Origin: Candidatus Hatepunaea meridiana
Lineage (GTDB): Bacteria > Electryoneota > AABM5-125-24 > Hatepunaeales > Hatepunaeaceae
DNA: 64,000 nt
Reading direction: 5' to 3'
NCBI GenBank assembly: GCA_030765125.1
Contig: JAVCDD010000015.1
Location: 2,939 to 66,938 of the forward strand
The position numbers were made by a program, and so were the translations under genes. This document shows positions 1 to 64,000 of this stretch, piece by piece (position 1 is the stretch's first letter; the number at the start of each line of letters is the position of its first letter). The notes beneath the pieces were generated by a model. It saw only the letters and a list, made by a program, of their open reading frames with translations, was not told the DNA's origin and did not search any database.

Positions 1-1030
1 ATTGGAAATTACGATCTGAGCAATGTGCTGTTCCTCATCCACCCCGCAGATCACTGCCCCTTCATCGCCATAGAGCAGTTCACCATCAGAGTTTACACGT
101 TGAGTATAGATATCTTTATTGCTCCTGCCAAAATCCCTATAATTAACCCATACGACAAATGCACCGCCACTCCTGTCTGAACAGATTTTAGGTAATTCTT
201 GATATTCTCGATTATTGCAGACGATTATGCCATCACCCCAGAGAAGTTCTCCTTCTTCGGTGACACGCTGCACCCATACATTGTAGTCATCATCGTCTCT
301 GCCATCCTGCCAACAGACGATCATTCCACCGTCACCGTCTGAGCATAAGTTTTGTTGACGTTGACCTCCTACAGCTCTGACGATAGGGATACCGTTCTCT
401 TCCCAGTTGCGATCCATTACTCCATCACCGGTAACGTGCATTCCATAGATATCACCCATGTCACCTCTTCGCCCATCCCTCCAGATAATGAAGCAGCCAT
501 TGTTTGAATCTTCGAGTACACGAATATCGTCGGATCTGCAGTGTTGTACAGCACAAACGGGAACACCGCGTTGATTTTCACCCCAGAGTCGTTCGCCTCT
601 CGAATTGATCTTTGTACAGTGAATGCTGCCATCTATCTCAACACTGAAATTCTCGCTGAAATCCTCCCAGGCAACGAACCAGCCGCCGTCGGAACAGGCG
701 CAAACGACGGGATTAACCTGCGCTCTGGTTGTATCAGCGACCAGGATGCCGTTTTCCCCGAATTTGAGTTCGCCGTCGGTATCGATGACCTGCATATAAA
801 TCCCATAGTCCCCGCTACGGCAGTCCGCCCAAACGAGAGCCACCTCCCCCGCGAGTTCCCCTTCAATACGGCTGGCGCCGGATCGAAACCATTCCGTATG
901 CCATCCCTGACGCACAGCGATCCCATTTTCAGGCGACCATCGGCGGAAGTTATCTTGAGTGAATGCGATAGAGGGAAGAAGGATTGATAAGACGAGAATT
1001 AAATTGAGGTTTTTTACAAATCTTGACATA
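1..1030 (-). CDS. secreted tandem-repeat protein (beta-propeller-like repeats), 3'-truncated by window edge
   Basis: Manual minus-strand translation from the ATG at 1028-1030 runs uninterrupted to position 1. It begins with signal peptide MSRFVKNLNLILVLSILLPSIAF, then ~55-aa repeats with recurring W-x-D-x-R-x-G-D...DIY...QRV and CSDG-GG motifs. It is absent from the ORF track because no stop lies inside the window. Confidence 0.5.
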
Positions 1031-1141
1031 ACGAAAATCTCCTTTATACAACGATTTGTTATTCAGCAGCGAAGGCGTCTCTGCCTGTGGGATTGAGCAA
1101 GTTACAAGTAATCACAACATTACAACATTACAACATAATCT

Positions 1142-1611
1142 CTATGATTTAAACACCTTTGTCAACTTCAGAAACATCCCTTTACCGACCATTTTATCCG
1201 CTGCACACATTAGGCGCTTGACAATCTCCAGAATGTCCCCTTCCCCAGCCCAATTACGCTGGACAACTTCAGGAGCAACATTGTTCATGAGGTTAAATAT
1301 AATAAACAAATATGTTAATGTCAAGTTCTTATTTAAGCGCTTATGGGGATTAAGCCCGTCAGAAAATTTATTGGTGAAGTAAAGTAAGCGATAGCTATGA
1401 GCAATTGGGCTTTATGTCTGGGGGGTACGTCTTTGTCAAGAGACAACTTCACAAAGAGATGAAAAAGATCAGGGGCTAATACAGCGAGTTCTATCCATTT
1501 ATGATCGGCATATTTTTTACCTCGGAAGCCTTTGATGCGGTTTCTTAGTTTTTGGTAGAAATCTCGTTGCTGTGAGGGAATTTCTTTGGATATTGACTCA
1601 TTGAGGGGCAT
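1142..1611 (-). pseudogene. disrupted DUF1232 (YkvA-like) paralog; frameshift splits it into ORFs 1333..1611 and 1142..1324
   Basis: The 92-aa ORF matches the N-terminus of the 2155..2652 protein (SKEIPSQQRDFYQKLRNRIKG...WIELAVLAPDLFHLFVKLSLDKD). The 60-aa ORF matches its C-terminus (NNVAPEVVQRNWAGEGDILEIVKRLMCAADKMVGKG), in a different frame. Confidence 0.5.
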
Positions 1612-1894
1612 CTGTCTTCTCTAATTAAGGTCTACTGAAAAACTCCAATGTTTAATAATAATTTCCTCATTTTGTCATTCCTTTGGAAGTAAATTTCAAG
1701 GATGCTATTACCGGAGTGTCGAAGCTTGCTTCGGCAATGTTCAAGCAAGCTTGAGCACTCCGATTTTCATGCTCCGTGGTGTAGGACGTAACATGAATAT
1801 TCCAGCGAAATAAGCTGATCGAGAATGACCAATCAGTAGCGTCAGGCGGGAACGCCTGACGGTTAATTGTACTGACAAATAAGGTTGTCATAAA

Positions 1895-1992
1895 CTCTAA
1901 CCCGCTGACAGACGCCTCCGTCTGACAGTTAAGTGCATGCTATAACTATATATTGCTGTCAGACGGGGGAGTCTGACAACGGGTTGATTTAT
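1895..1992. repeat. GTCAGACG-type double-hairpin element
   Basis: cccgctgacagacgcctccgtctgacagttaag ... gctgtcagacgggggagtctgacaacgggtt; homologous to the insert at 23113..23192. Confidence 0.5.
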
Positions 1993-2154
1993 GTGCTAAC
2001 CTATCGTGTCTGTACAGTCAATATATAGATATCTATCAACATAAACGACAGGCAGGGGGCCTGTCGCTCCCGGTTTCCTGTTTTGGACATCCTGTTTCAT
2101 TGATATGACAGAAGATGATCAAAATTCCAGTAAATCGGGATTCTTGCAGTAGAC

Positions 2155-2652
2155 CTAATTAGTTTCAGGTACTTTGGTATCAGTCTTCGTCTTTAATAAA
2201 TTAACCAACCTTCGGTATAATCCTTCACCGACCATTTTATCAGCATCATTCATCAGCTTCTTGATAAGCTCCAGGATATCATCTTCACCTGCCCAATTTC
2301 GCTGTATAACTTCAGGCTCAACGTTGTTCAAGAGGTCATTCAAGACATAAGCCGCGACAACGATGTCGTCGAGTAAACCTACAATGGGGATGAAATCCGG
2401 TATTAAGTCTATTGGGGAAGCAAAGTAGGTGATAGCAAAGGCTAATTTTACCTTCTTTTTAGTTGGTATGTCCTTGTCAAGAGATAACTTAACTAAAAGA
2501 TGAAAAAGGTCGGGAGCTAAAACAACGTATTCTATCCACTTATTATCCGAATGTTTTCCGCTTTTCCAACCTTTAATGCGGTTTCTTAGTTTATGATAGA
2601 AATCGCGTTTTTGTACTGGGATTTCTCTGGTTTTTAATTCTTCTTCAAACAT
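2155..2652 (-). CDS. DUF1232 (YkvA-like) family membrane protein
   Basis: 165-aa ORF with the DUF1232 signature FASPIDLIPDFIPIVGLLDD; intact tandem paralog of the disrupted copy at 1142..1611. Confidence 0.6.
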   Translation of the reverse strand: MFEEELKTREIPVQKRDFYHKLRNRIKGWKSGKHSDNKWIEYVVLAPDLFHLLVKLSLDKDIPTKKKVKLAFAITYFASPIDLIPDFIPIVGLLDDIVVAAYVLNDLLNNVEPEVIQRNWAGEDDILELIKKLMNDADKMVGEGLYRRLVNLLKTKTDTKVPETN

Positions 2653-2764
2653 AATACTGAGTAGTTCCTATTATTTAGAGGGCAGAGACACTTTCCCTGC
2701 TCGTGATATTACCTGACGTTTTAATGTGTTGTCGGGCGCCATCACCCGACAACACAACCATTCA

Positions 2765-3706
2765 TCAAGTCCGCTCATCCACTTCAACAACCGCAGTCTT
2801 AACGGCTTTCAGTGAATTATCCAGCAGCGCTTGTTCGTCGCCGGTCAGCTTGACTTCAACTATTTTCTCTACACCGCCAGCGCCGATGACAACCGGTACG
2901 CCGAGGTAGTAACCATCGATGCCATACTCGCCTTCAAGATAAGCTGCCGCCGTAAGGACGCTTTTCTTGTCTAACAGGTAAGCCTCCGCCATCATAAGCG
3001 ATGAAGCTGCCGGTGAGAAGAAGGCTGAGCCGTTGCCGAGCAGTTTGACGATCTCGGTGCCTGCCTCGCGAGTGCGAGTAACGATAGCGTCAATCTTCTC
3101 TTGTGACATTACTTCGTTCAAGGGAATACCGCCAACCGTGCACAGCCTGGGCAGCGGAACCATTGTCGGACCGTGTCCGCCGAGCACCGTCGCTGCGACG
3201 TCTTCAACTGAAACGTCCAGTTCCATTGCCACGAATGAACGGAAGCGAGATGTGTCCAGCACTCCAGCCATACCGCATACCATATTCTTTGAAAACCCAG
3301 TGATCTTCTTAAAGCCATAGACCATCGAATCCAGTGGGTTGGTAACGATAATGCAGAAGGCGTCGGGGCAATATTTCTTTACATTATTTGCAACGTTGCT
3401 GATGATCTTGACGTTGACGTCGAGCAGATCGTCGCGGGTCATACCCGGTTTGCGGGGCAGCCCAGCAGTAACGATAACTACGTCCGAACCTGCGATGTCC
3501 GCATAGTCAGATGTGCCGGTTAGTTTAGCGTCATAACCGCCAACAGCCTGCGACTCAGCGATGTCCAGCATCTTGCCCTTGACCATTCCCTCCATTTCGG
3601 GAATATCAAGCATTACTACGTCGCCTAATTGTTTCTGAGCACACATCAGCGCTTGAATGCCGCCAATTTGACCGCCGCCGATTAGTGTGATTTTCTTTCT
3701 TGCCAT
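2765..3706 (-). CDS. mdh: malate dehydrogenase (LDH-like NAD-dependent MDH)
   Basis: 313 aa with Rossmann motif [12 protein letters not shown]. Substrate-specificity loop [14 protein letters not shown] carries Arg, not Gln, which indicates MDH rather than LDH. LDH/MDH catalytic His region present. Confidence 0.9.
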
Positions 3707-3904
3707 TTTTTCTCCAGTTTTGTAAGAATTAAATTAATTGTTGTTTGATTGTTTGATTGCCGTATTGTTAAGCGCAGTATCTATTTATACGCCTTGCTTC
3801 GGTGACAAACACTATAAATAGTAACTATCTGTTCCTTTGAATTAATTGTATAAATAACCCGCCAGTTACCAACACGAAGACGATAGCCTGCCCCTATTTT
3901 AAGC

Positions 3905-4036
3905 TTAATTGCTCCAACTAGGAAAGGGATTGTTTTTCAACTCAACGATTTTACGGTCAACCTGTTGAATAACTTTATCGGTAAATTTTCGCATCTCGCG
4001 CTGGGCGCGAGGAGTAAATCTTACAATCCACCTCAA
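3905..4036 (-). pseudogene. truncated RelE/ParE-family toxin (N-terminal 43 codons only)
   Basis: A TTG start overlaps the stop of the upstream antitoxin ORF. Translation is LRWIVRFTPRAQREMRKFTDKVIQQVDRKIVELKNNPFPSWSN*, a typical RelE/ParE N-terminus that stops prematurely. Confidence 0.5.
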
Positions 4037-4239
4037 ACGGGACGACCTTCCTTGCGCAGTTCTTGTATAAGTGTATCGTAATCTATCGTTGGTTCACCTT
4101 GTTGAGAAGCGATAATCATTGCGTCTTCCAGATCTTCAAAAAGCGAATCATCGCCTAATAATTGACGAATCAGGTCATTCTTTTCCGGTTCTTCTAATTT
4201 CTTAACTATTCTCATTATGTCTTTTACTCGTTGAGTCAT
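4033..4239 (-). CDS. putative addiction-module antitoxin component (TIGR02574-like small protein)
   Basis: 68-aa acidic protein (KKLEEPEKNDLIRQLLGDDSLFEDLED) immediately upstream of the toxin fragment, with start/stop overlap. Confidence 0.45.
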   Translation of the reverse strand: MTQRVKDIMRIVKKLEEPEKNDLIRQLLGDDSLFEDLEDAMIIASQQGEPTIDYDTLIQELRKEGRPV

Positions 4240-4330
4240 TATTTACTCCATTGAATGGTGTTAACCGAAGTTAGAGCATCCTTCAGCCTCAAATAAGCGA
4301 TGTTATAACGGGGATCGTAAGATAATTCCA

Positions 4331-4540
4331 TTAGATTGACTTTCCTGACTGGTATTGCGAAATTAGCCTGCGAACTCTTGGAACCAGTTCATTAGGAATA
4401 TCTAACATACAAAAGCCATCGTGTTCATAAGCAGCTTCATCTTCGGCTACCGCTTCTTCTTCTGTTTGATTCTCGTAGTGAGATAGAACGCGGCGGACTC
4501 GATCTTCATCCCAACCGGGAGGGAATTTATTTTGTTTCAT
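4331..4540 (-). CDS. small conserved hypothetical protein (possible antitoxin-like)
   Basis: 69-aa ORF FPPGWDEDRVRRVLSHYENQTEEEAVAEDEAAYE; third small gene in the same minus-strand TA-like string. Confidence 0.35.
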   Translation of the reverse strand: MKQNKFPPGWDEDRVRRVLSHYENQTEEEAVAEDEAAYEHDGFCMLDIPNELVPRVRRLISQYQSGKSI

Positions 4541-4582
4541 TATTTTCTTCTTCGCCTCCGTCTTTTAAAGGCTAAGAACAAG

Positions 4583-5314
4583 TTAATCAGCAGGAGTAAG
4601 CCTCACATCAGGCACATCCATGTCTTCCCACCAGAGATTAGTAAGTTTGTTCCGTACAACTATTGAGTCCGTAAAACCCAATCTCCACATATAACTGTCG
4701 GACTTTGTAGGTACATCATAGACCACAACACACCTTGTCCACTCATTGGCACTGGCAAAAGTAGGCCAAGACGGATGGAGACTCTTCATAAATTGAGTGG
4801 GCTTATCAGCAGGGCTGCAATCCGACCAAGCTGGGTACTTGGGATCAGCCCTGAAAGGTCGACCTCCTGTGGATTTGAGGATGTCTGCATCAGTAACTCC
4901 TAATCTATGCAGATTGTCAAGTGACTCGTTGTAAGCATTAACCCTTTCAATATAACGCTTCTCAAGAATATTAGCCGCCTCATCGGAGCACTCATACTCC
5001 CGACCCTGCGAGTCCACCACATGCCAGGTCCAACCAGTAGTAACTAATGCCTTGTCTTTTGAATTATGAATTGCGTGGTAAACCACAAGAAACACACCCT
5101 CTGGAAAGACATTCTCCACTATTATTCCACGGTCAACCACCAAAGAGGTAACAAACTCGCAACCATAAACCTTATAGGTTAAAGAGCCAACGGACACCTC
5201 ATCATAGAGTCCCATTGTAAGTGTATCTTCTGCACCAGAAGTCGAGACAAGAAACAGAGTTACCAAGAACAGAATCATTCGGTACTTCATTCTTATCTCC
5301 TTACTGTAAATCAT
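4583..5314 (-). CDS. secreted hypothetical protein
   Basis: 243-aa ORF with N-terminal signal peptide (MKYRMILFLVTLFLVSTSGA); no recognisable catalytic motif. Confidence 0.5.
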   Translation of the reverse strand: MIYSKEIRMKYRMILFLVTLFLVSTSGAEDTLTMGLYDEVSVGSLTYKVYGCEFVTSLVVDRGIIVENVFPEGVFLVVYHAIHNSKDKALVTTGWTWHVVDSQGREYECSDEAANILEKRYIERVNAYNESLDNLHRLGVTDADILKSTGGRPFRADPKYPAWSDCSPADKPTQFMKSLHPSWPTFASANEWTRCVVVYDVPTKSDSYMWRLGFTDSIVVRNKLTNLWWEDMDVPDVRLTPAD

Positions 5315-5966
5315 GTGGATAAGAGCTGTATCTTCCTCCTGCTAAAATCAGTTCTTCATAGAACGGCATAAGCTTATTGAATACCCTTCGGTAATCTTTG
5401 GGTGTCTTTGTAATAGCCTCACTGATGTTCCAAAGTTTACCAATGAAAATGAATACAGGTTTACTATCTGGAGGAATTATGAATGTCTCTAAATCGATAT
5501 CTTCATTATACTTATGTTGAAATTGAGTTACAAAACCATTCTCTTTAACACAATTATAAAATGCATCCCTAAATGGCAATGGTGGTCTGATACAAAGAAA
5601 TGTCTGTAGTACTTGAAAAGCGGGAGGTTTTGGATTTACCTGTCTGCCTATCTGAAAGCCAAGTCCCACTCTTATAAATTCTGACCACATACCAATATTT
5701 AACTGAACTTGGTTCTGGTCTCCTCCAACATTAAATAAAAACCAATGTTTAGAAGAACCTCTGGGATGACCAAAAACCAGATCGTCTCTACTTCTCATTT
5801 TTTTTCTTACTATATGCTTCTCGAAATATTCTAGTTTAAATTCAGTAAAATTATCAAGTTCATTTCTGAGTTCGTTGATCTTATTTTCTAGTGGTTTAGG
5901 AATAGGTTTTTTCTTTTCCTGTTCCATTAATTCAAAATCTTCCTTGGTAAATGGTGAAAATGCCAT
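5301..5966 (-). CDS. hypothetical protein
   Basis: 221-aa ORF with a 14-nt overlap onto the downstream secreted protein gene; no recognisable motif. Confidence 0.45.
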   Translation of the reverse strand: MAFSPFTKEDFELMEQEKKKPIPKPLENKINELRNELDNFTEFKLEYFEKHIVRKKMRSRDDLVFGHPRGSSKHWFLFNVGGDQNQVQLNIGMWSEFIRVGLGFQIGRQVNPKPPAFQVLQTFLCIRPPLPFRDAFYNCVKENGFVTQFQHKYNEDIDLETFIIPPDSKPVFIFIGKLWNISEAITKTPKDYRRVFNKLMPFYEELILAGGRYSSYPHDLQ

Positions 5967-6027
5967 TTTAACCTCCTATATATGTGAGTGTTAATGTGTG
6001 ATTATTACGATTTATTAAAATTTGTTT

Positions 6028-6267
6028 TCAATTTCCTGTTACAAACTCCACTACCTCAACCTCCCGCCTAACCGCAAATTCCCTACGATGTTGCATAATC
6101 CGGTCAATCTGATGCACCGTTTCTGCGGTCAGATAACTTTCGCTGCAGTTTGGGCAAGAGATTATCGGGACATTCTCTATCACAAGCAGATCTTCTCCCT
6201 CGTCATAAGTACGGGTTATATGGTGGATGCGAACGCGCTCTCTATCGCAATTATCGCATATCATCAA
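6028..6267 (-). CDS. YgiT-type (MqsA N-terminal-like) zinc-ribbon protein
   Basis: 79 aa with CDNC...CPNC (C-x2-C ... C-x2-C) spacing typical of the YgiT/MqsA zinc-binding domain; no HTH. Confidence 0.55.
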   Translation of the reverse strand: MMICDNCDRERVRIHHITRTYDEGEDLLVIENVPIISCPNCSESYLTAETVHQIDRIMQHRREFAVRREVEVVEFVTGN

Positions 6268-6291
6268 TCATATCCTCTTCAGTTTTCCGCT

Positions 6292-6762
6292 TTATCTTTC
6301 TAATTGAACAATACCGGCTTGATAGTCGCACACAAAGCGAAACTGGTTGATCAAATCACGTCCCAACACAGATGGGAGTCTGATAATGCGCGCAACTTCA
6401 TCGGGGGGCAGCCTATCTAAATCATGTTGTACAACCCATATATCTTGTCTAAAAACAACATTGCTTTCATTTGAAGCAAATTTGATGTCTACATTTTGCA
6501 ATTGAAATGATCGAACACTTCCTCCAATGCCAACAATAGGCAGAGAGGATGGCTTGAGTAACTCAACCGGAATATCCAATAGCCTGACATCACGATCCAA
6601 AAGGGTTGTACGAGATGCTCCTGTGTCTGCAAGAAGCCAAACTAATCCTTGAAAACCGGTGGAATTGAGATAAATAGCTAAATATGGTGCATTGCCAATA
6701 AAACGCCCCTGAATGATCACAGCACCATCTCTATAGGTTCTCGAGTAATATATTCGACACAC
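6292..6762 (-). CDS. retropepsin-like (clan AA) aspartic protease domain protein
   Basis: 156 aa with the active-site motif LLADTGASRTTLL (D-T-G-A). Size matches bacterial/archaeal standalone retropepsin families. Confidence 0.6.
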   Translation of the reverse strand: MCRIYYSRTYRDGAVIIQGRFIGNAPYLAIYLNSTGFQGLVWLLADTGASRTTLLDRDVRLLDIPVELLKPSSLPIVGIGGSVRSFQLQNVDIKFASNESNVVFRQDIWVVQHDLDRLPPDEVARIIRLPSVLGRDLINQFRFVCDYQAGIVQLER

Positions 6763-7022
6763 GTATGCGGTGGGTCTGGTAATTTGGACATCAGCCCTTC
6801 CAGATCCGGATCGCTGGCGATAATTTTACAATTCTTAACCGCAATCCACTGATCAGAATATTGCTCTAATAGGGTTTCTAAGTTATCGCTGATCCATAAG
6901 TGATCGGAACTAAATGTAAGCAATTCATCATTTAATGTCTCATTCAAGTTTACCTCCAAAGTTGAATTCCTAATTTTTCCCTTTACAAAAGCCATCTCCT
7001 TCTCCGCATTATCCAAAGACAA
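6717..7022 (-). CDS. hypothetical protein (overlaps protease gene by 46 nt)
   Basis: 101-aa ORF with no known motif; linked in an operon to the retropepsin and nucleotidyltransferase genes. Confidence 0.4.
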   Translation of the reverse strand: MSLDNAEKEMAFVKGKIRNSTLEVNLNETLNDELLTFSSDHLWISDNLETLLEQYSDQWIAVKNCKIIASDPDLEGLMSKLPDPPHTCVEYITREPIEMVL

Positions 7023-7314
7023 CTACACCATTTTCAGTGATCTCACGGGCTAAAGTAGTGGCAATAGGCTTAAACCGCTCAAGTTCTTCAGAAGTTAAGA
7101 TAAAAACATCCAATGACAACATAGAACTCATAAATAGCCTGTATATATCTAACTCTACGTCGCCTTTAGATTTATCACCGTCGTAAATAATCGCTAAGTC
7201 ATAATCGCTATCCAGTCGTGCATCACCCCGTGCCCTCGATCCGAATAGAAATATCTTAACCGGATTGATATATGCGGTTATCTTTTTAACTATTTCAGCA
7301 AGTTGAGGATCCAA
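7009..7314 (-). CDS. minimal nucleotidyltransferase (MNT-type antitoxin-like)
   Basis: 101 aa with FGSRARGDARLDSDYDLAII, the GS-x9-13-D-x-D pol-beta nucleotidyltransferase motif. Confidence 0.6.
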   Translation of the reverse strand: MDPQLAEIVKKITAYINPVKIFLFGSRARGDARLDSDYDLAIIYDGDKSKGDVELDIYRLFMSSMLSLDVFILTSEELERFKPIATTLAREITENGVVVFG

Positions 7315-7485
7315 TTTGCTTTCCTTCGATATTCTGATGCTATTTAACGTAAAAAAAGGACATAGTTATCCGCAATCACTTGAAAATCAATTCAAGGATA
7401 GTAGAATATTGGTTAACAGGCAGGAGCGTCTATCCTACTGATAAACGACAAACAGGAATGTCTGTCCTACCGTACAGGATTAAAC

Positions 7486-7995
7486 CTATTTCTCAGCCTT
7501 TAAAACAATCGTTCCGGCTAACTTATCATGCCAGGCTTGTGAATTCTTATCGAATAAAGCCCACCAATAGCCCAATGACAGGAAGAGCATACTTATAATT
7601 CTTCCGACAATCTCGCGTAGAATCATTTTACCGAGTCCCGGATTTTCTCCTGTTTGATAGTTGACAACGTGAAGACCTAAAATCCTTTTACCGGGAGTTA
7701 CTCCTTCTTTTAAAAGTGTAAGGAACCAAATAAGATATAATATGGGAAGTACGACCGCGGCAGTTATACCCATAATAGCGCCCAATTTATCAGAGATTAT
7801 CGAGAAGATACCTCCGATTATCCCTGTACCAATAAAGACAAGAATAACTGCAATAAGCGGATCAATAAGCAACGCTATAAAGCGTGCGAAAAAACCAGCC
7901 TTTTTCCCTTTTTCCGGCACTGGAATGAAAACATTGCACCACGAGCACAAAACTGAATCGGGTGCAACCTCTTTTTCACAACTTGGACAATTCAA
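7486..7995 (-). CDS. RDD-family membrane protein with N-terminal zinc ribbon
   Basis: 169 aa with CPSC...CSWC followed by transmembrane segments and RDD-family conserved residues (GKRILGLHVV ... WHDKLAGTIVLK). Confidence 0.6.
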   Translation of the reverse strand: MNCPSCEKEVAPDSVLCSWCNVFIPVPEKGKKAGFFARFIALLIDPLIAVILVFIGTGIIGGIFSIISDKLGAIMGITAAVVLPILYLIWFLTLLKEGVTPGKRILGLHVVNYQTGENPGLGKMILREIVGRIISMLFLSLGYWWALFDKNSQAWHDKLAGTIVLKAEK

Positions 7996-8110
7996 TTGTC
8001 CTCCTGTTTTTGGTGATGATTATTTGTTTTTAATTTTTGTTATAAGTAAATATGATGGGTAAATCTATTAATTTAGGCTTTAGGCTTCGAGATCGTAGAG
8101 ATATAATTCC

Positions 8111-8413
8111 TCACTGCGCATAAATCACCCTTGAGCTGTTGATGACGCTATCACGTATAATTGGCTTAAGACCATCTTTAACAACGAGATCAACTTTTCG
8201 TTTTAATAGATCACTAAGTGCATTTTGCATACCGGTCAGTTCAAAAAAACCTATTGATGCATCCTCCTCGAATTGAACAAGAAAGTCCACGTCGCTATCA
8301 GTGCGGAAGTCATCCCTAAGAACTGATCCGAATAGAGCCAGCTCGCGAACATAGTACTCTTGGCAGAGGCGTCTGATTGCTTTCATTGGTAGTTTTAGAT
8401 TAGGTATAATCAT
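8111..8413 (-). CDS. minimal nucleotidyltransferase (MNT-type)
   Basis: 100 aa with LFGSVLRDDFRTDSDVDFLV, the GS...D-x-D nucleotidyltransferase motif. Confidence 0.6.
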   Translation of the reverse strand: MIIPNLKLPMKAIRRLCQEYYVRELALFGSVLRDDFRTDSDVDFLVQFEEDASIGFFELTGMQNALSDLLKRKVDLVVKDGLKPIIRDSVINSSRVIYAQ

Positions 8414-8426
8414 GATAAATTCATAG

Positions 8427-8636
8427 CTTACAGGCGTTTACGCTCGATTTCCTCAACAGCTTGATTAAAAGGAATAACTTCATCATCTGAAGCCTTTGCT
8501 TCATCATAAGCACGAATATCTTCCTGCTCTTCAAGTTCTTCAATAAGTTGTAGAAAGTCATCTATATCGAGCTGAACACTGATACGTTTACCGCTTTCAT
8601 CGACTACATATTGAGTTTTAAAAGTGTGCGTTTTTA
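8427..8636 (-). pseudogene. Phd/YefM-like antitoxin remnant lacking a start codon
   Basis: The frame reads [71 protein letters not shown]. An in-frame TAA lies immediately upstream and no ATG/GTG/TTG start is available. It abuts the rpmA stop. Confidence 0.3.
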
Positions 8637-8888
8637 CTACTCGTTATAAACACTAACCGCCTGCCGTCCCCGAAAGCGCTCAAACTTGACCTTGCCGTCA
8701 ATCAGTGCAAAGAGTGTGTGATCCCTTCCGCAGCCTACATTGCGACCCGGATGATGCCTGGTGCCGCGCTGGCGAAGGATGATCGTTCCGGTTCTGACGG
8801 CTTGACCACCGTAACGTTTAACGCCTAACATTTTGGGTTTTGAATCACGCCCGTTGCGAGAACTGCCGCCGCCTTTTTTATGAGCCAT
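8637..8888 (-). CDS. rpmA: 50S ribosomal protein L27
   Basis: 83 aa; [17 protein letters not shown]-terminus is diagnostic of L27. Confidence 0.95.
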
Positions 8889-8891
8889 TTT

Positions 8892-9206
8892 CTATTCCCC
8901 TTTATCTATTGATTTAACTTTAACTAAGGAGTATTGCTGGCGGTGTCCGAGCTTCCTGCGCATCCCACCGCGTCGCTTGAACACTCGCGAGATTACCTTG
9001 CGATGGCGACCATGCTCGATTACCTCGAGTTTAACCTGATATGGTACACGAGGCGTGCCGATCTCGGTATTTTCACCTTCGGCATACATTATCACATCGG
9101 TGATCGTTACATCGTCACCAGGTTCAGCCTTTAGTTTGTCGACTTTTATTTCTTCATCCGGAGAAGCACAATACTGTCTCCCCAGGATTTTTACGATTGC
9201 ATACAT
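8892..9206 (-). CDS. rplU: 50S ribosomal protein L21
   Basis: 104 aa; MYAIVKILGRQY start; conserved rplU-rpmA order. Confidence 0.95.
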   Translation of the reverse strand: MYAIVKILGRQYCASPDEEIKVDKLKAEPGDDVTITDVIMYAEGENTEIGTPRVPYQVKLEVIEHGRHRKVISRVFKRRGGMRRKLGHRQQYSLVKVKSIDKGE

Positions 9207-9320
9207 TTTATAAATCCTTTATAATTTAGTAAAGCTATGTAATATAGTGTTATTTTCATAACTAAGTCAAGGTTGTTGGTTTTATGCTTTGGTTTAATGA
9301 ATATTATTCACTTTAAAATT

Positions 9321-9464
9321 GAAGTTCAGAGTTCAACCTTCAGGTTGCTTCCGCGCTGTCAATCCCGCCGCGGTTGACAGAATTGTCAAGAGTGTTGCTG
9401 TCAGGGACGGCGCTCTGACAGCAGACCGAGAAAAACACGCTAAAGCGCGAACTCTAAACTCTGA
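9321..9464. repeat. REP/MITE-like palindromic element (CTGTCA hairpin pair inside AGTTCAGAGTTCA inverted repeats)
   Basis: ctgtcaatcccgccgcggttgacag and ctgtcagggacggcgctctgacag hairpins are flanked by gaagttcagagttcaacc / gaactctaaactctgaa. The same families recur at five or more other loci. Confidence 0.6.
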
Positions 9465-9467
9465 ATA

Positions 9468-11138
9468 TTAAATGAAGAACACCAGTGTAACAATCACAAA
9501 CACCGGCAGCAGGAAAACTCCAGACCACAGCATATATCCAAAGAAACTCGGCATCTTAATTCCCTGTTCTTCAGCAATTGACCTGACCATAAAATTAGGC
9601 GCATTGCCGATATAGGTCATAGCGCCGAAGAAAACTGCGCCGGTGGATATTCCCTTCAGATAAGTTACGAATTCAGGACCAACAACGTGCGACATCCCCG
9701 TCAGGATTTGCGTTACTTGTGGCTCGCTTAATCCAAGCCTGCCGAGCGCCAGATTAAAGAACGTTAGATAAGTAGGCGCATTATCAAGAAAACTCGAAAG
9801 CGCACCGGTTATCCAGAAATAATGTATTGGTTTCTTGACCATTTCGACTATAAACGCCATCGAACCCGCACTGCCGGCGTGGAGCATCGCCAGCATTGGA
9901 ATGATACACATAAATATCCCCGCAAACAAATAAGCCACTTCCATAATGGGAAACCATGAAAAATCGTTATCCTTGCGAATCGCTATGTGCGTTGTTTTCA
10001 GGGATAGAATGCCCATCATAATAATACCCAGGTCTCGCGCAACGTTCTGCAATTCCAAATGAACGCCATAAACGTTGATATGCCCCGGCTTCCATGTCCC
10101 TGACATTAACACAAAGGCAAGAATCCCACCCAGGAACAGAAAGTTATGCACACCTTCAAGCCGTAGGGGATATTTTCCAGCATCCTTTTCATTCTTTTCA
10201 GGCGGTTTAACTCCTTCCCGCTTGTAAATGATACTGTCCAGAATATAAAATATCACCAGCAGGATCACTGCTGTCAGCGCAAAGTGCGGGAATATATTAA
10301 ACGTCCAGAAGAACGGTACTCCGTGCAGGAAGCCGAGGAACAGCGGAGGATCACCCAAGGGCGTTAATGATCCACCGACGTTGGCAACCAAGAAAATGAA
10401 GAAGATGATTATATGCACTTTGTTCTTGCGATAGGCATTAGCGCGGAGAATCGGTCGGATCAACAACATAGCTGCGCCAGTCGTTCCCATCCAGGAGGCG
10501 AGGATAGTTCCAATCAGTAGTAATTTGAGGTTAAGCTTAGGCGTACCAACCAAAGAACCCCGCAAGAGAATACCTCCTGAGACGGTATACAATCCCCAGA
10601 GCAGGATAATGAACGGAATATAGTCAATCAGATAAATATGGAGTATCTCATATATAGCCAATCCCTTGTAAACGAAGATAAAGGGAATTGCGAAGACTAA
10701 AGACCAGGCAAAGGAAACCTTGGGGAAGTGTTTATGCCAGAAGTGTGGTAAAATTAACGGAAAAAACGCTATTGACAGCAATATTCCTGCAAATGGCAAC
10801 CCTGCCCAAAGCGGTAGTTCTCTCGCCATCTTCTCTGCCGCAGCATGAAAGCCATATTTGTCTTCAGTATGATGGTCGTCGCTTGATGAATGATCGGTAT
10901 GATCCAGTTCATTAATCTCATTTTGAGATGTATCAGAAATATGAGCAGTTGCAACAACTTCAGCATTAACTGTGGTATCTACCTTGTTGGGCAATAGACT
11001 TAATTCAGCATTATCGGTAGTTTCGGCGAGAACCAAAGCCGTGCCTGTAAGGGAAAAAAGACAAAACAATATAGCTAAACCAACGCCTGTTATTGCTGAA
11101 CAGGTTTTAAAGCGATTAATATATCTAATATGACGCAA
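9468..11138 (-). CDS. IT-superfamily (NhaD/ArsB-like) ion transporter permease
   Basis: 556-aa polytopic membrane protein with a His/Asp-rich N-terminal extension and a central RANAYRKNKVHIIIFFIFLVANVGGSLTPLGDPPLF motif resembling NhaD/ArsB-type permeases. Confidence 0.5.
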   Translation of the reverse strand: MRHIRYINRFKTCSAITGVGLAILFCLFSLTGTALVLAETTDNAELSLLPNKVDTTVNAEVVATAHISDTSQNEINELDHTDHSSSDDHHTEDKYGFHAAAEKMARELPLWAGLPFAGILLSIAFFPLILPHFWHKHFPKVSFAWSLVFAIPFIFVYKGLAIYEILHIYLIDYIPFIILLWGLYTVSGGILLRGSLVGTPKLNLKLLLIGTILASWMGTTGAAMLLIRPILRANAYRKNKVHIIIFFIFLVANVGGSLTPLGDPPLFLGFLHGVPFFWTFNIFPHFALTAVILLVIFYILDSIIYKREGVKPPEKNEKDAGKYPLRLEGVHNFLFLGGILAFVLMSGTWKPGHINVYGVHLELQNVARDLGIIMMGILSLKTTHIAIRKDNDFSWFPIMEVAYLFAGIFMCIIPMLAMLHAGSAGSMAFIVEMVKKPIHYFWITGALSSFLDNAPTYLTFFNLALGRLGLSEPQVTQILTGMSHVVGPEFVTYLKGISTGAVFFGAMTYIGNAPNFMVRSIAEEQGIKMPSFFGYMLWSGVFLLPVFVIVTLVFFI

Positions 11139-11167
11139 ATTAATCCTCCATTATCAATATACCTTCC

Positions 11168-11232
11168 TGCTGTCAATCCACCGCTAATGATAGTATAAGC
11201 GGTGCTGTCAGTGACGGTGCCATGACAGCGGG
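11168..11232. repeat. CTGTCA-hairpin REP-like element
   Basis: ctgtcaatccaccgc...ctgtcagtgacggtgccatgacag; member of the dispersed hairpin family. Confidence 0.5.
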
Positions 11233-11348
11233 TAAACAATAAATATATACACTATACAATTAATAGTCAATTACAGTAGCAATTATCGTTACAAACTTCA
11301 TCATTATTTCACTTTCATCCTTCATCTTTCGTCCTTCGTCCTTCATCC

Positions 11349-12404
11349 TTACACTATCAGCATCGCATCCCCATAGCTGTAGAAGCGAAATCCGCCCTCC
11401 AGCGCTGTTTGATATGCAAGATTGAGCAAATCCCATCCTATCAAAGCCGCTGTTAATTGAAGCAGAGTTGAATCAGGACGATGAAAGTTAGTAAGCAGCC
11501 GGTCAACGACTTTGAACTGGTAAGGTGGATAAATAAAAATATCTGCTGTATATTCACCACTGCGAATTGGCAGACCGTCGGCAGCAGCATCCTCAAGAGC
11601 GCGTACAACCGTTGTTCCTACCACCGTTATATTTCTACTCGACTGTTTGGCTGAGTCTATCTGTTCTATGGTTTGATTCGGTATGTAATAACGTTCCTCG
11701 TGCATTCTATGAGCTGACAGGTCTTCAGAGCGGATTGGAATAAATGTTCCTAATCCGACGTCCAGAGTTATAGAAACAATATCACAACCCGAAGTTATCA
11801 ATTTATCTATCAATTCCCTGGTGAAGTGAAATCCTGCGGTTGGCGCCGCTAATGATCCCGGTTGGCGAGCATAGACAGTCTGATAGCGTTCAACGTCTGT
11901 GGTCTCCACTGGTCTGCGAATGTACGGTGGCAGCGGCGGTTGTCCGACATGATACAACCATTCCGCAAAAGGACGTTTGCTTTCACCGCATAACCAGGTT
12001 CCACGCCATTTACCATCGGTTGTTTTATCCTTTAGCAGCAAACGGGCATCATCGGGTAAATGTAGACAAACGCCACTACGTAAACGTCGTCCGGGATTGA
12101 CTAAGGCTTCTATTTCACCTTCCAAGCCTATCGTCTGAATGTCGGAAGACAGAAACAGGATATTGATCTTCCCTCCACTGGAGCGTCGTCCATCCACGCT
12201 TACCGGCAAAACGCGCGTTTCATTTATAAGAATAAGATCTCCGCCAATATATTCGACAATATTTCGAAACCGACCGGCATCATTAACCGTTTTTCGACCT
12301 CGATCAACTATCAGCAACCTGGAATCATCACGCATTTCTGCAGGATATTGCGCTGTTCGATCTTCGGGGATATTTACTTTGAATTCTTTTGGCGCTCGGC
12401 TCAT
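11349..12404 (-). CDS. queA: S-adenosylmethionine:tRNA ribosyltransferase-isomerase
   Basis: 351 aa with QueA hallmarks LPPYI, VGTTVVRALE and FYSYGDAMLI. Confidence 0.9.
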   Translation of the reverse strand: MSRAPKEFKVNIPEDRTAQYPAEMRDDSRLLIVDRGRKTVNDAGRFRNIVEYIGGDLILINETRVLPVSVDGRRSSGGKINILFLSSDIQTIGLEGEIEALVNPGRRLRSGVCLHLPDDARLLLKDKTTDGKWRGTWLCGESKRPFAEWLYHVGQPPLPPYIRRPVETTDVERYQTVYARQPGSLAAPTAGFHFTRELIDKLITSGCDIVSITLDVGLGTFIPIRSEDLSAHRMHEERYYIPNQTIEQIDSAKQSSRNITVVGTTVVRALEDAAADGLPIRSGEYTADIFIYPPYQFKVVDRLLTNFHRPDSTLLQLTAALIGWDLLNLAYQTALEGGFRFYSYGDAMLIV

Positions 12405-12563
12405 AGGATATTTATGTTTATAATCATTGTATCGCTTGACTTCTCTGTTTGAATATAGTAAAATTATAGGTTTAATCCAAAGAATAAAAGACCACGCATT
12501 CCCGAAGGGAATGAATATGAATAGCGGTGGGTGAAACCCACCGAATTAAATTGCAGACCCTTA

Positions 12564-12806
12564 GTGAAATATGGGGACAGTATACCTATTTTTATGAGTA
12601 GTTTTAGAAAGACCAACAGTATTTAGTGTCTGAACGAAAACCCTCATTTTTCTGAATATTAACCCTCTTTTGTCATTCCCGCGAAGGCGGGAATCCAGGA
12701 GAAACAATAAGTTATCTGGATTCCCGCCTTCGCGGGAATGACAAAAGAAGGGTTTTCGGTCAGACACTATTTAGAAAAATAGGTATACTGTTCCCATATT
12801 TCACTG
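12564..12806. mobile_element. MITE-like nested palindrome; inner 94-bp element has 38-bp TIRs AACCCTCTTTTGTCATTCCCGCGAAGGCGGGAATCCAG
   Basis: Near-perfect inverted repeats at 12661..12754. Outer inverted repeats AAATATGGGGACAGTATACCTATTTT lie at 12567 and 12781. The same TIR family occurs at 23071..23283 and 46596..46697. ORF 12561..12767 inside it is spurious. Confidence 0.6.
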
Positions 12807-12854
12807 TTTATTCAACCCCTTCGGGATTTTTGTAACAAGTCAATTATTTCGATA

Positions 12855-13631
12855 ATGGTAAATATGCTAAAAAATAAAACCATACTCATCACTGGCGCTT
12901 CCGCCGGAATTGGAGAGGCTTGCGCTAATGCGTTTGCTGCTGAAGGAGCAAATCTTGTTTTAGCTGCCAGACGACACGAACGCCTCGTAAAGATGGCTGA
13001 TGAGTTAACTACGAAATGTAATATTAAATGTCGCGTGTCACCTCTCGATGTGCGAGATAATATACAGGTTGAGGAATTTATTCACAATTTGCCTGTTGAA
13101 TTTCAGAATATTGATATTCTTATCAATAACGCCGGACTGGCGCGAGGATTGGATTCAATACAAAACGGCAATATTCGCGACTGGGATGAGATGATAGACA
13201 CCAACCTCAAAGGATTGCTCTATATAACCAGAGCGGTTATTCCAGGGATGATTGAGCGTGGAAATGGGCACATCATCAATATAGGCTCAATTGCCGGAAG
13301 ACAACCATATCCGAATGGTACGGTTTATTGTGCGACAAAGTTCGCCGTGCGCGCACTCACGCAGGGAATGCTGATGGACATGGTTGATACACCGATCCGC
13401 GTCTCTACGGTTGATCCTGGTATGACAAAAACGGAGTTCTCGCGGGTTCGTCTCAAACGAGATGATGTCAAAGCCGATAGTGTTTATGATGGACTAACAC
13501 CGTTAACAGCACAGGATATTGCAGAAGCGGTACTGTTCTGCGCTACTCGTCCACCACATTCTAATATCACAGAAATGGTCATTTTACCGGCGGATCAGGC
13601 TTCAGCTTATCACGCGCATAGGAGGAAATAA
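12855..13631 (+). CDS. SDR-family oxidoreductase (YdfG-like NADP-dependent 3-hydroxy acid dehydrogenase)
   Basis: 258 aa with TGASAGIG cofactor motif, NNAG, and catalytic YCATKFAV (Y-x3-K). Confidence 0.8.
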   Translation: MVNMLKNKTILITGASAGIGEACANAFAAEGANLVLAARRHERLVKMADELTTKCNIKCRVSPLDVRDNIQVEEFIHNLPVEFQNIDILINNAGLARGLDSIQNGNIRDWDEMIDTNLKGLLYITRAVIPGMIERGNGHIINIGSIAGRQPYPNGTVYCATKFAVRALTQGMLMDMVDTPIRVSTVDPGMTKTEFSRVRLKRDDVKADSVYDGLTPLTAQDIAEAVLFCATRPPHSNITEMVILPADQASAYHAHRRK

Positions 13632-13702
13632 GAGGCTTTGGATTTAAGCCCAGAGCCCAGAGCCTAAAGCCATTTAATATAAAACGCTAAATAAACTATC
13701 AA

Positions 13703-14440
13703 ATGAACAAATATCATTCACCGGCATATTTCTTATCCGACTGCCATCTGCCATTGATACCTCGACCAGGGCAAGAGGAATGGACTCCGACAGTAGTACG
13801 ATTCCTGCGTAAGATTGCCTCTGATGCAAGAACGCTGTTTATTGTTGGGGATCTCTTCGACTTCTGGTTTGAATGGCGGTATTCCGTCCCGAGCGCCGCA
13901 TTCCCGATTTTGACCGAACTATCTAATCTGAGAAAGAAGAATATAGACATCATATACATTGCCGGAAATCACGATGGACACTTAGGGAATTTCCTAAAAA
14001 ACGAGGTTGATCTTACGATTTCACGTGAACCGATAGACGTTGAAATCGACAGCAGGAAATTCCATATAATTCATGGTGATGGAATTGCAAAAAGTGACCA
14101 TGGTTACCGTATTCTAAGAGGACTTGTACGCTGGAAAATGACTGAGAAAATATACAAATTAGTCCATCCTGATTTAGGAATCTGGTTCGCACGCTGCATA
14201 TCGAAACACTCTCGTATTACAGGTGGTAACCCGAAGGCTGGCAGATTAGAGTATTACACCAATTATGCTGACAGAAAGCTGGACTCCGGTTTTAATTTCG
14301 TAGTAATGGGGCATATACATGAGGCAAAAATGTTTCCACACCATAACGGCGGTTTTTTTTCTATCGGTGAATGGATGAAAAAACACAGCTATGGGGTGTT
14401 CAAGGAAGACGAGATGGAATTGGAATTCTTTGAGGAATAA
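13703..14440 (+). CDS. lpxH: LpxH-like calcineurin-type metallophosphoesterase (UDP-2,3-diacylglucosamine hydrolase candidate)
   Basis: 245 aa with FLSDCHL, GDLFDFW, AGNHD, IHGD and GHIH motifs in LpxH order. Confidence 0.6.
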   Translation: MNKYHSPAYFLSDCHLPLIPRPGQEEWTPTVVRFLRKIASDARTLFIVGDLFDFWFEWRYSVPSAAFPILTELSNLRKKNIDIIYIAGNHDGHLGNFLKNEVDLTISREPIDVEIDSRKFHIIHGDGIAKSDHGYRILRGLVRWKMTEKIYKLVHPDLGIWFARCISKHSRITGGNPKAGRLEYYTNYADRKLDSGFNFVVMGHIHEAKMFPHHNGGFFSIGEWMKKHSYGVFKEDEMELEFFEE

Positions 14441-14466
14441 TACTTCACCACGAAGGGAGCGAAGAT

Positions 14467-14497
14467 GGCTTTGGGCTTTAGCCAAAAGCCCAAAGCC
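14467..14497 (+). terminator. stem-loop (13-bp stem, 5-nt loop) after the lpxH-like gene
   Basis: ggctttgggcttt-agcca-aaagcccaaagcc, a perfect hairpin 27 nt past the stop. A weaker related hairpin follows the SDR gene at ~13641. Confidence 0.4.
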
Positions 14498-14532
14498 GAT
14501 TTATCTTCATCGTGAAATCAAATTAAACAAAT

Positions 14533-16701
14533 ATGCTAAAAAGAATCTGGCGATTTTTATCCAGTTTAACAAGTAGTATCTGGCGATTTCTCGGACCTAA
14601 TGATTTTGTCCGTACAATCACATCAGGTTTTGTAATAGTTTTCATCGGACTATCCGGGATCGGTCTGTTACTATGGTTCCTTTCGTCCGGTTTGCCTGAT
14701 CTGCAGAAACTAAGAGGCTATGAACCGCGGTTGACTACTCGTATCCTCGATCGTGATGATAAGCTAATATTTGAGTTGTACAGCCAACGCCGGATTATGG
14801 TGCCGTTAGACCAGATTCCCCAGCATACAATCGACGCCATTCTTACTATCGAGGACACCCGATTCTACGATCATTGGGGAGTAGATTTGATCGGAATAAC
14901 CCGCGCTGCCGTGATTGACGTCCTTACCCTCAGCCTACGCCAGGGCGCCTCTACTGTTACTCAGCAATTAGCACGCGATCTTTACCTCCATAAAAGACGC
15001 ACCTTCGGTCGTAAAATTCAAGAGACGCTGGCTTCTATTCAGATTGAGCGTAATTATTCGAAGAACGAAATCCTTGAGATGTATCTGACCCAAATTCCAC
15101 TGGGACACGGCGCTTATGGAATTGGATCAGCCGCAAAGCTCTATTTCGATAAGTCAGCAAGAGATTTGACCCTTGCTGAATCAGCCCTCTTAGCAGCTCT
15201 GCCGAAAGCGCCGTCGCACTACTCACCGTATTTCCACTTTGATAGATCGCTGGCGAGACGAAACCTTGTCCTCAAGAGGATGCTGGTGGAAAATGTCATT
15301 TCTCAACATCAGTATGCAATGGCTGTAGCAGAGACGCTCAATGTTGTTCCTCGCTCCAAAGAAACCTCGTTGGGGATTGCGCCCTATTTTACTGAAACGA
15401 TCCGGCAAAATCTGTCGGAAGAAGGTAAAAATCGAGGTTTTAGTTATCTGACCGATGGCTTAACCGTTCAGACAACTTTAGATTCCAGCCTGCAAGTATT
15501 TGCAGAAATTGCTGTCGATTCACACCTTACAAACATGCAGCCTCTTTATAGAAAACGTTTCATAAAGAGGTCGTTAACCGAAATCTGTTCTACTCTATAC
15601 GGTCCGGAAGAACCACCAGATATCAAACGCGCCTTATCCGATAGCGTAATAATTGACTCGATATTCTCAGCACGTTCTAAATTACAGGTAGCTTTAGTGG
15701 CTTTGGATCCACATTCCGGTGACATCCTGGCAATGATTGGCGGACGCAATTTCAAGGAATCAAAGTTCAATCGAGCAGTGCAAGCTGTCCGCCAGCCCGG
15801 ATCTGTGTTCAAACCCTTTGCATATATGACCGCAATTGATAACGGCTATTCGACTACTTTTGAACTGTTGAATCAGGACGTTGTCCTGACAATGCCGGAC
15901 GGAAAAAGATGGGTACCGCAGAACTACGATCATTCTCACGGCGGTTTAACAACTCTTCGGGAAGGGCTGCGCAGATCGTTAAACCTCGTTGCCGCAAGGT
16001 TGGTGCAGGAGGTCGTACCTCCACGAATGGTGGTGAAATATGCTAAACAAATGGGAATAACCACGCGAATAGCAGCGGTTGACGCGGTGGCGTTAGGCGC
16101 TTCGGGAGTTATACCTATTGAGATGGTCTCTGCTTTTTCAGTGTTTGCCGCGGGTGGAATCTATCATACACCGCGTTCAATACTAAAGATAAACGACCGC
16201 TTTGGCGAAAACATCATCACGTATCCCATTCAGCGCAAGGTTGCAATATCGGCTGAGACTTCTTACATAATGACCGATTTGTTACAAACGGTTATTAATC
16301 GCGGGACGGGCGGATCGGCGCGCTGGAAATACGACTTTAGAGCACCCGCTGCCGGTAAAACCGGAACTACTAACGATTTCACCGATGCCTGGTTTATCGG
16401 TTTCACACCGCAATTGGTATGTGGTGTCTGGGTAGGTCTTGACGATCCACAGGAAAGGCTTGGCGCAGGATATTCTGGAGCCGCCGCTGCCCTGCCGATC
16501 TGGGCTAAGTTTATGAAAATGGCGTATGATTCGCTTGAATTCGAAGATGAGAAGTTCGAAATGCCCACTGGAGTAGTCAAAGTTACAATCTGTCTGGATA
16601 CCAAACAAATAGCTACACCATACTGCCCGAATAAAGTAGTTGAGGTTTTCAGGCAGGATTCCAGACCTCTGACAAAATGTCGTAAACATAGAATGAGGTA
16701 A
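14533..16701 (+). CDS. mrcA: class A penicillin-binding protein 1A (glycosyltransferase GT51 + transpeptidase)
   Basis: 722 aa with N-terminal TM helix, GT51 motifs EDTRFYDHWG, GASTVTQQLAR and RKIQE, then transpeptidase SVFKPF (SxxK) and KTGT. Confidence 0.9.
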   Translation: MLKRIWRFLSSLTSSIWRFLGPNDFVRTITSGFVIVFIGLSGIGLLLWFLSSGLPDLQKLRGYEPRLTTRILDRDDKLIFELYSQRRIMVPLDQIPQHTIDAILTIEDTRFYDHWGVDLIGITRAAVIDVLTLSLRQGASTVTQQLARDLYLHKRRTFGRKIQETLASIQIERNYSKNEILEMYLTQIPLGHGAYGIGSAAKLYFDKSARDLTLAESALLAALPKAPSHYSPYFHFDRSLARRNLVLKRMLVENVISQHQYAMAVAETLNVVPRSKETSLGIAPYFTETIRQNLSEEGKNRGFSYLTDGLTVQTTLDSSLQVFAEIAVDSHLTNMQPLYRKRFIKRSLTEICSTLYGPEEPPDIKRALSDSVIIDSIFSARSKLQVALVALDPHSGDILAMIGGRNFKESKFNRAVQAVRQPGSVFKPFAYMTAIDNGYSTTFELLNQDVVLTMPDGKRWVPQNYDHSHGGLTTLREGLRRSLNLVAARLVQEVVPPRMVVKYAKQMGITTRIAAVDAVALGASGVIPIEMVSAFSVFAAGGIYHTPRSILKINDRFGENIITYPIQRKVAISAETSYIMTDLLQTVINRGTGGSARWKYDFRAPAAGKTGTTNDFTDAWFIGFTPQLVCGVWVGLDDPQERLGAGYSGAAAALPIWAKFMKMAYDSLEFEDEKFEMPTGVVKVTICLDTKQIATPYCPNKVVEVFRQDSRPLTKCRKHRMR

Positions 16702-16705
16702 CTAT

Positions 16706-16918
16706 AAATGTTGTAATGTTGAGATGTTGTAATGTTGTGATTTCAAATTACAATCTAACATTTCCCAGTTCGTAATTTCCTCATTCCCAACTTGATTGGG
16801 AATCCAGTAAGCCCTTGAATTCTCTGGATTCCCAATCAAGTTGGGAATGAGGAAAAAACTGTAAAGTGGAAATGTTAATCACAACATTACAACATTACAA
16901 CATCACAACATCAAAGAG
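16706..16918. repeat. long imperfect palindrome: (TGTTGTAA/TGTTGAGA)n arms enclosing a 75-bp MITE-B with TIRs CTCATTCCCAACTTGATTGGGAATCCAG
   Basis: Left arm atgttgtaatgttgagatgttgtaatgttgtgat; right arm atcacaacattacaacattacaacatcacaacatc; inner inverted repeat at 16778..16852. The same octamer repeats occur at 1111..1136, 40278..40314 and 42978..42998. Confidence 0.6.
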
Positions 16919-16930
16919 GATCAATAAATT

Positions 16931-17608
16931 ATGATAAAAGCTGTCTTTTTCGACCTCGATAACACCCTTGTTGACTTCTTCCGGGCGAAGAAATCGGCGG
17001 TAAAAGCTGCCGTAAGCGCAATGCTGGACTCCGGATTGCAGGGAAGTTTCAAGGAAGCATACGATCTCATTATGCAAATCTACAAAGAGGAGGGTATTGA
17101 GTATCAATCAGTATTTGATCGTTTTCTAATAGATAAATACGGTGAGATTAAATACAAGATGTTAGCTGCCGGAGTAGTTGCTTATCGTAAGGCTAATGAG
17201 GATGCGTTAACGCTCTTCCCGCACGTAACTACAACACTTACAACCCTCGCCAAGCGTGGAATTAAACTTGCTATTATTACAGACGCTCCCGCAAAGCAGG
17301 CGTGGCAAAGGCTCTGCTATTTACAACTTCACCACCTGTTCGATGAGGTTGTTGTATCCGAGGACACCGGCGCTTTAAAGCCATCACCTCTGCCATTTCA
17401 ATATGCTCTTAGCAAGTTGGGGATACAACCTTCAGAAGCATTAATGATTGGAGATTGGCCCGACCGCGACATTGTAGGCGCTAAGAACGTCGGAATACAT
17501 ACCGTATTTGCCCGCTACGGCGACCCGCGCGAAATTGAAATATCGGGAGCGGATTATGATATTGACGATATCTTTGAGCTTGTCAGGATTGTTGAAGAGA
17601 TTGGTTGA
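16931..17608 (+). CDS. HAD-family hydrolase
   Basis: 225 aa starting MIKAVFFDLDNTLVDF (DxDxT motif I), with the distal GDWPDRDIVGAKNVG motif. Confidence 0.75.
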   Translation: MIKAVFFDLDNTLVDFFRAKKSAVKAAVSAMLDSGLQGSFKEAYDLIMQIYKEEGIEYQSVFDRFLIDKYGEIKYKMLAAGVVAYRKANEDALTLFPHVTTTLTTLAKRGIKLAIITDAPAKQAWQRLCYLQLHHLFDEVVVSEDTGALKPSPLPFQYALSKLGIQPSEALMIGDWPDRDIVGAKNVGIHTVFARYGDPREIEISGADYDIDDIFELVRIVEEIG

Positions 17609-17654
17609 TGGGTGTTTGTCCCCCAATCGTTGTTATTCCTTTGAAAGTAGCGCC

Positions 17655-17725
17655 CCGCTGTCAACCCGCCGTGGTTGACAGCATAACCGGGAGCATTGCC
17701 GTCAGGGACGGCGCCCTGACAGCAG
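17655..17725. repeat. CTGTCA-hairpin REP-like element
   Basis: ctgtcaacccgccgtggttgacag ... cgtcagggacggcgccctgacag between convergent genes. Confidence 0.55.
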
Positions 17726-17821
17726 GTTGAATTTTCATGTTGCGTTGTGCAATCTGTTGAATGAATATTCCGGACTTGATTCGGAATCCAGTCTTTCTCA
17801 CTTTCTCACTTGCCTACTTGC

Positions 17822-19573
17822 TCACTTCAACAATACCATCCGACTGACATTTCTGTATTGAACATTGTTATCATTCTTAGCAATAAACCTGTAGAAATAT
17901 ACTCCCGAAGAGACGGGGTTTCCTGCTTGGTTCATACCAAACCAGATCGCGCTATGATTGCCAGGCGTTTGTCGTTTATTAATCAGTTCTGTTATGAGAC
18001 GACCGGCGACATCATAGATGCTGATACAAACATCTGCCTCAAATGGGAGCGAGTAGCCGATCTCGGTTGATGAATTGAAAGGATTAGGATAGATACCCAT
18101 TATAGCAAATTCCATTGGCAGAGCTTCGTCGGACAATTCAACGCCTAACGCCGTGCCAATTAACTGGATTTCGAGTTCACCCTCGTCTCTATCATTGGAC
18201 TCGATTAGAAGAACGGCTTCATATTCGCCTTCATCCGGGGGATAGAAATAAATCATCAAGGTATGCGATGAATCGGGGGGGAGTTCAAGGTGATTGTCCT
18301 GGTCGCCTAAATCGAAAGGTGCATCGTCAGGCATTATCCTTAACCAAGTGATATCGAGTGGTTCCAGACCGACGTTGCTGATTTCCAATTCCGCTTCCGA
18401 AATATAATCCATCTGAACATCATTGAATTCAACTGATTCCGGTTCCACAAAGATATTGCATTGAGGAAAAAAGAAAGGTCCAATGTCGGCTGTAGTGCTG
18501 TCAGGGTCGGGATCGCCGGTCGGATCACCTGCGTCTATGCAGGGAGAGTCTTCGGTGGGAAAATAGCTTTCCGGGAAATCACCTTCCATTGCCAGCTCGG
18601 GATCCATAAACAGATTGCCGAAAACATCTGTTGAATCGCCGTTGACATTAACCCGGTCAAGGACTCCGAACTCATCTAATTCTAAATCTTCGGAAAGATT
18701 TAGATCGGCATTTTCGCGTCGATTGAAAAATAGATTATTCTTAATTTCAGGCATAGCAAAATCCTGATTAAAATCACCTTCTATCACCGTAATCATAGAT
18801 CCCTCACCCATAAAGATATTGTTGGTAATCTGACAGGAATCACAAACAGTTATAGCAGTCCCTCGATTGGGTAGATAGAAGAGACAGTTTGAAATAGAAG
18901 TAATAGAAGAACACTCTCCTGTAATTACGATACCCCCACCGTTAGCCATTTCAAAAACACATTGTGAAATTATAGAAACATCAGGTGATCTTGTTTCAAT
19001 GATTATGTCAAGCTCTATCCTAATTCTGAATCTACATTTGTACATCTCGTATCCATAATAGCTGTGTATTACTTGTCCTTCTCCTTGAAAAGAGCAATTC
19101 CTGAAAACCGGTTTATGGTCGTTTGATCCAACTAATATTAAGTTATTAAGTTCAGGCCAAAATTGGGTATAGCGTCTCCAATTTCTGAATTGGCAGTATG
19201 TAAACAGCACATCCTGTATTTCAACCTCATTCCAGGTAGTGTCCATGAAGGTAATGCCGCCCCAATTCCTTTCTCCTGCTTTATCAAAAGTAATGGAATC
19301 ATCCTCAGTCCCTTCAGCGATCAGCACACCCCAACAACCGATCCCGCCACTAGCAGGGAAGAGTACTGTAATTCCGGCTTCGATGATTAAAGTATCACCT
19401 CTCTCTATTCCAAATCCTCGATCCCCATCAAGATCACATATATAAGGACTTCCTTCTTGTGTCAACCGTCCGCTGATCCAACCGCCGATATGAGTCTCAG
19501 CGCCAGCCAAACTATAGAGTAACAGGGCTGAAAAGAATAAGAATAGTATTTTGTTTTTCATAATTGTATCCAT
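17822..19573 (-). CDS. T9SS cargo protein: signal peptide + right-handed beta-helix + Ig-like (choice-of-anchor-D-like) domain + T9SS C-terminal sorting domain
   Basis: 583 aa. Signal peptide, beta-helix N-cap (DTLIIEAGITVLF), and C-terminus GIYPNPFNSSTEIGYSLPFEADV...SGVYFYRFIAKNDNNVQYRNVSRMVLLK (T9SS CTD, TIGR04183-like). Confidence 0.75.
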   Translation of the reverse strand: MDTIMKNKILFLFFSALLLYSLAGAETHIGGWISGRLTQEGSPYICDLDGDRGFGIERGDTLIIEAGITVLFPASGGIGCWGVLIAEGTEDDSITFDKAGERNWGGITFMDTTWNEVEIQDVLFTYCQFRNWRRYTQFWPELNNLILVGSNDHKPVFRNCSFQGEGQVIHSYYGYEMYKCRFRIRIELDIIIETRSPDVSIISQCVFEMANGGGIVITGECSSITSISNCLFYLPNRGTAITVCDSCQITNNIFMGEGSMITVIEGDFNQDFAMPEIKNNLFFNRRENADLNLSEDLELDEFGVLDRVNVNGDSTDVFGNLFMDPELAMEGDFPESYFPTEDSPCIDAGDPTGDPDPDSTTADIGPFFFPQCNIFVEPESVEFNDVQMDYISEAELEISNVGLEPLDITWLRIMPDDAPFDLGDQDNHLELPPDSSHTLMIYFYPPDEGEYEAVLLIESNDRDEGELEIQLIGTALGVELSDEALPMEFAIMGIYPNPFNSSTEIGYSLPFEADVCISIYDVAGRLITELINKRQTPGNHSAIWFGMNQAGNPVSSGVYFYRFIAKNDNNVQYRNVSRMVLLK

Positions 19574-19738
19574 AAGATTGAGATAGGTGGACAGTAGTGA
19601 TACTGTCCACCTATCTCACTTTTACCTTTTGTCATTCCGGTTCCCCTTTTGTCATTCCGGACTTGATCCGGAATCCAGCCTTCCTTTTCGGTGCACTTTT
19701 CTTACATGCTTACTTGCTCACGTGCTTACTTTCTTACC

Positions 19739-21394
19739 TCACTTCAACAATACCATTCGGTGAATATTCCTATACTGGACATTGTTATCATTCTTAGCAA
19801 TAAACCTGTAGAAATATACTCCCGAAGAGACGGGGTTTCCTGCTTGGTTCATACCAAACCAGATTGCGCTATGATTACCAGGTGTTTGTCGGTTATTAAT
19901 CAGTTCAGTTATGAGACAACCGGAAACATCATAGATGCTGATGGAGACATCTGCCTCAAATGGGAGCGAGTAGCCGATCTCGGTTGATGAATTGAAAGGA
20001 TTCGGATAGATACCCATTGCTGCAAATTCCGTAGGCAGAGCTTCGTCGGACAAACCAACGCCCAATGCTGTGCCGACTAACGGGATTTCGAGTATATCTT
20101 CATCGCGGTCGTTGGATTCGATGAGCAGGCTGGCTTCATATCTTTGCTCTACAAGGGGTGCGAAACTGATAGTGACGACGCGGGATGAATCCGGTGAAAG
20201 CTCAAACTCCTGCTCTAAATCATTGATGCTGAACGGCATATTAACCGGATGAATCGTCCAGCTCTCAATCTGGAGCGGCAGCACACCGATATTCATTATT
20301 TCCAATTCCAATTCTACTATCTCATCAATCTGAACACCAATAAATTCAACGGTATCCGGTTCAACATCGATATTGCATTGCGGGTAGAAGAATGCGCCGA
20401 TGTCGGCACGTGTGCCGTCAGGGTCGGGGTCTGATTCGGGATCACCGGCATCGATGCAAGGGGAGTCGGAGGTTAAATAGTAAGAATCGGGGTAGATCCA
20501 AACGCTGTCTATCGGTCCGACCTGTAGCGGGTCTTGAAACAGGTTGCCGTACCTGTCCGTCGAATCGCCGTTGGCGTTGACCCGGTCGAGGATGCCGATG
20601 CCCTCAATATCAACGTTCTCGAATTCCTGATCATTGAACATGAAACAGTTATACTCCACATTATCATCGATTCCGGATAGTGCGATCCTATGACACACTA
20701 AGATATTGTTAAAAACCGAAGTCTCGTTATAAGCGTACAAAGCGCCTGACCAATTATTGCATATTTCACCGCGGAAAACACGCATACTACCGTAAATGAC
20801 GCATCGCTGTATTAAGCTGAAACCACCACGTAACCTCTCCCTGACAGGTAGCCCAGAGTAGGTGAAATAACAATCGGTAACAAACACATTTGAATTACGA
20901 CTTGTTCTTAGGCCGATCGAGGAAGTTACAAAAGTGCAATGAGAAAGAGTTGCGGTTAATTCTTCCCCGCCAAAAATCGAGACGGAACCTATATCAAGTT
21001 CCATATCGCATCCTTTAAGCCTGAATTCACAGAAAGACGCTCTGAAATCACTGTCCCCCTCTATCGAGATATATGACCAGCCATATCTATTATCTATATC
21101 CCTGAAGAATATGGAGTCATCTGCCGTCCCCTCCGTTATGAGCTTCGCACCTTCAACTACAAGTTCATGAGAAGACTCGAAAAGCACTTCAACGCCCGGT
21201 TCAATGATCAGAGTATCATTCTCCGCGATCCAAATAGCACGTTCCCTACCCGTAAGTATATATGGACTTCCATCGGTTGACCATATACCGGAAACCTCTC
21301 CTTCCACCCAGGTCGTGTCCGCAAATGAATTGACTAACGATAAGGGCGCAAGAACCAAAACAAAAAAGAATAATCGTTTCATGAACCACCTCAT
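19739..21394 (-). CDS. T9SS cargo protein paralog (beta-helix + conserved Ig-like module + T9SS CTD)
   Basis: 551 aa. Shares the module NRVNANGDSTD...DSPCIDAGDPESDPDPDG...ELELEIMNIGVLPL...SNDRDEDILEIPLVGTALGVGLSDEALPTEF with the two downstream paralogs. CTD is nucleotide-identical to that of 17822..19573. Confidence 0.75.
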   Translation of the reverse strand: MRWFMKRLFFFVLVLAPLSLVNSFADTTWVEGEVSGIWSTDGSPYILTGRERAIWIAENDTLIIEPGVEVLFESSHELVVEGAKLITEGTADDSIFFRDIDNRYGWSYISIEGDSDFRASFCEFRLKGCDMELDIGSVSIFGGEELTATLSHCTFVTSSIGLRTSRNSNVFVTDCYFTYSGLPVRERLRGGFSLIQRCVIYGSMRVFRGEICNNWSGALYAYNETSVFNNILVCHRIALSGIDDNVEYNCFMFNDQEFENVDIEGIGILDRVNANGDSTDRYGNLFQDPLQVGPIDSVWIYPDSYYLTSDSPCIDAGDPESDPDPDGTRADIGAFFYPQCNIDVEPDTVEFIGVQIDEIVELELEIMNIGVLPLQIESWTIHPVNMPFSINDLEQEFELSPDSSRVVTISFAPLVEQRYEASLLIESNDRDEDILEIPLVGTALGVGLSDEALPTEFAAMGIYPNPFNSSTEIGYSLPFEADVSISIYDVSGCLITELINNRQTPGNHSAIWFGMNQAGNPVSSGVYFYRFIAKNDNNVQYRNIHRMVLLK

Positions 21395-23031
21395 TTCAAA
21401 ACCGACATCTTTCTGGTCGCGTTGTAAACGGTCCCATGCTCCGTTACAGCCTCGATCTCATAGAAATATATTCCGGTAGGAACCGTTCGACCATTCGATG
21501 AAGTTCCGTTCCATGCAGCAGAGTGCCAACCGGCATTACGTAAACCTTCGTTCAACCGGCAGATCAATCTGCCCTCTATATCGAAGATGTCAATTCTTAC
21601 CCGTGACGGAGAATTGAGCGAATAAGGGATGTTTGTGGAAGTATTGAAGGGGTTGGGGTAGATGTCCGCTACAGCAAATTCAGTTGGCAGATCCGTATCG
21701 GACAAACCAACACCCAATGCCGTGCCGACTAACGGGATTTCGAGTATATCTTCGTCGCGGTCATTGGATTCGATGAGCAGGCTGGCTTCATATCTTTGCT
21801 CTTCAAGGGGTGCGAAACTGATAGTGACGACGCGGGATGAATCCGGTGAAAGCTCAAACTCCTGCTCTAAATCATTAATGCGGAACGGCATATTAACCGG
21901 ATGAATCGTCCAGCTATCAATCAGAAGCGGCAGCACACCGATATTCATTATTTCCAATTCTAATTCCGCTCTCTCATCTGGCTGAATATTTATAAATTCA
22001 ATGGTATCAGGTTCAACGTTGATGTTACATTGCGGGTAGAAGAACGCGCCGATGTCAGGGAAGGTGCCGTCAGGGTCGGGGTCATCTTCCGGGTTGCCGG
22101 CGTCGATGCAGGGGGAATCGTCTTGAAGGAAATGCTGGTCGGGGAAGTCGTCTCCTCCAACAAGCTGAGGGTCGAGTATCACATTGCCGAATCTGTCGGT
22201 GGAATCGCCGTTGGCGTTGACGCGGTTGAGGACGCCGACTTCTTCGATATCTTCCGAGGTTATTTCTGCATAATTATAAAAGCAATTGTTTGAAACGTTA
22301 ACAGCGTTACCGACAATCGCCGTCCCGCCGCCGCGGCTTAAAAAGATCGAATTAGTAACGCTGCCGCCTCCGTCATTGCATAGTACAAAACAAGTATTAT
22401 AAAATATGCAGTGATCAGCAATTCCCTTAACAGTTGCATGACCATAGGAGACCCTCTTAAATATACATCGTCTTACGATTGTACTGTCGTCTCTTTGTGG
22501 TATAATAGCCCTCCCATATACAATTCCGTCAAATAAACAGTCTTCAATGATGTAATCTGAACCACTTACATCTATACCTTTAGCAAGGCTATTGAATGTT
22601 GAATGCCTGACTTCAAGTGATGAAGCACCACTAATAGCTTCTGATGTACAAAAATAACCAAATACTGCGTAAAAATGACAATAATCGAATCTACCAGTTG
22701 AATTCTCACCTCTGAAATTTATACCACCCCAGCTTTCATGATCATCATAATTAAGAGGAATGAACAATATTGAATCGTCTATTGTTCCTTCGGCTGTTAT
22801 TGTTAGGTTATCACCTGCTATGTTAACATGAAAGCGAAATAAAACAATTACACCGGGTTCAATAATTAAATCGGCATCATCACTAAAACGCACATTTGTA
22901 TCAACTATATAAGGACTCCCCTCAATATCCCATACACCACCTTCCATTTGACCTCCGACGTGAGTTTCAGAGAACAAAAGAGGAGATAAAAGGAATTGAA
23001 GCAACAAAATAGTAAAGATTTTCTTAATCAT
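21391..23031 (-). CDS. T9SS cargo protein paralog (beta-helix + conserved Ig-like module + divergent T9SS CTD)
   Basis: 546 aa; 4-nt overlap with the upstream paralog; CTD variant IYPNPFNTSTNIPYSL...TRKMSVLK. Confidence 0.75.
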   Translation of the reverse strand: MIKKIFTILLLQFLLSPLLFSETHVGGQMEGGVWDIEGSPYIVDTNVRFSDDADLIIEPGVIVLFRFHVNIAGDNLTITAEGTIDDSILFIPLNYDDHESWGGINFRGENSTGRFDYCHFYAVFGYFCTSEAISGASSLEVRHSTFNSLAKGIDVSGSDYIIEDCLFDGIVYGRAIIPQRDDSTIVRRCIFKRVSYGHATVKGIADHCIFYNTCFVLCNDGGGSVTNSIFLSRGGGTAIVGNAVNVSNNCFYNYAEITSEDIEEVGVLNRVNANGDSTDRFGNVILDPQLVGGDDFPDQHFLQDDSPCIDAGNPEDDPDPDGTFPDIGAFFYPQCNINVEPDTIEFINIQPDERAELELEIMNIGVLPLLIDSWTIHPVNMPFRINDLEQEFELSPDSSRVVTISFAPLEEQRYEASLLIESNDRDEDILEIPLVGTALGVGLSDTDLPTEFAVADIYPNPFNTSTNIPYSLNSPSRVRIDIFDIEGRLICRLNEGLRNAGWHSAAWNGTSSNGRTVPTGIYFYEIEAVTEHGTVYNATRKMSVLK

Positions 23032-23070
23032 TTTTCTCTCATTTTAATGATTCTGCTGAAAAACATCCTA

Positions 23071-23283
23071 TTTTGTCATTCCCGCGAAACAGACAGTCCG
23101 AGAATGCTGAAATCCCGCTGGCAGACGCCCTCGTCTGCCAGTTAAGTCCTTGTTTTTTCGTCAGACGAGGGCGTCTGACGACGGGTGAATATCTATTCTC
23201 GGACAGTCTGGAAAGCTGGAATCCAGATGGAGTGTTAAATACTTGAAAACTCTGGATTCCCGCTTTCGCGGGAATGACAAATA
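23071..23283. mobile_element. MITE-A copy (TTTTGTCATTCCCGCGAA... TIRs) interrupted by a nested ~125-bp hairpin element
   Basis: The left TIR is truncated after ttttgtcattcccgcgaaa. It is followed by an insert with its own inverted repeats cagacagtccgagaa/ttctcggacagtctg, carrying GTCAGACG hairpins homologous to 1895..1992. The insert is followed by the MITE-A centre and an intact right TIR. Confidence 0.55.
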
Positions 23284-23319
23284 AATGATCGCAGGCAGAG
23301 ACACCTACGCTACTATCAA

Positions 23320-25158
23320 TTATCGGATTAAAACCATCCGGTTTACAATATTTTCAGTATTGCCCGCATCATATTCAATGGAAATATTGTATAAATAGAT
23401 ACCTGAAGCAACTTCCAAACCACTTCTGTCAAGACCGTTCCAGGTAACACGGTTAGCGCCTGCTTGCTGCATACCGGAAACAAGTTCCTTAACGAGCCTG
23501 CCTTTGATGTCGTAGATCCTTAAGCTGACTTCACCGGATTGCGGAATGCTATAGCTGATCTCGGTTGATGAGTTGAAAGGATTCGGATAGATACCCATTG
23601 CTGCAAATTCCGTAGGCAGAGCTTCGTCGGACAAACCAACGCCCAATGCTGTGCCGACTAACGGGATTTCGAGTATATTCTCGTCGCGATCATTGGATTC
23701 GATGAGCAGGCTGGCTTCATATCTTTGCTCTTCAAGGGGTGCGAAACTGATAGTGACGACGCGGGATGAATCCGGTGAAAGCTCAAACTCCTGCTCTAAA
23801 TCATTGATACGGAACGGTATATTATCCGGGTGAATCGTCCAGCTCTCAATCAGAAGCGGCAGCACACCGATATTCATTATTTCCAGTTCCAATTCCGCTC
23901 TCTCATCAGGTTGAATATTTACAAATTCAACGGTATCGGGTTCAACGTTGATGTTACATTGCGGGTAGAAGAATGCGCCGATGTCGGGGAAGGTGCCATC
24001 AGGGTCAGGGTCTGACTCGGGGTCGCCAGCGTCGATGCAAGGCGAGTCATCGGACAGGTGGAAGTCGTCGTTATCATGATCGATGAATTGAGGATCTTCA
24101 TGAATTACATGATCACTGTACTCCTCAAGCCATTCGCCTTCAATATCGCAATAGGATAAGATCACCTCGTCAACATCTTCATAGAAGTGAACTTGAGGTC
24201 CTTCATAGGCACGGTTTCCCCAGAATATACAGTTCGATACAATACTCCATTCATTAGCCACAACACAGATACCACCACCAATTTCACTTTCGTTAAATAC
24301 GATAGTATTTGAATGGAATCGAAAAGGTCTCGCAGAATGATCAAAATATATAGCTCCACCCGCGTTTCCAGCACTATTATATGAAAAAACGTTATATTGC
24401 ACTTCTGCTAAGGTGAGATGACCCAAGCTTAATGCACCGCCATTGTAACCTGCTTGGTTACCGATAAACATATTTCCTGTTATGGTAAATTCCCCGAAAG
24501 GTGATTCCCAAGTCCCGATTGCTCCACCAGACCCTAAAGCGGAATTATCAATAAACAGGTTCTCAACAACCCTGATATCTCCGGAAAACCTAATACTCAA
24601 TGCTCCACCGCTGACTCCACAATTCTCTATAAATAAGTTTCTTTCAATAGTTACGGGATGGCAAAAATATGTGCATATAGCTCCACCCCACCAGTAACAT
24701 TGATTGTCTGAAAAAGTGGAGTTACTGATATTCAATTCGGCTTCCTCACAATAAAGAGCACTGCCTCGGACGTAGTTATCTTCATCACCTACGATGCAAT
24801 TACTGACTATACAATATCTTAATGTTACCACAGCACCACTATCAGCCCTGATACCACACCAGAATTCCTCGTCTTCATCGGAATGAAAAACTATGGAGTC
24901 ATCTACCGCTCCCTCTGCAAGAAGTTCACCATAAACCAACAGCGAATAGGGACCATTGAAATTTATTATTACACCGGGTTCAATCATCAGTGTATCTTCA
25001 GCGGGGATAAAGATGGTGTCCAGGACGACTACAGGCGAATCGTCGATAGTCCATGTACCACTTACTTCGTCTTCAACTTCAATTGCGTATAGATTATTTA
25101 ATGCAAGTATGCAGAATATTGACAAGGCGACGCAAATAAGTATTTGTTTTTTGTTCAT
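23320..25158 (-). CDS. T9SS cargo protein paralog with pbH1-type parallel beta-helix repeats, conserved Ig-like module and T9SS CTD
   Basis: 612 aa with glycine-rich pbH1-like repeats (SGGALSIRFSGDIRVVENLFIDNSALGSGGAIGT), the conserved module shared with 19739.. and 21391.., and CTD ...GIYLYNISIEYDAGNTENIVNRMVLIR. Confidence 0.75.
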   Translation of the reverse strand: MNKKQILICVALSIFCILALNNLYAIEVEDEVSGTWTIDDSPVVVLDTIFIPAEDTLMIEPGVIINFNGPYSLLVYGELLAEGAVDDSIVFHSDEDEEFWCGIRADSGAVVTLRYCIVSNCIVGDEDNYVRGSALYCEEAELNISNSTFSDNQCYWWGGAICTYFCHPVTIERNLFIENCGVSGGALSIRFSGDIRVVENLFIDNSALGSGGAIGTWESPFGEFTITGNMFIGNQAGYNGGALSLGHLTLAEVQYNVFSYNSAGNAGGAIYFDHSARPFRFHSNTIVFNESEIGGGICVVANEWSIVSNCIFWGNRAYEGPQVHFYEDVDEVILSYCDIEGEWLEEYSDHVIHEDPQFIDHDNDDFHLSDDSPCIDAGDPESDPDPDGTFPDIGAFFYPQCNINVEPDTVEFVNIQPDERAELELEIMNIGVLPLLIESWTIHPDNIPFRINDLEQEFELSPDSSRVVTISFAPLEEQRYEASLLIESNDRDENILEIPLVGTALGVGLSDEALPTEFAAMGIYPNPFNSSTEISYSIPQSGEVSLRIYDIKGRLVKELVSGMQQAGANRVTWNGLDRSGLEVASGIYLYNISIEYDAGNTENIVNRMVLIR

Positions 25159-25167
25159 TTCGTCAGC

Positions 25168-25631
25168 TCCATTTTTATTATTCCTGTTTCGTAGCCTGCT
25201 TGTATTTTGCAGAAATAGACACCTGAATTTACAAGGATTCCATTGCCATTTACACTATCCCATATTAAGTTATTCGGTATTGTTCTTTGCGCTCTCAATT
25301 ATGCCGTCTTCGAGGAAATCATCGCATAGTTCAAGTTGATCTACTGCTGGAGTGAGGGTATATTAGACAAGGTACGCTCCGGTGCTCATTACCTTTATGG
25401 TCTCACAATCCTGCGACGAGATCAGGTTATTGATTTGAGTTTGAGTGACAGAGCCCTCGAATTTTACCATAATTTCGGTGCCAACAAGCTTATAGTTACA
25501 CCCTGGTAGACCTCATACCATTCCCCTTCAATCTGCGTATACTCACGCCCATTGAACGTGTACGCTTCCGCGGTCTGTACGCTGAAAAAGACCGCAATAC
25601 AGATGATTAAAACATTCCTCAAGTTCTTCAT
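25168..25631 (-). pseudogene. decayed T9SS cargo gene: intact signal peptide ORF followed by frameshifted CTD fragments
   Basis: MKNLRNVLIICIAVFFSVQTAEA... (part of ORF 25464..25724), then out-of-frame pieces YTLTPAVDQLELCDDFLEDGIIESAKNNTE and WDSVNGNGILVNSGVYFCKIQAGYETGIIKMELTK. The latter resembles the CTD consensus W.G.N..G..VSSGVYF...K. Confidence 0.4.
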
Positions 25632-25961
25632 TGTTCCTCTCCGTTCTAATTTGTTTAGCGCCAAAAGGTTATTTAAACAAACCACACCTATATTCATAAT
25701 ACTAAAAGAAAAAGGACTTGTCAAGCATTATTTTCATTTTTATGGGATATTATTACCCCAAAAATCGATGAATATTGGATTTGTATCTATGGTATTCATT
25801 TGCATAGAATCCCCTATATGCTCGTAAACTTTCTAACATTCAATTTTCAAACTTATATTTCACTTGACTTCATATCCTATTAAATCTATATTATATAACT
25901 GATTTAGTCTTAACTCAAACTCCAATCATCCTGCTGTATTCCGAAGTAAGGGAGTTTTTCT

Positions 25962-25995
25962 TAGTTGTGTCAGGTGTTAACACCTGACACAACTA
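25962..25995. promoter_or_regulatory. perfect 34-bp palindrome ~65 bp upstream of the giant LVIVD gene start (candidate operator)
   Basis: tagttgtgtcaggtgttaacacctgacacaacta, exact dyad symmetry around GTTAAC. Confidence 0.4.
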
Positions 25996-26059
25996 AATAT
26001 AGAACGCTTCGTTGTGCGGAATACGCCGGCGGAGCTTTTTTATTATAAGGGAAGAAACA

Positions 26060-29000
26060 ATGGTTCACCGATTTGCTTTAATTCTCTCGCTGATGGTTTT
26101 CTGCTTAACCATCACAACCGTATCAGCCCAGGAAATCATCGAAGTAGGAGACTTTGATACACCAGGGCTGGCTAAGGACGTTGTCGTCGCCGGTAACCAC
26201 GCATACATTGCGGATTACGGCAGCGGTCTGCGTATCATCAACATATCCGATCCGGAAAACCCTGATGAAGTCGGGGCTTTTGACACTCAGGGGAATGCTT
26301 GGGGCGTCGTCGTTTCCGGTGATTTCGCTTACATAGCTGACTACGCAAGCGGATTGCGTATAGTCAATATTTCCGATCCGGAAAATACCAATGAGGTTGG
26401 TAATTACGACACGCCAAGTCACGCCTTTAGCGTCGTCGTTATAAACAGCCTTGCTTATATCGCAGATGGCGAGGAGTCCGGATTACTCATAATAAACGTC
26501 GCCGATCCGGCAAATCCCGACATAGTTGCAAGCTTTGAGACTGAGGGAACCGCCTTCGACGTTTCCGTTGTCGGTAATCTTGCATACATCGCAGACGCTG
26601 GTTTTCTGCGCATTATTGATGTGTCTGATTTAGACAATATGGTCGAAGTCGGAACTATTGAAACTCGGGGTACCGCCAAAGGCGTAGCTGTCGCCGGTGA
26701 TTATGCTTACATCGCTGATGGCGAAAGCGGGTTGCGTATTATCAACGTATCCGATCCGGAGAACCCGGAAGAAGTGGGGGACTTCAATACACCCGACGAT
26801 GCCAGCGATGTTACCGTTGTCGGCAGCTATGCCTACGTAGCTGACGGTGAAAGCGGTCTTTACATAATTGATGTTTCTAATCCGGAGGAACCGGAAGAAG
26901 CAGGTTCTTTCGATACCCCGAACGAGGCGATAGGCGTCACCGGAAATGATGAATATATATACATAGCAGATAACACAAGCGGTCTGCTTATTCTAAACGT
27001 ATCCGAATTTCACATTCCTATTATTGCCGTTGCCCCTGAAGCCCTTGACTTTGAAGAGGTCGAGTTAAACCAGAGTGCGGAATTGACTTTGACCATCAAT
27101 AACGAGGGTGGTAATGATCTGACCATTTCGGATGTCTCATTAACTGGAGACCACTTCAGCGTTGACTTTGAAGATGAAGTTGTCGTTGAACGAGATGAAG
27201 ACTATGAATTAACGGTAACCTTTGCGCCTGAGGAAATCGGTGAACTACGGGATACTTTAATAATTACATCCAACGATCCTGATAACGGTGAAGTAACCAT
27301 ATTCCTGAGTGGTGTTGGCGTAGGACCGGTTATTTCCATTGATCCCGAGACGATGGTCTTCGGTCAGGTGTTAGTCGGTGAAGCTGGTGAGATGATTATT
27401 ACAATCAGCGACTCTGGAAACACTAATCTAATTGTGTCTGATATTTTAGTTGAAGGCGATTATTTCTACGTTGATTTCGAGCAGGAGTTAGTAATTGAAC
27501 CGAACGGCGCCGCTGAAGTGTCGGTCAGCTTTGCACCTGAAGAATTCCGCGATTGCCAGGGAACACTGACTATTACATCCAACGATCCTAATCGGGATGA
27601 GATAGTTATCAACTTAACTGGTTCTGGGGTTGCAGTAGCCATCCGCGAGGTCGGCGCTTTCAATACGCCGGGCGAGGCGCGGGGCATTGCGGTAGTTGGT
27701 GATATTGCTTACATTGCAGATGGTCAAACCGGTTTGATTATTTTCGATATTTCCAATCCTGCCGAACCGGATTCTCTTGGAGCCTGTGATACGCCTGGTG
27801 ATGCATACTACGTCATCGTCGTAGGTGAATATGCTTACATCGCCGATCAAACAGGCGGTTTAAGGGTAATTAATGTTTCCGATCCAACTGAACCCGAAGA
27901 AGTCGGATACTACGATACTGCCGGTGAAGCCAGAGGCGTTGCTGTGCTTGGGAACTATGCTTATATCGCAGACGGTGATCCAGGTCTCATAGCAATAAAC
28001 ATCTCTAATCCTGAAGATCCGGAGCAGGTAGGAGCATTCAATTCTCCCGGAACGGCAAGGGGTGTCACAATCTCAGGGGAATACGCTTATGTATCGGATG
28101 GAGGAAGCGGTCTTCGTATCGTAGACTTGTTTGATCCACGCAGCCCGGAAGAAATTGGCTCTTTCGATACACCGGGGTGGGCGTTGAGTTCCTTTATCGC
28201 TGGAGATTACGCTTATGTTGCCGACTGGCGCAATGGTATGCAGATCATTGATATATCCGATTTGGAAAATCCTGATTTGGTGAGCTCTTTTGATACACCG
28301 GGTGAAGCTTTGAACCTTGCAATTGTTGGTAATTACGTTTATATTGCTGATTTAGGTAGTGGTCTGCGAATGATCGACGTATCCAACCGTCGTCAACCTG
28401 AAGAAGCCGGATACTTTGATACACCCGGTAACGCAAGAGGCGTTGCCGTAATTGGTGACTATGCTTACGTAGCTGATGGACCGGGTGGATTGCGTATCCT
28501 CGATGTATCTAACATCGGCGAACCCTTACCGTTTATCTCAGTAGCGCCTTTAGAATTGGACTTCGGTGAGGTGATGCTGAATGAAGGTACGCAGTTGGCT
28601 ATAACAATCAGCAATGTTGGCGGTGCTGATCTGACCATTTCAGAAGTTGTCAGCAATTTTGGATGCTTTACAACCGATTTCGAGGATGAGATTGTCCTTG
28701 AACCAGATGAAAGTGAAAATGTAATGGTTACGTTTACACCGGATCATCACGGACTATTTGAAGGAACTATAACCATTACTTCAAATGATCCATTTACCGA
28801 AGAAGTAACTGTTACTCTGCGTGGAAACGGAATTATCGGCGTTATCCATCATATTGGTTTCTTTGATACGGAAGGGCATGCACTGGATGTGGTAATTGAA
28901 AATAATTATGCCTATGTGGCTGACCGGCGAGCTGGAATGAGCATAATCAGTATTGCCGATCCGTTTAATCCGAGTGAAGTTGGATACATCGATTCACCGG

Positions 29001-31234
29001 GTGACGCACGCGGTGTTGCCGTCCAGGGTGATTATGCTTATATAGCGGATTGGAATCAAGGATTGCGTATTATACTCGTCAGCCGTCCAACCCTTCCGCG
29101 CGAAGCTGGATTCTTTGTTACCGATGGAAATGCTCGAGGTGTCGCCGTAGCCGGGAACTATGCTTATGTTGCAATGCAGGAGAGCGGTCTTAGTATCATT
29201 GACATATCCGATCCCGCAGAACCCAGCGAAGTTGGCTCTTTCGATACACCGGGAGCTGCCTATGCCGTTGCCGTTGTTGAAGACTATGCTTATGTCGCTG
29301 ACGGAACAGGTGGACTTAGGGTGATAAATGTTTCAGATCCGCAAGAGCCTCGGGAAGTCGGCGCTTATGATACTGAGGGTCAATCTTATGGCATTACAGT
29401 TGATGGTGAGTTAGCATACGTTGCTGATGGTGACGGCGGTTTACGCATCATTAACATATCCGATCCGGAACATCCTGAAGAAGTGGGAGCATATCAAGAA
29501 TTGGAGCAATCCTGGGACGTTGCTGTTGAAGACGGCTTTGCATACATAGCGGACTATGAAAACGGTCTGCGCTTAATAGACGTTTCCGATCCCGAAAATC
29601 CCAACGAGGTCGGAGACTATGACACTCCTGGACTAGCTTACGGAGTCGCTGCCGCAAACGAGCATTACGCTTACGTAGCAGATTATGATAGCGGATTACG
29701 TATCCTTGACGTATCTGAAGTCATCGGTTGGGAAGCGCAAGATCCTGCTATTATCGTTTCACCGGATGAGTTAATCTTCGATCAGGTTGAGATCGGTCTG
29801 AATCGTAATCTCAACATTACTATTCGCAATGAAGGCAATGCTGATTTGATTGTATCCAATATTTATGTTACTGACAATGCTTTCAGTGTAGATTTCCCTG
29901 ATCAGCTCGCTATAGAGCCCGGCAACAGCGAAGAGATTGTGGTTACTTTTGCACCTGACAGATTCAGCGAATCCGAAGGAGACCTGATTATCGAATCCAA
30001 CGATCCGAATGGCGACGTATCAATCTCTTTGATCGGTTCAGGTGTTTACATTGTGATTAGCGAGATGGGGTATTTCGATACTGAAGGAAATGCTAAAGAC
30101 GTCGCAATCGTGGGTGATTACGCCTATGTAGCTGATGGTGAAGCGGGAATAAGCATAATAGATATTACCGATCTGCAAAACCCCAATGAAGTAGGAACAT
30201 TAGATACACCGGACGAAGCTTTTGCAATTGAGGTAGTTGGTGATTATGCTTATGTGGCAGACAAAGAGAGCGGGTTGCGCGTCATTAACATCTCAAATCC
30301 TGAGCAACCGGAAGAGGTTGGTTCTTATGACACACCGGGAATGGCAAGAGAAGTTGTTGTTGTCGGCAACTATGCTTACGTTGGCGATGGCGCTGATGGT
30401 TTCCGAGTGATTGACATATCAACTCCTGACGACCCACGTGGTACAGGCATCTATAATACACCTGACGAAGCCTGGGGAATCACCATTATCGGTGAATACG
30501 CATACGTAGCGACAAGGGAAAGAGGGTTGCGTATTCTAAACATCTTCGATCCGCAACGTCCAAATGAGGTTGGATTCTACGATACGCAGAGATACGCCCG
30601 CGACGTCAGCGTGTCCGGTGACTATGCTTATGTGGCAGACGGCACCGGCGGACTGGTCGTGTTAAATATTTCTGATCCGGAGCATCCTCGTAAAGAGGGC
30701 GAATTATTAACTATGGACGAAGCTCGCAGTATCACCATCCGTGGAAATTTTGCATTCGTCGCCGATAAGGAAGGTGGATTGCGGATTATTGATATCTCGC
30801 ATCCGGATGATCCGGAAGAGATCGGATTCTATAATACTTCAGACGAGTCTTTCGGAGTTACTGTTGTGGATGACAGATATGCCTACGTAGCGGACGGAGA
30901 GAACGGACTGCGAATACTTGACGTTTCAAACATCCACGGCGTAAACGATCAACAGGATAATCCTATTCCAACGGAATTCAATTTATCGGCAGCCTATCCG
31001 AATCCGTTCAACTCGACTATGAATATATCGTATGACCTGCCCGTCCTGACAAATATTTCATTGCAGATATTCGATGTCAACGGTAGAGTTACAGCAACGC
31101 TTTATTCAGGTGCAAGAGCGCCGGGGCGTTATCATTCAATTTGGAACGGACGCAATTCACCATCAGGCATTTACTTGATTAGGTTGAATTCATCCGATTT
31201 CAATGCTGTACGTAAAGTAGTACTAACGAAATGA
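26060..31234 (+). CDS. giant secreted LVIVD-repeat protein: four ~7-bladed LVIVD beta-propellers separated by choice-of-anchor-D Ig-like domains, with T9SS C-terminal sorting domain
   Basis: 1724 aa from the ATG at 26060 (track ORF begins at an upstream TTG). Signal peptide MVHRFALILSLMVFCLTITTVSAQ. Contains >25 copies of a ~40-aa unit G.YAY[IV]AD...GL[RV]I[IV][DN][IV]SDP.NP.EVG.[YF]DTPG.A.GV.V. Ig-like segments such as ELTLTINNEGGNDLTISDVSL...ITSNDPDNGEV appear four times. C-terminus AAYPNPFNSTMNISYDL...IRLNSSDFNAVRKVVLTK. Confidence 0.8.
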   Translation: MVHRFALILSLMVFCLTITTVSAQEIIEVGDFDTPGLAKDVVVAGNHAYIADYGSGLRIINISDPENPDEVGAFDTQGNAWGVVVSGDFAYIADYASGLRIVNISDPENTNEVGNYDTPSHAFSVVVINSLAYIADGEESGLLIINVADPANPDIVASFETEGTAFDVSVVGNLAYIADAGFLRIIDVSDLDNMVEVGTIETRGTAKGVAVAGDYAYIADGESGLRIINVSDPENPEEVGDFNTPDDASDVTVVGSYAYVADGESGLYIIDVSNPEEPEEAGSFDTPNEAIGVTGNDEYIYIADNTSGLLILNVSEFHIPIIAVAPEALDFEEVELNQSAELTLTINNEGGNDLTISDVSLTGDHFSVDFEDEVVVERDEDYELTVTFAPEEIGELRDTLIITSNDPDNGEVTIFLSGVGVGPVISIDPETMVFGQVLVGEAGEMIITISDSGNTNLIVSDILVEGDYFYVDFEQELVIEPNGAAEVSVSFAPEEFRDCQGTLTITSNDPNRDEIVINLTGSGVAVAIREVGAFNTPGEARGIAVVGDIAYIADGQTGLIIFDISNPAEPDSLGACDTPGDAYYVIVVGEYAYIADQTGGLRVINVSDPTEPEEVGYYDTAGEARGVAVLGNYAYIADGDPGLIAINISNPEDPEQVGAFNSPGTARGVTISGEYAYVSDGGSGLRIVDLFDPRSPEEIGSFDTPGWALSSFIAGDYAYVADWRNGMQIIDISDLENPDLVSSFDTPGEALNLAIVGNYVYIADLGSGLRMIDVSNRRQPEEAGYFDTPGNARGVAVIGDYAYVADGPGGLRILDVSNIGEPLPFISVAPLELDFGEVMLNEGTQLAITISNVGGADLTISEVVSNFGCFTTDFEDEIVLEPDESENVMVTFTPDHHGLFEGTITITSNDPFTEEVTVTLRGNGIIGVIHHIGFFDTEGHALDVVIENNYAYVADRRAGMSIISIADPFNPSEVGYIDSPGDARGVAVQGDYAYIADWNQGLRIILVSRPTLPREAGFFVTDGNARGVAVAGNYAYVAMQESGLSIIDISDPAEPSEVGSFDTPGAAYAVAVVEDYAYVADGTGGLRVINVSDPQEPREVGAYDTEGQSYGITVDGELAYVADGDGGLRIINISDPEHPEEVGAYQELEQSWDVAVEDGFAYIADYENGLRLIDVSDPENPNEVGDYDTPGLAYGVAAANEHYAYVADYDSGLRILDVSEVIGWEAQDPAIIVSPDELIFDQVEIGLNRNLNITIRNEGNADLIVSNIYVTDNAFSVDFPDQLAIEPGNSEEIVVTFAPDRFSESEGDLIIESNDPNGDVSISLIGSGVYIVISEMGYFDTEGNAKDVAIVGDYAYVADGEAGISIIDITDLQNPNEVGTLDTPDEAFAIEVVGDYAYVADKESGLRVINISNPEQPEEVGSYDTPGMAREVVVVGNYAYVGDGADGFRVIDISTPDDPRGTGIYNTPDEAWGITIIGEYAYVATRERGLRILNIFDPQRPNEVGFYDTQRYARDVSVSGDYAYVADGTGGLVVLNISDPEHPRKEGELLTMDEARSITIRGNFAFVADKEGGLRIIDISHPDDPEEIGFYNTSDESFGVTVVDDRYAYVADGENGLRILDVSNIHGVNDQQDNPIPTEFNLSAAYPNPFNSTMNISYDLPVLTNISLQIFDVNGRVTATLYSGARAPGRYHSIWNGRNSPSGIYLIRLNSSDFNAVRKVVLTK

Positions 31235-31257
31235 GATGTAATGTTAGCTGTCATCCC

Positions 31258-31416
31258 ACCGTGGTTGACAGCCTGTGAACAGAGCCCGTTCAGAAAAGAA
31301 ATGCTGAACGGGCTCTGTTATGTAAAACGGAGAGAGCGGATATTCCTGTCCACCACATTATTCATCTTCAAACCAACCCAGCTGTCAGGGCGCCGTTCCT
31401 GACAGCAATACAACAA
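31258..31416. repeat. cluster of REP-like hairpins (CTGTCA family plus a perfect 16-bp stem)
   Basis: ctgtcatcccaccgtggttgacag; aacagagcccgttcag...ctgaacgggctctgtt; ctgtcagggcgccgttcctgacag. Confidence 0.55.
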
Positions 31417-31670
31417 TCAAGCAATTAAGCAATCATATCTTCTTAGTATTTCCACTATTCATTTGACATCTAACTCAAATAACAATAAATTAACATAAAA
31501 TCATTTTGCAGTGAAGCTGGGCGAATTAAGAGTGCAAAAACAAAAAACAAACACCTTCTTAATGAAAAGCTGCTTATCCGGTTTTCATTTCTTTTAAAAT
31601 AGCATCTTATCAACCTTGACACCGGTAATACTGAATAGTATATTCACTGAAGCCTATAGAAAGTATTAAT

Positions 31671-31777
31671 CAGTAGCGTAGACGTACCCGCCTGTGGAAA
31701 CACTTCTAGCAGGCAGAAGGGAGGGGGGGGCCGCTCCTAATTATTTACTTTCGCAGGCAGGGACGTCTACGCTACTG
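31671..31777. repeat. inverted repeat CAGTAGCGTAGACGT...ACGTCTACGCTACTG enclosing a G8 homopolymer tract
   Basis: cagtagcgtagacgtacccgcctg ... caggcagggacgtctacgctactg with gggagGGGGGGGGcc at 31723..31730, 30 bp upstream of the OMP gene start. A related half-site lies at ~23291. Confidence 0.5.
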
Positions 31778-31806
31778 TATTTTCAATCAACCAACGGAGT
31801 TACCTT

Positions 31807-33099
31807 ATGAGAAAACTAATCGTTATTTTCCTTTGCGCACTGCTGTTTACAGTTTCAAGTGCATTCAGCCAATTACTTACCGATTACACAGATGTAGGCA
31901 ATGGCGCTCGCGCGGCTGCAATGGGTAATGCCTTCACCGGGCTCGCAGATGATGCCACGGCTGTTGCATGGAATCCTGCCGGTCTAACGCAATTGGGTAT
32001 GCCTGAGTTCAGCATCGTTGGACGCTACAATCTGGGATACTCAACAATGAAATGGTCAAATGTCGAATTTCTCGATAAATTCAGCATTTCTCAATCATCT
32101 CAGTTTGACATCAACTTTTTAAGTTTCGTCCTTCCAATAAATACAGAAAGTATCGGGCTTGGAGTATTAGCGGATATCGGTATCTCCAAGTTTGTTCCTG
32201 CGATAGCTTATCGTACAATGTATGACTGGGCTTTCAAGCAGAAGAGAACCCGAAAATACAGTGATGACGATACAGAAATAGAAATAGTTGAAGATATTAA
32301 GCAAAAAGGCGGCATTAAGGTGCTTTCTACTGCATTCGCAACCGAATTTGGACGTCTCTCCGGTGGTATGACATTAAACTTTATCAAAGGCGACCTTGAA
32401 TATAAATACGAACATAAGCAGGACGGTCAAATTCAAGATTCTGACAACTACAATGTCGAGGACTACAAAGGCAGGTCCGTTGACTTTGGTCTTTCATTGG
32501 ACGGCACCTGGATTGGTAATAGCGGTGGAAGAACTGGGATAGTACTCGGAGCGAAGCTATCCCCTGGGTACGTCCGAAGCAATGTTTACGTAGACGCCAA
32601 TGATAATCGTACTAAGCGCGAACTGAAAATTCCATATTTCTACACTTATGGCGCTGCCGTGCTATTTAGTGAAAGCTTTACGGTAACCGTTGACTATCGA
32701 TCTCATAATTGGTCTGATTCGGAATCCCGGAACGAAGTGAATGGAGCGTGGACCGATTGGGCAGAGTATACAAACAATGACCTGAATGCATGGCATTTTG
32801 GAATGGAGAAATTAAACCTCACAACTGGTGCATCATTTCGGTTGGGCTACTATAATAAACCGTATGTTGACGATGACGCCAATGGAGACCAGATTGTAAA
32901 TGAAGTTTTTACAATAGGAATGGGATTTGCCAAAAAGAACTTCAGTCTGGACTTTTCGTCACAGTTCGAACTACACAGCTATTTATGGCGTAAAATTGAC
33001 GAATCTGAATATACAGACAAAGGCGGTGAATTAAGCTTTTCTTCAAGCTTGATTATCTACATTGACTTTATGGACATATTTGATAAACTGCAGAGGTAG
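31807..33099 (+). CDS. FadL-like / PorV-PorQ-type beta-barrel outer-membrane protein
   Basis: 430 aa with signal peptide and N-terminal motif GNGARAAAMGNAFTGLADDATAVAWNPAGL, typical of the FadL/PorV-like OMP superfamily. It sits immediately after the T9SS cargo genes. Confidence 0.5.
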   Translation: MRKLIVIFLCALLFTVSSAFSQLLTDYTDVGNGARAAAMGNAFTGLADDATAVAWNPAGLTQLGMPEFSIVGRYNLGYSTMKWSNVEFLDKFSISQSSQFDINFLSFVLPINTESIGLGVLADIGISKFVPAIAYRTMYDWAFKQKRTRKYSDDDTEIEIVEDIKQKGGIKVLSTAFATEFGRLSGGMTLNFIKGDLEYKYEHKQDGQIQDSDNYNVEDYKGRSVDFGLSLDGTWIGNSGGRTGIVLGAKLSPGYVRSNVYVDANDNRTKRELKIPYFYTYGAAVLFSESFTVTVDYRSHNWSDSESRNEVNGAWTDWAEYTNNDLNAWHFGMEKLNLTTGASFRLGYYNKPYVDDDANGDQIVNEVFTIGMGFAKKNFSLDFSSQFELHSYLWRKIDESEYTDKGGELSFSSSLIIYIDFMDIFDKLQR

Positions 33100-33129
33100 C
33101 GTCTTATCTTGTTCAACTCAATAAAATAT

Positions 33130-33230
33130 ACAAAATCAGTAGAAGCGACACTCTTGTCGCTTGAATGTTAGATTTACCACAACTTTGTAAGCGACGCAAG
33201 CGACAAGAGTGTCGCTTCTACTGATTTTGT
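33130..33230. mobile_element. MITE-C (33-bp TIRs ACAAAATCAGTAGAAGCGACACTCTTGTCGCTT)
   Basis: Perfect terminal inverted repeats flank a 35-bp centre; a second copy with the same TIR core lies at 40149..40240. Confidence 0.55.
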
Positions 33231-33277
33231 AACTCTTTAATAATTGAAGAATAAACGCTATTTTTAAAGGGAGTATC

Positions 33278-36200
33278 ATGAAAACAAACAAGAACTTATT
33301 CCTCATTTCAGCGCTTATAGCAATAATATGCTTTCAAGTAAACACTGCCGGCGCTGCAAACTGGTACGATCTATATGCACGCGGAACCAGACTGATGAAG
33401 AAGGAAAACTACGACAAGGCAGCCGAATGCTTTGCTAATGCGCTGAAACAGAACGATTCGGATAATCCGCGTGTTCGTACTTCAGGAATGCGCTTTATTA
33501 AATACTACCCACACAGAGAACTGGGTATATGCTATTACAATCTGGGTCGGTATTCAGAAGCTATGGAACAATTACGGGTTTCAATCCGGCAGTCTTCTAC
33601 CTCCAGTGCAAAGAGTTATCTGTCATTGGCTGAAAAGCAGATGGTTAATGTTCAAAATCAGATTAAGCAAGACAAGATAAAACAGGACGCTCTCGCCAGG
33701 GAAGCTCAAGAACGGGAAAAACAAGAAAGAATTAAAAAGAACGAACTCGCCAGGATAGAGTCGTCTGATCTGGGAGTCGCGGGTCAAGAATCCCACATAG
33801 AGATTACTCCATTGAAGAGGTTGAAGGAACAACCTGGATTGGTTGTCAGTATGGCATTCAGTCCCGATAGCAAATACTTAGCAAGCAGAAGCGGCAGCAA
33901 CATCCAACTATGGAATACTGAAACCGGTTCAAGCGCCGGGAAACTTACCGGGCATTCAGATGGTGTCTGGGATCTATGCTTCAGCGGGGATGGACAGCTT
34001 GCAAGCGCCAGCTTTGATGAAACTTCCAGGTTGTGGTCTATTGTAAACAAGCAATCAACCAGAACAATAACCGGACATTCGGCAAAGGTTCGGGCTGTTG
34101 CTCTCAGCCCTGACGGCAAGAGGCTCGCAAGCGGTGACGGGGATGGTATTATTAAACTATGGGATATGCAAAACGGACAGGAATTGAAATCGTTCAATCA
34201 TTATAACCGATGGATCAATACACTTGAGTTTAGTCCAAATGGATCCATACTTGCGAGCGGAGATGGCAATGGGACAATCAAACTGTGGAATATATATAAC
34301 GGTGAAGAGATTAAAACGCTTAAAGGACATTACGAAAGAGTAGATGTAGCATTCAGTCCGGACGGAAAGTATCTCGCCAGCGGTAGCAAAGACACAAAGA
34401 TTAAAATATGGGATGTTGAGAACGGCAATGTGATCAGAACATTGGAGGGACATACTTCCTCTGTCAATTCGATCTGCTTCAGTCCGGACGGCTTTTGGCT
34501 GGCAAGTGGAAGTGGGAAATGGGACGGTGGAGGCGAGAACAATTCGGTCAGGATCTGGTTAGTTGGCAGCGGTCAGGAAGTTAGAAAAATAAAAGCCTAC
34601 AATACTGTCTATTCAGTTGCATTCAGTCCGGATGGCTCTATGCTCGCCGCTGGAAGCGGGGATTATAGCACTGCCAAAGGTGAAGTCGAACTGTGGCGGG
34701 TTAAAATGCACAAACCGGAATTCGGTCTTCCTCCAAACCTGTTTGCCGAACTTAGCTTTGAAGATGACAATGGTAACGGTATACTCGATGCGATGGAATC
34801 AGCGCTGTTGGAAGTAACCCTCTATAACAAAGGGAAAGGTACTGCCCATCTTCTGCAGATTTGTATTGAGGACGATCAATATGATCCTGAACTGAAAATC
34901 GGAGGGAATGTAGTCTGGGAGTTACCCTCTAAAAATCAGACGAAAGTCACTATTCCTATTAGAACAGGCATGGACCTGAAATCTGCAAAACACCGGTTTA
35001 AAATCAGTGTTCTCGAGTACTTCGGATATGATATGGATCCAGCATACCTATCGCTCAACACGCAGGAATATTCGCCTCCAAAACTTGTCTATTCCGGTAT
35101 GGACATTGATGATTGGAGTGAGGGAACCGGCGGCAATGATGAGGATGGTCAGTTGCAGGCTGGTGAACTGGTTAAAATGAAGATTGTTGTGCAGAATATT
35201 GGTCAGGAGCCTGCGCTTAATACGAAATACTCCGTCAGAAGCGATGATAATAATATACGCCTCAAAGAAGGATACGGCACACTCGGCACAATAAAACCAG
35301 GGGAAGTCAAGGAATTTTGGATCACCATCAGTCCAAACAAACGTGTTACAACTGAGGATGATCTGCCCGTTTATCTGACGATGACTGAATCGATAGGCAA
35401 AGGCAAACTTTTAAATTTCCAGTTACCGATAAAGCTCAACCAGAAGCCTCCCCAAATGAATGTTGTCGAGGTCAAACCGGATTTGTCGCGACTCCAGCAA
35501 CAGATCGCAAAGTTTGAATACACATCTTCTAAATTCAAGACCCGTATTAAAAAGAAAGAAGATGTATGGGCTGTCAAGCGGTCTCGTTCGAGTCGACCGA
35601 ATTCTACAGCAGTCGTGATAGGCGTAGAAAATTATAAAAAACTTGCGCCGGCGCCATTTGCTGCAAGAGACGCTGATCTAATGGAAAAGTATTTTAGGGA
35701 GCTGCTTGGTGTTGATAATGTTGTTCTGTATAAGGATAACGACGTCTCAGGTATGGTGTTCGATGATATTTTCAACCCTGACAATGGTGAACTTCAGACG
35801 TCAATTATCCAAGGGGAAACAGAACTGTTTGTATATTACTCCGGTCACGGCATCCCGAATAAAACCGGTTCAGAGGTATATCTTGTTCCTTCTGATGTAA
35901 AAATTCACCGGCTTGAAGAACAGGGATACAGCTTGAACAAGTTCTATAAGAATCTGAGCGAGTTGGGCGCTAAAAATACGATGGTGATACTCGATGCCTG
36001 TTTCAGCGGTGGGTCGCGTTCAACCGGCAGTATAAAAGAAGAGAATCTCGTTGCACACAAGGCTGTTGGACTAAAGATCAAGGAGCCGTGGCGGACTTAT
36101 AAGAACTTTACGGTAATAAACTCGTCAACCGGTAGTGAGACCTCGTTGGGATTTGACCAGTCGGAGACAGGGCTGTTTACCTACTATCTGGCATTAGGAC

Positions 36201-36358
36201 TGAAAGGCAAAGCTGATGACAACAATGACCAAAAGGTAACGGTCGGTGAACTCAAACGATACGTAATCGCAAACGTAAAGGAAACGTCGAAGAAGATGTT
36301 AGGTTTACAGACGCCGCAATTCTACGGTGATGAGAGTCGGGTGTTGGTGGAGTATTAA
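33278..36358 (+). CDS. secreted multidomain protein: signal peptide - TPR - coiled coil - WD40 beta-propeller - Ig/CARDB-like domains - C-terminal caspase-like (peptidase C14) domain
   Basis: 1026 aa. About 8 WD40 repeats (TGHSDGVWDLCFSGDGQLASASFDETSRLWS; GHTSSVNSICFSPDG...). C-terminal caspase His/Cys dyad contexts YYSGHGIPN and MVILDACFSGGS. Confidence 0.7.
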   Translation: MKTNKNLFLISALIAIICFQVNTAGAANWYDLYARGTRLMKKENYDKAAECFANALKQNDSDNPRVRTSGMRFIKYYPHRELGICYYNLGRYSEAMEQLRVSIRQSSTSSAKSYLSLAEKQMVNVQNQIKQDKIKQDALAREAQEREKQERIKKNELARIESSDLGVAGQESHIEITPLKRLKEQPGLVVSMAFSPDSKYLASRSGSNIQLWNTETGSSAGKLTGHSDGVWDLCFSGDGQLASASFDETSRLWSIVNKQSTRTITGHSAKVRAVALSPDGKRLASGDGDGIIKLWDMQNGQELKSFNHYNRWINTLEFSPNGSILASGDGNGTIKLWNIYNGEEIKTLKGHYERVDVAFSPDGKYLASGSKDTKIKIWDVENGNVIRTLEGHTSSVNSICFSPDGFWLASGSGKWDGGGENNSVRIWLVGSGQEVRKIKAYNTVYSVAFSPDGSMLAAGSGDYSTAKGEVELWRVKMHKPEFGLPPNLFAELSFEDDNGNGILDAMESALLEVTLYNKGKGTAHLLQICIEDDQYDPELKIGGNVVWELPSKNQTKVTIPIRTGMDLKSAKHRFKISVLEYFGYDMDPAYLSLNTQEYSPPKLVYSGMDIDDWSEGTGGNDEDGQLQAGELVKMKIVVQNIGQEPALNTKYSVRSDDNNIRLKEGYGTLGTIKPGEVKEFWITISPNKRVTTEDDLPVYLTMTESIGKGKLLNFQLPIKLNQKPPQMNVVEVKPDLSRLQQQIAKFEYTSSKFKTRIKKKEDVWAVKRSRSSRPNSTAVVIGVENYKKLAPAPFAARDADLMEKYFRELLGVDNVVLYKDNDVSGMVFDDIFNPDNGELQTSIIQGETELFVYYSGHGIPNKTGSEVYLVPSDVKIHRLEEQGYSLNKFYKNLSELGAKNTMVILDACFSGGSRSTGSIKEENLVAHKAVGLKIKEPWRTYKNFTVINSSTGSETSLGFDQSETGLFTYYLALGLKGKADDNNDQKVTVGELKRYVIANVKETSKKMLGLQTPQFYGDESRVLVEY

Positions 36359-36430
36359 GCGGATATCTTCGTATTTGATTGTGTCGCTACAAAGTTGTTA
36401 GAAGCATTCGAAGAAGATCATTTCCGTGCT

Positions 36431-36573
36431 GATGGGAATCCAGATTCCGAGAACGTTCAGCAGGTCGTTATACTGCAGCCTGGAACAGCGTGAACGCACC
36501 ATCCGGTATCTATTTATTGCGATTAGAGTCGCTTGATTTCAATGCTATGTGCAAGGCTGTGCTTGTGAAATGA
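36431..36573 (+). pseudogene. orphan T9SS C-terminal-domain fragment
   Basis: The frame reads (stop)WESRFRERSAGRYTAAWNSVNAPSGIYLLRLESLDFNAMCKAVLVK*. It aligns with the giant protein's terminus GRYHSIWNGRNSPSGIYLIRLNSSDFNAVRKVVLTK, but no upstream coding body exists. Confidence 0.45.
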
Positions 36574-36706
36574 TATAATGGTAAAATATGGGGACAGCAG
36601 TGATACTTGTCCCCATATTTACAAAGATCACATTAGCCTCGACATCGTTAGTCCGGTCAACATCGGAGAAGATATATAGAATTATTTTCTCGGAATATCT
36701 CTTTAT

Positions 36707-36891
36707 CGGTTATGCCTTTAGCTCAGCAATGTATAAACCTAATAACACCGGAGTAGCGAAGCTTGCTGCGCGTCCACTTAACAATACCGGAAGTAGTAAA
36801 GCTTGCTGCGTTCTTGCACTGTGGCGCATGCGTGTCTGCTTGCGAGCGCGCAGCAAGCTGCGCTACTCCGGCTGAGCTAAAGGCATAACCG
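36707..36891. mobile_element. MITE-E (TIRs CGGTTATGCCTTTAGCTCAGC) flanked by a 9-bp direct repeat TCTCTTTAT (target-site duplication)
   Basis: TSD copies at 36698..36706 and 36894..36902. Internal sub-palindrome ccggagtagcgaagcttgctgcgcg...cgcgcagcaagctgcgctactccgg. A second copy begins at 63841. ORFs 36588..36875 and 36723..36977 inside it are spurious. Confidence 0.6.
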
Positions 36892-37247
36892 ATTCTCTTT
36901 ATTTCTTTCCAATCATTAAAAATCCAATCTAAAATCTCACACGCTACCCGTTTGATCTCTTTTAGCATGATGATCATCTTTTAGAAGGCGATAGAGGCGA
37001 TAACGAAGTTGCGTCCATTACCGGTGACAAGGGATTTAGCACACCTTATGCGTTGAGATACTTGATTTTCCATCGTGTGCTATCTATATTGTGATAAGTG
37101 GAAAAACACAAACCACTATACAGGCAGGAGCGCGACTATGCCACCATTATTGCAGGGATATGAAAATCCCAGGACAGTATCCTTCGGGCGCCTCCAAACT
37201 TTTCATGTGGCACGGTCAGGCAATGACCAGAAAAAGAGAGGAATAAC

Positions 37248-38540
37248 ATGGCTAAAATAGAAGGATTCAGAATTCAAAATTATCGTGTGTTGAAAGACGT
37301 GACACTCGGAAAACTTTGGAATATGCAACAAGCACAGCCACTAACGCCGTTGACAGCCGTTATTGGGAAAAACGGTGTCGGCAAGAGCTCTCTGTTTGAT
37401 GCATTCGGCTTCCTTGCTGATTGCTTGAAATTGGGTGTCGAAGAAGCTTGTGATACCAAAGGGCGGGGAGGGTTTGATCGTATTCGCTCTCAAGGGAGTG
37501 ATGATCCGATTGAGTTCCAGATATATTACAAGCAAGATGGAAATGCCCGACCGATCACCTATGAACTTGCCATTGACACAGATAAAACTGGTCGTCCTTA
37601 CGTAAAACAGGAACGTTTTCGTCAAAGACGTAAAGGACAAAATCGTGGCTGGCCCTTCTCGTTTCTTATGTTAATCGAAGGCAAAGGAGCCGTGTGGAAA
37701 GGCGAGGAATTGGGACTACAGAGTGACGAAGGTAAGAGTCCTCTCAACTTTATACAGTTGATGGAGATAATTAATGCAGAATCACCAAAAGAGGAGAGCC
37801 ACGAAACGGAGGTTATTGAACTGCAAGACAAGCGTAAGCTTGGTATTGCAACCCTTGGTGCGCTGAAGCAACATCCTCGAATATCGGCTTTTAGACAGTT
37901 CATCGAAGGATGGTATTTGAGTTACTTCACTCCAGACGCAGCCCGCAGCCTGCCCTTGGCGGGTCCACAAAGGCACTTGAGTATCCACGGTGACAATCTT
38001 GGCAATGTTGTCCAGTTCATGCAGCGTGAACATCCTAAACGTTTTGCGAGTATCCTCAATCGCATTGCTGAAAAAATCCCTGGAATTGACAAGATTGATA
38101 CTAATCAAAGTCAGGATAAACGATTACTTCTCCGTTTTAACGACAAAGGTTTTAATGACCCTTTTTACGCTCAACAAATGTCTGATGGCACACTAAAAGT
38201 CTTTGCCTATCTGCTTTTATTGGAAGATCCAACACCGCCACCTTTCATCTGTATTGAGGAGCCTGAAAACGGTCTTTATCACAAACTCCTTGAAACTCTT
38301 GCAACTGAATTCCGTACACATGCAACCGGAAGGAAAAACGCACCACAACTCTTTATCACAACTCATCAACCATATTTTGTCGATGCACTCGCACCGGAAG
38401 AGACATGGTTACTTGAAAAAGGTTCGGATGGTTTTTCGACTATCCGCAGAGCAAGTGATGATGAAACCGTCAACGCAATGGTGGAGGAGGGATTACCTCT
38501 TGGGAGTCTCTGGTACAGCGATTACCTTGATGCAAGGTGA
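37248..38540 (+). CDS. ABC-type AAA ATPase (AAA_21/AAA_15-like; OLD/AbiLi/RloA-like ATPase component)
   Basis: 430 aa with Walker A VIGKNGVGKSSLFDA, ABC signature-like QMSDGTLKVFAYLLLL, Walker B PFICIEEPENGLY and H-loop FITTHQPYF. The stop overlaps the start of the next gene (ATGcaaggTGA). Confidence 0.7.
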   Translation: MAKIEGFRIQNYRVLKDVTLGKLWNMQQAQPLTPLTAVIGKNGVGKSSLFDAFGFLADCLKLGVEEACDTKGRGGFDRIRSQGSDDPIEFQIYYKQDGNARPITYELAIDTDKTGRPYVKQERFRQRRKGQNRGWPFSFLMLIEGKGAVWKGEELGLQSDEGKSPLNFIQLMEIINAESPKEESHETEVIELQDKRKLGIATLGALKQHPRISAFRQFIEGWYLSYFTPDAARSLPLAGPQRHLSIHGDNLGNVVQFMQREHPKRFASILNRIAEKIPGIDKIDTNQSQDKRLLLRFNDKGFNDPFYAQQMSDGTLKVFAYLLLLEDPTPPPFICIEEPENGLYHKLLETLATEFRTHATGRKNAPQLFITTHQPYFVDALAPEETWLLEKGSDGFSTIRRASDDETVNAMVEEGLPLGSLWYSDYLDAR

Positions 38541-39198
38541 ACCAGTGCACTTTGAAATACTTGTTGAAGATAAGTCAGGGAAAATCGCATTGGAATCTTT
38601 TTTGGGAAAAATACTTAGCCCAAACGGGCAAGATCACACCTATAAAGTAATTTCCTACAAAGGAATTGGACGCATTCCAAGAAATCTAAGAGGAACAACA
38701 GATCCGCAGAAGCGGATTCTTCTGGATCAATTGCCCAGGTTACTCAGAGGATATGGGAAAAGTTTCCGAGAATATCATCATGCAGTTGTGGTGGTCGTTG
38801 ACCTTGATAATAAGAATTGTCTAAACTTCAAACAAGAACTCCTCAATGTGTTATATGCCTGCAATCCAAAGCCAAAAACACTGTTCAGAATTGCGATAGA
38901 GGAAGGCGAAGCATGGTTATTGGGAGATCGTAACGCCGTAAAAACTGCCTACCCACATGCAAAAGTGCGGGTATTAGACGCTTATGTACAAGACAGCATT
39001 TGTGGTACGTGGGAAAAGCTTGCAGATGCAATCTATCTGGGTGGATCACAAAAACTTAAACAAATGGGATACCCCCTTACGGGACAGGCTAAGTGCGAAT
39101 GGGCGAAAACAATAGCTCCCCACTTAGATGTGGAGAATAATCAGTCGAAAAGTTTCCAAGTTTTTCGTGATGGAATCAGAAATCTGGCGGGATCGTGA
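38530..39198 (+). CDS. small TOPRIM-like protein (DUF4276/RloB-like), partner of the upstream ATPase
   Basis: 222 aa from the ATG at 38530; the track ORF 38203.. carries a spurious N-terminal extension inside the ATPase gene. Conserved Glu in strand 1 (HFEILVEDKSG) and DxD motif (AVVVVVDLDNKN), consistent with a TOPRIM nuclease fold. Confidence 0.55.
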   Translation: MQGEPVHFEILVEDKSGKIALESFLGKILSPNGQDHTYKVISYKGIGRIPRNLRGTTDPQKRILLDQLPRLLRGYGKSFREYHHAVVVVVDLDNKNCLNFKQELLNVLYACNPKPKTLFRIAIEEGEAWLLGDRNAVKTAYPHAKVRVLDAYVQDSICGTWEKLADAIYLGGSQKLKQMGYPLTGQAKCEWAKTIAPHLDVENNQSKSFQVFRDGIRNLAGS

Positions 39199-39234
39199 CC
39201 TGATGAATGATTATGTTGAAAAGTCAATTATTAT

Positions 39235-40131
39235 ATGAACACACCCATCCCTTACCTCGGTGAATCCCTTGCCTTACTAACAGCATTTATCTGGGCGTCT
39301 GCAGTTATTCTGTTCAAGAAGAGCGGTGAATCGGTTCACCCTATAGCGCTCAACCTCTTTAAGACCGTGATGGCTACTGTTTTAATCATCCCTACGATGT
39401 GGCTGTTTGGTGAGACCTTCTTTCGTCCGGTTTCAACGAGTGATTATATTCTTTTACTATTAAGCGGCGTCATCGGCATCGGTTTATCGGATACGATGTT
39501 CTTTAAGAGTCTTAACTTACTCGGCGCTGGATTGTCAGCGATTGTCGACTGCCTATATAGTCCGTTTATTATTGGGCTGTCGGTATTATGGATCGGTGAG
39601 CGGCTAAATGGCTGGCAGGTTTTAGGCGTAGTGATGATTGTAGCTGCTGTACTTACTGCGACAAGTAAGGAAAAGCAGAACCGTATCAGCTCACGTAACC
39701 TAATATGGGGGATAATATGGGGCGTGGCAGCGATGGCGTCTATGGCGGTGGGAATTGTGATGATTAAACCAATGTTAGAACACTCTCCGGTGCTGTGGGC
39801 GACTGAAGTGCGGTTGATTGGCGGTGGTATTACACTGATCCTGATCTTATTGTTTTATCCATCACGCCGGGCGGTTATTAACTCTCTATTAAAATCACAC
39901 AATTGGAAATATACAATCTCTGGTTCGTTTCTGGGAGCATACCTGGCAATGATAGTCTGGTTGGCAGGAATGAAGTTCGCTCAAGCTTCAATAGCATCAG
40001 CGCTAAATCAAACTTCCAATGTTCTCGTTTTTATTTTTGCTGCTATCTTGTTGAAAGAACCCGTTAATACCCGTAAGATTATTGGGATTGGACTGGGGGT
40101 TGGGGGAGCCTTTCTGGTAACTTTTGGATGA
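39235..40131 (+). CDS. DMT-family (EamA-like) transporter
   Basis: 298 aa, ~10 TM segments, two EamA-like halves. Confidence 0.7.
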   Translation: MNTPIPYLGESLALLTAFIWASAVILFKKSGESVHPIALNLFKTVMATVLIIPTMWLFGETFFRPVSTSDYILLLLSGVIGIGLSDTMFFKSLNLLGAGLSAIVDCLYSPFIIGLSVLWIGERLNGWQVLGVVMIVAAVLTATSKEKQNRISSRNLIWGIIWGVAAMASMAVGIVMIKPMLEHSPVLWATEVRLIGGGITLILILLFYPSRRAVINSLLKSHNWKYTISGSFLGAYLAMIVWLAGMKFAQASIASALNQTSNVLVFIFAAILLKEPVNTRKIIGIGLGVGGAFLVTFG

Positions 40132-40148
40132 TGAAAAGTGACAAGGAC

Positions 40149-40240
40149 GAAAAATAGTAGAAGCGACACTCTTGTCGCTTTGGCAATGTCTCTGAAACTC
40201 GAAAGCCCAAGCGACAAGAGTGTCGCTTCTACTATTTTTC
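40149..40240. mobile_element. MITE-C second copy
   Basis: TIR gaaaaatagtagaagcgacactcttgtcgctt ... aagcgacaagagtgtcgcttctactatttttc, followed by the (CAACATYA)n tract at 40278..40314. Confidence 0.55.
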
Positions 40241-40318
40241 AAGGGGTGGCACAGGCAATAAATAGCCTGCGCCACCCAATCACAACATCTCAACATCACA
40301 ACATTACAACATCAAGAA

Positions 40319-41503
40319 TCAAAACTGCCCACTATGCCAGATCAACTGCTTCTTAACCCTTTCGAAAGTATGCGTCGTGTGGTCAGCGGGGATATCTGCG
40401 CTTTCAGAGTTCGGGATGCCGTCGTAATATAGGCTGACATCCGGTGACATACTTGCTGCGGCAAGCGCACCGGCAAAAACCTGATGTGCTCCATATAACC
40501 CGAGATCATCGTCTAACCCGGCGTCCAGGTATACTTTAACTCCAACCAGAGACGTTAATTGTCCACCAGAGAAACGACTCACTATATCGCGTGCCATCCA
40601 ACGGTTCCAGACCGGCATATATAACGTGCCATCTATATTAATCGGCAGGTCAACCCCTACTGCAGCAATAGAAGTCGGCACAGGCGCCGCAGGATTTGTC
40701 GGGCTGAATGCGGCTGCCATAGCAAACGCCATCGAAGTCAGACGCCTATCAGGAGCAGGATAAAACATTGCACGGAAAGCAGCAGTATCACCAACGCCCG
40801 GATTTGCTTCAAGGACGGAATCATAGTTGGTTTCTGCCAAAATTGACGGCAGCAGTGCCTCTATGCCCTTGTAGGTTTCATCATTGTGAGGCGGCATTGT
40901 CTTGGTTCCCCAGAAGGCAATCGGAGCAGCGATAACAGAAATACTGCCGAAAACACCTGTTGAGTCCAGTGGAACACTAAGCGCTCCGTATCCACCCATC
41001 GAATGACCACCAATACCACGGCTTGCCGGGTCTTCGATAGTGTTGTAGTTAAGGTCTACATCGGAAACGATGGTCAGGATATGATTCGCACTCTGACCGA
41101 CATAGGGATGAGGACTGTTGGTATAAAACGACCCACCAAAGTTGTTATGTCCTGATGGGAAAACCAGGATCATAGGTTCTATGTCGCCGCGCGAGAGCAG
41201 CCAGTCGGCAGCGTCAACGGCGCTGAAAAGCGCAACAAAGTAGTTCTCATCGGCACCGAAGCCATTGAGTAAATACAGCGTCGGATAACCCTGGGCGCGA
41301 TTCACATCGTAACCGGGTGGTGTATAGACATAGTAGCAGCTCGAAGTCGTATCACCGATAGTCGCCATAAATGGGTCTACAACAGGTGTAATGGAACCTT
41401 TTGTAACCGTTGGCGCCGTCGGAGCAATCTCTTCGGAAGCGCAACCGATGAACAGACCGACGATTAATCCGACGGTCAGGATGTATAGTAGAATTTTGTG
41501 CAT
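40319..41503 (-). CDS. alpha/beta-hydrolase esterase lipoprotein (putative esterase family)
   Basis: 394 aa with lipoprotein signal LIVGLFIGCAS and nucleophile elbow GGHSMGGYGA. Confidence 0.65.
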   Translation of the reverse strand: MHKILLYILTVGLIVGLFIGCASEEIAPTAPTVTKGSITPVVDPFMATIGDTTSSCYYVYTPPGYDVNRAQGYPTLYLLNGFGADENYFVALFSAVDAADWLLSRGDIEPMILVFPSGHNNFGGSFYTNSPHPYVGQSANHILTIVSDVDLNYNTIEDPASRGIGGHSMGGYGALSVPLDSTGVFGSISVIAAPIAFWGTKTMPPHNDETYKGIEALLPSILAETNYDSVLEANPGVGDTAAFRAMFYPAPDRRLTSMAFAMAAAFSPTNPAAPVPTSIAAVGVDLPINIDGTLYMPVWNRWMARDIVSRFSGGQLTSLVGVKVYLDAGLDDDLGLYGAHQVFAGALAAASMSPDVSLYYDGIPNSESADIPADHTTHTFERVKKQLIWHSGQF

Positions 41504-41514
41504 AATTGATTCCT

Positions 41515-42939
41515 TTAAAACTGATAACCGATTGACAACCCAAACGTATCCACTTGTAGCTTCCAGTCACCGGCTATGTTGTCCATCTCGCCGTCTTCAT
41601 TGTAGAGAGCGACAATTGAGCGCGTATTGGTGAAGAGATGCTCCCAGTAACCTTCGAGGCTGACGTTCTTCCATGGTTCACATTTGAAGCCCAAACTGAC
41701 GTTATGCTTGTCGGCTACGTCAGTGATAGTCGGGCGGAGGCTGCCGGCTGGAATCGGTGTCGGATCGAAGTAATAGCCTAATCTGACGTGTAGATCCTTC
41801 TCTTCGGTGATAAGATAATCCGCGCCGATGTTGAACCTGTAAGTATCCTCGTAATTCATCAGCAACTTGTTGTCTTCAGCAGGTTCTTTGATGCCGTCAC
41901 CATCCGTATCAACGGGACCTTCACCGCTCATTTTGATCTCAATCTCGTCAATCGATCCCCAATTTGTCCAGACTATATCAAAAGCGACAGTCAGCTTGGG
42001 GTTAGGGAATAACGCTACGCCAAACCCGGCGTCCATCGGAATCGGGAAGTCAGCGCTGCCATCCGGTTCAGCTTCGCTGACGCCGCCGTTGAACAGGTGT
42101 GCAACTTCAGGCATGGCAGCTTGCAATCCCAGGCTGTAAGGATGTATCAGCTTCTGCTTGACTGTTCCCTCGATTGCAATATCTACGGGACCACGGTAAG
42201 AAGCACCGAATTTGATTGTCTCGCTGATCTTGTATAGAACGCCGAGGTTGAAACCAAATCCCAACCCTGTTCCTTCAAGGACTGCATCAACGTAGAAATG
42301 CTCAAACGGAAACGGCGCTCCGGATGGAACCATTTTCGGGCTTTCCAGGCAGATGTCACCATATTGGATTGCCAGCCCAAGTCCGACGTCAAGTTTTTCA
42401 TTGACTGAGTATGCAATCGTCGGGTGAAAGTCAATCACCTTAAGATCACTGTTCCAACCCTTCTCCGGATAAGGTTCGGTATTATTATATCCGTAGGGTG
42501 GACCCGTGAAAAGGTTTTGCCAGTCTGCACCAAGAGCTGATGGAGCAAACACGCTGAAACCAACTGTCAGGTTCTTCGGTAGTTGGTAAGTTAAACCAAA
42601 CCCACCGGCAAGAAAACCTGTTTCCTTGGTGGTCTGCTCGATACCGTTATGGTAACCTTCGTATCCCGGATAGTGAGACGGCACATCAGGTGTCAACCAG
42701 ACTATCGGGTAGAGCATTTTGCTGCCGATGGTGAAAGCATTGGCTTGCCCAGCCAGACCGGCGGGGTTCCAATACATAGCGCTCCAGTCATCCGACACGG
42801 CGCGAAAAGCTCCCGACATAGCCAGTGCTTTAGACCCAACGCCGGCAAGGTTATATCCTCCGGCATAAGCGCCTGTGCATAGAACGCTGATAATAAGCAG
42901 CGTCGAAAGCAGGCACAGTAACGGTTTTGTGTTAATCAA
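41515..42939 (-). CDS. FadL-family outer-membrane hydrophobic-compound channel
   Basis: 474 aa with signal peptide, N-terminal GSKALAMSGAFRAVSDDWSAMYWNPAGLA and C-terminal aromatic residue (...SIGYQF). Immediately upstream of the esterase, as a probable operon. Confidence 0.65.
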   Translation of the reverse strand: MINTKPLLCLLSTLLIISVLCTGAYAGGYNLAGVGSKALAMSGAFRAVSDDWSAMYWNPAGLAGQANAFTIGSKMLYPIVWLTPDVPSHYPGYEGYHNGIEQTTKETGFLAGGFGLTYQLPKNLTVGFSVFAPSALGADWQNLFTGPPYGYNNTEPYPEKGWNSDLKVIDFHPTIAYSVNEKLDVGLGLAIQYGDICLESPKMVPSGAPFPFEHFYVDAVLEGTGLGFGFNLGVLYKISETIKFGASYRGPVDIAIEGTVKQKLIHPYSLGLQAAMPEVAHLFNGGVSEAEPDGSADFPIPMDAGFGVALFPNPKLTVAFDIVWTNWGSIDEIEIKMSGEGPVDTDGDGIKEPAEDNKLLMNYEDTYRFNIGADYLITEEKDLHVRLGYYFDPTPIPAGSLRPTITDVADKHNVSLGFKCEPWKNVSLEGYWEHLFTNTRSIVALYNEDGEMDNIAGDWKLQVDTFGLSIGYQF

Positions 42940-43224
42940 TGGACTCCTCCATTTATAAAAATAGATTTTATAATTTCGAGATGTTGCGATGTTGTGATTT
43001 ATTTTTTTCTTTCACGTTTTGTATTTGATTAAGTAAGGTAGGTAATCAGGTTCCTATTAGTATAGTGATTAATTGACGGGAATTCAAGTATATTTTAAAA
43101 TCAAGCGTCTAACAGAGAAATATATTAACTATTATGCATCAGTTATTGCTAATATTACGTAATCACTATATATTACATAAATGGAGAAAACACTGACACT
43201 TACTAAATCGGAGTACAAACCCGC

Positions 43225-44349
43225 TTGACAATAGGCGATTTAATCTACTGGTTAACCGTCTCAACCGGCATTATATGGGCAATTGTAACGATAGCTCTAT
43301 CTATCGGTTTAAGGTTGCTTAAAACTGTTAAGGACATTGCCAAGCCTACAGTGTCCGTTCTGATAGCAGCACGCAATGAAGAGGACAACATAGGCAACTG
43401 CCTGGAAGCGTTATCAAAACAGGACTATCCGGTTCACATGCGCGTTATTTTGGTTATTGATGACAACTCGACCGACGACACCTGGAAAATAGCTAACGGA
43501 TTCATCGGAAATATTCCAGGATTAAAGGTCATCAAGGCAGGTAAACCAGCGGGAAATATTGCGCCTAAGAAAAATGCTCTGATAACCGGCATCGACGCAA
43601 CAGCCGGAGACGTCATAATCACAACCGATGCGGATTGCACGCCTCCAACGGGCTGGATTTCCAGCATAGCCGGTCTATTTGAACCGGACGTGCAGGCTGT
43701 AGTCGGTTTTTCACCACTGAAAGGACACGGGATAGCCGGTGCGATCTCCCGCTTTGACAGTCTTGTAAACGCCGTGATCTCTGCCGGCGCGTTAGGTCTC
43801 GGAAAAGCAGCCAGCGCCGTCGGACGCAACTTCGCATATCGTCGCAGCGCCTATGACGACGCCGGAGGATTCGGTTCCAGCGCCATCGGAGCTTCCGGTG
43901 ATGACGATCTTCTGTTACAGCGAATCGCCTCAAAGGGTGGAAAGATAATCTTCGCAACCGATCCCAACAGCTTCGTTCCCGCCAGGGGCAAAGATACCAT
44001 CGTCGACTGGTTACGAATGAAACGACGCCATTTCTCGGCGGGAAAACGATACTCAACTGATCTAATCATTTTAGGAACTTTACTTTACCTCTTCAATCCA
44101 GTGCTGATTGCTTCAACTATTCTTTCAATAGTCGGTATTCTTGACCCTGTTGTAATCGCCGCTATCTGGGGCGCAAAATTATCCGTTGATGGTCTGGCGC
44201 TTTCACGAGGAGCGAGGCTCTTTCACACACAGAGCTGGATTATTCCCTGGATATTCGCTGAATTGATCTCACCGTTTCTTCTCACAGTATTAATTCCCGC
44301 ATCTCAAATAGGGAAAATTCGATGGAAGGGTAGAAAATTGAAAAAGTAA
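43225..44349 (+). CDS. family 2 glycosyltransferase (membrane-anchored)
   Basis: 374 aa (TTG start in track) with N-terminal TM helix, then GT2 motifs VSVLIAARNEEDNIGNCLEAL, VILVIDDNSTDDT and TDADC. Confidence 0.7.
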   Translation: MTIGDLIYWLTVSTGIIWAIVTIALSIGLRLLKTVKDIAKPTVSVLIAARNEEDNIGNCLEALSKQDYPVHMRVILVIDDNSTDDTWKIANGFIGNIPGLKVIKAGKPAGNIAPKKNALITGIDATAGDVIITTDADCTPPTGWISSIAGLFEPDVQAVVGFSPLKGHGIAGAISRFDSLVNAVISAGALGLGKAASAVGRNFAYRRSAYDDAGGFGSSAIGASGDDDLLLQRIASKGGKIIFATDPNSFVPARGKDTIVDWLRMKRRHFSAGKRYSTDLIILGTLLYLFNPVLIASTILSIVGILDPVVIAAIWGAKLSVDGLALSRGARLFHTQSWIIPWIFAELISPFLLTVLIPASQIGKIRWKGRKLKK

Positions 44350-44477
44350 GGGGAAATAAGGGGACAATATACCTGTTTTATAAATATTCTTTAAAATAAC
44401 GATAGTCCATAGAAAAGTAGGTATACTGTCCCCTTATTTCCTCATTCGATGTTTAAACTACTTTACGGGAACACCAT

Positions 44478-45731
44478 ATGGATCGTCCAATCGAAAAGAA
44501 ATTCTGGACAGCGAAGCGCATCGTTGGGATTACTCTCGTCTGTCTAATTATATTTGCGATTTTTTATATGCTGCTGTTCAGAGACAGCAGCTCACGTTTG
44601 AATGTCTCTGCCGAACGGTTGACCATCTCTGAAGTGGAACGCGGTGCATTTCAGGAATGGATTCCCATCAACGGTATCGTCGTACCGGTGAAATCCGTCT
44701 ATATAGACGCCATCGAAGGTGGTCGGGCAGAAGAGGTATTTGCAGAAGAAGGCAGTATGGTTGAAAGCAATCAACCGATTCTTAAGCTCTCCAATACCAA
44801 TCTCCTGCTGGACATTATGTACCGCGAAGCAGAACTCTACCGGCAGATAAACGATCTCCGCAATACCCGCCTCGCAATGGAGAAACACCGTCTTGAGCTT
44901 CGAAGCGCTCTGCTTGACCTCGATTATCAGCTATCCAAAGGTGAAAGAGACCTTAAACGGGTTAAAGTGCTGCAAAAGACAAAAATGATCTCCGATGAAG
45001 AGTTCAAAGAAGCACAGGATGAATATGATTACCTGTTTGACCGTCGTGAACTGACCCTCGAAACACACCATCAGGATTCACTTTTTCGCCAAGTTCAGAT
45101 TGCGGCGCTGGAAGCGTCAGTTGAACGGATGCAGTCAAATCTTGAAATAGTAAGAGGAAAGCTCGATAATCTGCTCATTCGAGCGCCGATAGCCGGACAG
45201 TTAACGTCGCTGGACGCCGAAGTCGGGCAGTTAAAAGCGCCCGGAATGCGGATTGGACAGATCGATGTATTAGAGAGTTTCATTTTACGCTGCGGGATCG
45301 ATGAACATTATATCGCCAGGATCACCAAGGGATTGATCGGCGAATTTAACTTCGCCAACAACGCATACCGCCTGCAGGTGATTAAAATTTATCCGGAGGT
45401 ACAGGAAGGTCGTTTTGAAGTGGATATGGGATTTATGGATAATGAACCGGAGGGCATCCGTCGCGGGCAGACATTTCGCATCCACCTCGAGCTTAGCGCT
45501 CCTGTTGAGGTGGTAATGCTGCCACGAGGGGGCTTCTACCAGAGTACAGGTGGTCGCTGGATTTTCGTCCTGGATGAGACGGGAGAATATGCTCTTAGGC
45601 GACCGATCCGGCTTGGTAGGCAAAACACGCAAATGTATGAAGTGCTCGACGGTCTGGAACCTGGCGAGCGAGTATTAACCTCATCCTACGAAAACTTTGG
45701 GGATGCAGATAAACTTGTTTTAAAGAAATAG
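44478..45731 (+). CDS. HlyD/MacA-type periplasmic adaptor (membrane fusion protein)
   Basis: 417 aa with N-terminal TM anchor, long coiled-coil region, and beta-barrel/lipoyl-like C-terminal part. It precedes the ABC ATPase and FtsX-type permease genes. Confidence 0.75.
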   Translation: MDRPIEKKFWTAKRIVGITLVCLIIFAIFYMLLFRDSSSRLNVSAERLTISEVERGAFQEWIPINGIVVPVKSVYIDAIEGGRAEEVFAEEGSMVESNQPILKLSNTNLLLDIMYREAELYRQINDLRNTRLAMEKHRLELRSALLDLDYQLSKGERDLKRVKVLQKTKMISDEEFKEAQDEYDYLFDRRELTLETHHQDSLFRQVQIAALEASVERMQSNLEIVRGKLDNLLIRAPIAGQLTSLDAEVGQLKAPGMRIGQIDVLESFILRCGIDEHYIARITKGLIGEFNFANNAYRLQVIKIYPEVQEGRFEVDMGFMDNEPEGIRRGQTFRIHLELSAPVEVVMLPRGGFYQSTGGRWIFVLDETGEYALRRPIRLGRQNTQMYEVLDGLEPGERVLTSSYENFGDADKLVLKK

Positions 45732-45817
45732 GAACACGGATGACGCGGATTCAACGGATTATCGCAGATTTTTTTATCTGCGATAATCCGCAAAAATCCG
45801 CGTCATCCGCGTTCCAA
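45731..45817. repeat. 87-bp near-perfect palindrome between the adaptor and ABC ATPase genes
   Basis: ggaacacggatgacgcggattcaacggattatcgcagat ttttttatctgcgataatccgcaaaaatccgcgtcatccgcgttcc. Confidence 0.55.
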
Positions 45818-45833
45818 TAAACTGGACTAACTA

Positions 45834-46499
45834 ATGATACAAACCAAAAACTTACAAAAAATCTACCGTACTGAAGAGGTGGAAACAGTCGCGCTGGACG
45901 AAATCAACCTCGAAATCAAAGAGGGTGAGTTCGTAGCGATTATGGGTCCTTCCGGCTGTGGGAAATCCACGCTGATGAATGTCCTGGGGCTTCTGGATAA
46001 TCCCACTAATGGACAATACTATTTCCTCGATCAAGAGGTCGCGCACTACTCGGAACGGCAACTGGCAAATCTGCGCAAGTCGAACATAGGGTTTGTATTC
46101 CAGAGCTTCAACCTGATCGACGAACTGACCATTTATGAAAACGTCGAATTGCCGCTTCTCTACCAGGGAGTATCATCTTCCGAGCGAAAAACAATGGTTT
46201 CAGAAGTGCTTGAAAAGATGGAGATCGCCCATCGAAAGAAACATTTTCCACAGCAGCTTTCAGGTGGCGAGCAGCAGCGTGCTGCAGTTGCTCGTGCGGT
46301 GGTAGGCAAACCAAAACTCATCCTCGCTGACGAACCCACCGGCAACCTCGACTCCGCTCGTGGTGAGGATGTGATGAAACAACTCGCCATGCTTCACTCG
46401 GAAGGCGCTGCTATTGTGATGGTCACTCACTCTGCAGCGTATGCTGAGTATAGCCAGCGTATTGTGCATCTGTTTGATGGTCATATCGTGACATCTTGA
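45834..46499 (+). CDS. ABC transporter ATP-binding protein (MacB/LolD-type)
   Basis: 221 aa with Walker [10 protein letters not shown], signature LSGGEQQR, Walker B LILADEPT. Confidence 0.85.
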
Positions 46500-46890
46500 C
46501 AGGTAGCGTAGGGCGGGATCTTATCCCGCCGAACTGCTTTTCTTGATAATGAAGATGTCCGGCAATACTTACTATTAATGATCCTGTTGAAATACTTCCC
46601 ATTTTGTCATTCCCGCGAAGGCGGGAATCCAGTTTAAAGAGTTTAAATACTTGAAAACTCTGGATTCCCGCCTTCGCGGGAATGACAAAGTGGGAAGCAA
46701 ATTCTGTAATAATTGACTTTTTCAACAGAATCATTAATCCGACCGTTTAATAGTTGACGTTGCGTTGCTGTCAGGTTACGCTTCGCTTGAAACCTGACGG
46801 GAACGTGTATATTATTAAGCGGTCTGGTTAATAATTTGAGTGATGTTAGACTTACGGCGGGTTAAGAACCCGCCCTACGTTTCAGGATTA
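46500..46890. repeat. composite nested palindromic region inside the efflux operon, containing a MITE-A copy at 46596..46697
   Basis: Outer inverted repeats cgtagggcgggatcttatcccgcc / ggcgggttaagaacccgccctacg; middle inverted repeats ttaatgatcctgttgaaa / tttttcaacagaatcattaa; inner MITE-A TIRs cttcccattttgtcattcccgcgaaggcgggaatccag. ORF 46423..46734 is spurious. Confidence 0.55.
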
Positions 46891-47036
46891 CCTTCAACAA
46901 GCAATTTATCAAGGTAAAACAGAGTTCAGAGTTCGGCATTTAGATTGTTTTTCCTTCTCGAACTAACGAAGTGAATTCTAAATCAAACACACTAAAGTGC
47001 GAACTCTGAACTCTATTTCTAAAGGAATATTAAATT

Positions 47037-49448
47037 ATGAACCTATCCGATGTAAAACTATCCTGGCGAACCCACAAGAAGAGTCCGCTCTTCGCGGTAA
47101 TCAACATACTTGGCTTGGCTGTGGCTATGGCTGCGGTTATCCTGATTGCTATTTACGTTCGTTATGAACTCAGCTATGATGCTCATTGGAAGAATGCCGA
47201 CAGAATTTACCGTGTGAATGGCGTCTGGACTACCGAAACCGGTGAAGAGATCACATCGCCAACCAGCGTGGGGGCTCTGAAAACCGCATTTGACCGAGAT
47301 ATTCCCGGCATTGAAGCAAGCGCGAGAATCGTTGACTTTGGCTGGCTTGAATATATATCCACAGAAAAAGCTTCCGCGCAAGTACTGATTCCAATGGCAG
47401 ATTCAACACTTTTAGATGTTTTTGATATTAAACTTCTTAAAGGTGATCCCAACACCGCATTGAGCGTCCACAATTCGGTTATCATAAACGAATCGTCAGC
47501 AAAGAAATTTTTCGGTGATGAGAACCCGATAGGAAAAAATTTAGAATTCAAAGCAGGTGCTTTCTATACTGTGACAGGCGTTTTCGAGGATATCTCTCAG
47601 CCGACACATCTAAAAAAGTATGCAATGTTTAACGGAATGCCGAGAATCTGGATCAATGACAATTGGGGATTTGAACTCCCTAATACGTATGTTATGCTCC
47701 AGGAAGGCGTAGATCCACATTCATTGCAACCGGCTTTGGATTCACTCGTTAAACCGCATGTTAAAAATCTTTCTTCTCAAGAAGGAAAGGTGTTCCGACT
47801 CGATCTCCAACCCGTTCGCGATATTCATCTCTATTCTACTCTATCAAATAGATTCTCATGCTGCGAAGAAAACACCACTCCAGCGATAGAAAACATCAGG
47901 TTGTTTTCCGGTGTCGGATTGCTCATTTTGATAATAGCTTGTTTAAATTTCATTAACCTTTCCTCTGCACGCAGTGCAGCCCGAGGAAAACAGGTTGGGA
48001 TTGCTAAGGTGGTTGGAGCCACGCGAGGCAGGCTATTCCGGAGCTTTATGCTCGAATCGATAGTTATGACAACCGGTTCAATGGTGATCGCCTTGTTGAT
48101 CTCAGGATTGCTATTGCCACATTTCATAAACATTTCCGGCATAAACCCGGATGTTGTTCAACTATTAGATTTAAGGTCCCTCGGGTTATTAGGATTATTT
48201 ACTGTTACTGTCGGCTTATTGGCGGGCTGTTATCCGGCTGCTTTTTTATCAGGTTTTCGTCCGGCTCAGGTTCTTAAGGGAACTCTTAGCCAGGGCTTAA
48301 AAGGATCTAAGCTGAGAGCTATATTAGTGATTTTCCAGTTTTCTATCTCGATAGCGCTTATAACCGGAATATTGATTGTCCATAATCAGATTAGTTACAT
48401 ATTCAATAAACCGCTCGGTTATAACATAGAAAACATCGTTATATTGGATCTGATGAGATTCCAGGGTGATTGGAGCGAGGAAGCTTTCATCAACGAATTA
48501 AGTTCATTGCCGGGAGTTGTTGATTTGACGACATCGCTCATGGTCCCGTTACTTGCAGGAGTCAATTGTTCAGGACCGGGTGAATGTTTTATACCTGGAT
48601 CCAACGATGAAATTTTAAATCCGCATTTTATGAAAGTAGGAACGAATTTTCCACAAATGTTTCAAATGAACTTGTTATCCGGCGCGTGGCTTGATAAAGA
48701 GATAAATTATGATAAAAATAACATCTCAATAATCATTAACCAGACAATGGCAAAGCGGTTGGGGTTCGATGATGCGGTTGACAAACAAATAAAGTCTCCT
48801 ATAAATGATGGAACTCGAACGTATACAATCATCGGTATAGTTGAGGATTTCCATTTAAAATCTCTACATTCGCGAATTGAACCAACCTTTTTAGTACCTA
48901 ATTGCAAAACCATTTGGAAGATACTGCTCAAGCTCGATCCAAACGACATACCCGGAACATTGACTGCTGTAGAGAGAATTTGGCTGGAATTAGGTCCACC
49001 GGTGGTTTTTAATTATCAATTTCTCGAAGATGTTTTTCGGCAGATTCATTCGGCTGACAAACGGTTTCAGGAAATTTTCATCAACTTAACTCTACTGGCG
49101 ATCTTCATTGCCTGTCTGGGTCTGTTCGCTTTGGCTGCTTACGCCGCAGAACGACGAACGAAGGAGATTGGCATCCGCAAAGCCCTGGGGGCATCAGTAT
49201 CCGGGATAGTAATGCTACTGTCGAAGGAATTCCTTATTCTAATAATGATCTCAAACGTGATAGCAACGCCGATAGCTTACTATTTTATGCAGCGTTGGTT
49301 GGAGAACTTTGCCTATAGGATTAGTATTGGAACAGGGGTTTTCCTGTTCGCAGCCATCCTAAGCGTACTGATAGCTTTACTCACCGTCAGTGCTCATGCT
49401 GTTCGAGCGGCAATGATGAAGCCAGTGGATTCGTTGAGACATGAATAA
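47037..49448 (+). CDS. ABC transporter permease, FtsX/MacB-type with two FtsX domains
   Basis: 803 aa; N-terminal TM + periplasmic MacB_PCD-like domains + FtsX 4-TM bundle, repeated twice. Confidence 0.8.
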   Translation: MNLSDVKLSWRTHKKSPLFAVINILGLAVAMAAVILIAIYVRYELSYDAHWKNADRIYRVNGVWTTETGEEITSPTSVGALKTAFDRDIPGIEASARIVDFGWLEYISTEKASAQVLIPMADSTLLDVFDIKLLKGDPNTALSVHNSVIINESSAKKFFGDENPIGKNLEFKAGAFYTVTGVFEDISQPTHLKKYAMFNGMPRIWINDNWGFELPNTYVMLQEGVDPHSLQPALDSLVKPHVKNLSSQEGKVFRLDLQPVRDIHLYSTLSNRFSCCEENTTPAIENIRLFSGVGLLILIIACLNFINLSSARSAARGKQVGIAKVVGATRGRLFRSFMLESIVMTTGSMVIALLISGLLLPHFINISGINPDVVQLLDLRSLGLLGLFTVTVGLLAGCYPAAFLSGFRPAQVLKGTLSQGLKGSKLRAILVIFQFSISIALITGILIVHNQISYIFNKPLGYNIENIVILDLMRFQGDWSEEAFINELSSLPGVVDLTTSLMVPLLAGVNCSGPGECFIPGSNDEILNPHFMKVGTNFPQMFQMNLLSGAWLDKEINYDKNNISIIINQTMAKRLGFDDAVDKQIKSPINDGTRTYTIIGIVEDFHLKSLHSRIEPTFLVPNCKTIWKILLKLDPNDIPGTLTAVERIWLELGPPVVFNYQFLEDVFRQIHSADKRFQEIFINLTLLAIFIACLGLFALAAYAAERRTKEIGIRKALGASVSGIVMLLSKEFLILIMISNVIATPIAYYFMQRWLENFAYRISIGTGVFLFAAILSVLIALLTVSAHAVRAAMMKPVDSLRHE

Positions 49449-51858
49449 AATGTATTTGACGGATCTCAAACTATCCTGGCGGACTCACAAGAAGAATCCG
49501 CTCTTCACGGCAGTCAACATACTTGGCTTGGCTGTGGCTATGGCTGCGGTTATCCTAATCACCATCTACGTTCGTTATGAACTCAGTTATGATGCACATT
49601 GGAAAAATGCAGACAGGATTTACCGTGTGAATGGCACCTGGATTACTGAAAGCGGTGGAGAGATCACATCGCCAACCAGCGTAGGGGCTCTGCAAACCGC
49701 ATTTGAACAAGACATTCCTGGAATCGAAGCAAGCGCGAGAATCATGGACTGGGGCTGGCTTACATCTATATCCTCAGAAAAAGCTTCAGCGCCGGTGTTG
49801 ATCCCAATGGCGGACTCAACTCTTTTCGATGTCTTTGATCTAAAGCTACTGAAAGGTGATCCCAACACTGCATTAAGCGACCCCTTCTCGGTTGTAATAA
49901 ACGAATCATCGGCAAAGAAGTTCTTCGGCGATGAAAATCCGATTGGAAAATATCTCGACACCGATGCAGATACTTTCTACACAGTAACAGGCGTATTCGA
50001 GGATATTTCCAAACCGACACACCTCAAAAAGTATAAGATGTTTATTGGGTTGCAAAGAAAATGGATCGATGATTTCTGGGGATTAGACGCCCAAAATACT
50101 TACATAGTGCTCCAGGAAGGCGTCGATCCATACGGTTTGCAACCCGCTTTGGATTCACTCGTTAAACCGCATGTTAAAGATATTTCTTCTAAAAAAGGAA
50201 AGGTGTTCCGGCTCGATCTTCAACCCCTTCGCGATATTCATCTCTATTCTACTCTATCAAATAGATTTTCATGCAGCGAAGAAAACACCACTCCAGCGAT
50301 AAAAAACATCAGGTTGTTTTCCGGTGTTGGTTTGCTGATTCTTATAATAGCCTGTCTAAATTTCATTAACCTTTCCTCTGCACGCAGTACAGCTCGAGGG
50401 AAACAGGTTGGGATTGCCAAGGTGGTTGGAGCCACGAGAGGCAGATTATTCCGGAGCTTTATGCTCGAATCGATAGTTATGACAACTATTTCAATGGTGA
50501 TTGCCTTGTTGATCTCAAGATTACTATTGCCGCATTTCATAAACATCTCCGGTATAAACCCGGATGTTGTTCAACTATTAGATTTTAGGTCCCTCGGATT
50601 ATTAGGGTTATTTACTGTTATTGTCGGCTTATTGGCGGGTTGTTATCCTGCCGCTTTTTTGTCGGGTTTTCGTCCGGCTCAGGTTCTTAAAGGCACTCTC
50701 AGCCTGGGTATGAGAGGATCGAAGTTGAGAGCAATATTGGTGATTTTCCAGTTTTCTATTTCGATAGCGCTTATAACCGGAATATTGATTGTCCATAATC
50801 AGATTACGTACATTTTCAACAAACCGTTGGGCTATGACATAGAAAATATTGTTCTAATGGATCTGATGAAATACGATGGTGATTGGAGCGAGGAAGCTTT
50901 CATTAACGAATTGAGTTCGTTGCCGGGAGTTGTCGATTTAACGACAGCGATCCATGTTCCGTTACTTCCGGGAGTCGGTTGCGCAGGATTAGGTAGATGT
51001 TTCATACCTGGCACGAATGATGAAAAGCTTGATCTGCATATGTTGCGGGTGGGAACGAGCTTTCCACAAATGTTTCAAATGAACTTGCTCGCCGGCAGAT
51101 GGTTTGATAAAGAGACAGATTTAAAAAAAGACGTCTCACTAATTATTAACCAGACGATGGCAAAGCAATTGGGGCTCGATGATCCGGTTGGCAAACAAAT
51201 AAAATCTCCCTATATGGATAAAATTCGAATGAGAACAATCATCGGTTTAGTCGAGGACTTTCATTTAAAATCATTACATTCACAAATCGAACCGACTTTT
51301 TTAAGTCTCGATGACGATGCCAACTGGAATATACTGCTCAAGCTCGATCCAAACGACATACCCGGAACATTGACTGCTGTTGAGAGAATTTGGCAGGAAT
51401 TGGCTCCACCGGTAGCTTTTAACTATCAGTTTCTCGAAGATGTTTATCAGAAGATTCACTTGCCTGACAAACGGTTTCAGGAAATTTTCATCAGCCTAAC
51501 TCTACTGGCGATCTTCATTGCCTGTCTGGGTCTGTTCGCTCTGGCAGCTTATGCTGCAGAACGTCGAACCAAGGAGATCGGCATCCGCAAAGCCCTGGGA
51601 GCATCAGTATCCGGGATAGTAATGCTGCTGTCAAAGGAATTCCTTATTCTAATAATGATCTCAAACGTGATAGCAGCGCCGGTAGCCTACTATTTTATGC
51701 AGCGTTGGTTGGAAAACTTTGCCTACAGAATAACCATCGAACCGGGAGTTTTCCTGTTGGCAGCGGTTTTAAGTTTGCTTATTGCTTTAGCAACTGTCAG
51801 TACTCAGGCGGTCCGAGCTGCAATGATGAAGCCAGTGGATTCGCTGCGATACGAGTAG
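49441..51858 (+). CDS. ABC transporter permease, FtsX/MacB-type (tandem paralog)
   Basis: 805 aa; collinear with, and about three-quarters identical to, the preceding permease; 8-nt overlap. Confidence 0.8.
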   Translation: MNKMYLTDLKLSWRTHKKNPLFTAVNILGLAVAMAAVILITIYVRYELSYDAHWKNADRIYRVNGTWITESGGEITSPTSVGALQTAFEQDIPGIEASARIMDWGWLTSISSEKASAPVLIPMADSTLFDVFDLKLLKGDPNTALSDPFSVVINESSAKKFFGDENPIGKYLDTDADTFYTVTGVFEDISKPTHLKKYKMFIGLQRKWIDDFWGLDAQNTYIVLQEGVDPYGLQPALDSLVKPHVKDISSKKGKVFRLDLQPLRDIHLYSTLSNRFSCSEENTTPAIKNIRLFSGVGLLILIIACLNFINLSSARSTARGKQVGIAKVVGATRGRLFRSFMLESIVMTTISMVIALLISRLLLPHFINISGINPDVVQLLDFRSLGLLGLFTVIVGLLAGCYPAAFLSGFRPAQVLKGTLSLGMRGSKLRAILVIFQFSISIALITGILIVHNQITYIFNKPLGYDIENIVLMDLMKYDGDWSEEAFINELSSLPGVVDLTTAIHVPLLPGVGCAGLGRCFIPGTNDEKLDLHMLRVGTSFPQMFQMNLLAGRWFDKETDLKKDVSLIINQTMAKQLGLDDPVGKQIKSPYMDKIRMRTIIGLVEDFHLKSLHSQIEPTFLSLDDDANWNILLKLDPNDIPGTLTAVERIWQELAPPVAFNYQFLEDVYQKIHLPDKRFQEIFISLTLLAIFIACLGLFALAAYAAERRTKEIGIRKALGASVSGIVMLLSKEFLILIMISNVIAAPVAYYFMQRWLENFAYRITIEPGVFLLAAVLSLLIALATVSTQAVRAAMMKPVDSLRYE

Positions 51859-52252
51859 CTCCGCTGAAACAGATATGAATTGAACCCATCTCCTCCTTAC
51901 TTCCGGTAATTTTACAACTATTTTACATTCTGAAGTAGCAAAAATTTCCATTTGCTGATTTGCTTTAATATATTTGGGTAAATCACGATCTGGTTTGTTA
52001 ACCGAATTTGAAGGAAAATCTCATGAGCAGAATTATAAAGAACTTCCGTCTATTGGCAATAATAGTCTGCATGGTTGCCGTTCTGTTGTTGCAGTTGCGC
52101 AGCAGTTACCTCATCGAATTCTGGTAGCAAGCCTTTTATAATAAGTGGAAATACGATTTTCGACATACTGAGCAACTGATCAGCGGTCTTATTCGTGATA
52201 AACTTACTGAAAAAAGAAACAACACTTAAGAGAATATAATCTGGAGGTTTCA

Positions 52253-52666
52253 ATGAAAAAAACAGTGTTTACAGTCCAAATCTGGTGTGCAGCGGCGTTT
52301 ATCGGGTCAATGCTGCTCTTATCATGTGCTTCTGTCAAGCAACAGAGTGATCCCATACCAGAACTGATTGAAGGAGTAAAAATGGTCATTATTACGACTA
52401 TTAACGCCAATCAGTTCTTCAAGGAAGATTACAAACAGGACGCACTGAGTTTTGTTATGCTTGAAAAAATGGATTATCTTATGATAGATCCATACACAAA
52501 GAAGATATTTGCTTTTACCTTGACACTCAAAGATGGGAAACTGGTGACTATTACTGCCACTACCACTGAGGAGTCCCCTGTAGGATCGGGAAAGAAGGTC
52601 ATTTATGATGTCAACTCTCAAAACTGGAGCGGTGATCTGGTCGAATTGTACCGTTCACAAAAGTAG
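52253..52666 (+). CDS. hypothetical lipoprotein
   Basis: 137 aa; lipobox LLLSCAS after a signal peptide. Confidence 0.5.
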   Translation: MKKTVFTVQIWCAAAFIGSMLLLSCASVKQQSDPIPELIEGVKMVIITTINANQFFKEDYKQDALSFVMLEKMDYLMIDPYTKKIFAFTLTLKDGKLVTITATTTEESPVGSGKKVIYDVNSQNWSGDLVELYRSQK

Positions 52667-52726
52667 ATCATACAAACTTGGTTTGACGGTAGTATTTTAC
52701 AGCCTCAGAGTGATTTAGATAGACCC

Positions 52727-53146
52727 TTGAATATAGAGGAGGTCCATGTGGATCGTCCGATCAAGAAGAAAATCTGGACGCCGAGGCGTATCGTTTGGAT
52801 CGCTCTTGCCTGTCTGGGGCTGTTCGCATTAGCAGCATGCGCCGCAGAACTGCGAACGAAGGAGATTGGCATCCGCAAAGCCCTGGGGGCATCAGTATCC
52901 GGAATAGTAATGCTGCTGTCAAAGGAATTCCTTATTCTAATAATGATCTCAAACGTTATAGCAGCGCCGATAGCTTATTATTTTATGCAGCGTTGGTTGG
53001 AGAATTTTGCCTATAGAATAACCATCGAACCGGGAGTCTTCCTGTTGGCAGCGGTTTTGAGTTTGTTAATCGCTTTAGCAACTGTCAGTACTCAGGCGGT
53101 CCGAGCGGCGATGATGAAGCCGGTTGATTCGCTGCGATACGAGTAG
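52727..53146 (+). pseudogene. chimeric deletion remnant: HlyD-adaptor N-terminus fused to C-terminal ~115 aa of an FtsX permease
   Basis: The first ~20 aa (VDRPIKKKIWTPRRIVWIAL) resemble the start of the 44478 adaptor (MDRPIEKKFWTAKRIVGITL). The rest is near-identical to the last 115 aa of the 49441..51858 permease. The ~160-bp 3' flank (53147..53310) duplicates 51859..52022. Confidence 0.55.
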
Positions 53147-53309
53147 CGCTGCTGAAACACAAATGAATTGAACCCATCTCCTCCTTACTTCCAGTAATTT
53201 TACAACTATTTTACATTCTGAAGTAGCAAAAATTTCCATTTGCTGATTTGCTTCTTATATTTGTATAAATCACAATCTGGTTCGTTAACCGAATTTGGAG
53301 AAAATTACC

Positions 53310-54980
53310 ATGTTACAGAAATTAAAAAGTCTGCGTTTACTACTTATCCTGATAATCTTCGCAGTCTTTATCATACTGTTTGGGATTAGCGATGTTCTGA
53401 ACAAATTCTATCAGGAACAAATGCGTCACATTCAGATTTCAGGTACCTTTAGGACGGAAACCTTAGTTCGAAAGTTATTTCTCTATCGAATCAGTGAACC
53501 AATAACCAAAATTGAAAAAACTCTTACTCAGCATGTTAAGACTGATATGAATGATGAGGAATTCATTGATTGGCTGAAAAATTATTCCAATGATGAATCT
53601 CTTATCGGTGCAGGTTTTGTCTGGCGAAGACTAACAGGTAAGATAGAAATCATATCTCTTTCTTTAAAAATAGACACAAAGACCAAGATATCTATAGAGG
53701 AATACATCCGGACTGTCTATAATCCGGAGTTTGTTCCTGCTTATCCTCCCTGGCGAAAGGCTCTGATTGATTCCCTCAAAGCAGAGATTAATCAGAATGT
53801 TGGCTTTACGCTCTTTCATAAAGATAATTTCCCGGATATCAAACCCCGAAGTAAGGCAATTGAGGCAGTTAATACAGTTTATGGTATAATATGGGATAGT
53901 GATTATTATCTCACTGATTACTTTGCCCCGCTGAAGAAGGAAATTGAAGATAATCCCTGGAATTTTGGTCTGATTTTCTTTACCATCTATAATAATACCA
54001 GAATAGAGGGTGATTATTCGGGAATGTTGCTTGTAGATGCTAATAATGATACTTTATTCAGTTGTGGTGGAATTCAACTGGAGCCTTATTTATTTCAGAA
54101 TCAGAAACAAATTGGTCCTTGGAAAACTAAAATAGACTGGTCCCCAGGCTGGGAGATGTATGCACAAGATCATCAGGCGTTGTCTTCAGTAATCGACTCA
54201 GACCTGTTAGCAAAATTCCGGAAGAGATTAAGACTATTGTTCCTTGTTGCTTTAATAATTTTGTTCGCTGTATTGTGGGTACAAATTAAAGCCCGTGAGA
54301 AGCAGCGAAAAATCATAGCTCACATTTCTCACGAGCTTAGAACTCCAGTCTCAAAAGTCAAGCTTTTCGCCGAAACTCTACGGAATGATCGGACAGTTTC
54401 AGAAGAGAAAGAAGATGAATATCTCGATAAAATTCTGCATGCATCTGACCATCTTTCAGTGTTGATAGACAATACGCTTAACCTGGCACGTCTCGATGCA
54501 GGAAAATTCAAGGTCACACTATCCCCCCAGAATTTCGGAGACTGGTTGGCAACATTTTACAAATCTCACTCTGGTTTCTTAACGGATGCCGGCTTTGAGA
54601 GCACACTCAAGGTGGAGCCCGATCTGCAGGATGTTACCTTTGACACTGAAGCAATGGAGCTAGCGTTGCGAAACATATTAGACAATGCTGTGAAGTATTC
54701 CGAACGAAATAAAGAGATTGAAATCATCGCCGAAAGAAAAGATACAAAGAGAGTAGTTTTATCAGTAAAAGATCGCGGGACAGGCATACCTGAAAAGAAG
54801 AGAAAAGCGATTTTCAAGAGGTTTTACCGAATTAAACAGAAGGATCGTGAACCTGTGGGTGGCGTTGGATTAGGCTTAAGCATTGTTAAAGAAATTGTCA
54901 AAGCTCATCGCGGCAAGGTCTGGTGTGAAGGACGAGAGGGGGGCGGAAACAACTTTAAGATTGAACTGCCGGTTGCCTGA
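53310..54980 (+). CDS. sensor histidine kinase
   Basis: H-box ISHELRTPVSKV, N-box LRNILDNAVKYS, G-boxes DRGTGIP and GGVGLGLSIV; two N-terminal TM segments. Track ORF starts at the TTG at 53295. Confidence 0.85.
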   Translation: MLQKLKSLRLLLILIIFAVFIILFGISDVLNKFYQEQMRHIQISGTFRTETLVRKLFLYRISEPITKIEKTLTQHVKTDMNDEEFIDWLKNYSNDESLIGAGFVWRRLTGKIEIISLSLKIDTKTKISIEEYIRTVYNPEFVPAYPPWRKALIDSLKAEINQNVGFTLFHKDNFPDIKPRSKAIEAVNTVYGIIWDSDYYLTDYFAPLKKEIEDNPWNFGLIFFTIYNNTRIEGDYSGMLLVDANNDTLFSCGGIQLEPYLFQNQKQIGPWKTKIDWSPGWEMYAQDHQALSSVIDSDLLAKFRKRLRLLFLVALIILFAVLWVQIKAREKQRKIIAHISHELRTPVSKVKLFAETLRNDRTVSEEKEDEYLDKILHASDHLSVLIDNTLNLARLDAGKFKVTLSPQNFGDWLATFYKSHSGFLTDAGFESTLKVEPDLQDVTFDTEAMELALRNILDNAVKYSERNKEIEIIAERKDTKRVVLSVKDRGTGIPEKKRKAIFKRFYRIKQKDREPVGGVGLGLSIVKEIVKAHRGKVWCEGREGGGNNFKIELPVA

Positions 54981-55675
54981 TGAATGAAACGATACTCATA
55001 GTTGAAGACGATCAGGAGATACGCCAGGGACTCCGGGATAATCTTGAGTTCGAGGGTTATCGAGTCGAGGATGCCTGGAACTTCTCGGATGCAGAGGAGA
55101 AGTGGCGGGCAGCAAAACCTTCGCTCGTTATTTTGGATCTGATGTTACCGGGGCGAAGCGGTTATCAACTGCTTAAAGAGATGAGAGCATCCGGATTGGA
55201 AACGCCGGTGATAATCCTTTCAGCACGAGGTGAGTTGTGGGACAAGGTTAAGGGATTCAGGCTCGGATGTGATGACTATGTGGTTAAACCTTTCAGTATC
55301 ATCGAGCTTCTCGCTCGCATAAAAGCCTTGCTGAAAAGGTCAATCCCACCGGATGAGCCAAAAGAGATAATCCGTTTTGCCAATCTAAAACTGGATATTC
55401 CAAACAGAAGATTGACAACGAGTGATAAGGTAAATGAACTTGCATTAAAGGAGTTTGAGCTGCTTTTTTACTTCCTCAATAATCCGGGCAGGGTGATTCC
55501 CAGAAAAGAGCTGCTTGCTGAAGTGTGGAATTCATCACCGAAAATCGTAACCCGCACGGTAGATGTTTACGTCTCTAATCTTCGTAAAAAGCTCACCGGG
55601 TCCGGTTACGAAATCCAGGCGGTTTACAAGGTTGGATATAGGTTTAGAGTGATGGATGAGGAGATTCAACATTAA
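54980..55675 (+). CDS. OmpR/PhoB-family response regulator
   Basis: 231 aa. Receiver with canonical acid pocket (IVEDDQ), phospho-acceptor LVILDLMLPG, conserved VVKPF Lys, and winged-helix C-terminus TRTVDVYVSNLRKKL. Confidence 0.9.
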   Translation: MNETILIVEDDQEIRQGLRDNLEFEGYRVEDAWNFSDAEEKWRAAKPSLVILDLMLPGRSGYQLLKEMRASGLETPVIILSARGELWDKVKGFRLGCDDYVVKPFSIIELLARIKALLKRSIPPDEPKEIIRFANLKLDIPNRRLTTSDKVNELALKEFELLFYFLNNPGRVIPRKELLAEVWNSSPKIVTRTVDVYVSNLRKKLTGSGYEIQAVYKVGYRFRVMDEEIQH

Positions 55676-55691
55676 TGTATTATTTAATTCT

Positions 55692-56393
55692 TCAGCGAGA
55701 AGGAATATCGATTACAGGTTGTTCCCATTTATATCCTTTCTGATAAACCGTTATAATACATTTCCCGATTGCTTGCCATTTCGAACGGATACGATGGATG
55801 TGCATATCAACCGTCCGTGTGGTGACATCGACCTCCTCCCCCCAGATCTCGTCAAGGATACGGTAACGGCGTACAACCTCACCCTCACTTCGAATTAACA
55901 ACGCGAGGATCATAAATTCGCTCTTGGTTAGATTTATTTCACTCCCCTCTAACACTGCCTGTTGAGTCTGTAAATCCAACGTAAAACCACCAGATTTGAG
56001 CAGCCTTGGAGCATTCTGATCGGAACCGACACGACGCAGTATCGCTTTTGCTCTACCAAACAGTTCATGCAGTGAAAAAGGGATCGCTACGAAATCGTCA
56101 CATCCCTCATTAAAGGCTCTAATCTTTTCTCTCTCCGCATCCTGAGCCGACAGTATAATCACTGGTGTTGTTCGAGCTTCCTGACGAAGTTTCCTCAGAA
56201 TGTGCCATCCATCAACTCCGGGAACCATCAGGTTAAGCACTATCAGATCAATATGATTGTGCAGTGCATATTCCAGTCCGTTTTGTCCATCGCGGAACCG
56301 AATGATCTGAAAACCTTCGCTCTCAAAACCATCTTGAAGCATCCGTCCGATGACAGGATCAAATTCGATTATTAGAATCGAAGTCATAATCAA
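55692..56393 (-). CDS. atypical OmpR-family response regulator (phospho-acceptor Asp replaced by Asn, conserved Lys replaced by Ile)
   Basis: 233 aa. Aligned to the 54980 regulator, LIVLNLMVPG stands against LVILDLMLPG, and VAIPF against VVKPF. The winged helix TRTVDMHIHRIRSKW is intact. Confidence 0.8.
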   Translation of the reverse strand: MIMTSILIIEFDPVIGRMLQDGFESEGFQIIRFRDGQNGLEYALHNHIDLIVLNLMVPGVDGWHILRKLRQEARTTPVIILSAQDAEREKIRAFNEGCDDFVAIPFSLHELFGRAKAILRRVGSDQNAPRLLKSGGFTLDLQTQQAVLEGSEINLTKSEFMILALLIRSEGEVVRRYRILDEIWGEEVDVTTRTVDMHIHRIRSKWQAIGKCIITVYQKGYKWEQPVIDIPSR

Positions 56394-58052
56394 CTAAACC
56401 GTCAACTCGATTCTAAAGATACTCCCGCCATCAGGATTTGGTCTCATATTAAGACGTCCTCTGTTTGCCTTGACTGCACATTTTGCCTGATAGAGTCCAA
56501 GCCCAATTCCTGCTCTGAATCTATGCTCATCATCAGGGATGATATAGAAAGGTTTGAACACTCTTCGTCTGAATCGCTTTTGAATACCGATCCCATTGTC
56601 GATGACTTCGATTGTTATTCTGTCATCTTGATGATAGCCTTTAACAACGACATTTTTTCCCTCATCCTCGGATGAATATTTTACCGCATTGCCTATGAGA
56701 TTATCAAGCGCGGTTCTCATATTTCCAACATTCCACCTCCCGCTCCAACCGGATTCGGGTAGATCCACAGTGTATGTAAATCCCTTCGCTTCAACATTAG
56801 TACGCCATCTTTCAGCAGCTTGTCGAAGCTCAACGCATAGGTCGGCATCTTCCTTCAACGCGGTTTGCGACTGTCTTTTCATCACGGCAAGTGTTGTCCT
56901 CGTAGCTCTCTGCAGATTGTCGGATTCCACCTGAAGTTGTTCCATAATTTCCTCTTCCTGTTGTGGAGTGTCAAAGCGTTTATCTTTTATCGATTCGATC
57001 AATATCCCGATTCGGGAAACCGGCATCTTCATAATATAACCATAATGAGCCATCAGAACCCGCTGATGTTTGAAAGCACGGAAGTAGATAAAGACCAGAG
57101 ACGCCAAAACAATTACAATAATGCCGATGCCTGTTAGGTTGATCAAGAAAAACTTCTTAACGTAGTCTCGGGCTCTTATTACCCGATTGTAAAATTTCCG
57201 TTCTCCGAAAATAGTTATATGTCTGAGTTGAGGCGCCATGGTTATGTGAGTTTCACTACGTATGGATTCAAGATAAGGGTCATCAGGATTTGCCATTAAT
57301 TTATCTCCCCACCAATATATCGTGTCATTTTCAGACACAGATCCGAATCCGAAGTCATGATTTTTCCTGTTTTCCGGAAAAGAATATAAGCGAAAATGCA
57401 GCCAGTTGATTTGAACACTGTCCCATACAGCAGGTAGTCTCTCAATAAACCAGTCTGGATTAAAAACCATTCCCACCGCGGTATCACCGAATGTTATACC
57501 ATCCGACGAGGGAAACAGAAGTAATCCACCAAAAGAATCCGTTGGAGAATACAATTTCAACAACCTTCCATACCCTCCGAATTTCTCAGATATAACTTCT
57601 GAGAGCTTGCCATCGACCCACTTTTCGATATAGGGCATAAGAGAAGTATCCAACTCTTGATCAGTAAAATTTTCAATACCGATTTGACCGATTACACCTG
57701 AGCTGTCAAATAGAAATGTTGAGTAAATCTCAGCTCTTTCAGAGATACTGACTGCAAAGTCATAACTGCTTGGTAAAAAAGTATTTTCGCGAGAGTTCTT
57801 TATTACGAACCTTGCAAGTGGCTGATATAGACCTCGGTACGCGGTGATCAGACCTGAGCGAAAGAACAGCTTCTGACTGGTGTTCGATAGCCTCGCCAAA
57901 CCGGGACCTCCCTCAAGAATAAACAGTTTAATCCTCTCGTATCTATGGATCCCTTTCAACGGAAAACAGACCGTCCAAAGCAGCACAACGACTCCAATTG
58001 CAACTGCAATGATGCGCCAATTTAAGAATCTCCACCTCATTTCATCCTCCAA
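56394..58052 (-). CDS. sensor histidine kinase (non-canonical H-box)
   Basis: 552 aa with TM segments, HATPase_c N/G boxes LDNLIGNAVKYS, DNGIGI, GIGLGLYQAK. The H-region reads LMAHYGYIMKMPVSRI rather than H-E-L-R-T-P. Immediately upstream of the atypical regulator. Confidence 0.75.
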   Translation of the reverse strand: MEDEMRWRFLNWRIIAVAIGVVVLLWTVCFPLKGIHRYERIKLFILEGGPGLARLSNTSQKLFFRSGLITAYRGLYQPLARFVIKNSRENTFLPSSYDFAVSISERAEIYSTFLFDSSGVIGQIGIENFTDQELDTSLMPYIEKWVDGKLSEVISEKFGGYGRLLKLYSPTDSFGGLLLFPSSDGITFGDTAVGMVFNPDWFIERLPAVWDSVQINWLHFRLYSFPENRKNHDFGFGSVSENDTIYWWGDKLMANPDDPYLESIRSETHITMAPQLRHITIFGERKFYNRVIRARDYVKKFFLINLTGIGIIVIVLASLVFIYFRAFKHQRVLMAHYGYIMKMPVSRIGILIESIKDKRFDTPQQEEEIMEQLQVESDNLQRATRTTLAVMKRQSQTALKEDADLCVELRQAAERWRTNVEAKGFTYTVDLPESGWSGRWNVGNMRTALDNLIGNAVKYSSEDEGKNVVVKGYHQDDRITIEVIDNGIGIQKRFRRRVFKPFYIIPDDEHRFRAGIGLGLYQAKCAVKANRGRLNMRPNPDGGSIFRIELTV

Positions 58053-58559
58053 TCTTAAAGATTAATCAACAGGTAAGATAATTTCGCCTGGATATGCAAA
58101 CCAAGCGAATTAATGCTTATCTTTAAGATAAACTCGTCAGAGCGCCGAATTGTCACAAAGTTGTAACATTTCATCTCTGAGCGAGATTCAATACTTATAG
58201 GTTGAACAGGTTGCTTTTAAAGGCTGATTACAAGGTGGGCGCTTCTTTGGATTAGGATTGTATTACCGGTCTTCCTTACTGTTAGTGAAACAAGATTAAG
58301 ATAGGACAAGTTATCGATTAGAGAGTCGAACTGACGGGTGAGTTCAAGATGGCATTCGATGAAGGCACGATTGAAGAGAAGCGGCTGTTTCTACGGGCTT
58401 CATTCCGTTCCAGCTACCAACCGTTCCCACCAGAAGGAATGGACAGATAAAGCGACAACTTTTTTTCAGGACGGGACAATGCGGATTTATATTTTAAAAA
58501 GCGAGTTTTAATATTATTTCTCGAGAAAAGTATAAATATCTCTTGACTTCTTGTGATTA

Positions 58560-58582
58560 TTGTATATATTGAATATATACAA
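58560..58582. promoter_or_regulatory. perfect palindrome TTGTATATA-N5-TATATACAA overlapping the GntR gene 5' end (candidate autoregulatory operator)
   Basis: ttgtatatattgaatatatacaa, 12 bp upstream of the ATG at 58595; TTGACT at 58544. Confidence 0.45.
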
Positions 58583-58594
58583 TATGGACAAATA

Positions 58595-58975
58595 ATGCTG
58601 TTAAACCTTTCAGAACTATCATCGGAACCTTTGCATAGCCAGATTACCCGGCAACTGCGTGCAATGATTCTAGCTGGGCATCTCGAGTCCGGTGACACGC
58701 TTCCATCGATCCGCGCAATGGCTCAAGAGCAGCGCGTCAGCGTGATCACGGTGCAGACCGCCTATGATAACCTGCAGCGGGAGGGATTGATTCATTCAAT
58801 GCGCGTAAAGGGCAGCATCGTATCCGAACTGACCGCCGAACAGAGAAAAACAATTGCTGTGAACCGTTTAGTAGAGGATTTAGCTCCAGTTTTATCAAAC
58901 GCGCAGGCAGAGGGTTTGACGCGTCGGAAAGTTCTTAACACTATCACAAAGATACTGAAGGGAGATGTGGAATGA
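58595..58975 (+). CDS. GntR-family transcriptional regulator (YtrA-like short subfamily)
   Basis: 126 aa from the ATG at 58595 (track begins at an upstream GTG). Winged HTH LPSIRAMAQEQRVSVITVQTAYDNLQREGLI. First gene of an operon with ABC ATPase + permease. Confidence 0.75.
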   Translation: MLLNLSELSSEPLHSQITRQLRAMILAGHLESGDTLPSIRAMAQEQRVSVITVQTAYDNLQREGLIHSMRVKGSIVSELTAEQRKTIAVNRLVEDLAPVLSNAQAEGLTRRKVLNTITKILKGDVE

Positions 58976-59838
58976 GTTATTCTTTCTGTATTGACAATAT
59001 GACAAAATCTTTTGGCGATTTTGTACTGGGTCCGATTGATCTAACGCTTGAGAAAGGAGTATCACTCGGGCTAATTGGAGCCAATGGTGCGGGCAAGACG
59101 ACTCTGCTGAACTGCCTGTCGGGGTTGATTATACCTAACAGTGGAGATATTTCAATTTTGGATAGAAAGTTGAATCTGTTTGATAAAACCTGGAAAAGAC
59201 AAATCGGTTATATCACTGATGAACCCATATTCTATGAAAACTGGACAGGCGCCAAAAACCTACGCTTCCTTTCAAAGTACTTTCCTGAATGGTCGAAGGA
59301 ATTTGAAGATGAGCTAATCAAGCGTTTTAATTGCCCAGTCAACAAGAAAACCCGCGACCTCTCAAAAGGCGAGAGAGTGATGCTCGCAATTATCAGCGTA
59401 CTGGCGCGTAAACCGAAGCTGCTGTTGCTCGATGAGCCAACGGCGGGACTTGATCCCGTGAACAGATCCAGATTGCTGGAATTGTTATGGGATTTGCTAA
59501 AGGAAGGTGAACAGTCAATCTTCTATTCAACACATATCATATCAGATGTCGGCAATATAGCGGAAGAGCTGGTTTTTATCAATGAAGGCAAATTGACTCT
59601 CCGAACACCGAAAGACAGTTTGACAAACAAGTGGCGGAAGATGACATTCATACATCAGGATCCAGCACTGAATTTGTCATCAATTGTCGAATCCAGGATT
59701 GAAGGATTAAAACGATTAATTGTCAGTTCCGATTACAACGTTACGCTATCCGAGTTACGGGAAGCAAAAGCGGAAGAGATTGAGACAACCCGGATAGGGC
59801 TGGATGAAATTGTCGTGCATATTCTGAAGGAGGAGTAA
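58972..59838 (+). CDS. ABC transporter ATP-binding protein
   Basis: 288 aa with Walker A GANGAGKTT, signature LSKGERVM, Walker B LLLLDEPT; 4-nt overlap with the GntR gene. Confidence 0.85.
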   Translation: MSYSFCIDNMTKSFGDFVLGPIDLTLEKGVSLGLIGANGAGKTTLLNCLSGLIIPNSGDISILDRKLNLFDKTWKRQIGYITDEPIFYENWTGAKNLRFLSKYFPEWSKEFEDELIKRFNCPVNKKTRDLSKGERVMLAIISVLARKPKLLLLDEPTAGLDPVNRSRLLELLWDLLKEGEQSIFYSTHIISDVGNIAEELVFINEGKLTLRTPKDSLTNKWRKMTFIHQDPALNLSSIVESRIEGLKRLIVSSDYNVTLSELREAKAEEIETTRIGLDEIVVHILKEE

Positions 59839-59842
59839 ACTA

Positions 59843-60514
59843 ATGTGGCGCTTAATTGTTACTGAACTTAGTTATAAGTGGTCGCGGATTCTCGTGATGT
59901 TTGCTCTTATGTTATTTTTGATAAATTTCTTTAGTCAGATCATAACTTTTTTCGATCCTGATACTAAAAAGAGATTAGGCGCAGCCTTAGGCTTTGTATT
60001 TTTTTCTGAGTGCGCAACATTGCCTATTACGATTATGTTCTTTTCGGCGAAATCCAGAAAAAACAGGTTATCGGTTCATTCAATGCTAACGTTAAATCCC
60101 GTTGAATTAGGATTAGCGCGTATTGTACCATTACTCATAATCCATATAATTTTAACTGCGGTCTGGATGATCTCGACTCAATATCATAATATTGAGGAGC
60201 AGCAAAGAGTATTAACTTTGATAATAGCTATGAATGGACTGTGGATTTCATTGTTTCTGATAGTGAATATGTGGATGGAATATTGTAGAGAAAAGAAGGT
60301 TTTGAAGACTATATTCCTTACCGTACTAATCATTGCAGGTTTGAGTTTTATGCTGGAACTAAAGTTTGAGTACAAAGCAGTGTATTACCTCGTCAAATGG
60401 CTGTTCAAATCTGTGCTTGTTAACAAAAGCTATATAATTCACAGTCTGATTGCAGTTTCAGTCATGGGTTTCTATCTCCGGACATTTGCCAGGAGAAGAT
60501 CTTTTCTCAGTTAG
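59843..60514 (+). CDS. ABC-2-type integral membrane protein (putative permease partner)
   Basis: 223 aa, ~6 TM helices, follows the ABC ATPase gene by 4 nt. Confidence 0.55.
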   Translation: MWRLIVTELSYKWSRILVMFALMLFLINFFSQIITFFDPDTKKRLGAALGFVFFSECATLPITIMFFSAKSRKNRLSVHSMLTLNPVELGLARIVPLLIIHIILTAVWMISTQYHNIEEQQRVLTLIIAMNGLWISLFLIVNMWMEYCREKKVLKTIFLTVLIIAGLSFMLELKFEYKAVYYLVKWLFKSVLVNKSYIIHSLIAVSVMGFYLRTFARRRSFLS

Positions 60515-60545
60515 CAATTTTTAGAAAGATAAAAGGAGTTTTAAG

Positions 60546-63500
60546 ATGTCGCATCGATTAGTTTCCAAACGGATCCTCAGTGCAATCCTGCTCTGTATGT
60601 CGATCCTTTTGATTTGCAATTCCGCTCAGGCGGTCATAAAAACAGACGTTAAAGATGGTCTGCGATTTGATCCCCCGATCACTACAGACCTCCTGGGCGC
60701 CGAGACGGGTCATTTGAGGTCGGGCAGCAGCTTTGCCCGAATCAATGAATGGGAATGCCTGCTATTCCAGGAAACCAAGGGGATATCCCGTGCTTTTGGC
60801 GCGCCCATTCCCCTTGTAAATGACCGGAAGAATGATAAGGCAGTCTCGGATTCTGGGATATTGTTTGCAAAGACTTGGGCTGAGGAGTTCAATTTTCATG
60901 GCTGCGACTTTACGGTCAGCTCAGTGAAACATACCTGGAAATGGACGATAGTCACTATTAAACCAGAGATTAAAGGCATACCGGTTTACGATGCAAATAT
61001 TGTCTTGAGCGTCAACCATAAAGGTCAACTGGCTAGCCTGAAGGCGCAGGGGTTTGGCTCTGATGTCAACGGCGCTTTCGTATTGACCGGAACCAATGCT
61101 GTTAACATTGCTAAGCGCGAGATCGGAAAAACAGACAGTAGGGCTGATGCAGAGCCTATCTACATGCCGTTTGTTGACAATGACGACAAGATCAAGCTCA
61201 AAGCCGCCTACCGGATCGTTATGACTACTTCAAACCCAGCCCTTCAACCGACTCTGTTTATCGATGCGTCAAACGGTAAAATCTTCGCCGCCGAAAACCG
61301 AGTGTACTTTGATGCAATGCAGGGACAAACTCAGGGGTATCACTTTCCTTTGTACCACTCAGACGATCCAGAGTTGATAGAATTTCCAAACGAATGGCTG
61401 GAAGTCAGAGGGGTTGATGAGCTTTACAGCGGGGATGACGGCGCTTTTGAGATTGAGGTCGATCCCGATGAAGCGCCTTTTGAAATAAATACAACTCTAA
61501 CTGGACGCTGGGTTGAAGCAGTTCGTTATCCGAATGAGAATTCAACAGCCTATTCGTTTGAAACCGAAGAAATTGACGATGTTGAAATAACATGGGATGA
61601 CGACAACTCTTTCCATGATGAAAGAAACCTCTACTGGCATGTTAATTTTATTCATAGTTACTGGACAACATTAGAGGAGGATTTTGACGCGCTTGATTAC
61701 CCGATGATCGCCGGCTGCAATCTTGGCGGCGAGGGTTTTGAAGCGTATGAGGATAATGCATTCGCCTCTGAACTAGGGCTCTTTTTTGGGCGCGGCAACC
61801 AGTTGGATAATTTTGCATTGTACGCCGACGTTGTCTGGCACGAATATTCGCACATGGTTACCGCAGAAGTGTATGATGACTTCGGCGGCATGCTCGCTGG
61901 TGAAGCCGGCGCGATGAATGAGGCATGGTCGGATTACTTTCCCTGCTCGATATCTGATGAACCGTTGATAGGTGAAGGCGGATTGATGAGAGAATACGCC
62001 GACTATATGCGGAACCTCGACAATGATCTGATTTACCCCGATAGTATTACGGGTGAAGTCCATGACGACGGCAGGATTATCGGCGCCGCGATGTGGCATA
62101 CGCGTGAGGTTTTCGGCGCGGATTACAGCGATTCTCTGTTTCATTTCTCCAAATATCTTCGTGCTCGCAGATTTAAATCATACTTCCAGGATGTCCTTCT
62201 AACTGACGATGACGATGGCGATCTCACTAATGGAGCGCCGAATTATCGAGGAATATTCGAGCAGTTCAAACGGCACGGCATAGATCTTGGCGATTACCCG
62301 CACTTCAATTTCCGCAGGCTCGAGATTGCAGATGACAATCATAACGGCGCGGACGGCAATAGCAACGGTCTATGGGAACCGGACGAGACGATCAGAATCG
62401 ATCTGGAATTCTTCCGTAGCGGTTGTATGGAGTTTCCGGCTGAAGAGGATGTGGTGGTGAGTGTAACCTGCGACAATCAGTATGTAGAATTGAATGAACA
62501 ATCTCGCAATCTGGGCGAGGTTCAAGTCGGTGATGTCGTCAACCTTGACCAGCCGTTGCTGTTCACCATCAGCGAAGACGCTGAACTAAGCGATGCTGTC
62601 CTGCACATTACAATATCCAGCGATGACGATACTCTGCCCGGCGTCGATTCTCTCAATATTGTAATCGGATTTCCGAATCTGTTTATAGTTCGTGATGGTG
62701 AGGAAGAGCGTGATTACAGTGAATACTACCGCGAAGGTTTAGATGAGATCGGCGTCTTTTACGCCGAGCACGGCGTGTGTCTGTTTGAACAGACGTTGGC
62801 AGAACAGCTTGGCATGTTTGAAAGCGTCATCTGGTTTACCGGCGACGATCAGGAAGGCGTCCTGGACAGTGACGAACGGGACGCTCTGACGGAATATCTT
62901 AACGACGGCGGCAATCTCATTCTTACCGGACAGACAGCGGGAACCGCCGAAGGGGCGGAGCCGTTCTTCAACGAGATGCTGATGGCGCACAACGTGATCG
63001 ATTCGCTCCGGCAGCGTGAAGTGCAGGGAGTTGAAGGAGACATTATAGGCGACTCACTCTGGTGCCTGCTCATCGGGGGTGGAGGCGCGGCGAATCAGGA
63101 CCGACCCGGCGGAGTGCGGGCGATCATGCCTGCAGCAGAGTGTTTTTACTGGAATAGAATGGAGGAAACTCCCGGAGCGGGTGTTCGATATCAGAACGAC
63201 GAGACTGGCGCTAAAAGCGTTTACTTATCATTTGGACTAGAATCGGTAAACGACGCGAGTCGATCTAATTCAAGGGGTGAAGTTTTACAGAGGATTCTGA
63301 CGAGTTTTGAGTCTGATTGGTCGGCGGCGCCTGAATTAACCATACCACTGGTTTTCCAGATTGGCAACCCCTTTCCCAACCCATTCAACAGCTATGTAAA
63401 ATTACCGGTGAGCATCAGCCGGTCCGGACTGATAACAATAGCGCTGTACGATATTCGCGGCAGAGCAATCTTCACCTACAGCCAACGCCTGAACGCGGGA

Positions 63501-63608
63501 ACCTCGCAAATACCGATCAACGCGCTGAACTGGTCGGCGGGTAAATATATTCTCAAAGTCAACTCCGGAGAGGAAGTCTATTTTACTCCGGTGACTTTAG
63601 TGAGATAA
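60546..63608 (+). CDS. secreted thermolysin-like (M4/M36-type) zinc metalloprotease with T9SS C-terminal sorting domain
   Basis: 1020 aa with signal peptide, HExxH (VVWHEYSHMV), third-ligand motif GAMNEAWSDYF, and CTD IGNPFPNPFNSYVKLPVSISRSGLITIALYDIRGRAIF...VYFTPVTLVR. Confidence 0.75.
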   Translation: MSHRLVSKRILSAILLCMSILLICNSAQAVIKTDVKDGLRFDPPITTDLLGAETGHLRSGSSFARINEWECLLFQETKGISRAFGAPIPLVNDRKNDKAVSDSGILFAKTWAEEFNFHGCDFTVSSVKHTWKWTIVTIKPEIKGIPVYDANIVLSVNHKGQLASLKAQGFGSDVNGAFVLTGTNAVNIAKREIGKTDSRADAEPIYMPFVDNDDKIKLKAAYRIVMTTSNPALQPTLFIDASNGKIFAAENRVYFDAMQGQTQGYHFPLYHSDDPELIEFPNEWLEVRGVDELYSGDDGAFEIEVDPDEAPFEINTTLTGRWVEAVRYPNENSTAYSFETEEIDDVEITWDDDNSFHDERNLYWHVNFIHSYWTTLEEDFDALDYPMIAGCNLGGEGFEAYEDNAFASELGLFFGRGNQLDNFALYADVVWHEYSHMVTAEVYDDFGGMLAGEAGAMNEAWSDYFPCSISDEPLIGEGGLMREYADYMRNLDNDLIYPDSITGEVHDDGRIIGAAMWHTREVFGADYSDSLFHFSKYLRARRFKSYFQDVLLTDDDDGDLTNGAPNYRGIFEQFKRHGIDLGDYPHFNFRRLEIADDNHNGADGNSNGLWEPDETIRIDLEFFRSGCMEFPAEEDVVVSVTCDNQYVELNEQSRNLGEVQVGDVVNLDQPLLFTISEDAELSDAVLHITISSDDDTLPGVDSLNIVIGFPNLFIVRDGEEERDYSEYYREGLDEIGVFYAEHGVCLFEQTLAEQLGMFESVIWFTGDDQEGVLDSDERDALTEYLNDGGNLILTGQTAGTAEGAEPFFNEMLMAHNVIDSLRQREVQGVEGDIIGDSLWCLLIGGGGAANQDRPGGVRAIMPAAECFYWNRMEETPGAGVRYQNDETGAKSVYLSFGLESVNDASRSNSRGEVLQRILTSFESDWSAAPELTIPLVFQIGNPFPNPFNSYVKLPVSISRSGLITIALYDIRGRAIFTYSQRLNAGTSQIPINALNWSAGKYILKVNSGEEVYFTPVTLVR

Positions 63609-63840
63609 GGAAATTTTCCCTAAACGTAAGCGGCTCCATATTGTGTTACTCGCTTTTCTTCATTGAGGGCGTATCGAACTTAACGAGCCGCTTGCGCTGT
63701 CGGTTTGACCGTTGTTGAAGGCGTCCGTTCTGAAAAAATAACCCTGGAAACGACGAGACACAAGCCTCCGGTTGGGGCGATGCTGATATTGATGTTCGAT
63801 AGCCTCACCAAACCGGGACCTCCCTCAAGAATAAACAGTT

Positions 63841-64000
63841 CGGTTATGCCTTTAGCTCAGCAATGTATAAAATTAATAACACCGGAGTAGCGAAGCTTGC
63901 TGCGCGTCCACTTAATAATACCGGAGTAGAAAAGCTTTCTGCATTCTCGTACGGTGGCGCATGCGTATCTGCCTGCGAGCGCGCAGCAAGCTTCGCTACT
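63841..64000. mobile_element. MITE-E second copy (truncated by window end)
   Basis: cggttatgcctttagctcagcaatgtataaa...ccggagtagcgaagcttgctgcgcgtccactt, nearly identical to 36707..36891. Confidence 0.55.

Follow-up and report, generated by a model that had tools for sequence, protein, structure and literature searches.

Aspartate-less receivers (ALRs) account for about 2% of REC-OmpR proteins, with asparagine making up 16% of the ALR substitutions (PMC4395418). The characterised pseudo-receivers are nearly all orphans: among 20 that have been reviewed, CmrT and FrzS are the only non-orphans, and how a pseudo-receiver is switched on and off, in the words of that 2025 review, "remains a mystery" (PMC12632262). 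On the kinase side, a 2014 paper presented the replacement of the phospho-accepting histidine by tyrosine as unique to DivL of Caulobacter crescentus (Tyr550), which uses the surface of its DHp to bind a response regulator, with no phosphotransfer (PMC4211667). In our literature search, we found no description of an operon-encoded pair of a pseudo-kinase and a pseudo-receiver.

The locus described here lies in a stretch of 64,000 nucleotides (the window, which is the whole of the DNA that was analysed) from an uncultured MAG. A kinase homologue, HK2, is located immediately upstream of a regulator, RR2, whose likely start codon falls 6 nt past the HK2 stop, and a canonical kinase and regulator, HK1 and RR1, are found next to them on the opposite strand:

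53295-54980, plus strand: HK1, canonical kinase (Pfam HisKA and HATPase_c)
54980-55675, plus strand: RR1, canonical regulator (Pfam Response_reg and Trans_reg_C)
55692-56393, minus strand: RR2, OmpR/PhoB-type regulator with an aspartate-less pseudo-receiver (ORF, 233 aa, likely ATG at 56387)
56031-56381, minus strand: RR2 pseudo-receiver (residues 5-121)
55719-55991, minus strand: RR2 winged-helix DNA-binding domain (residues 135-225)
56394-58052, minus strand: HK2, membrane pseudo-histidine kinase (ORF, 552 aa, likely ATG at 58040)

We read HK2/RR2 as a co-degenerated, autoregulated pseudo-kinase/pseudo-receiver pair that is functional without His-Asp phosphotransfer, and we put the probability of this reading at about 0.6.

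The regulator RR2 and the upstream repeat

RR2 has the architecture of an OmpR/PhoB regulator, with Pfam matches to Response_reg (PF00072, E 1.3e-20) and Trans_reg_C (E 1.8e-21), and its best solved relatives are RegX3, DrrD, RpaA, and PrrA; among the NCBIfam models, none matches at the cut-off. The substitutions in the receiver were placed by three independent alignments, one to RR1, one to 20 homologues, and one to the solved RegX3 and DrrD, and all three agree in setting LIVLNLM of RR2 against DIVLLDLM, VAIPF against VTKPY, and IEFD against VEDE. The positions, each assigned from the alignments, are:

56361-56363, minus strand: codon of Phe11, in place of a metal-binding Asp
56232-56234, minus strand: codon of Asn54, at the position of the phospho-acceptor Asp
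56148-56150, minus strand: codon of Ser82, listed with the RR2 active-site positions
56091-56093, minus strand: codon of Phe101, at the position of the switch Tyr
56082-56084, minus strand: codon of Ile104, at the position of the conserved Lys

Glu10 and Ser82 of the active site are retained, while the acceptor Asp, the metal-binding Asp, and the Lys have become Asn54, Phe11, and Ile104; the residue set for phosphotransfer (acceptor Asp, acidic pair, Thr/Ser, and Lys) is not complete in RR2. With a PF00072 match and Asn at the acceptor position, the protein falls within the definition of an ALR. An earlier note, made from the letters of this stretch of DNA alone, had reported the changes of Asp to Asn and Lys to Ile, and both hold in all three alignments; more homologues might have put the acceptor Asp elsewhere, and with 20 of them Asn54 keeps the acceptor position. 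The same note took the winged helix to be intact, which is borne out by the Trans_reg_C match and fits the conserved upstream repeat described below.

Among the best 120 regulator homologues, the Phe/Asn/Ile combination occurs in only the six closest, the remaining 114 being canonical, and close homologues from outside the clade have Asp, Asp, and Lys in 54/54 cases and Tyr at the position of Phe101 in 53/54. Residues specific to the RR2 clade are Phe, Asn, Ile, Ala, Trp, Met, and Gln, with Ser5 and Ser204 in 6/7 sequences. By alignment, the dimer-interface residues Asp99, Asp100, Arg114, and Arg121 are invariant in the clade and in the canonical homologues, and the receiver of RR2 is conserved on par with the DNA-binding domain. 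The α1 helix of a receiver is the usual docking surface on the kinase; in RR2 it is only as conserved as the average (0.73, the receiver as a whole having 0.76), which counts against our reading.

RR2 resembles the ALR regulators RitR, ChxR, HP1043/HsrA, and GlnR in joining a receiver fold and a winged helix while the acceptor and other active-site residues are replaced, and Asn54 has its parallel in Asn53 of RitR. By analogy with these proteins, the activity of RR2 would be expected to be independent of phosphorylation, and no orthology of RR2 to any named ALR was found. Unlike the characterised ALRs, RR2 is strictly linked in an operon to a degenerate kinase homologue, and Phe11/Asn54/Ile104/Phe101 form the signature of its clade. 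CmrT, from the CmrRST system of Clostridioides difficile, is likewise a non-orphan pseudo-receiver of the OmpR family (PMC12632262, PMC12548384). It stands beside an apparently normal kinase and regulator, however, whereas the sole kinase homologue of the RR2 operon has no phospho-acceptor His.

Regulators of the OmpR/PhoB type bind as tandem dimers to direct repeats of about 11-bp periodicity. Roughly 100 nt before HK2 begins, a direct repeat is the sole conserved island across the aligned upstream regions of four lineages:

58147-58168, minus strand: direct repeat of two 11-nt units (22 nt), TGTTACAACTT followed by TGTGACAATTC, from the upstream-region alignment; proposed RR2 operator

No second copy of the repeat occurs in the 64-kb window when up to 3 mismatches are allowed, 0 occurrences being expected by chance, and in the fetched loci it stands upstream of HK2 orthologues only; similar repeats precede the kinases of canonical relatives in L089 and L088. 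We take it as a candidate RR2 operator, which would point to autoregulation, and another factor could in principle be its binder. The divergent GntR regulator was considered for this role and rejected, as the repeat accompanies the kinase-regulator operon even in loci where no GntR gene lies nearby.

The kinase homologue HK2

The domains and motifs of HK2 are laid out as follows:

about residues 10-33: TM1
about residues 34-299: periplasmic sensor domain
about residues 300-326: TM2
residues 328-392: DHp-like helical hairpin
57012-57056, minus strand: degenerate H-box LMAHYGYIMKMPVSR (translation and alignments)
57036-57038, minus strand: Tyr339, at the phospho-His position (alignments)
57024-57026, minus strand: Met343, at the position of the phosphatase Thr (alignments)
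56397-56852, minus strand: CA domain (residues 401-552), ATP-binding boxes intact
56673-56717, minus strand: N box RTALDNLIGNAVKYS
56580-56606, minus strand: G1 box VIDNGIGIQ
56544-56564, minus strand: F box RVFKPFY
56484-56510, minus strand: G2 box GIGLGLYQA

Whether HK2 is aligned with HK1, with members of its family, or with the solved CpxA, Tyr339 of LMAHYGYIMKMPV falls on the phospho-His, and His336 is at position -3 relative to it. In class I kinases, a phosphatase motif (E/DxxT/N) lies right behind the His, and this motif is lost in HK2 as well, which reads Y-I-M-K-M with Met343 for the Thr of HExxT. Both Tyr339 and Met343 are invariant in four clade members, against His in 16/16 and Thr in 15/16 of the nearest relatives. 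The H-region that the earlier note called atypical, and in which it proposed to identify the phosphorylatable His, thus has Tyr at the phospho-acceptor and has lost the phosphatase Thr besides. Where that note spoke of a histidine kinase paired with a non-phosphorylatable regulator, the regulator half stands and the kinase half was understated, HK2 being degenerate too; its suggestion that the regulator might work independently of phosphorylation, or have a pseudo-kinase as its partner, is supported in both halves by the residues lost in RR2 and HK2.

Pfam recognises HATPase_c alone in HK2 (E 3.4e-17), with no match to HisKA or PAS. Since the canonical relatives likewise have a weak HisKA match or none, the missing match reflects a divergent family and not decay. 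The AF2 model (pLDDT 80) has the DHp and CA fold, and Foldseek aligns it to HK853 with a TM of 0.75 and to DivL (4q20) with 0.68. The fold of the sensor was not identified by Foldseek with the full-length model, the matches being dominated by the cytoplasmic core. Behind a long helix, the model has two α/β modules, which look dCache-like in topology only.

Within the clade, the ATP-binding boxes are the most conserved parts of HK2 (0.79-0.94, where the CA domain as a whole scores 0.70 and the sensor 0.66), the DHp hairpin also being conserved above the sensor domain, and the ATP-lid segment IIPDDEHRFRA is clade-specific (His510/Phe512). Such conservation of the boxes would be compatible with true catalysis no less than with a structural or allosteric role. 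In the case of catalysis, HK2 might phosphorylate itself at Tyr339 (alternatively at Tyr337 or His336) and thereby change its affinity for RR2, or modify RR2 on Ser, Thr, Tyr, or His. The invariance of the N, G1, F, and G2 boxes, of Tyr337, Tyr339, and His336 around the acceptor site, and of His510 in the lid speaks for such altered chemistry, as does the proposal that substituted receivers may be targets of other kinases (PMC4395418). DivL, however, has every box and yet is a weak ATP binder with no autokinase activity (PMC4211667), RR2 is without the Mg2+ ligand and the Lys for receiver-catalysed transfer, and no clade-specific Ser/Thr/Tyr acceptor is prominent in RR2. We regard altered chemistry as unlikely.

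HK2 shares with DivL the Tyr at the phospho-His position, the retained N, G1, F, and G2 boxes, and the DHp and CA fold, but it is not a DivL orthologue and represents an independent His-to-Tyr event in the "AHLAHxxKTPV" kinase family of FCB-group bacteria. Its periplasmic sensor sits between two TM helices, whereas the alphaproteobacterial DivL has multiple cytoplasmic PAS domains. The partners differ as well: RR2 is DNA-binding and Asp-less, while DivK, the partner of DivL, is a single-domain protein with an intact Asp that is phosphorylated by other kinases. At most, HK2 would work like DivL, from outside the DivL family.

Distribution and descent of the clade

A full-length operon of a Tyr-kinase and a Phe/Asn/Ile-regulator is found in four independent lineages (the window, L001, L004, and L093), which are 40-57% identical to one another in the kinase and 53-66% in the regulator, and three more short contigs (L005-L007) carry the same regulator with the C-terminus of the kinase. 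An HK2 orthologue lies directly upstream of every RR2 orthologue examined. Orthologues in related genomes, where the earlier note had proposed to look for the substitutions, have the same ones in independent assemblies; this recurrence, together with the restriction of the substitutions to the closest homologues, excludes chance or assembly error.

The kinase family was recovered by an exhaustive search of representative proteins, in which 8 of 1.84 billion match HK2 at E ≤ 1e-30 and, among the HK2 matches, Tyr at the His position is confined to HK2 orthologues. Other searches added nothing to the clade: a word-indexed protein search with the Tyr-clade profile gave generic kinases only and missed known orthologues, a contig scan with the kinase-family alignment (the pattern being a generic N-box peptide) returned unrelated kinases, and the DNA pattern ILIIEFDP..G in metagenomes brought up no new members, only the Ca. 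Electryonea contigs again and one chance match (L092).

Nearest to HK2 stand kinases with an AHLAH H-box that come from the FCB group or from metagenomes. The nearest regulators from outside the clade, P0012 and P0016, retain the canonical Asp and Lys and adjoin His-bearing kinases with AHLAH/EHLSH..KTPVAR H-boxes, and for this reason we take the ancestor to have been canonical. A canonical sister family (kinases with a LAHLAHxIKTPVARL H-box and OmpR-type regulators; for example L088 and L089, and P0243, P0245, and P0250) has the same sensor motifs as HK2 (GDTAVG, DS, DTLYWWGD, and FGER), and shares with HK2/RR2 the order of kinase then regulator and the upstream repeat type GTTACAAC-N3-GTGACAAC; it keeps the His, Thr, Asp, Asp, and Lys, all of which are replaced in the HK2/RR2 clade. 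Judged by these sequences, HK2/RR2 forms a conserved clade that descends from a canonical family.

With both phosphorylation sites gone and a HisKA domain that Pfam does not recognise, the two genes could also be seen as decaying, functionless remnants of a two-component system. Their reading frames, however, are intact in every lineage, and dN/dS lies between 0.13 and 0.23 in the regulator and between 0.09 and 0.21 in the kinase, so neither qualifies as a pseudogene. The same substitutions are fixed although synonymous sites are saturated between lineages, the upstream repeat is conserved, and a strong HisKA match is missing from canonical family members too. Selection, the fixed substitutions, and the conserved repeat effectively refute decay, to which we assign a very small residual chance. 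Both genes and the upstream site have been kept by selection in several uncultured bacteria, and hence signalling by the pair probably involves no phosphate transfer of the usual kind.

Proposed signalling and the neighbouring canonical pair

HK2 retains its two membrane helices, the periplasmic sensor, the DHp-like dimerisation hairpin, and the ATP-binding domain, with the phospho-His replaced by Tyr and the phosphatase Thr by Met, and RR2 retains the receiver fold, the α4-β5-α5 interface, and the winged helix, but by its residues can neither bind Mg2+ nor receive a phosphoryl group. A periplasmic signal would pass from HK2 to RR2 by direct contact between DHp and receiver: HK2 might tether RR2 to the membrane and then let it go, or else alter the conformation or the dimerisation of RR2. 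The CA domain would bind nucleotide as a conformational cofactor, not as a phosphodonor, and RR2 would sit as a tandem dimer on the direct repeat that precedes its operon. We infer the contact between HK2 and RR2 from their operon linkage and joint conservation alone (4-7 sequences), and we likewise infer that RR2 binds the repeat and what ATP does in HK2.

Slightly less than an even chance, in our estimate, attaches to a "phosphate-free" two-component system, in which the pseudo-kinase would act on the pseudo-receiver transcription factor purely by protein contact, perhaps gated by nucleotide binding to the CA domain or by Tyr autophosphorylation, and both canonical phospho-sites would have been lost together. 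If this is true, no operon-encoded pseudo-kinase/pseudo-receiver pair would have been described before HK2/RR2, and the DivL-type His-to-Tyr change would have a second, independent origin. The sequences show the loss of the two phospho-sites to be a joint one, a single evolutionary unit. HK2, as a cognate membrane sensor itself past phosphotransfer, is an obvious candidate input for the pseudo-receiver RR2. The candidate input, the canonical sisters, and the candidate DNA target make control of a response regulator by kinase-scaffold binding alone a testable idea. Taken singly, the two halves fall into known classes, RR2 among the aspartate-less receivers and HK2 among the DivL-like Tyr pseudo-kinases, and the clade is small and uncultured.

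The signal need not run within the pair. HK2 might heterodimerise with a true kinase, in the style of RetS/GacS, and/or RR2 might form heterodimers with a canonical regulator or compete with it for DNA sites, in the style of BldM/WhiI or CmrT, with HK1/RR1 as the partners. The adjacent canonical HK/RR pair seen by the earlier note is real in the window, as judged by its ORFs and Pfam matches; it is convergent with HK2/RR2 at a distance of 16 nt, the same adjacency is found in the close relative L005, a related direct repeat upstream of HK1 (TTTTACAACTATTTTACATTC, 53198-53218) resembles the RR2 repeat, and other pseudo-receivers are documented to act in these ways (PMC12632262, PMC4125116). The degenerate operon is nevertheless conserved in L001, L004, and L093, in which no canonical pair lies beside it, the H-box of HK1 is of a different type from that of HK2, their sensor domains have no significant similarity, and RR1 is just 32% identical to RR2. 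The strict operon linkage of HK2 and RR2 moreover argues for joint work. A signal that runs outside the pair is quite improbable, and we prefer the self-contained pseudo-kinase/pseudo-receiver pair.

HK1 and HK2 were also considered as recent paralogues with a common sensor domain, which we rejected (sensor-domain BLASTP E 0.32). The changes at Phe11 and Phe101, the clade with its canonical descent, and the non-conserved adjacency of HK1/RR1 are observations that go beyond the earlier note.

Substitutions in RR2 and HK2

The pair described in the earlier note lies in a MAG, "Candidatus Hatepunaea meridiana" (phylum Ca. Electryoneota, FCB group), where it forms a tight two-gene operon on the minus strand; its window ORFs are matched at 100% identity by the database proteins P0001 and P0121. 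The canonical pair said to adjoin it on the opposite strand is indeed there, convergent to it:

56394–58052, minus strand: HK2, membrane histidine-kinase homologue, 552 aa, likely ATG at 58040
55692–56393, minus strand: RR2, OmpR/PhoB-type regulator, 233 aa, likely ATG at 56387, 6 nt past the HK2 stop
53295–54980, plus strand: HK1, kinase of the canonical pair
54980–55675, plus strand: RR1, regulator of the canonical pair

The stop codons of RR1 and RR2 are separated by just 16 nt (55676–55691), and a simple scan of this gap revealed no hairpin resembling a terminator, so the convergent transcripts could overlap. RR2 matches the Pfam domains Response_reg and Trans_reg_C; HK2 matches HATPase_c alone, and HK1 both HisKA and HATPase_c.

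In RR2, positions were fixed by three independent alignments: to RR1, to 20 homologues, and to the solved RegX3 and DrrD. All three place Asn54 at the phospho-Asp position, Phe11 at the second acidic, metal-binding position, Ile104 at that of the conserved lysine and Phe101 at that of the switch tyrosine, while Glu10 and Ser82 are retained. The Asp-to-Asn and Lys-to-Ile replacements of the receiver, as first read, are thereby confirmed, and Asn54 keeps the acceptor position when more homologues (the 20) are aligned. Across the homologue alignment, Asp99, Asp100, Arg114, and Arg121 at the dimer interface do not vary.

The HK2 H-box, LMAHYGYIMKMPVSR, was positioned by agreeing alignments with HK1, family members, and CpxA, which bear out the atypical H-region of the earlier note: Tyr339 occupies the phospho-His position, and Met343 replaces the threonine of the HExxT phosphatase motif. 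Three residues before Tyr339 is His336, a histidine in most family members too; the canonical member P0246 has tyrosine there (LVYLAHNIKTP) and keeps the phospho-His, so His336 is not essential in the family. Another protein, P0177, has leucine at the expected histidine (IGLELKRPV) and may be a further, unrelated degenerate kinase. The ATP-binding boxes of HK2 are all intact (N, DNLIGNAVKYS; G1, DNGIGI; F, FKPFY; G2, GIGLGL). In the AlphaFold model (mean pLDDT 80), the periplasmic domain between the two membrane helices combines two alpha/beta modules with a long helix, the TM2–DHp helix is continuous, without a HAMP domain, and a CA domain is present; the cytoplasmic core superposes on HK853 (TM 0.75) and DivL (TM 0.68).

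Ancestry and conservation of the pair

The next relatives of HK2, at 25–34% identity, share with it the sensor-domain motifs GDTAVG, DTLYWWGD, and FGER, and have the H-box ALAHLAHxIKTPVARL, with both histidine and threonine present. The nearest canonical regulators, P0012 and P0016, each lie downstream of such a kinase (loci L089 and L088). Against this background, the clade-specific kinase changes are His to Tyr at 339 (His in 16/16 relatives) and Thr to Met at 343 (Thr in 15/16), with Leu to Tyr at 337 and His510 and Phe512 in the ATP lid as further features; in the regulator, Phe11, Asn54, and Ile104 stand where 54/54 close non-clade homologues have Asp, Asp, and Lys, and Phe101 and Ala93 where 53/54 have Tyr and Gly. 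Together, the changes form a coordinated set across kinase and regulator, and the pair is therefore the descendant of a canonical system whose two partners lost their phosphotransfer residues. HK1/RR1 was rejected as the source: identity between RR1 and RR2 is 32%, and the sensor domains have no significant similarity.

The Phe/Asn/Ile combination occurs in only the six closest of the best 120 RR2 homologues (55–100% identity), the remaining 114 being canonical, and on every contig bearing such a regulator an HK2 orthologue lies directly upstream (L001/L002/L003/L090, all Ca. Electryonea clarkiae, and L004, L005, L006, and L007). Searched exhaustively, a set of 1.84 billion representative proteins gave just eight HK2 matches at E ≤ 1e-30. 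Among them is P0242, a fourth full-length lineage (40% identity, H-box SHYNYTLKMPL), on whose contig, L093, the next gene downstream encodes a regulator with 53% identity to RR2 and with IIEFDS, LNLM, and IPFS. With this pair added, all four independent lineages with a known H-box combine a Tyr kinase with a Phe/Asn/Ile regulator.

By the Nei–Gojobori method, dN/dS is 0.13–0.23 for the regulator and 0.09–0.21 for the kinase. Within the clade, the receiver is conserved on an equal standing with the DNA-binding domain (0.76 vs. 0.73), and the ATP-binding boxes of the kinase score 0.79–0.94 against 0.66 for the sensor. The HK2 and RR2 genes are not pseudogenes, and decay as an explanation is effectively refuted.

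Candidate mechanism of signalling

Judged by the residues present, classical phosphotransfer is excluded on the HK2 side as on the RR2 side. The best-supported reading, to which we give a probability of about 0.6, is that HK2/RR2 is a binding-based signalling pair: HK2 would sense a periplasmic cue and control RR2 through a DHp–receiver contact that either sequesters RR2 or affects its dimerisation allosterically, with nucleotide binding as a conformational cofactor. DivL provides the precedent: it has Tyr for His and keeps all boxes, shows neither kinase nor phosphatase activity, and works by docking a response regulator (PMC4211667). The conserved ATP site could instead serve autophosphorylation of HK2, on tyrosine or elsewhere, which we consider unlikely. 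The earlier proposal of a phosphorylation-independent regulator or a pseudo-kinase partner is supported and extended, in that both partners lack the phosphotransfer residues; the clade is a small one, from uncultured bacteria, and what we say of the mechanism is inference only.

Taken singly, each protein falls into a class already described: about 2% of REC-OmpR proteins are aspartate-less receivers, with Asn a common replacement, as in RitR (PMC4395418), and HisKA domains without His account for about 0.9% (PMC12632262). Unlike these classes, HK2/RR2 has two degenerate partners strictly paired in an operon, and its canonical ancestry is demonstrable. Also distinctive is the His-to-Tyr change, which was considered unique to DivL in 2014 (PMC4211667) and arose independently in HK2. 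No description of a pseudo-kinase/pseudo-receiver operon pair was found in the literature searched, where absence is not proof of absence. The pair is a natural system in which phosphorylation-independent signalling from a kinase to its regulator can be tested.

Upstream repeat and gene neighbourhood

When the regions upstream of the kinase gene were compared across four lineages, the sole conserved island was TG(T/A)TACAACTT TGT(G/T)ACAATTC, 85–245 nt before the start codon. In the window it is:

58147–58168, minus strand: direct repeat of two 11-nt units, conserved upstream of HK2

The repeat is unique in the 64-kb window at ≤3 mismatches (0 expected in shuffled sequence) and, in all fetched loci, lies upstream of HK2 orthologues only; similar repeats precede the kinase genes of canonical relatives (L089, GGTTACAACTTCGTGACAAC; L088, TTAACAACTCCTTGACAAC). 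OmpR/PhoB regulators usually act at operators built as direct repeats of 11-bp period, such as the WalR consensus TGTWAH-N5-TGTWAH. We infer a candidate operator, which RR2 would bind as a tandem dimer, autoregulating its operon. The divergent GntR gene of the window is not a likely source of the binder, because the repeat accompanies the operon at loci without a GntR neighbour. A called 63-aa ORF just upstream of the kinase gene in L093 (4780–4971; also L094, 504–695) overlaps the repeat (4912–4933); the call, which covers the promoter region, is probably false.

Another direct repeat, TTTTACAACTATTTTACATTC, lies ≈95 nt upstream of HK1 (53198–53218), and again at 51910–51930 in a duplicated copy. 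It resembles the RR2 repeat TGTTACAACTTTGTGACAATTC and is a putative RR1 operator, and the DNA specificities of RR1 and RR2 may overlap. This related repeat speaks for HK2/RR2 modulating other two-component proteins, such as HK1/RR1, an idea we hold to be quite improbable; the canonical pair adjoins the degenerate one in the window and L005, but not in L001, L004, and L093. The duplication (≈325 nt; 51700–52025 and 52988–53312; 94% and 84% identity, 1288 nt apart) takes in the 3′-terminal portion of a MacB/FtsX permease gene, the intergenic spacer after it, and the opening bases of the gene that follows. With a 137-aa ORF (52253–52666) and a truncated FtsX C-terminal fragment (52727–53146) between its copies, it has the look of a duplication or insertion that took place locally, just ahead of HK1. 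Directly upstream of HK1/RR1, and likely its target, is a MacAB-type efflux cluster (44478–51858) of an HlyD-family adaptor, an ABC ATPase, and two MacB_PCD/FtsX permeases of ≈800 aa.

The genes divergent from HK2 at 58553–60514 encode a small regulator of the GntR family, an ABC ATPase, and a membrane protein of 223 aa without a Pfam match; after them comes the gene for a 1020-aa protein (60546–63608) that carries an HEYSH (HExxH-like) motif and, at its C-terminus, a sorting domain for type IX secretion. Large type IX secretion-tailed proteins flank the degenerate pair in every lineage (L001, 3584–5767; L004, 7964–13724; L093, 397–4630), and no second repeat copy was found next to their genes; the 727-aa L001 protein has no Pfam match on record, its sorting tail being read from the near-identical L090 copy. 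The association may be fortuitous in FCB-group genomes, or it may point to the regulon.
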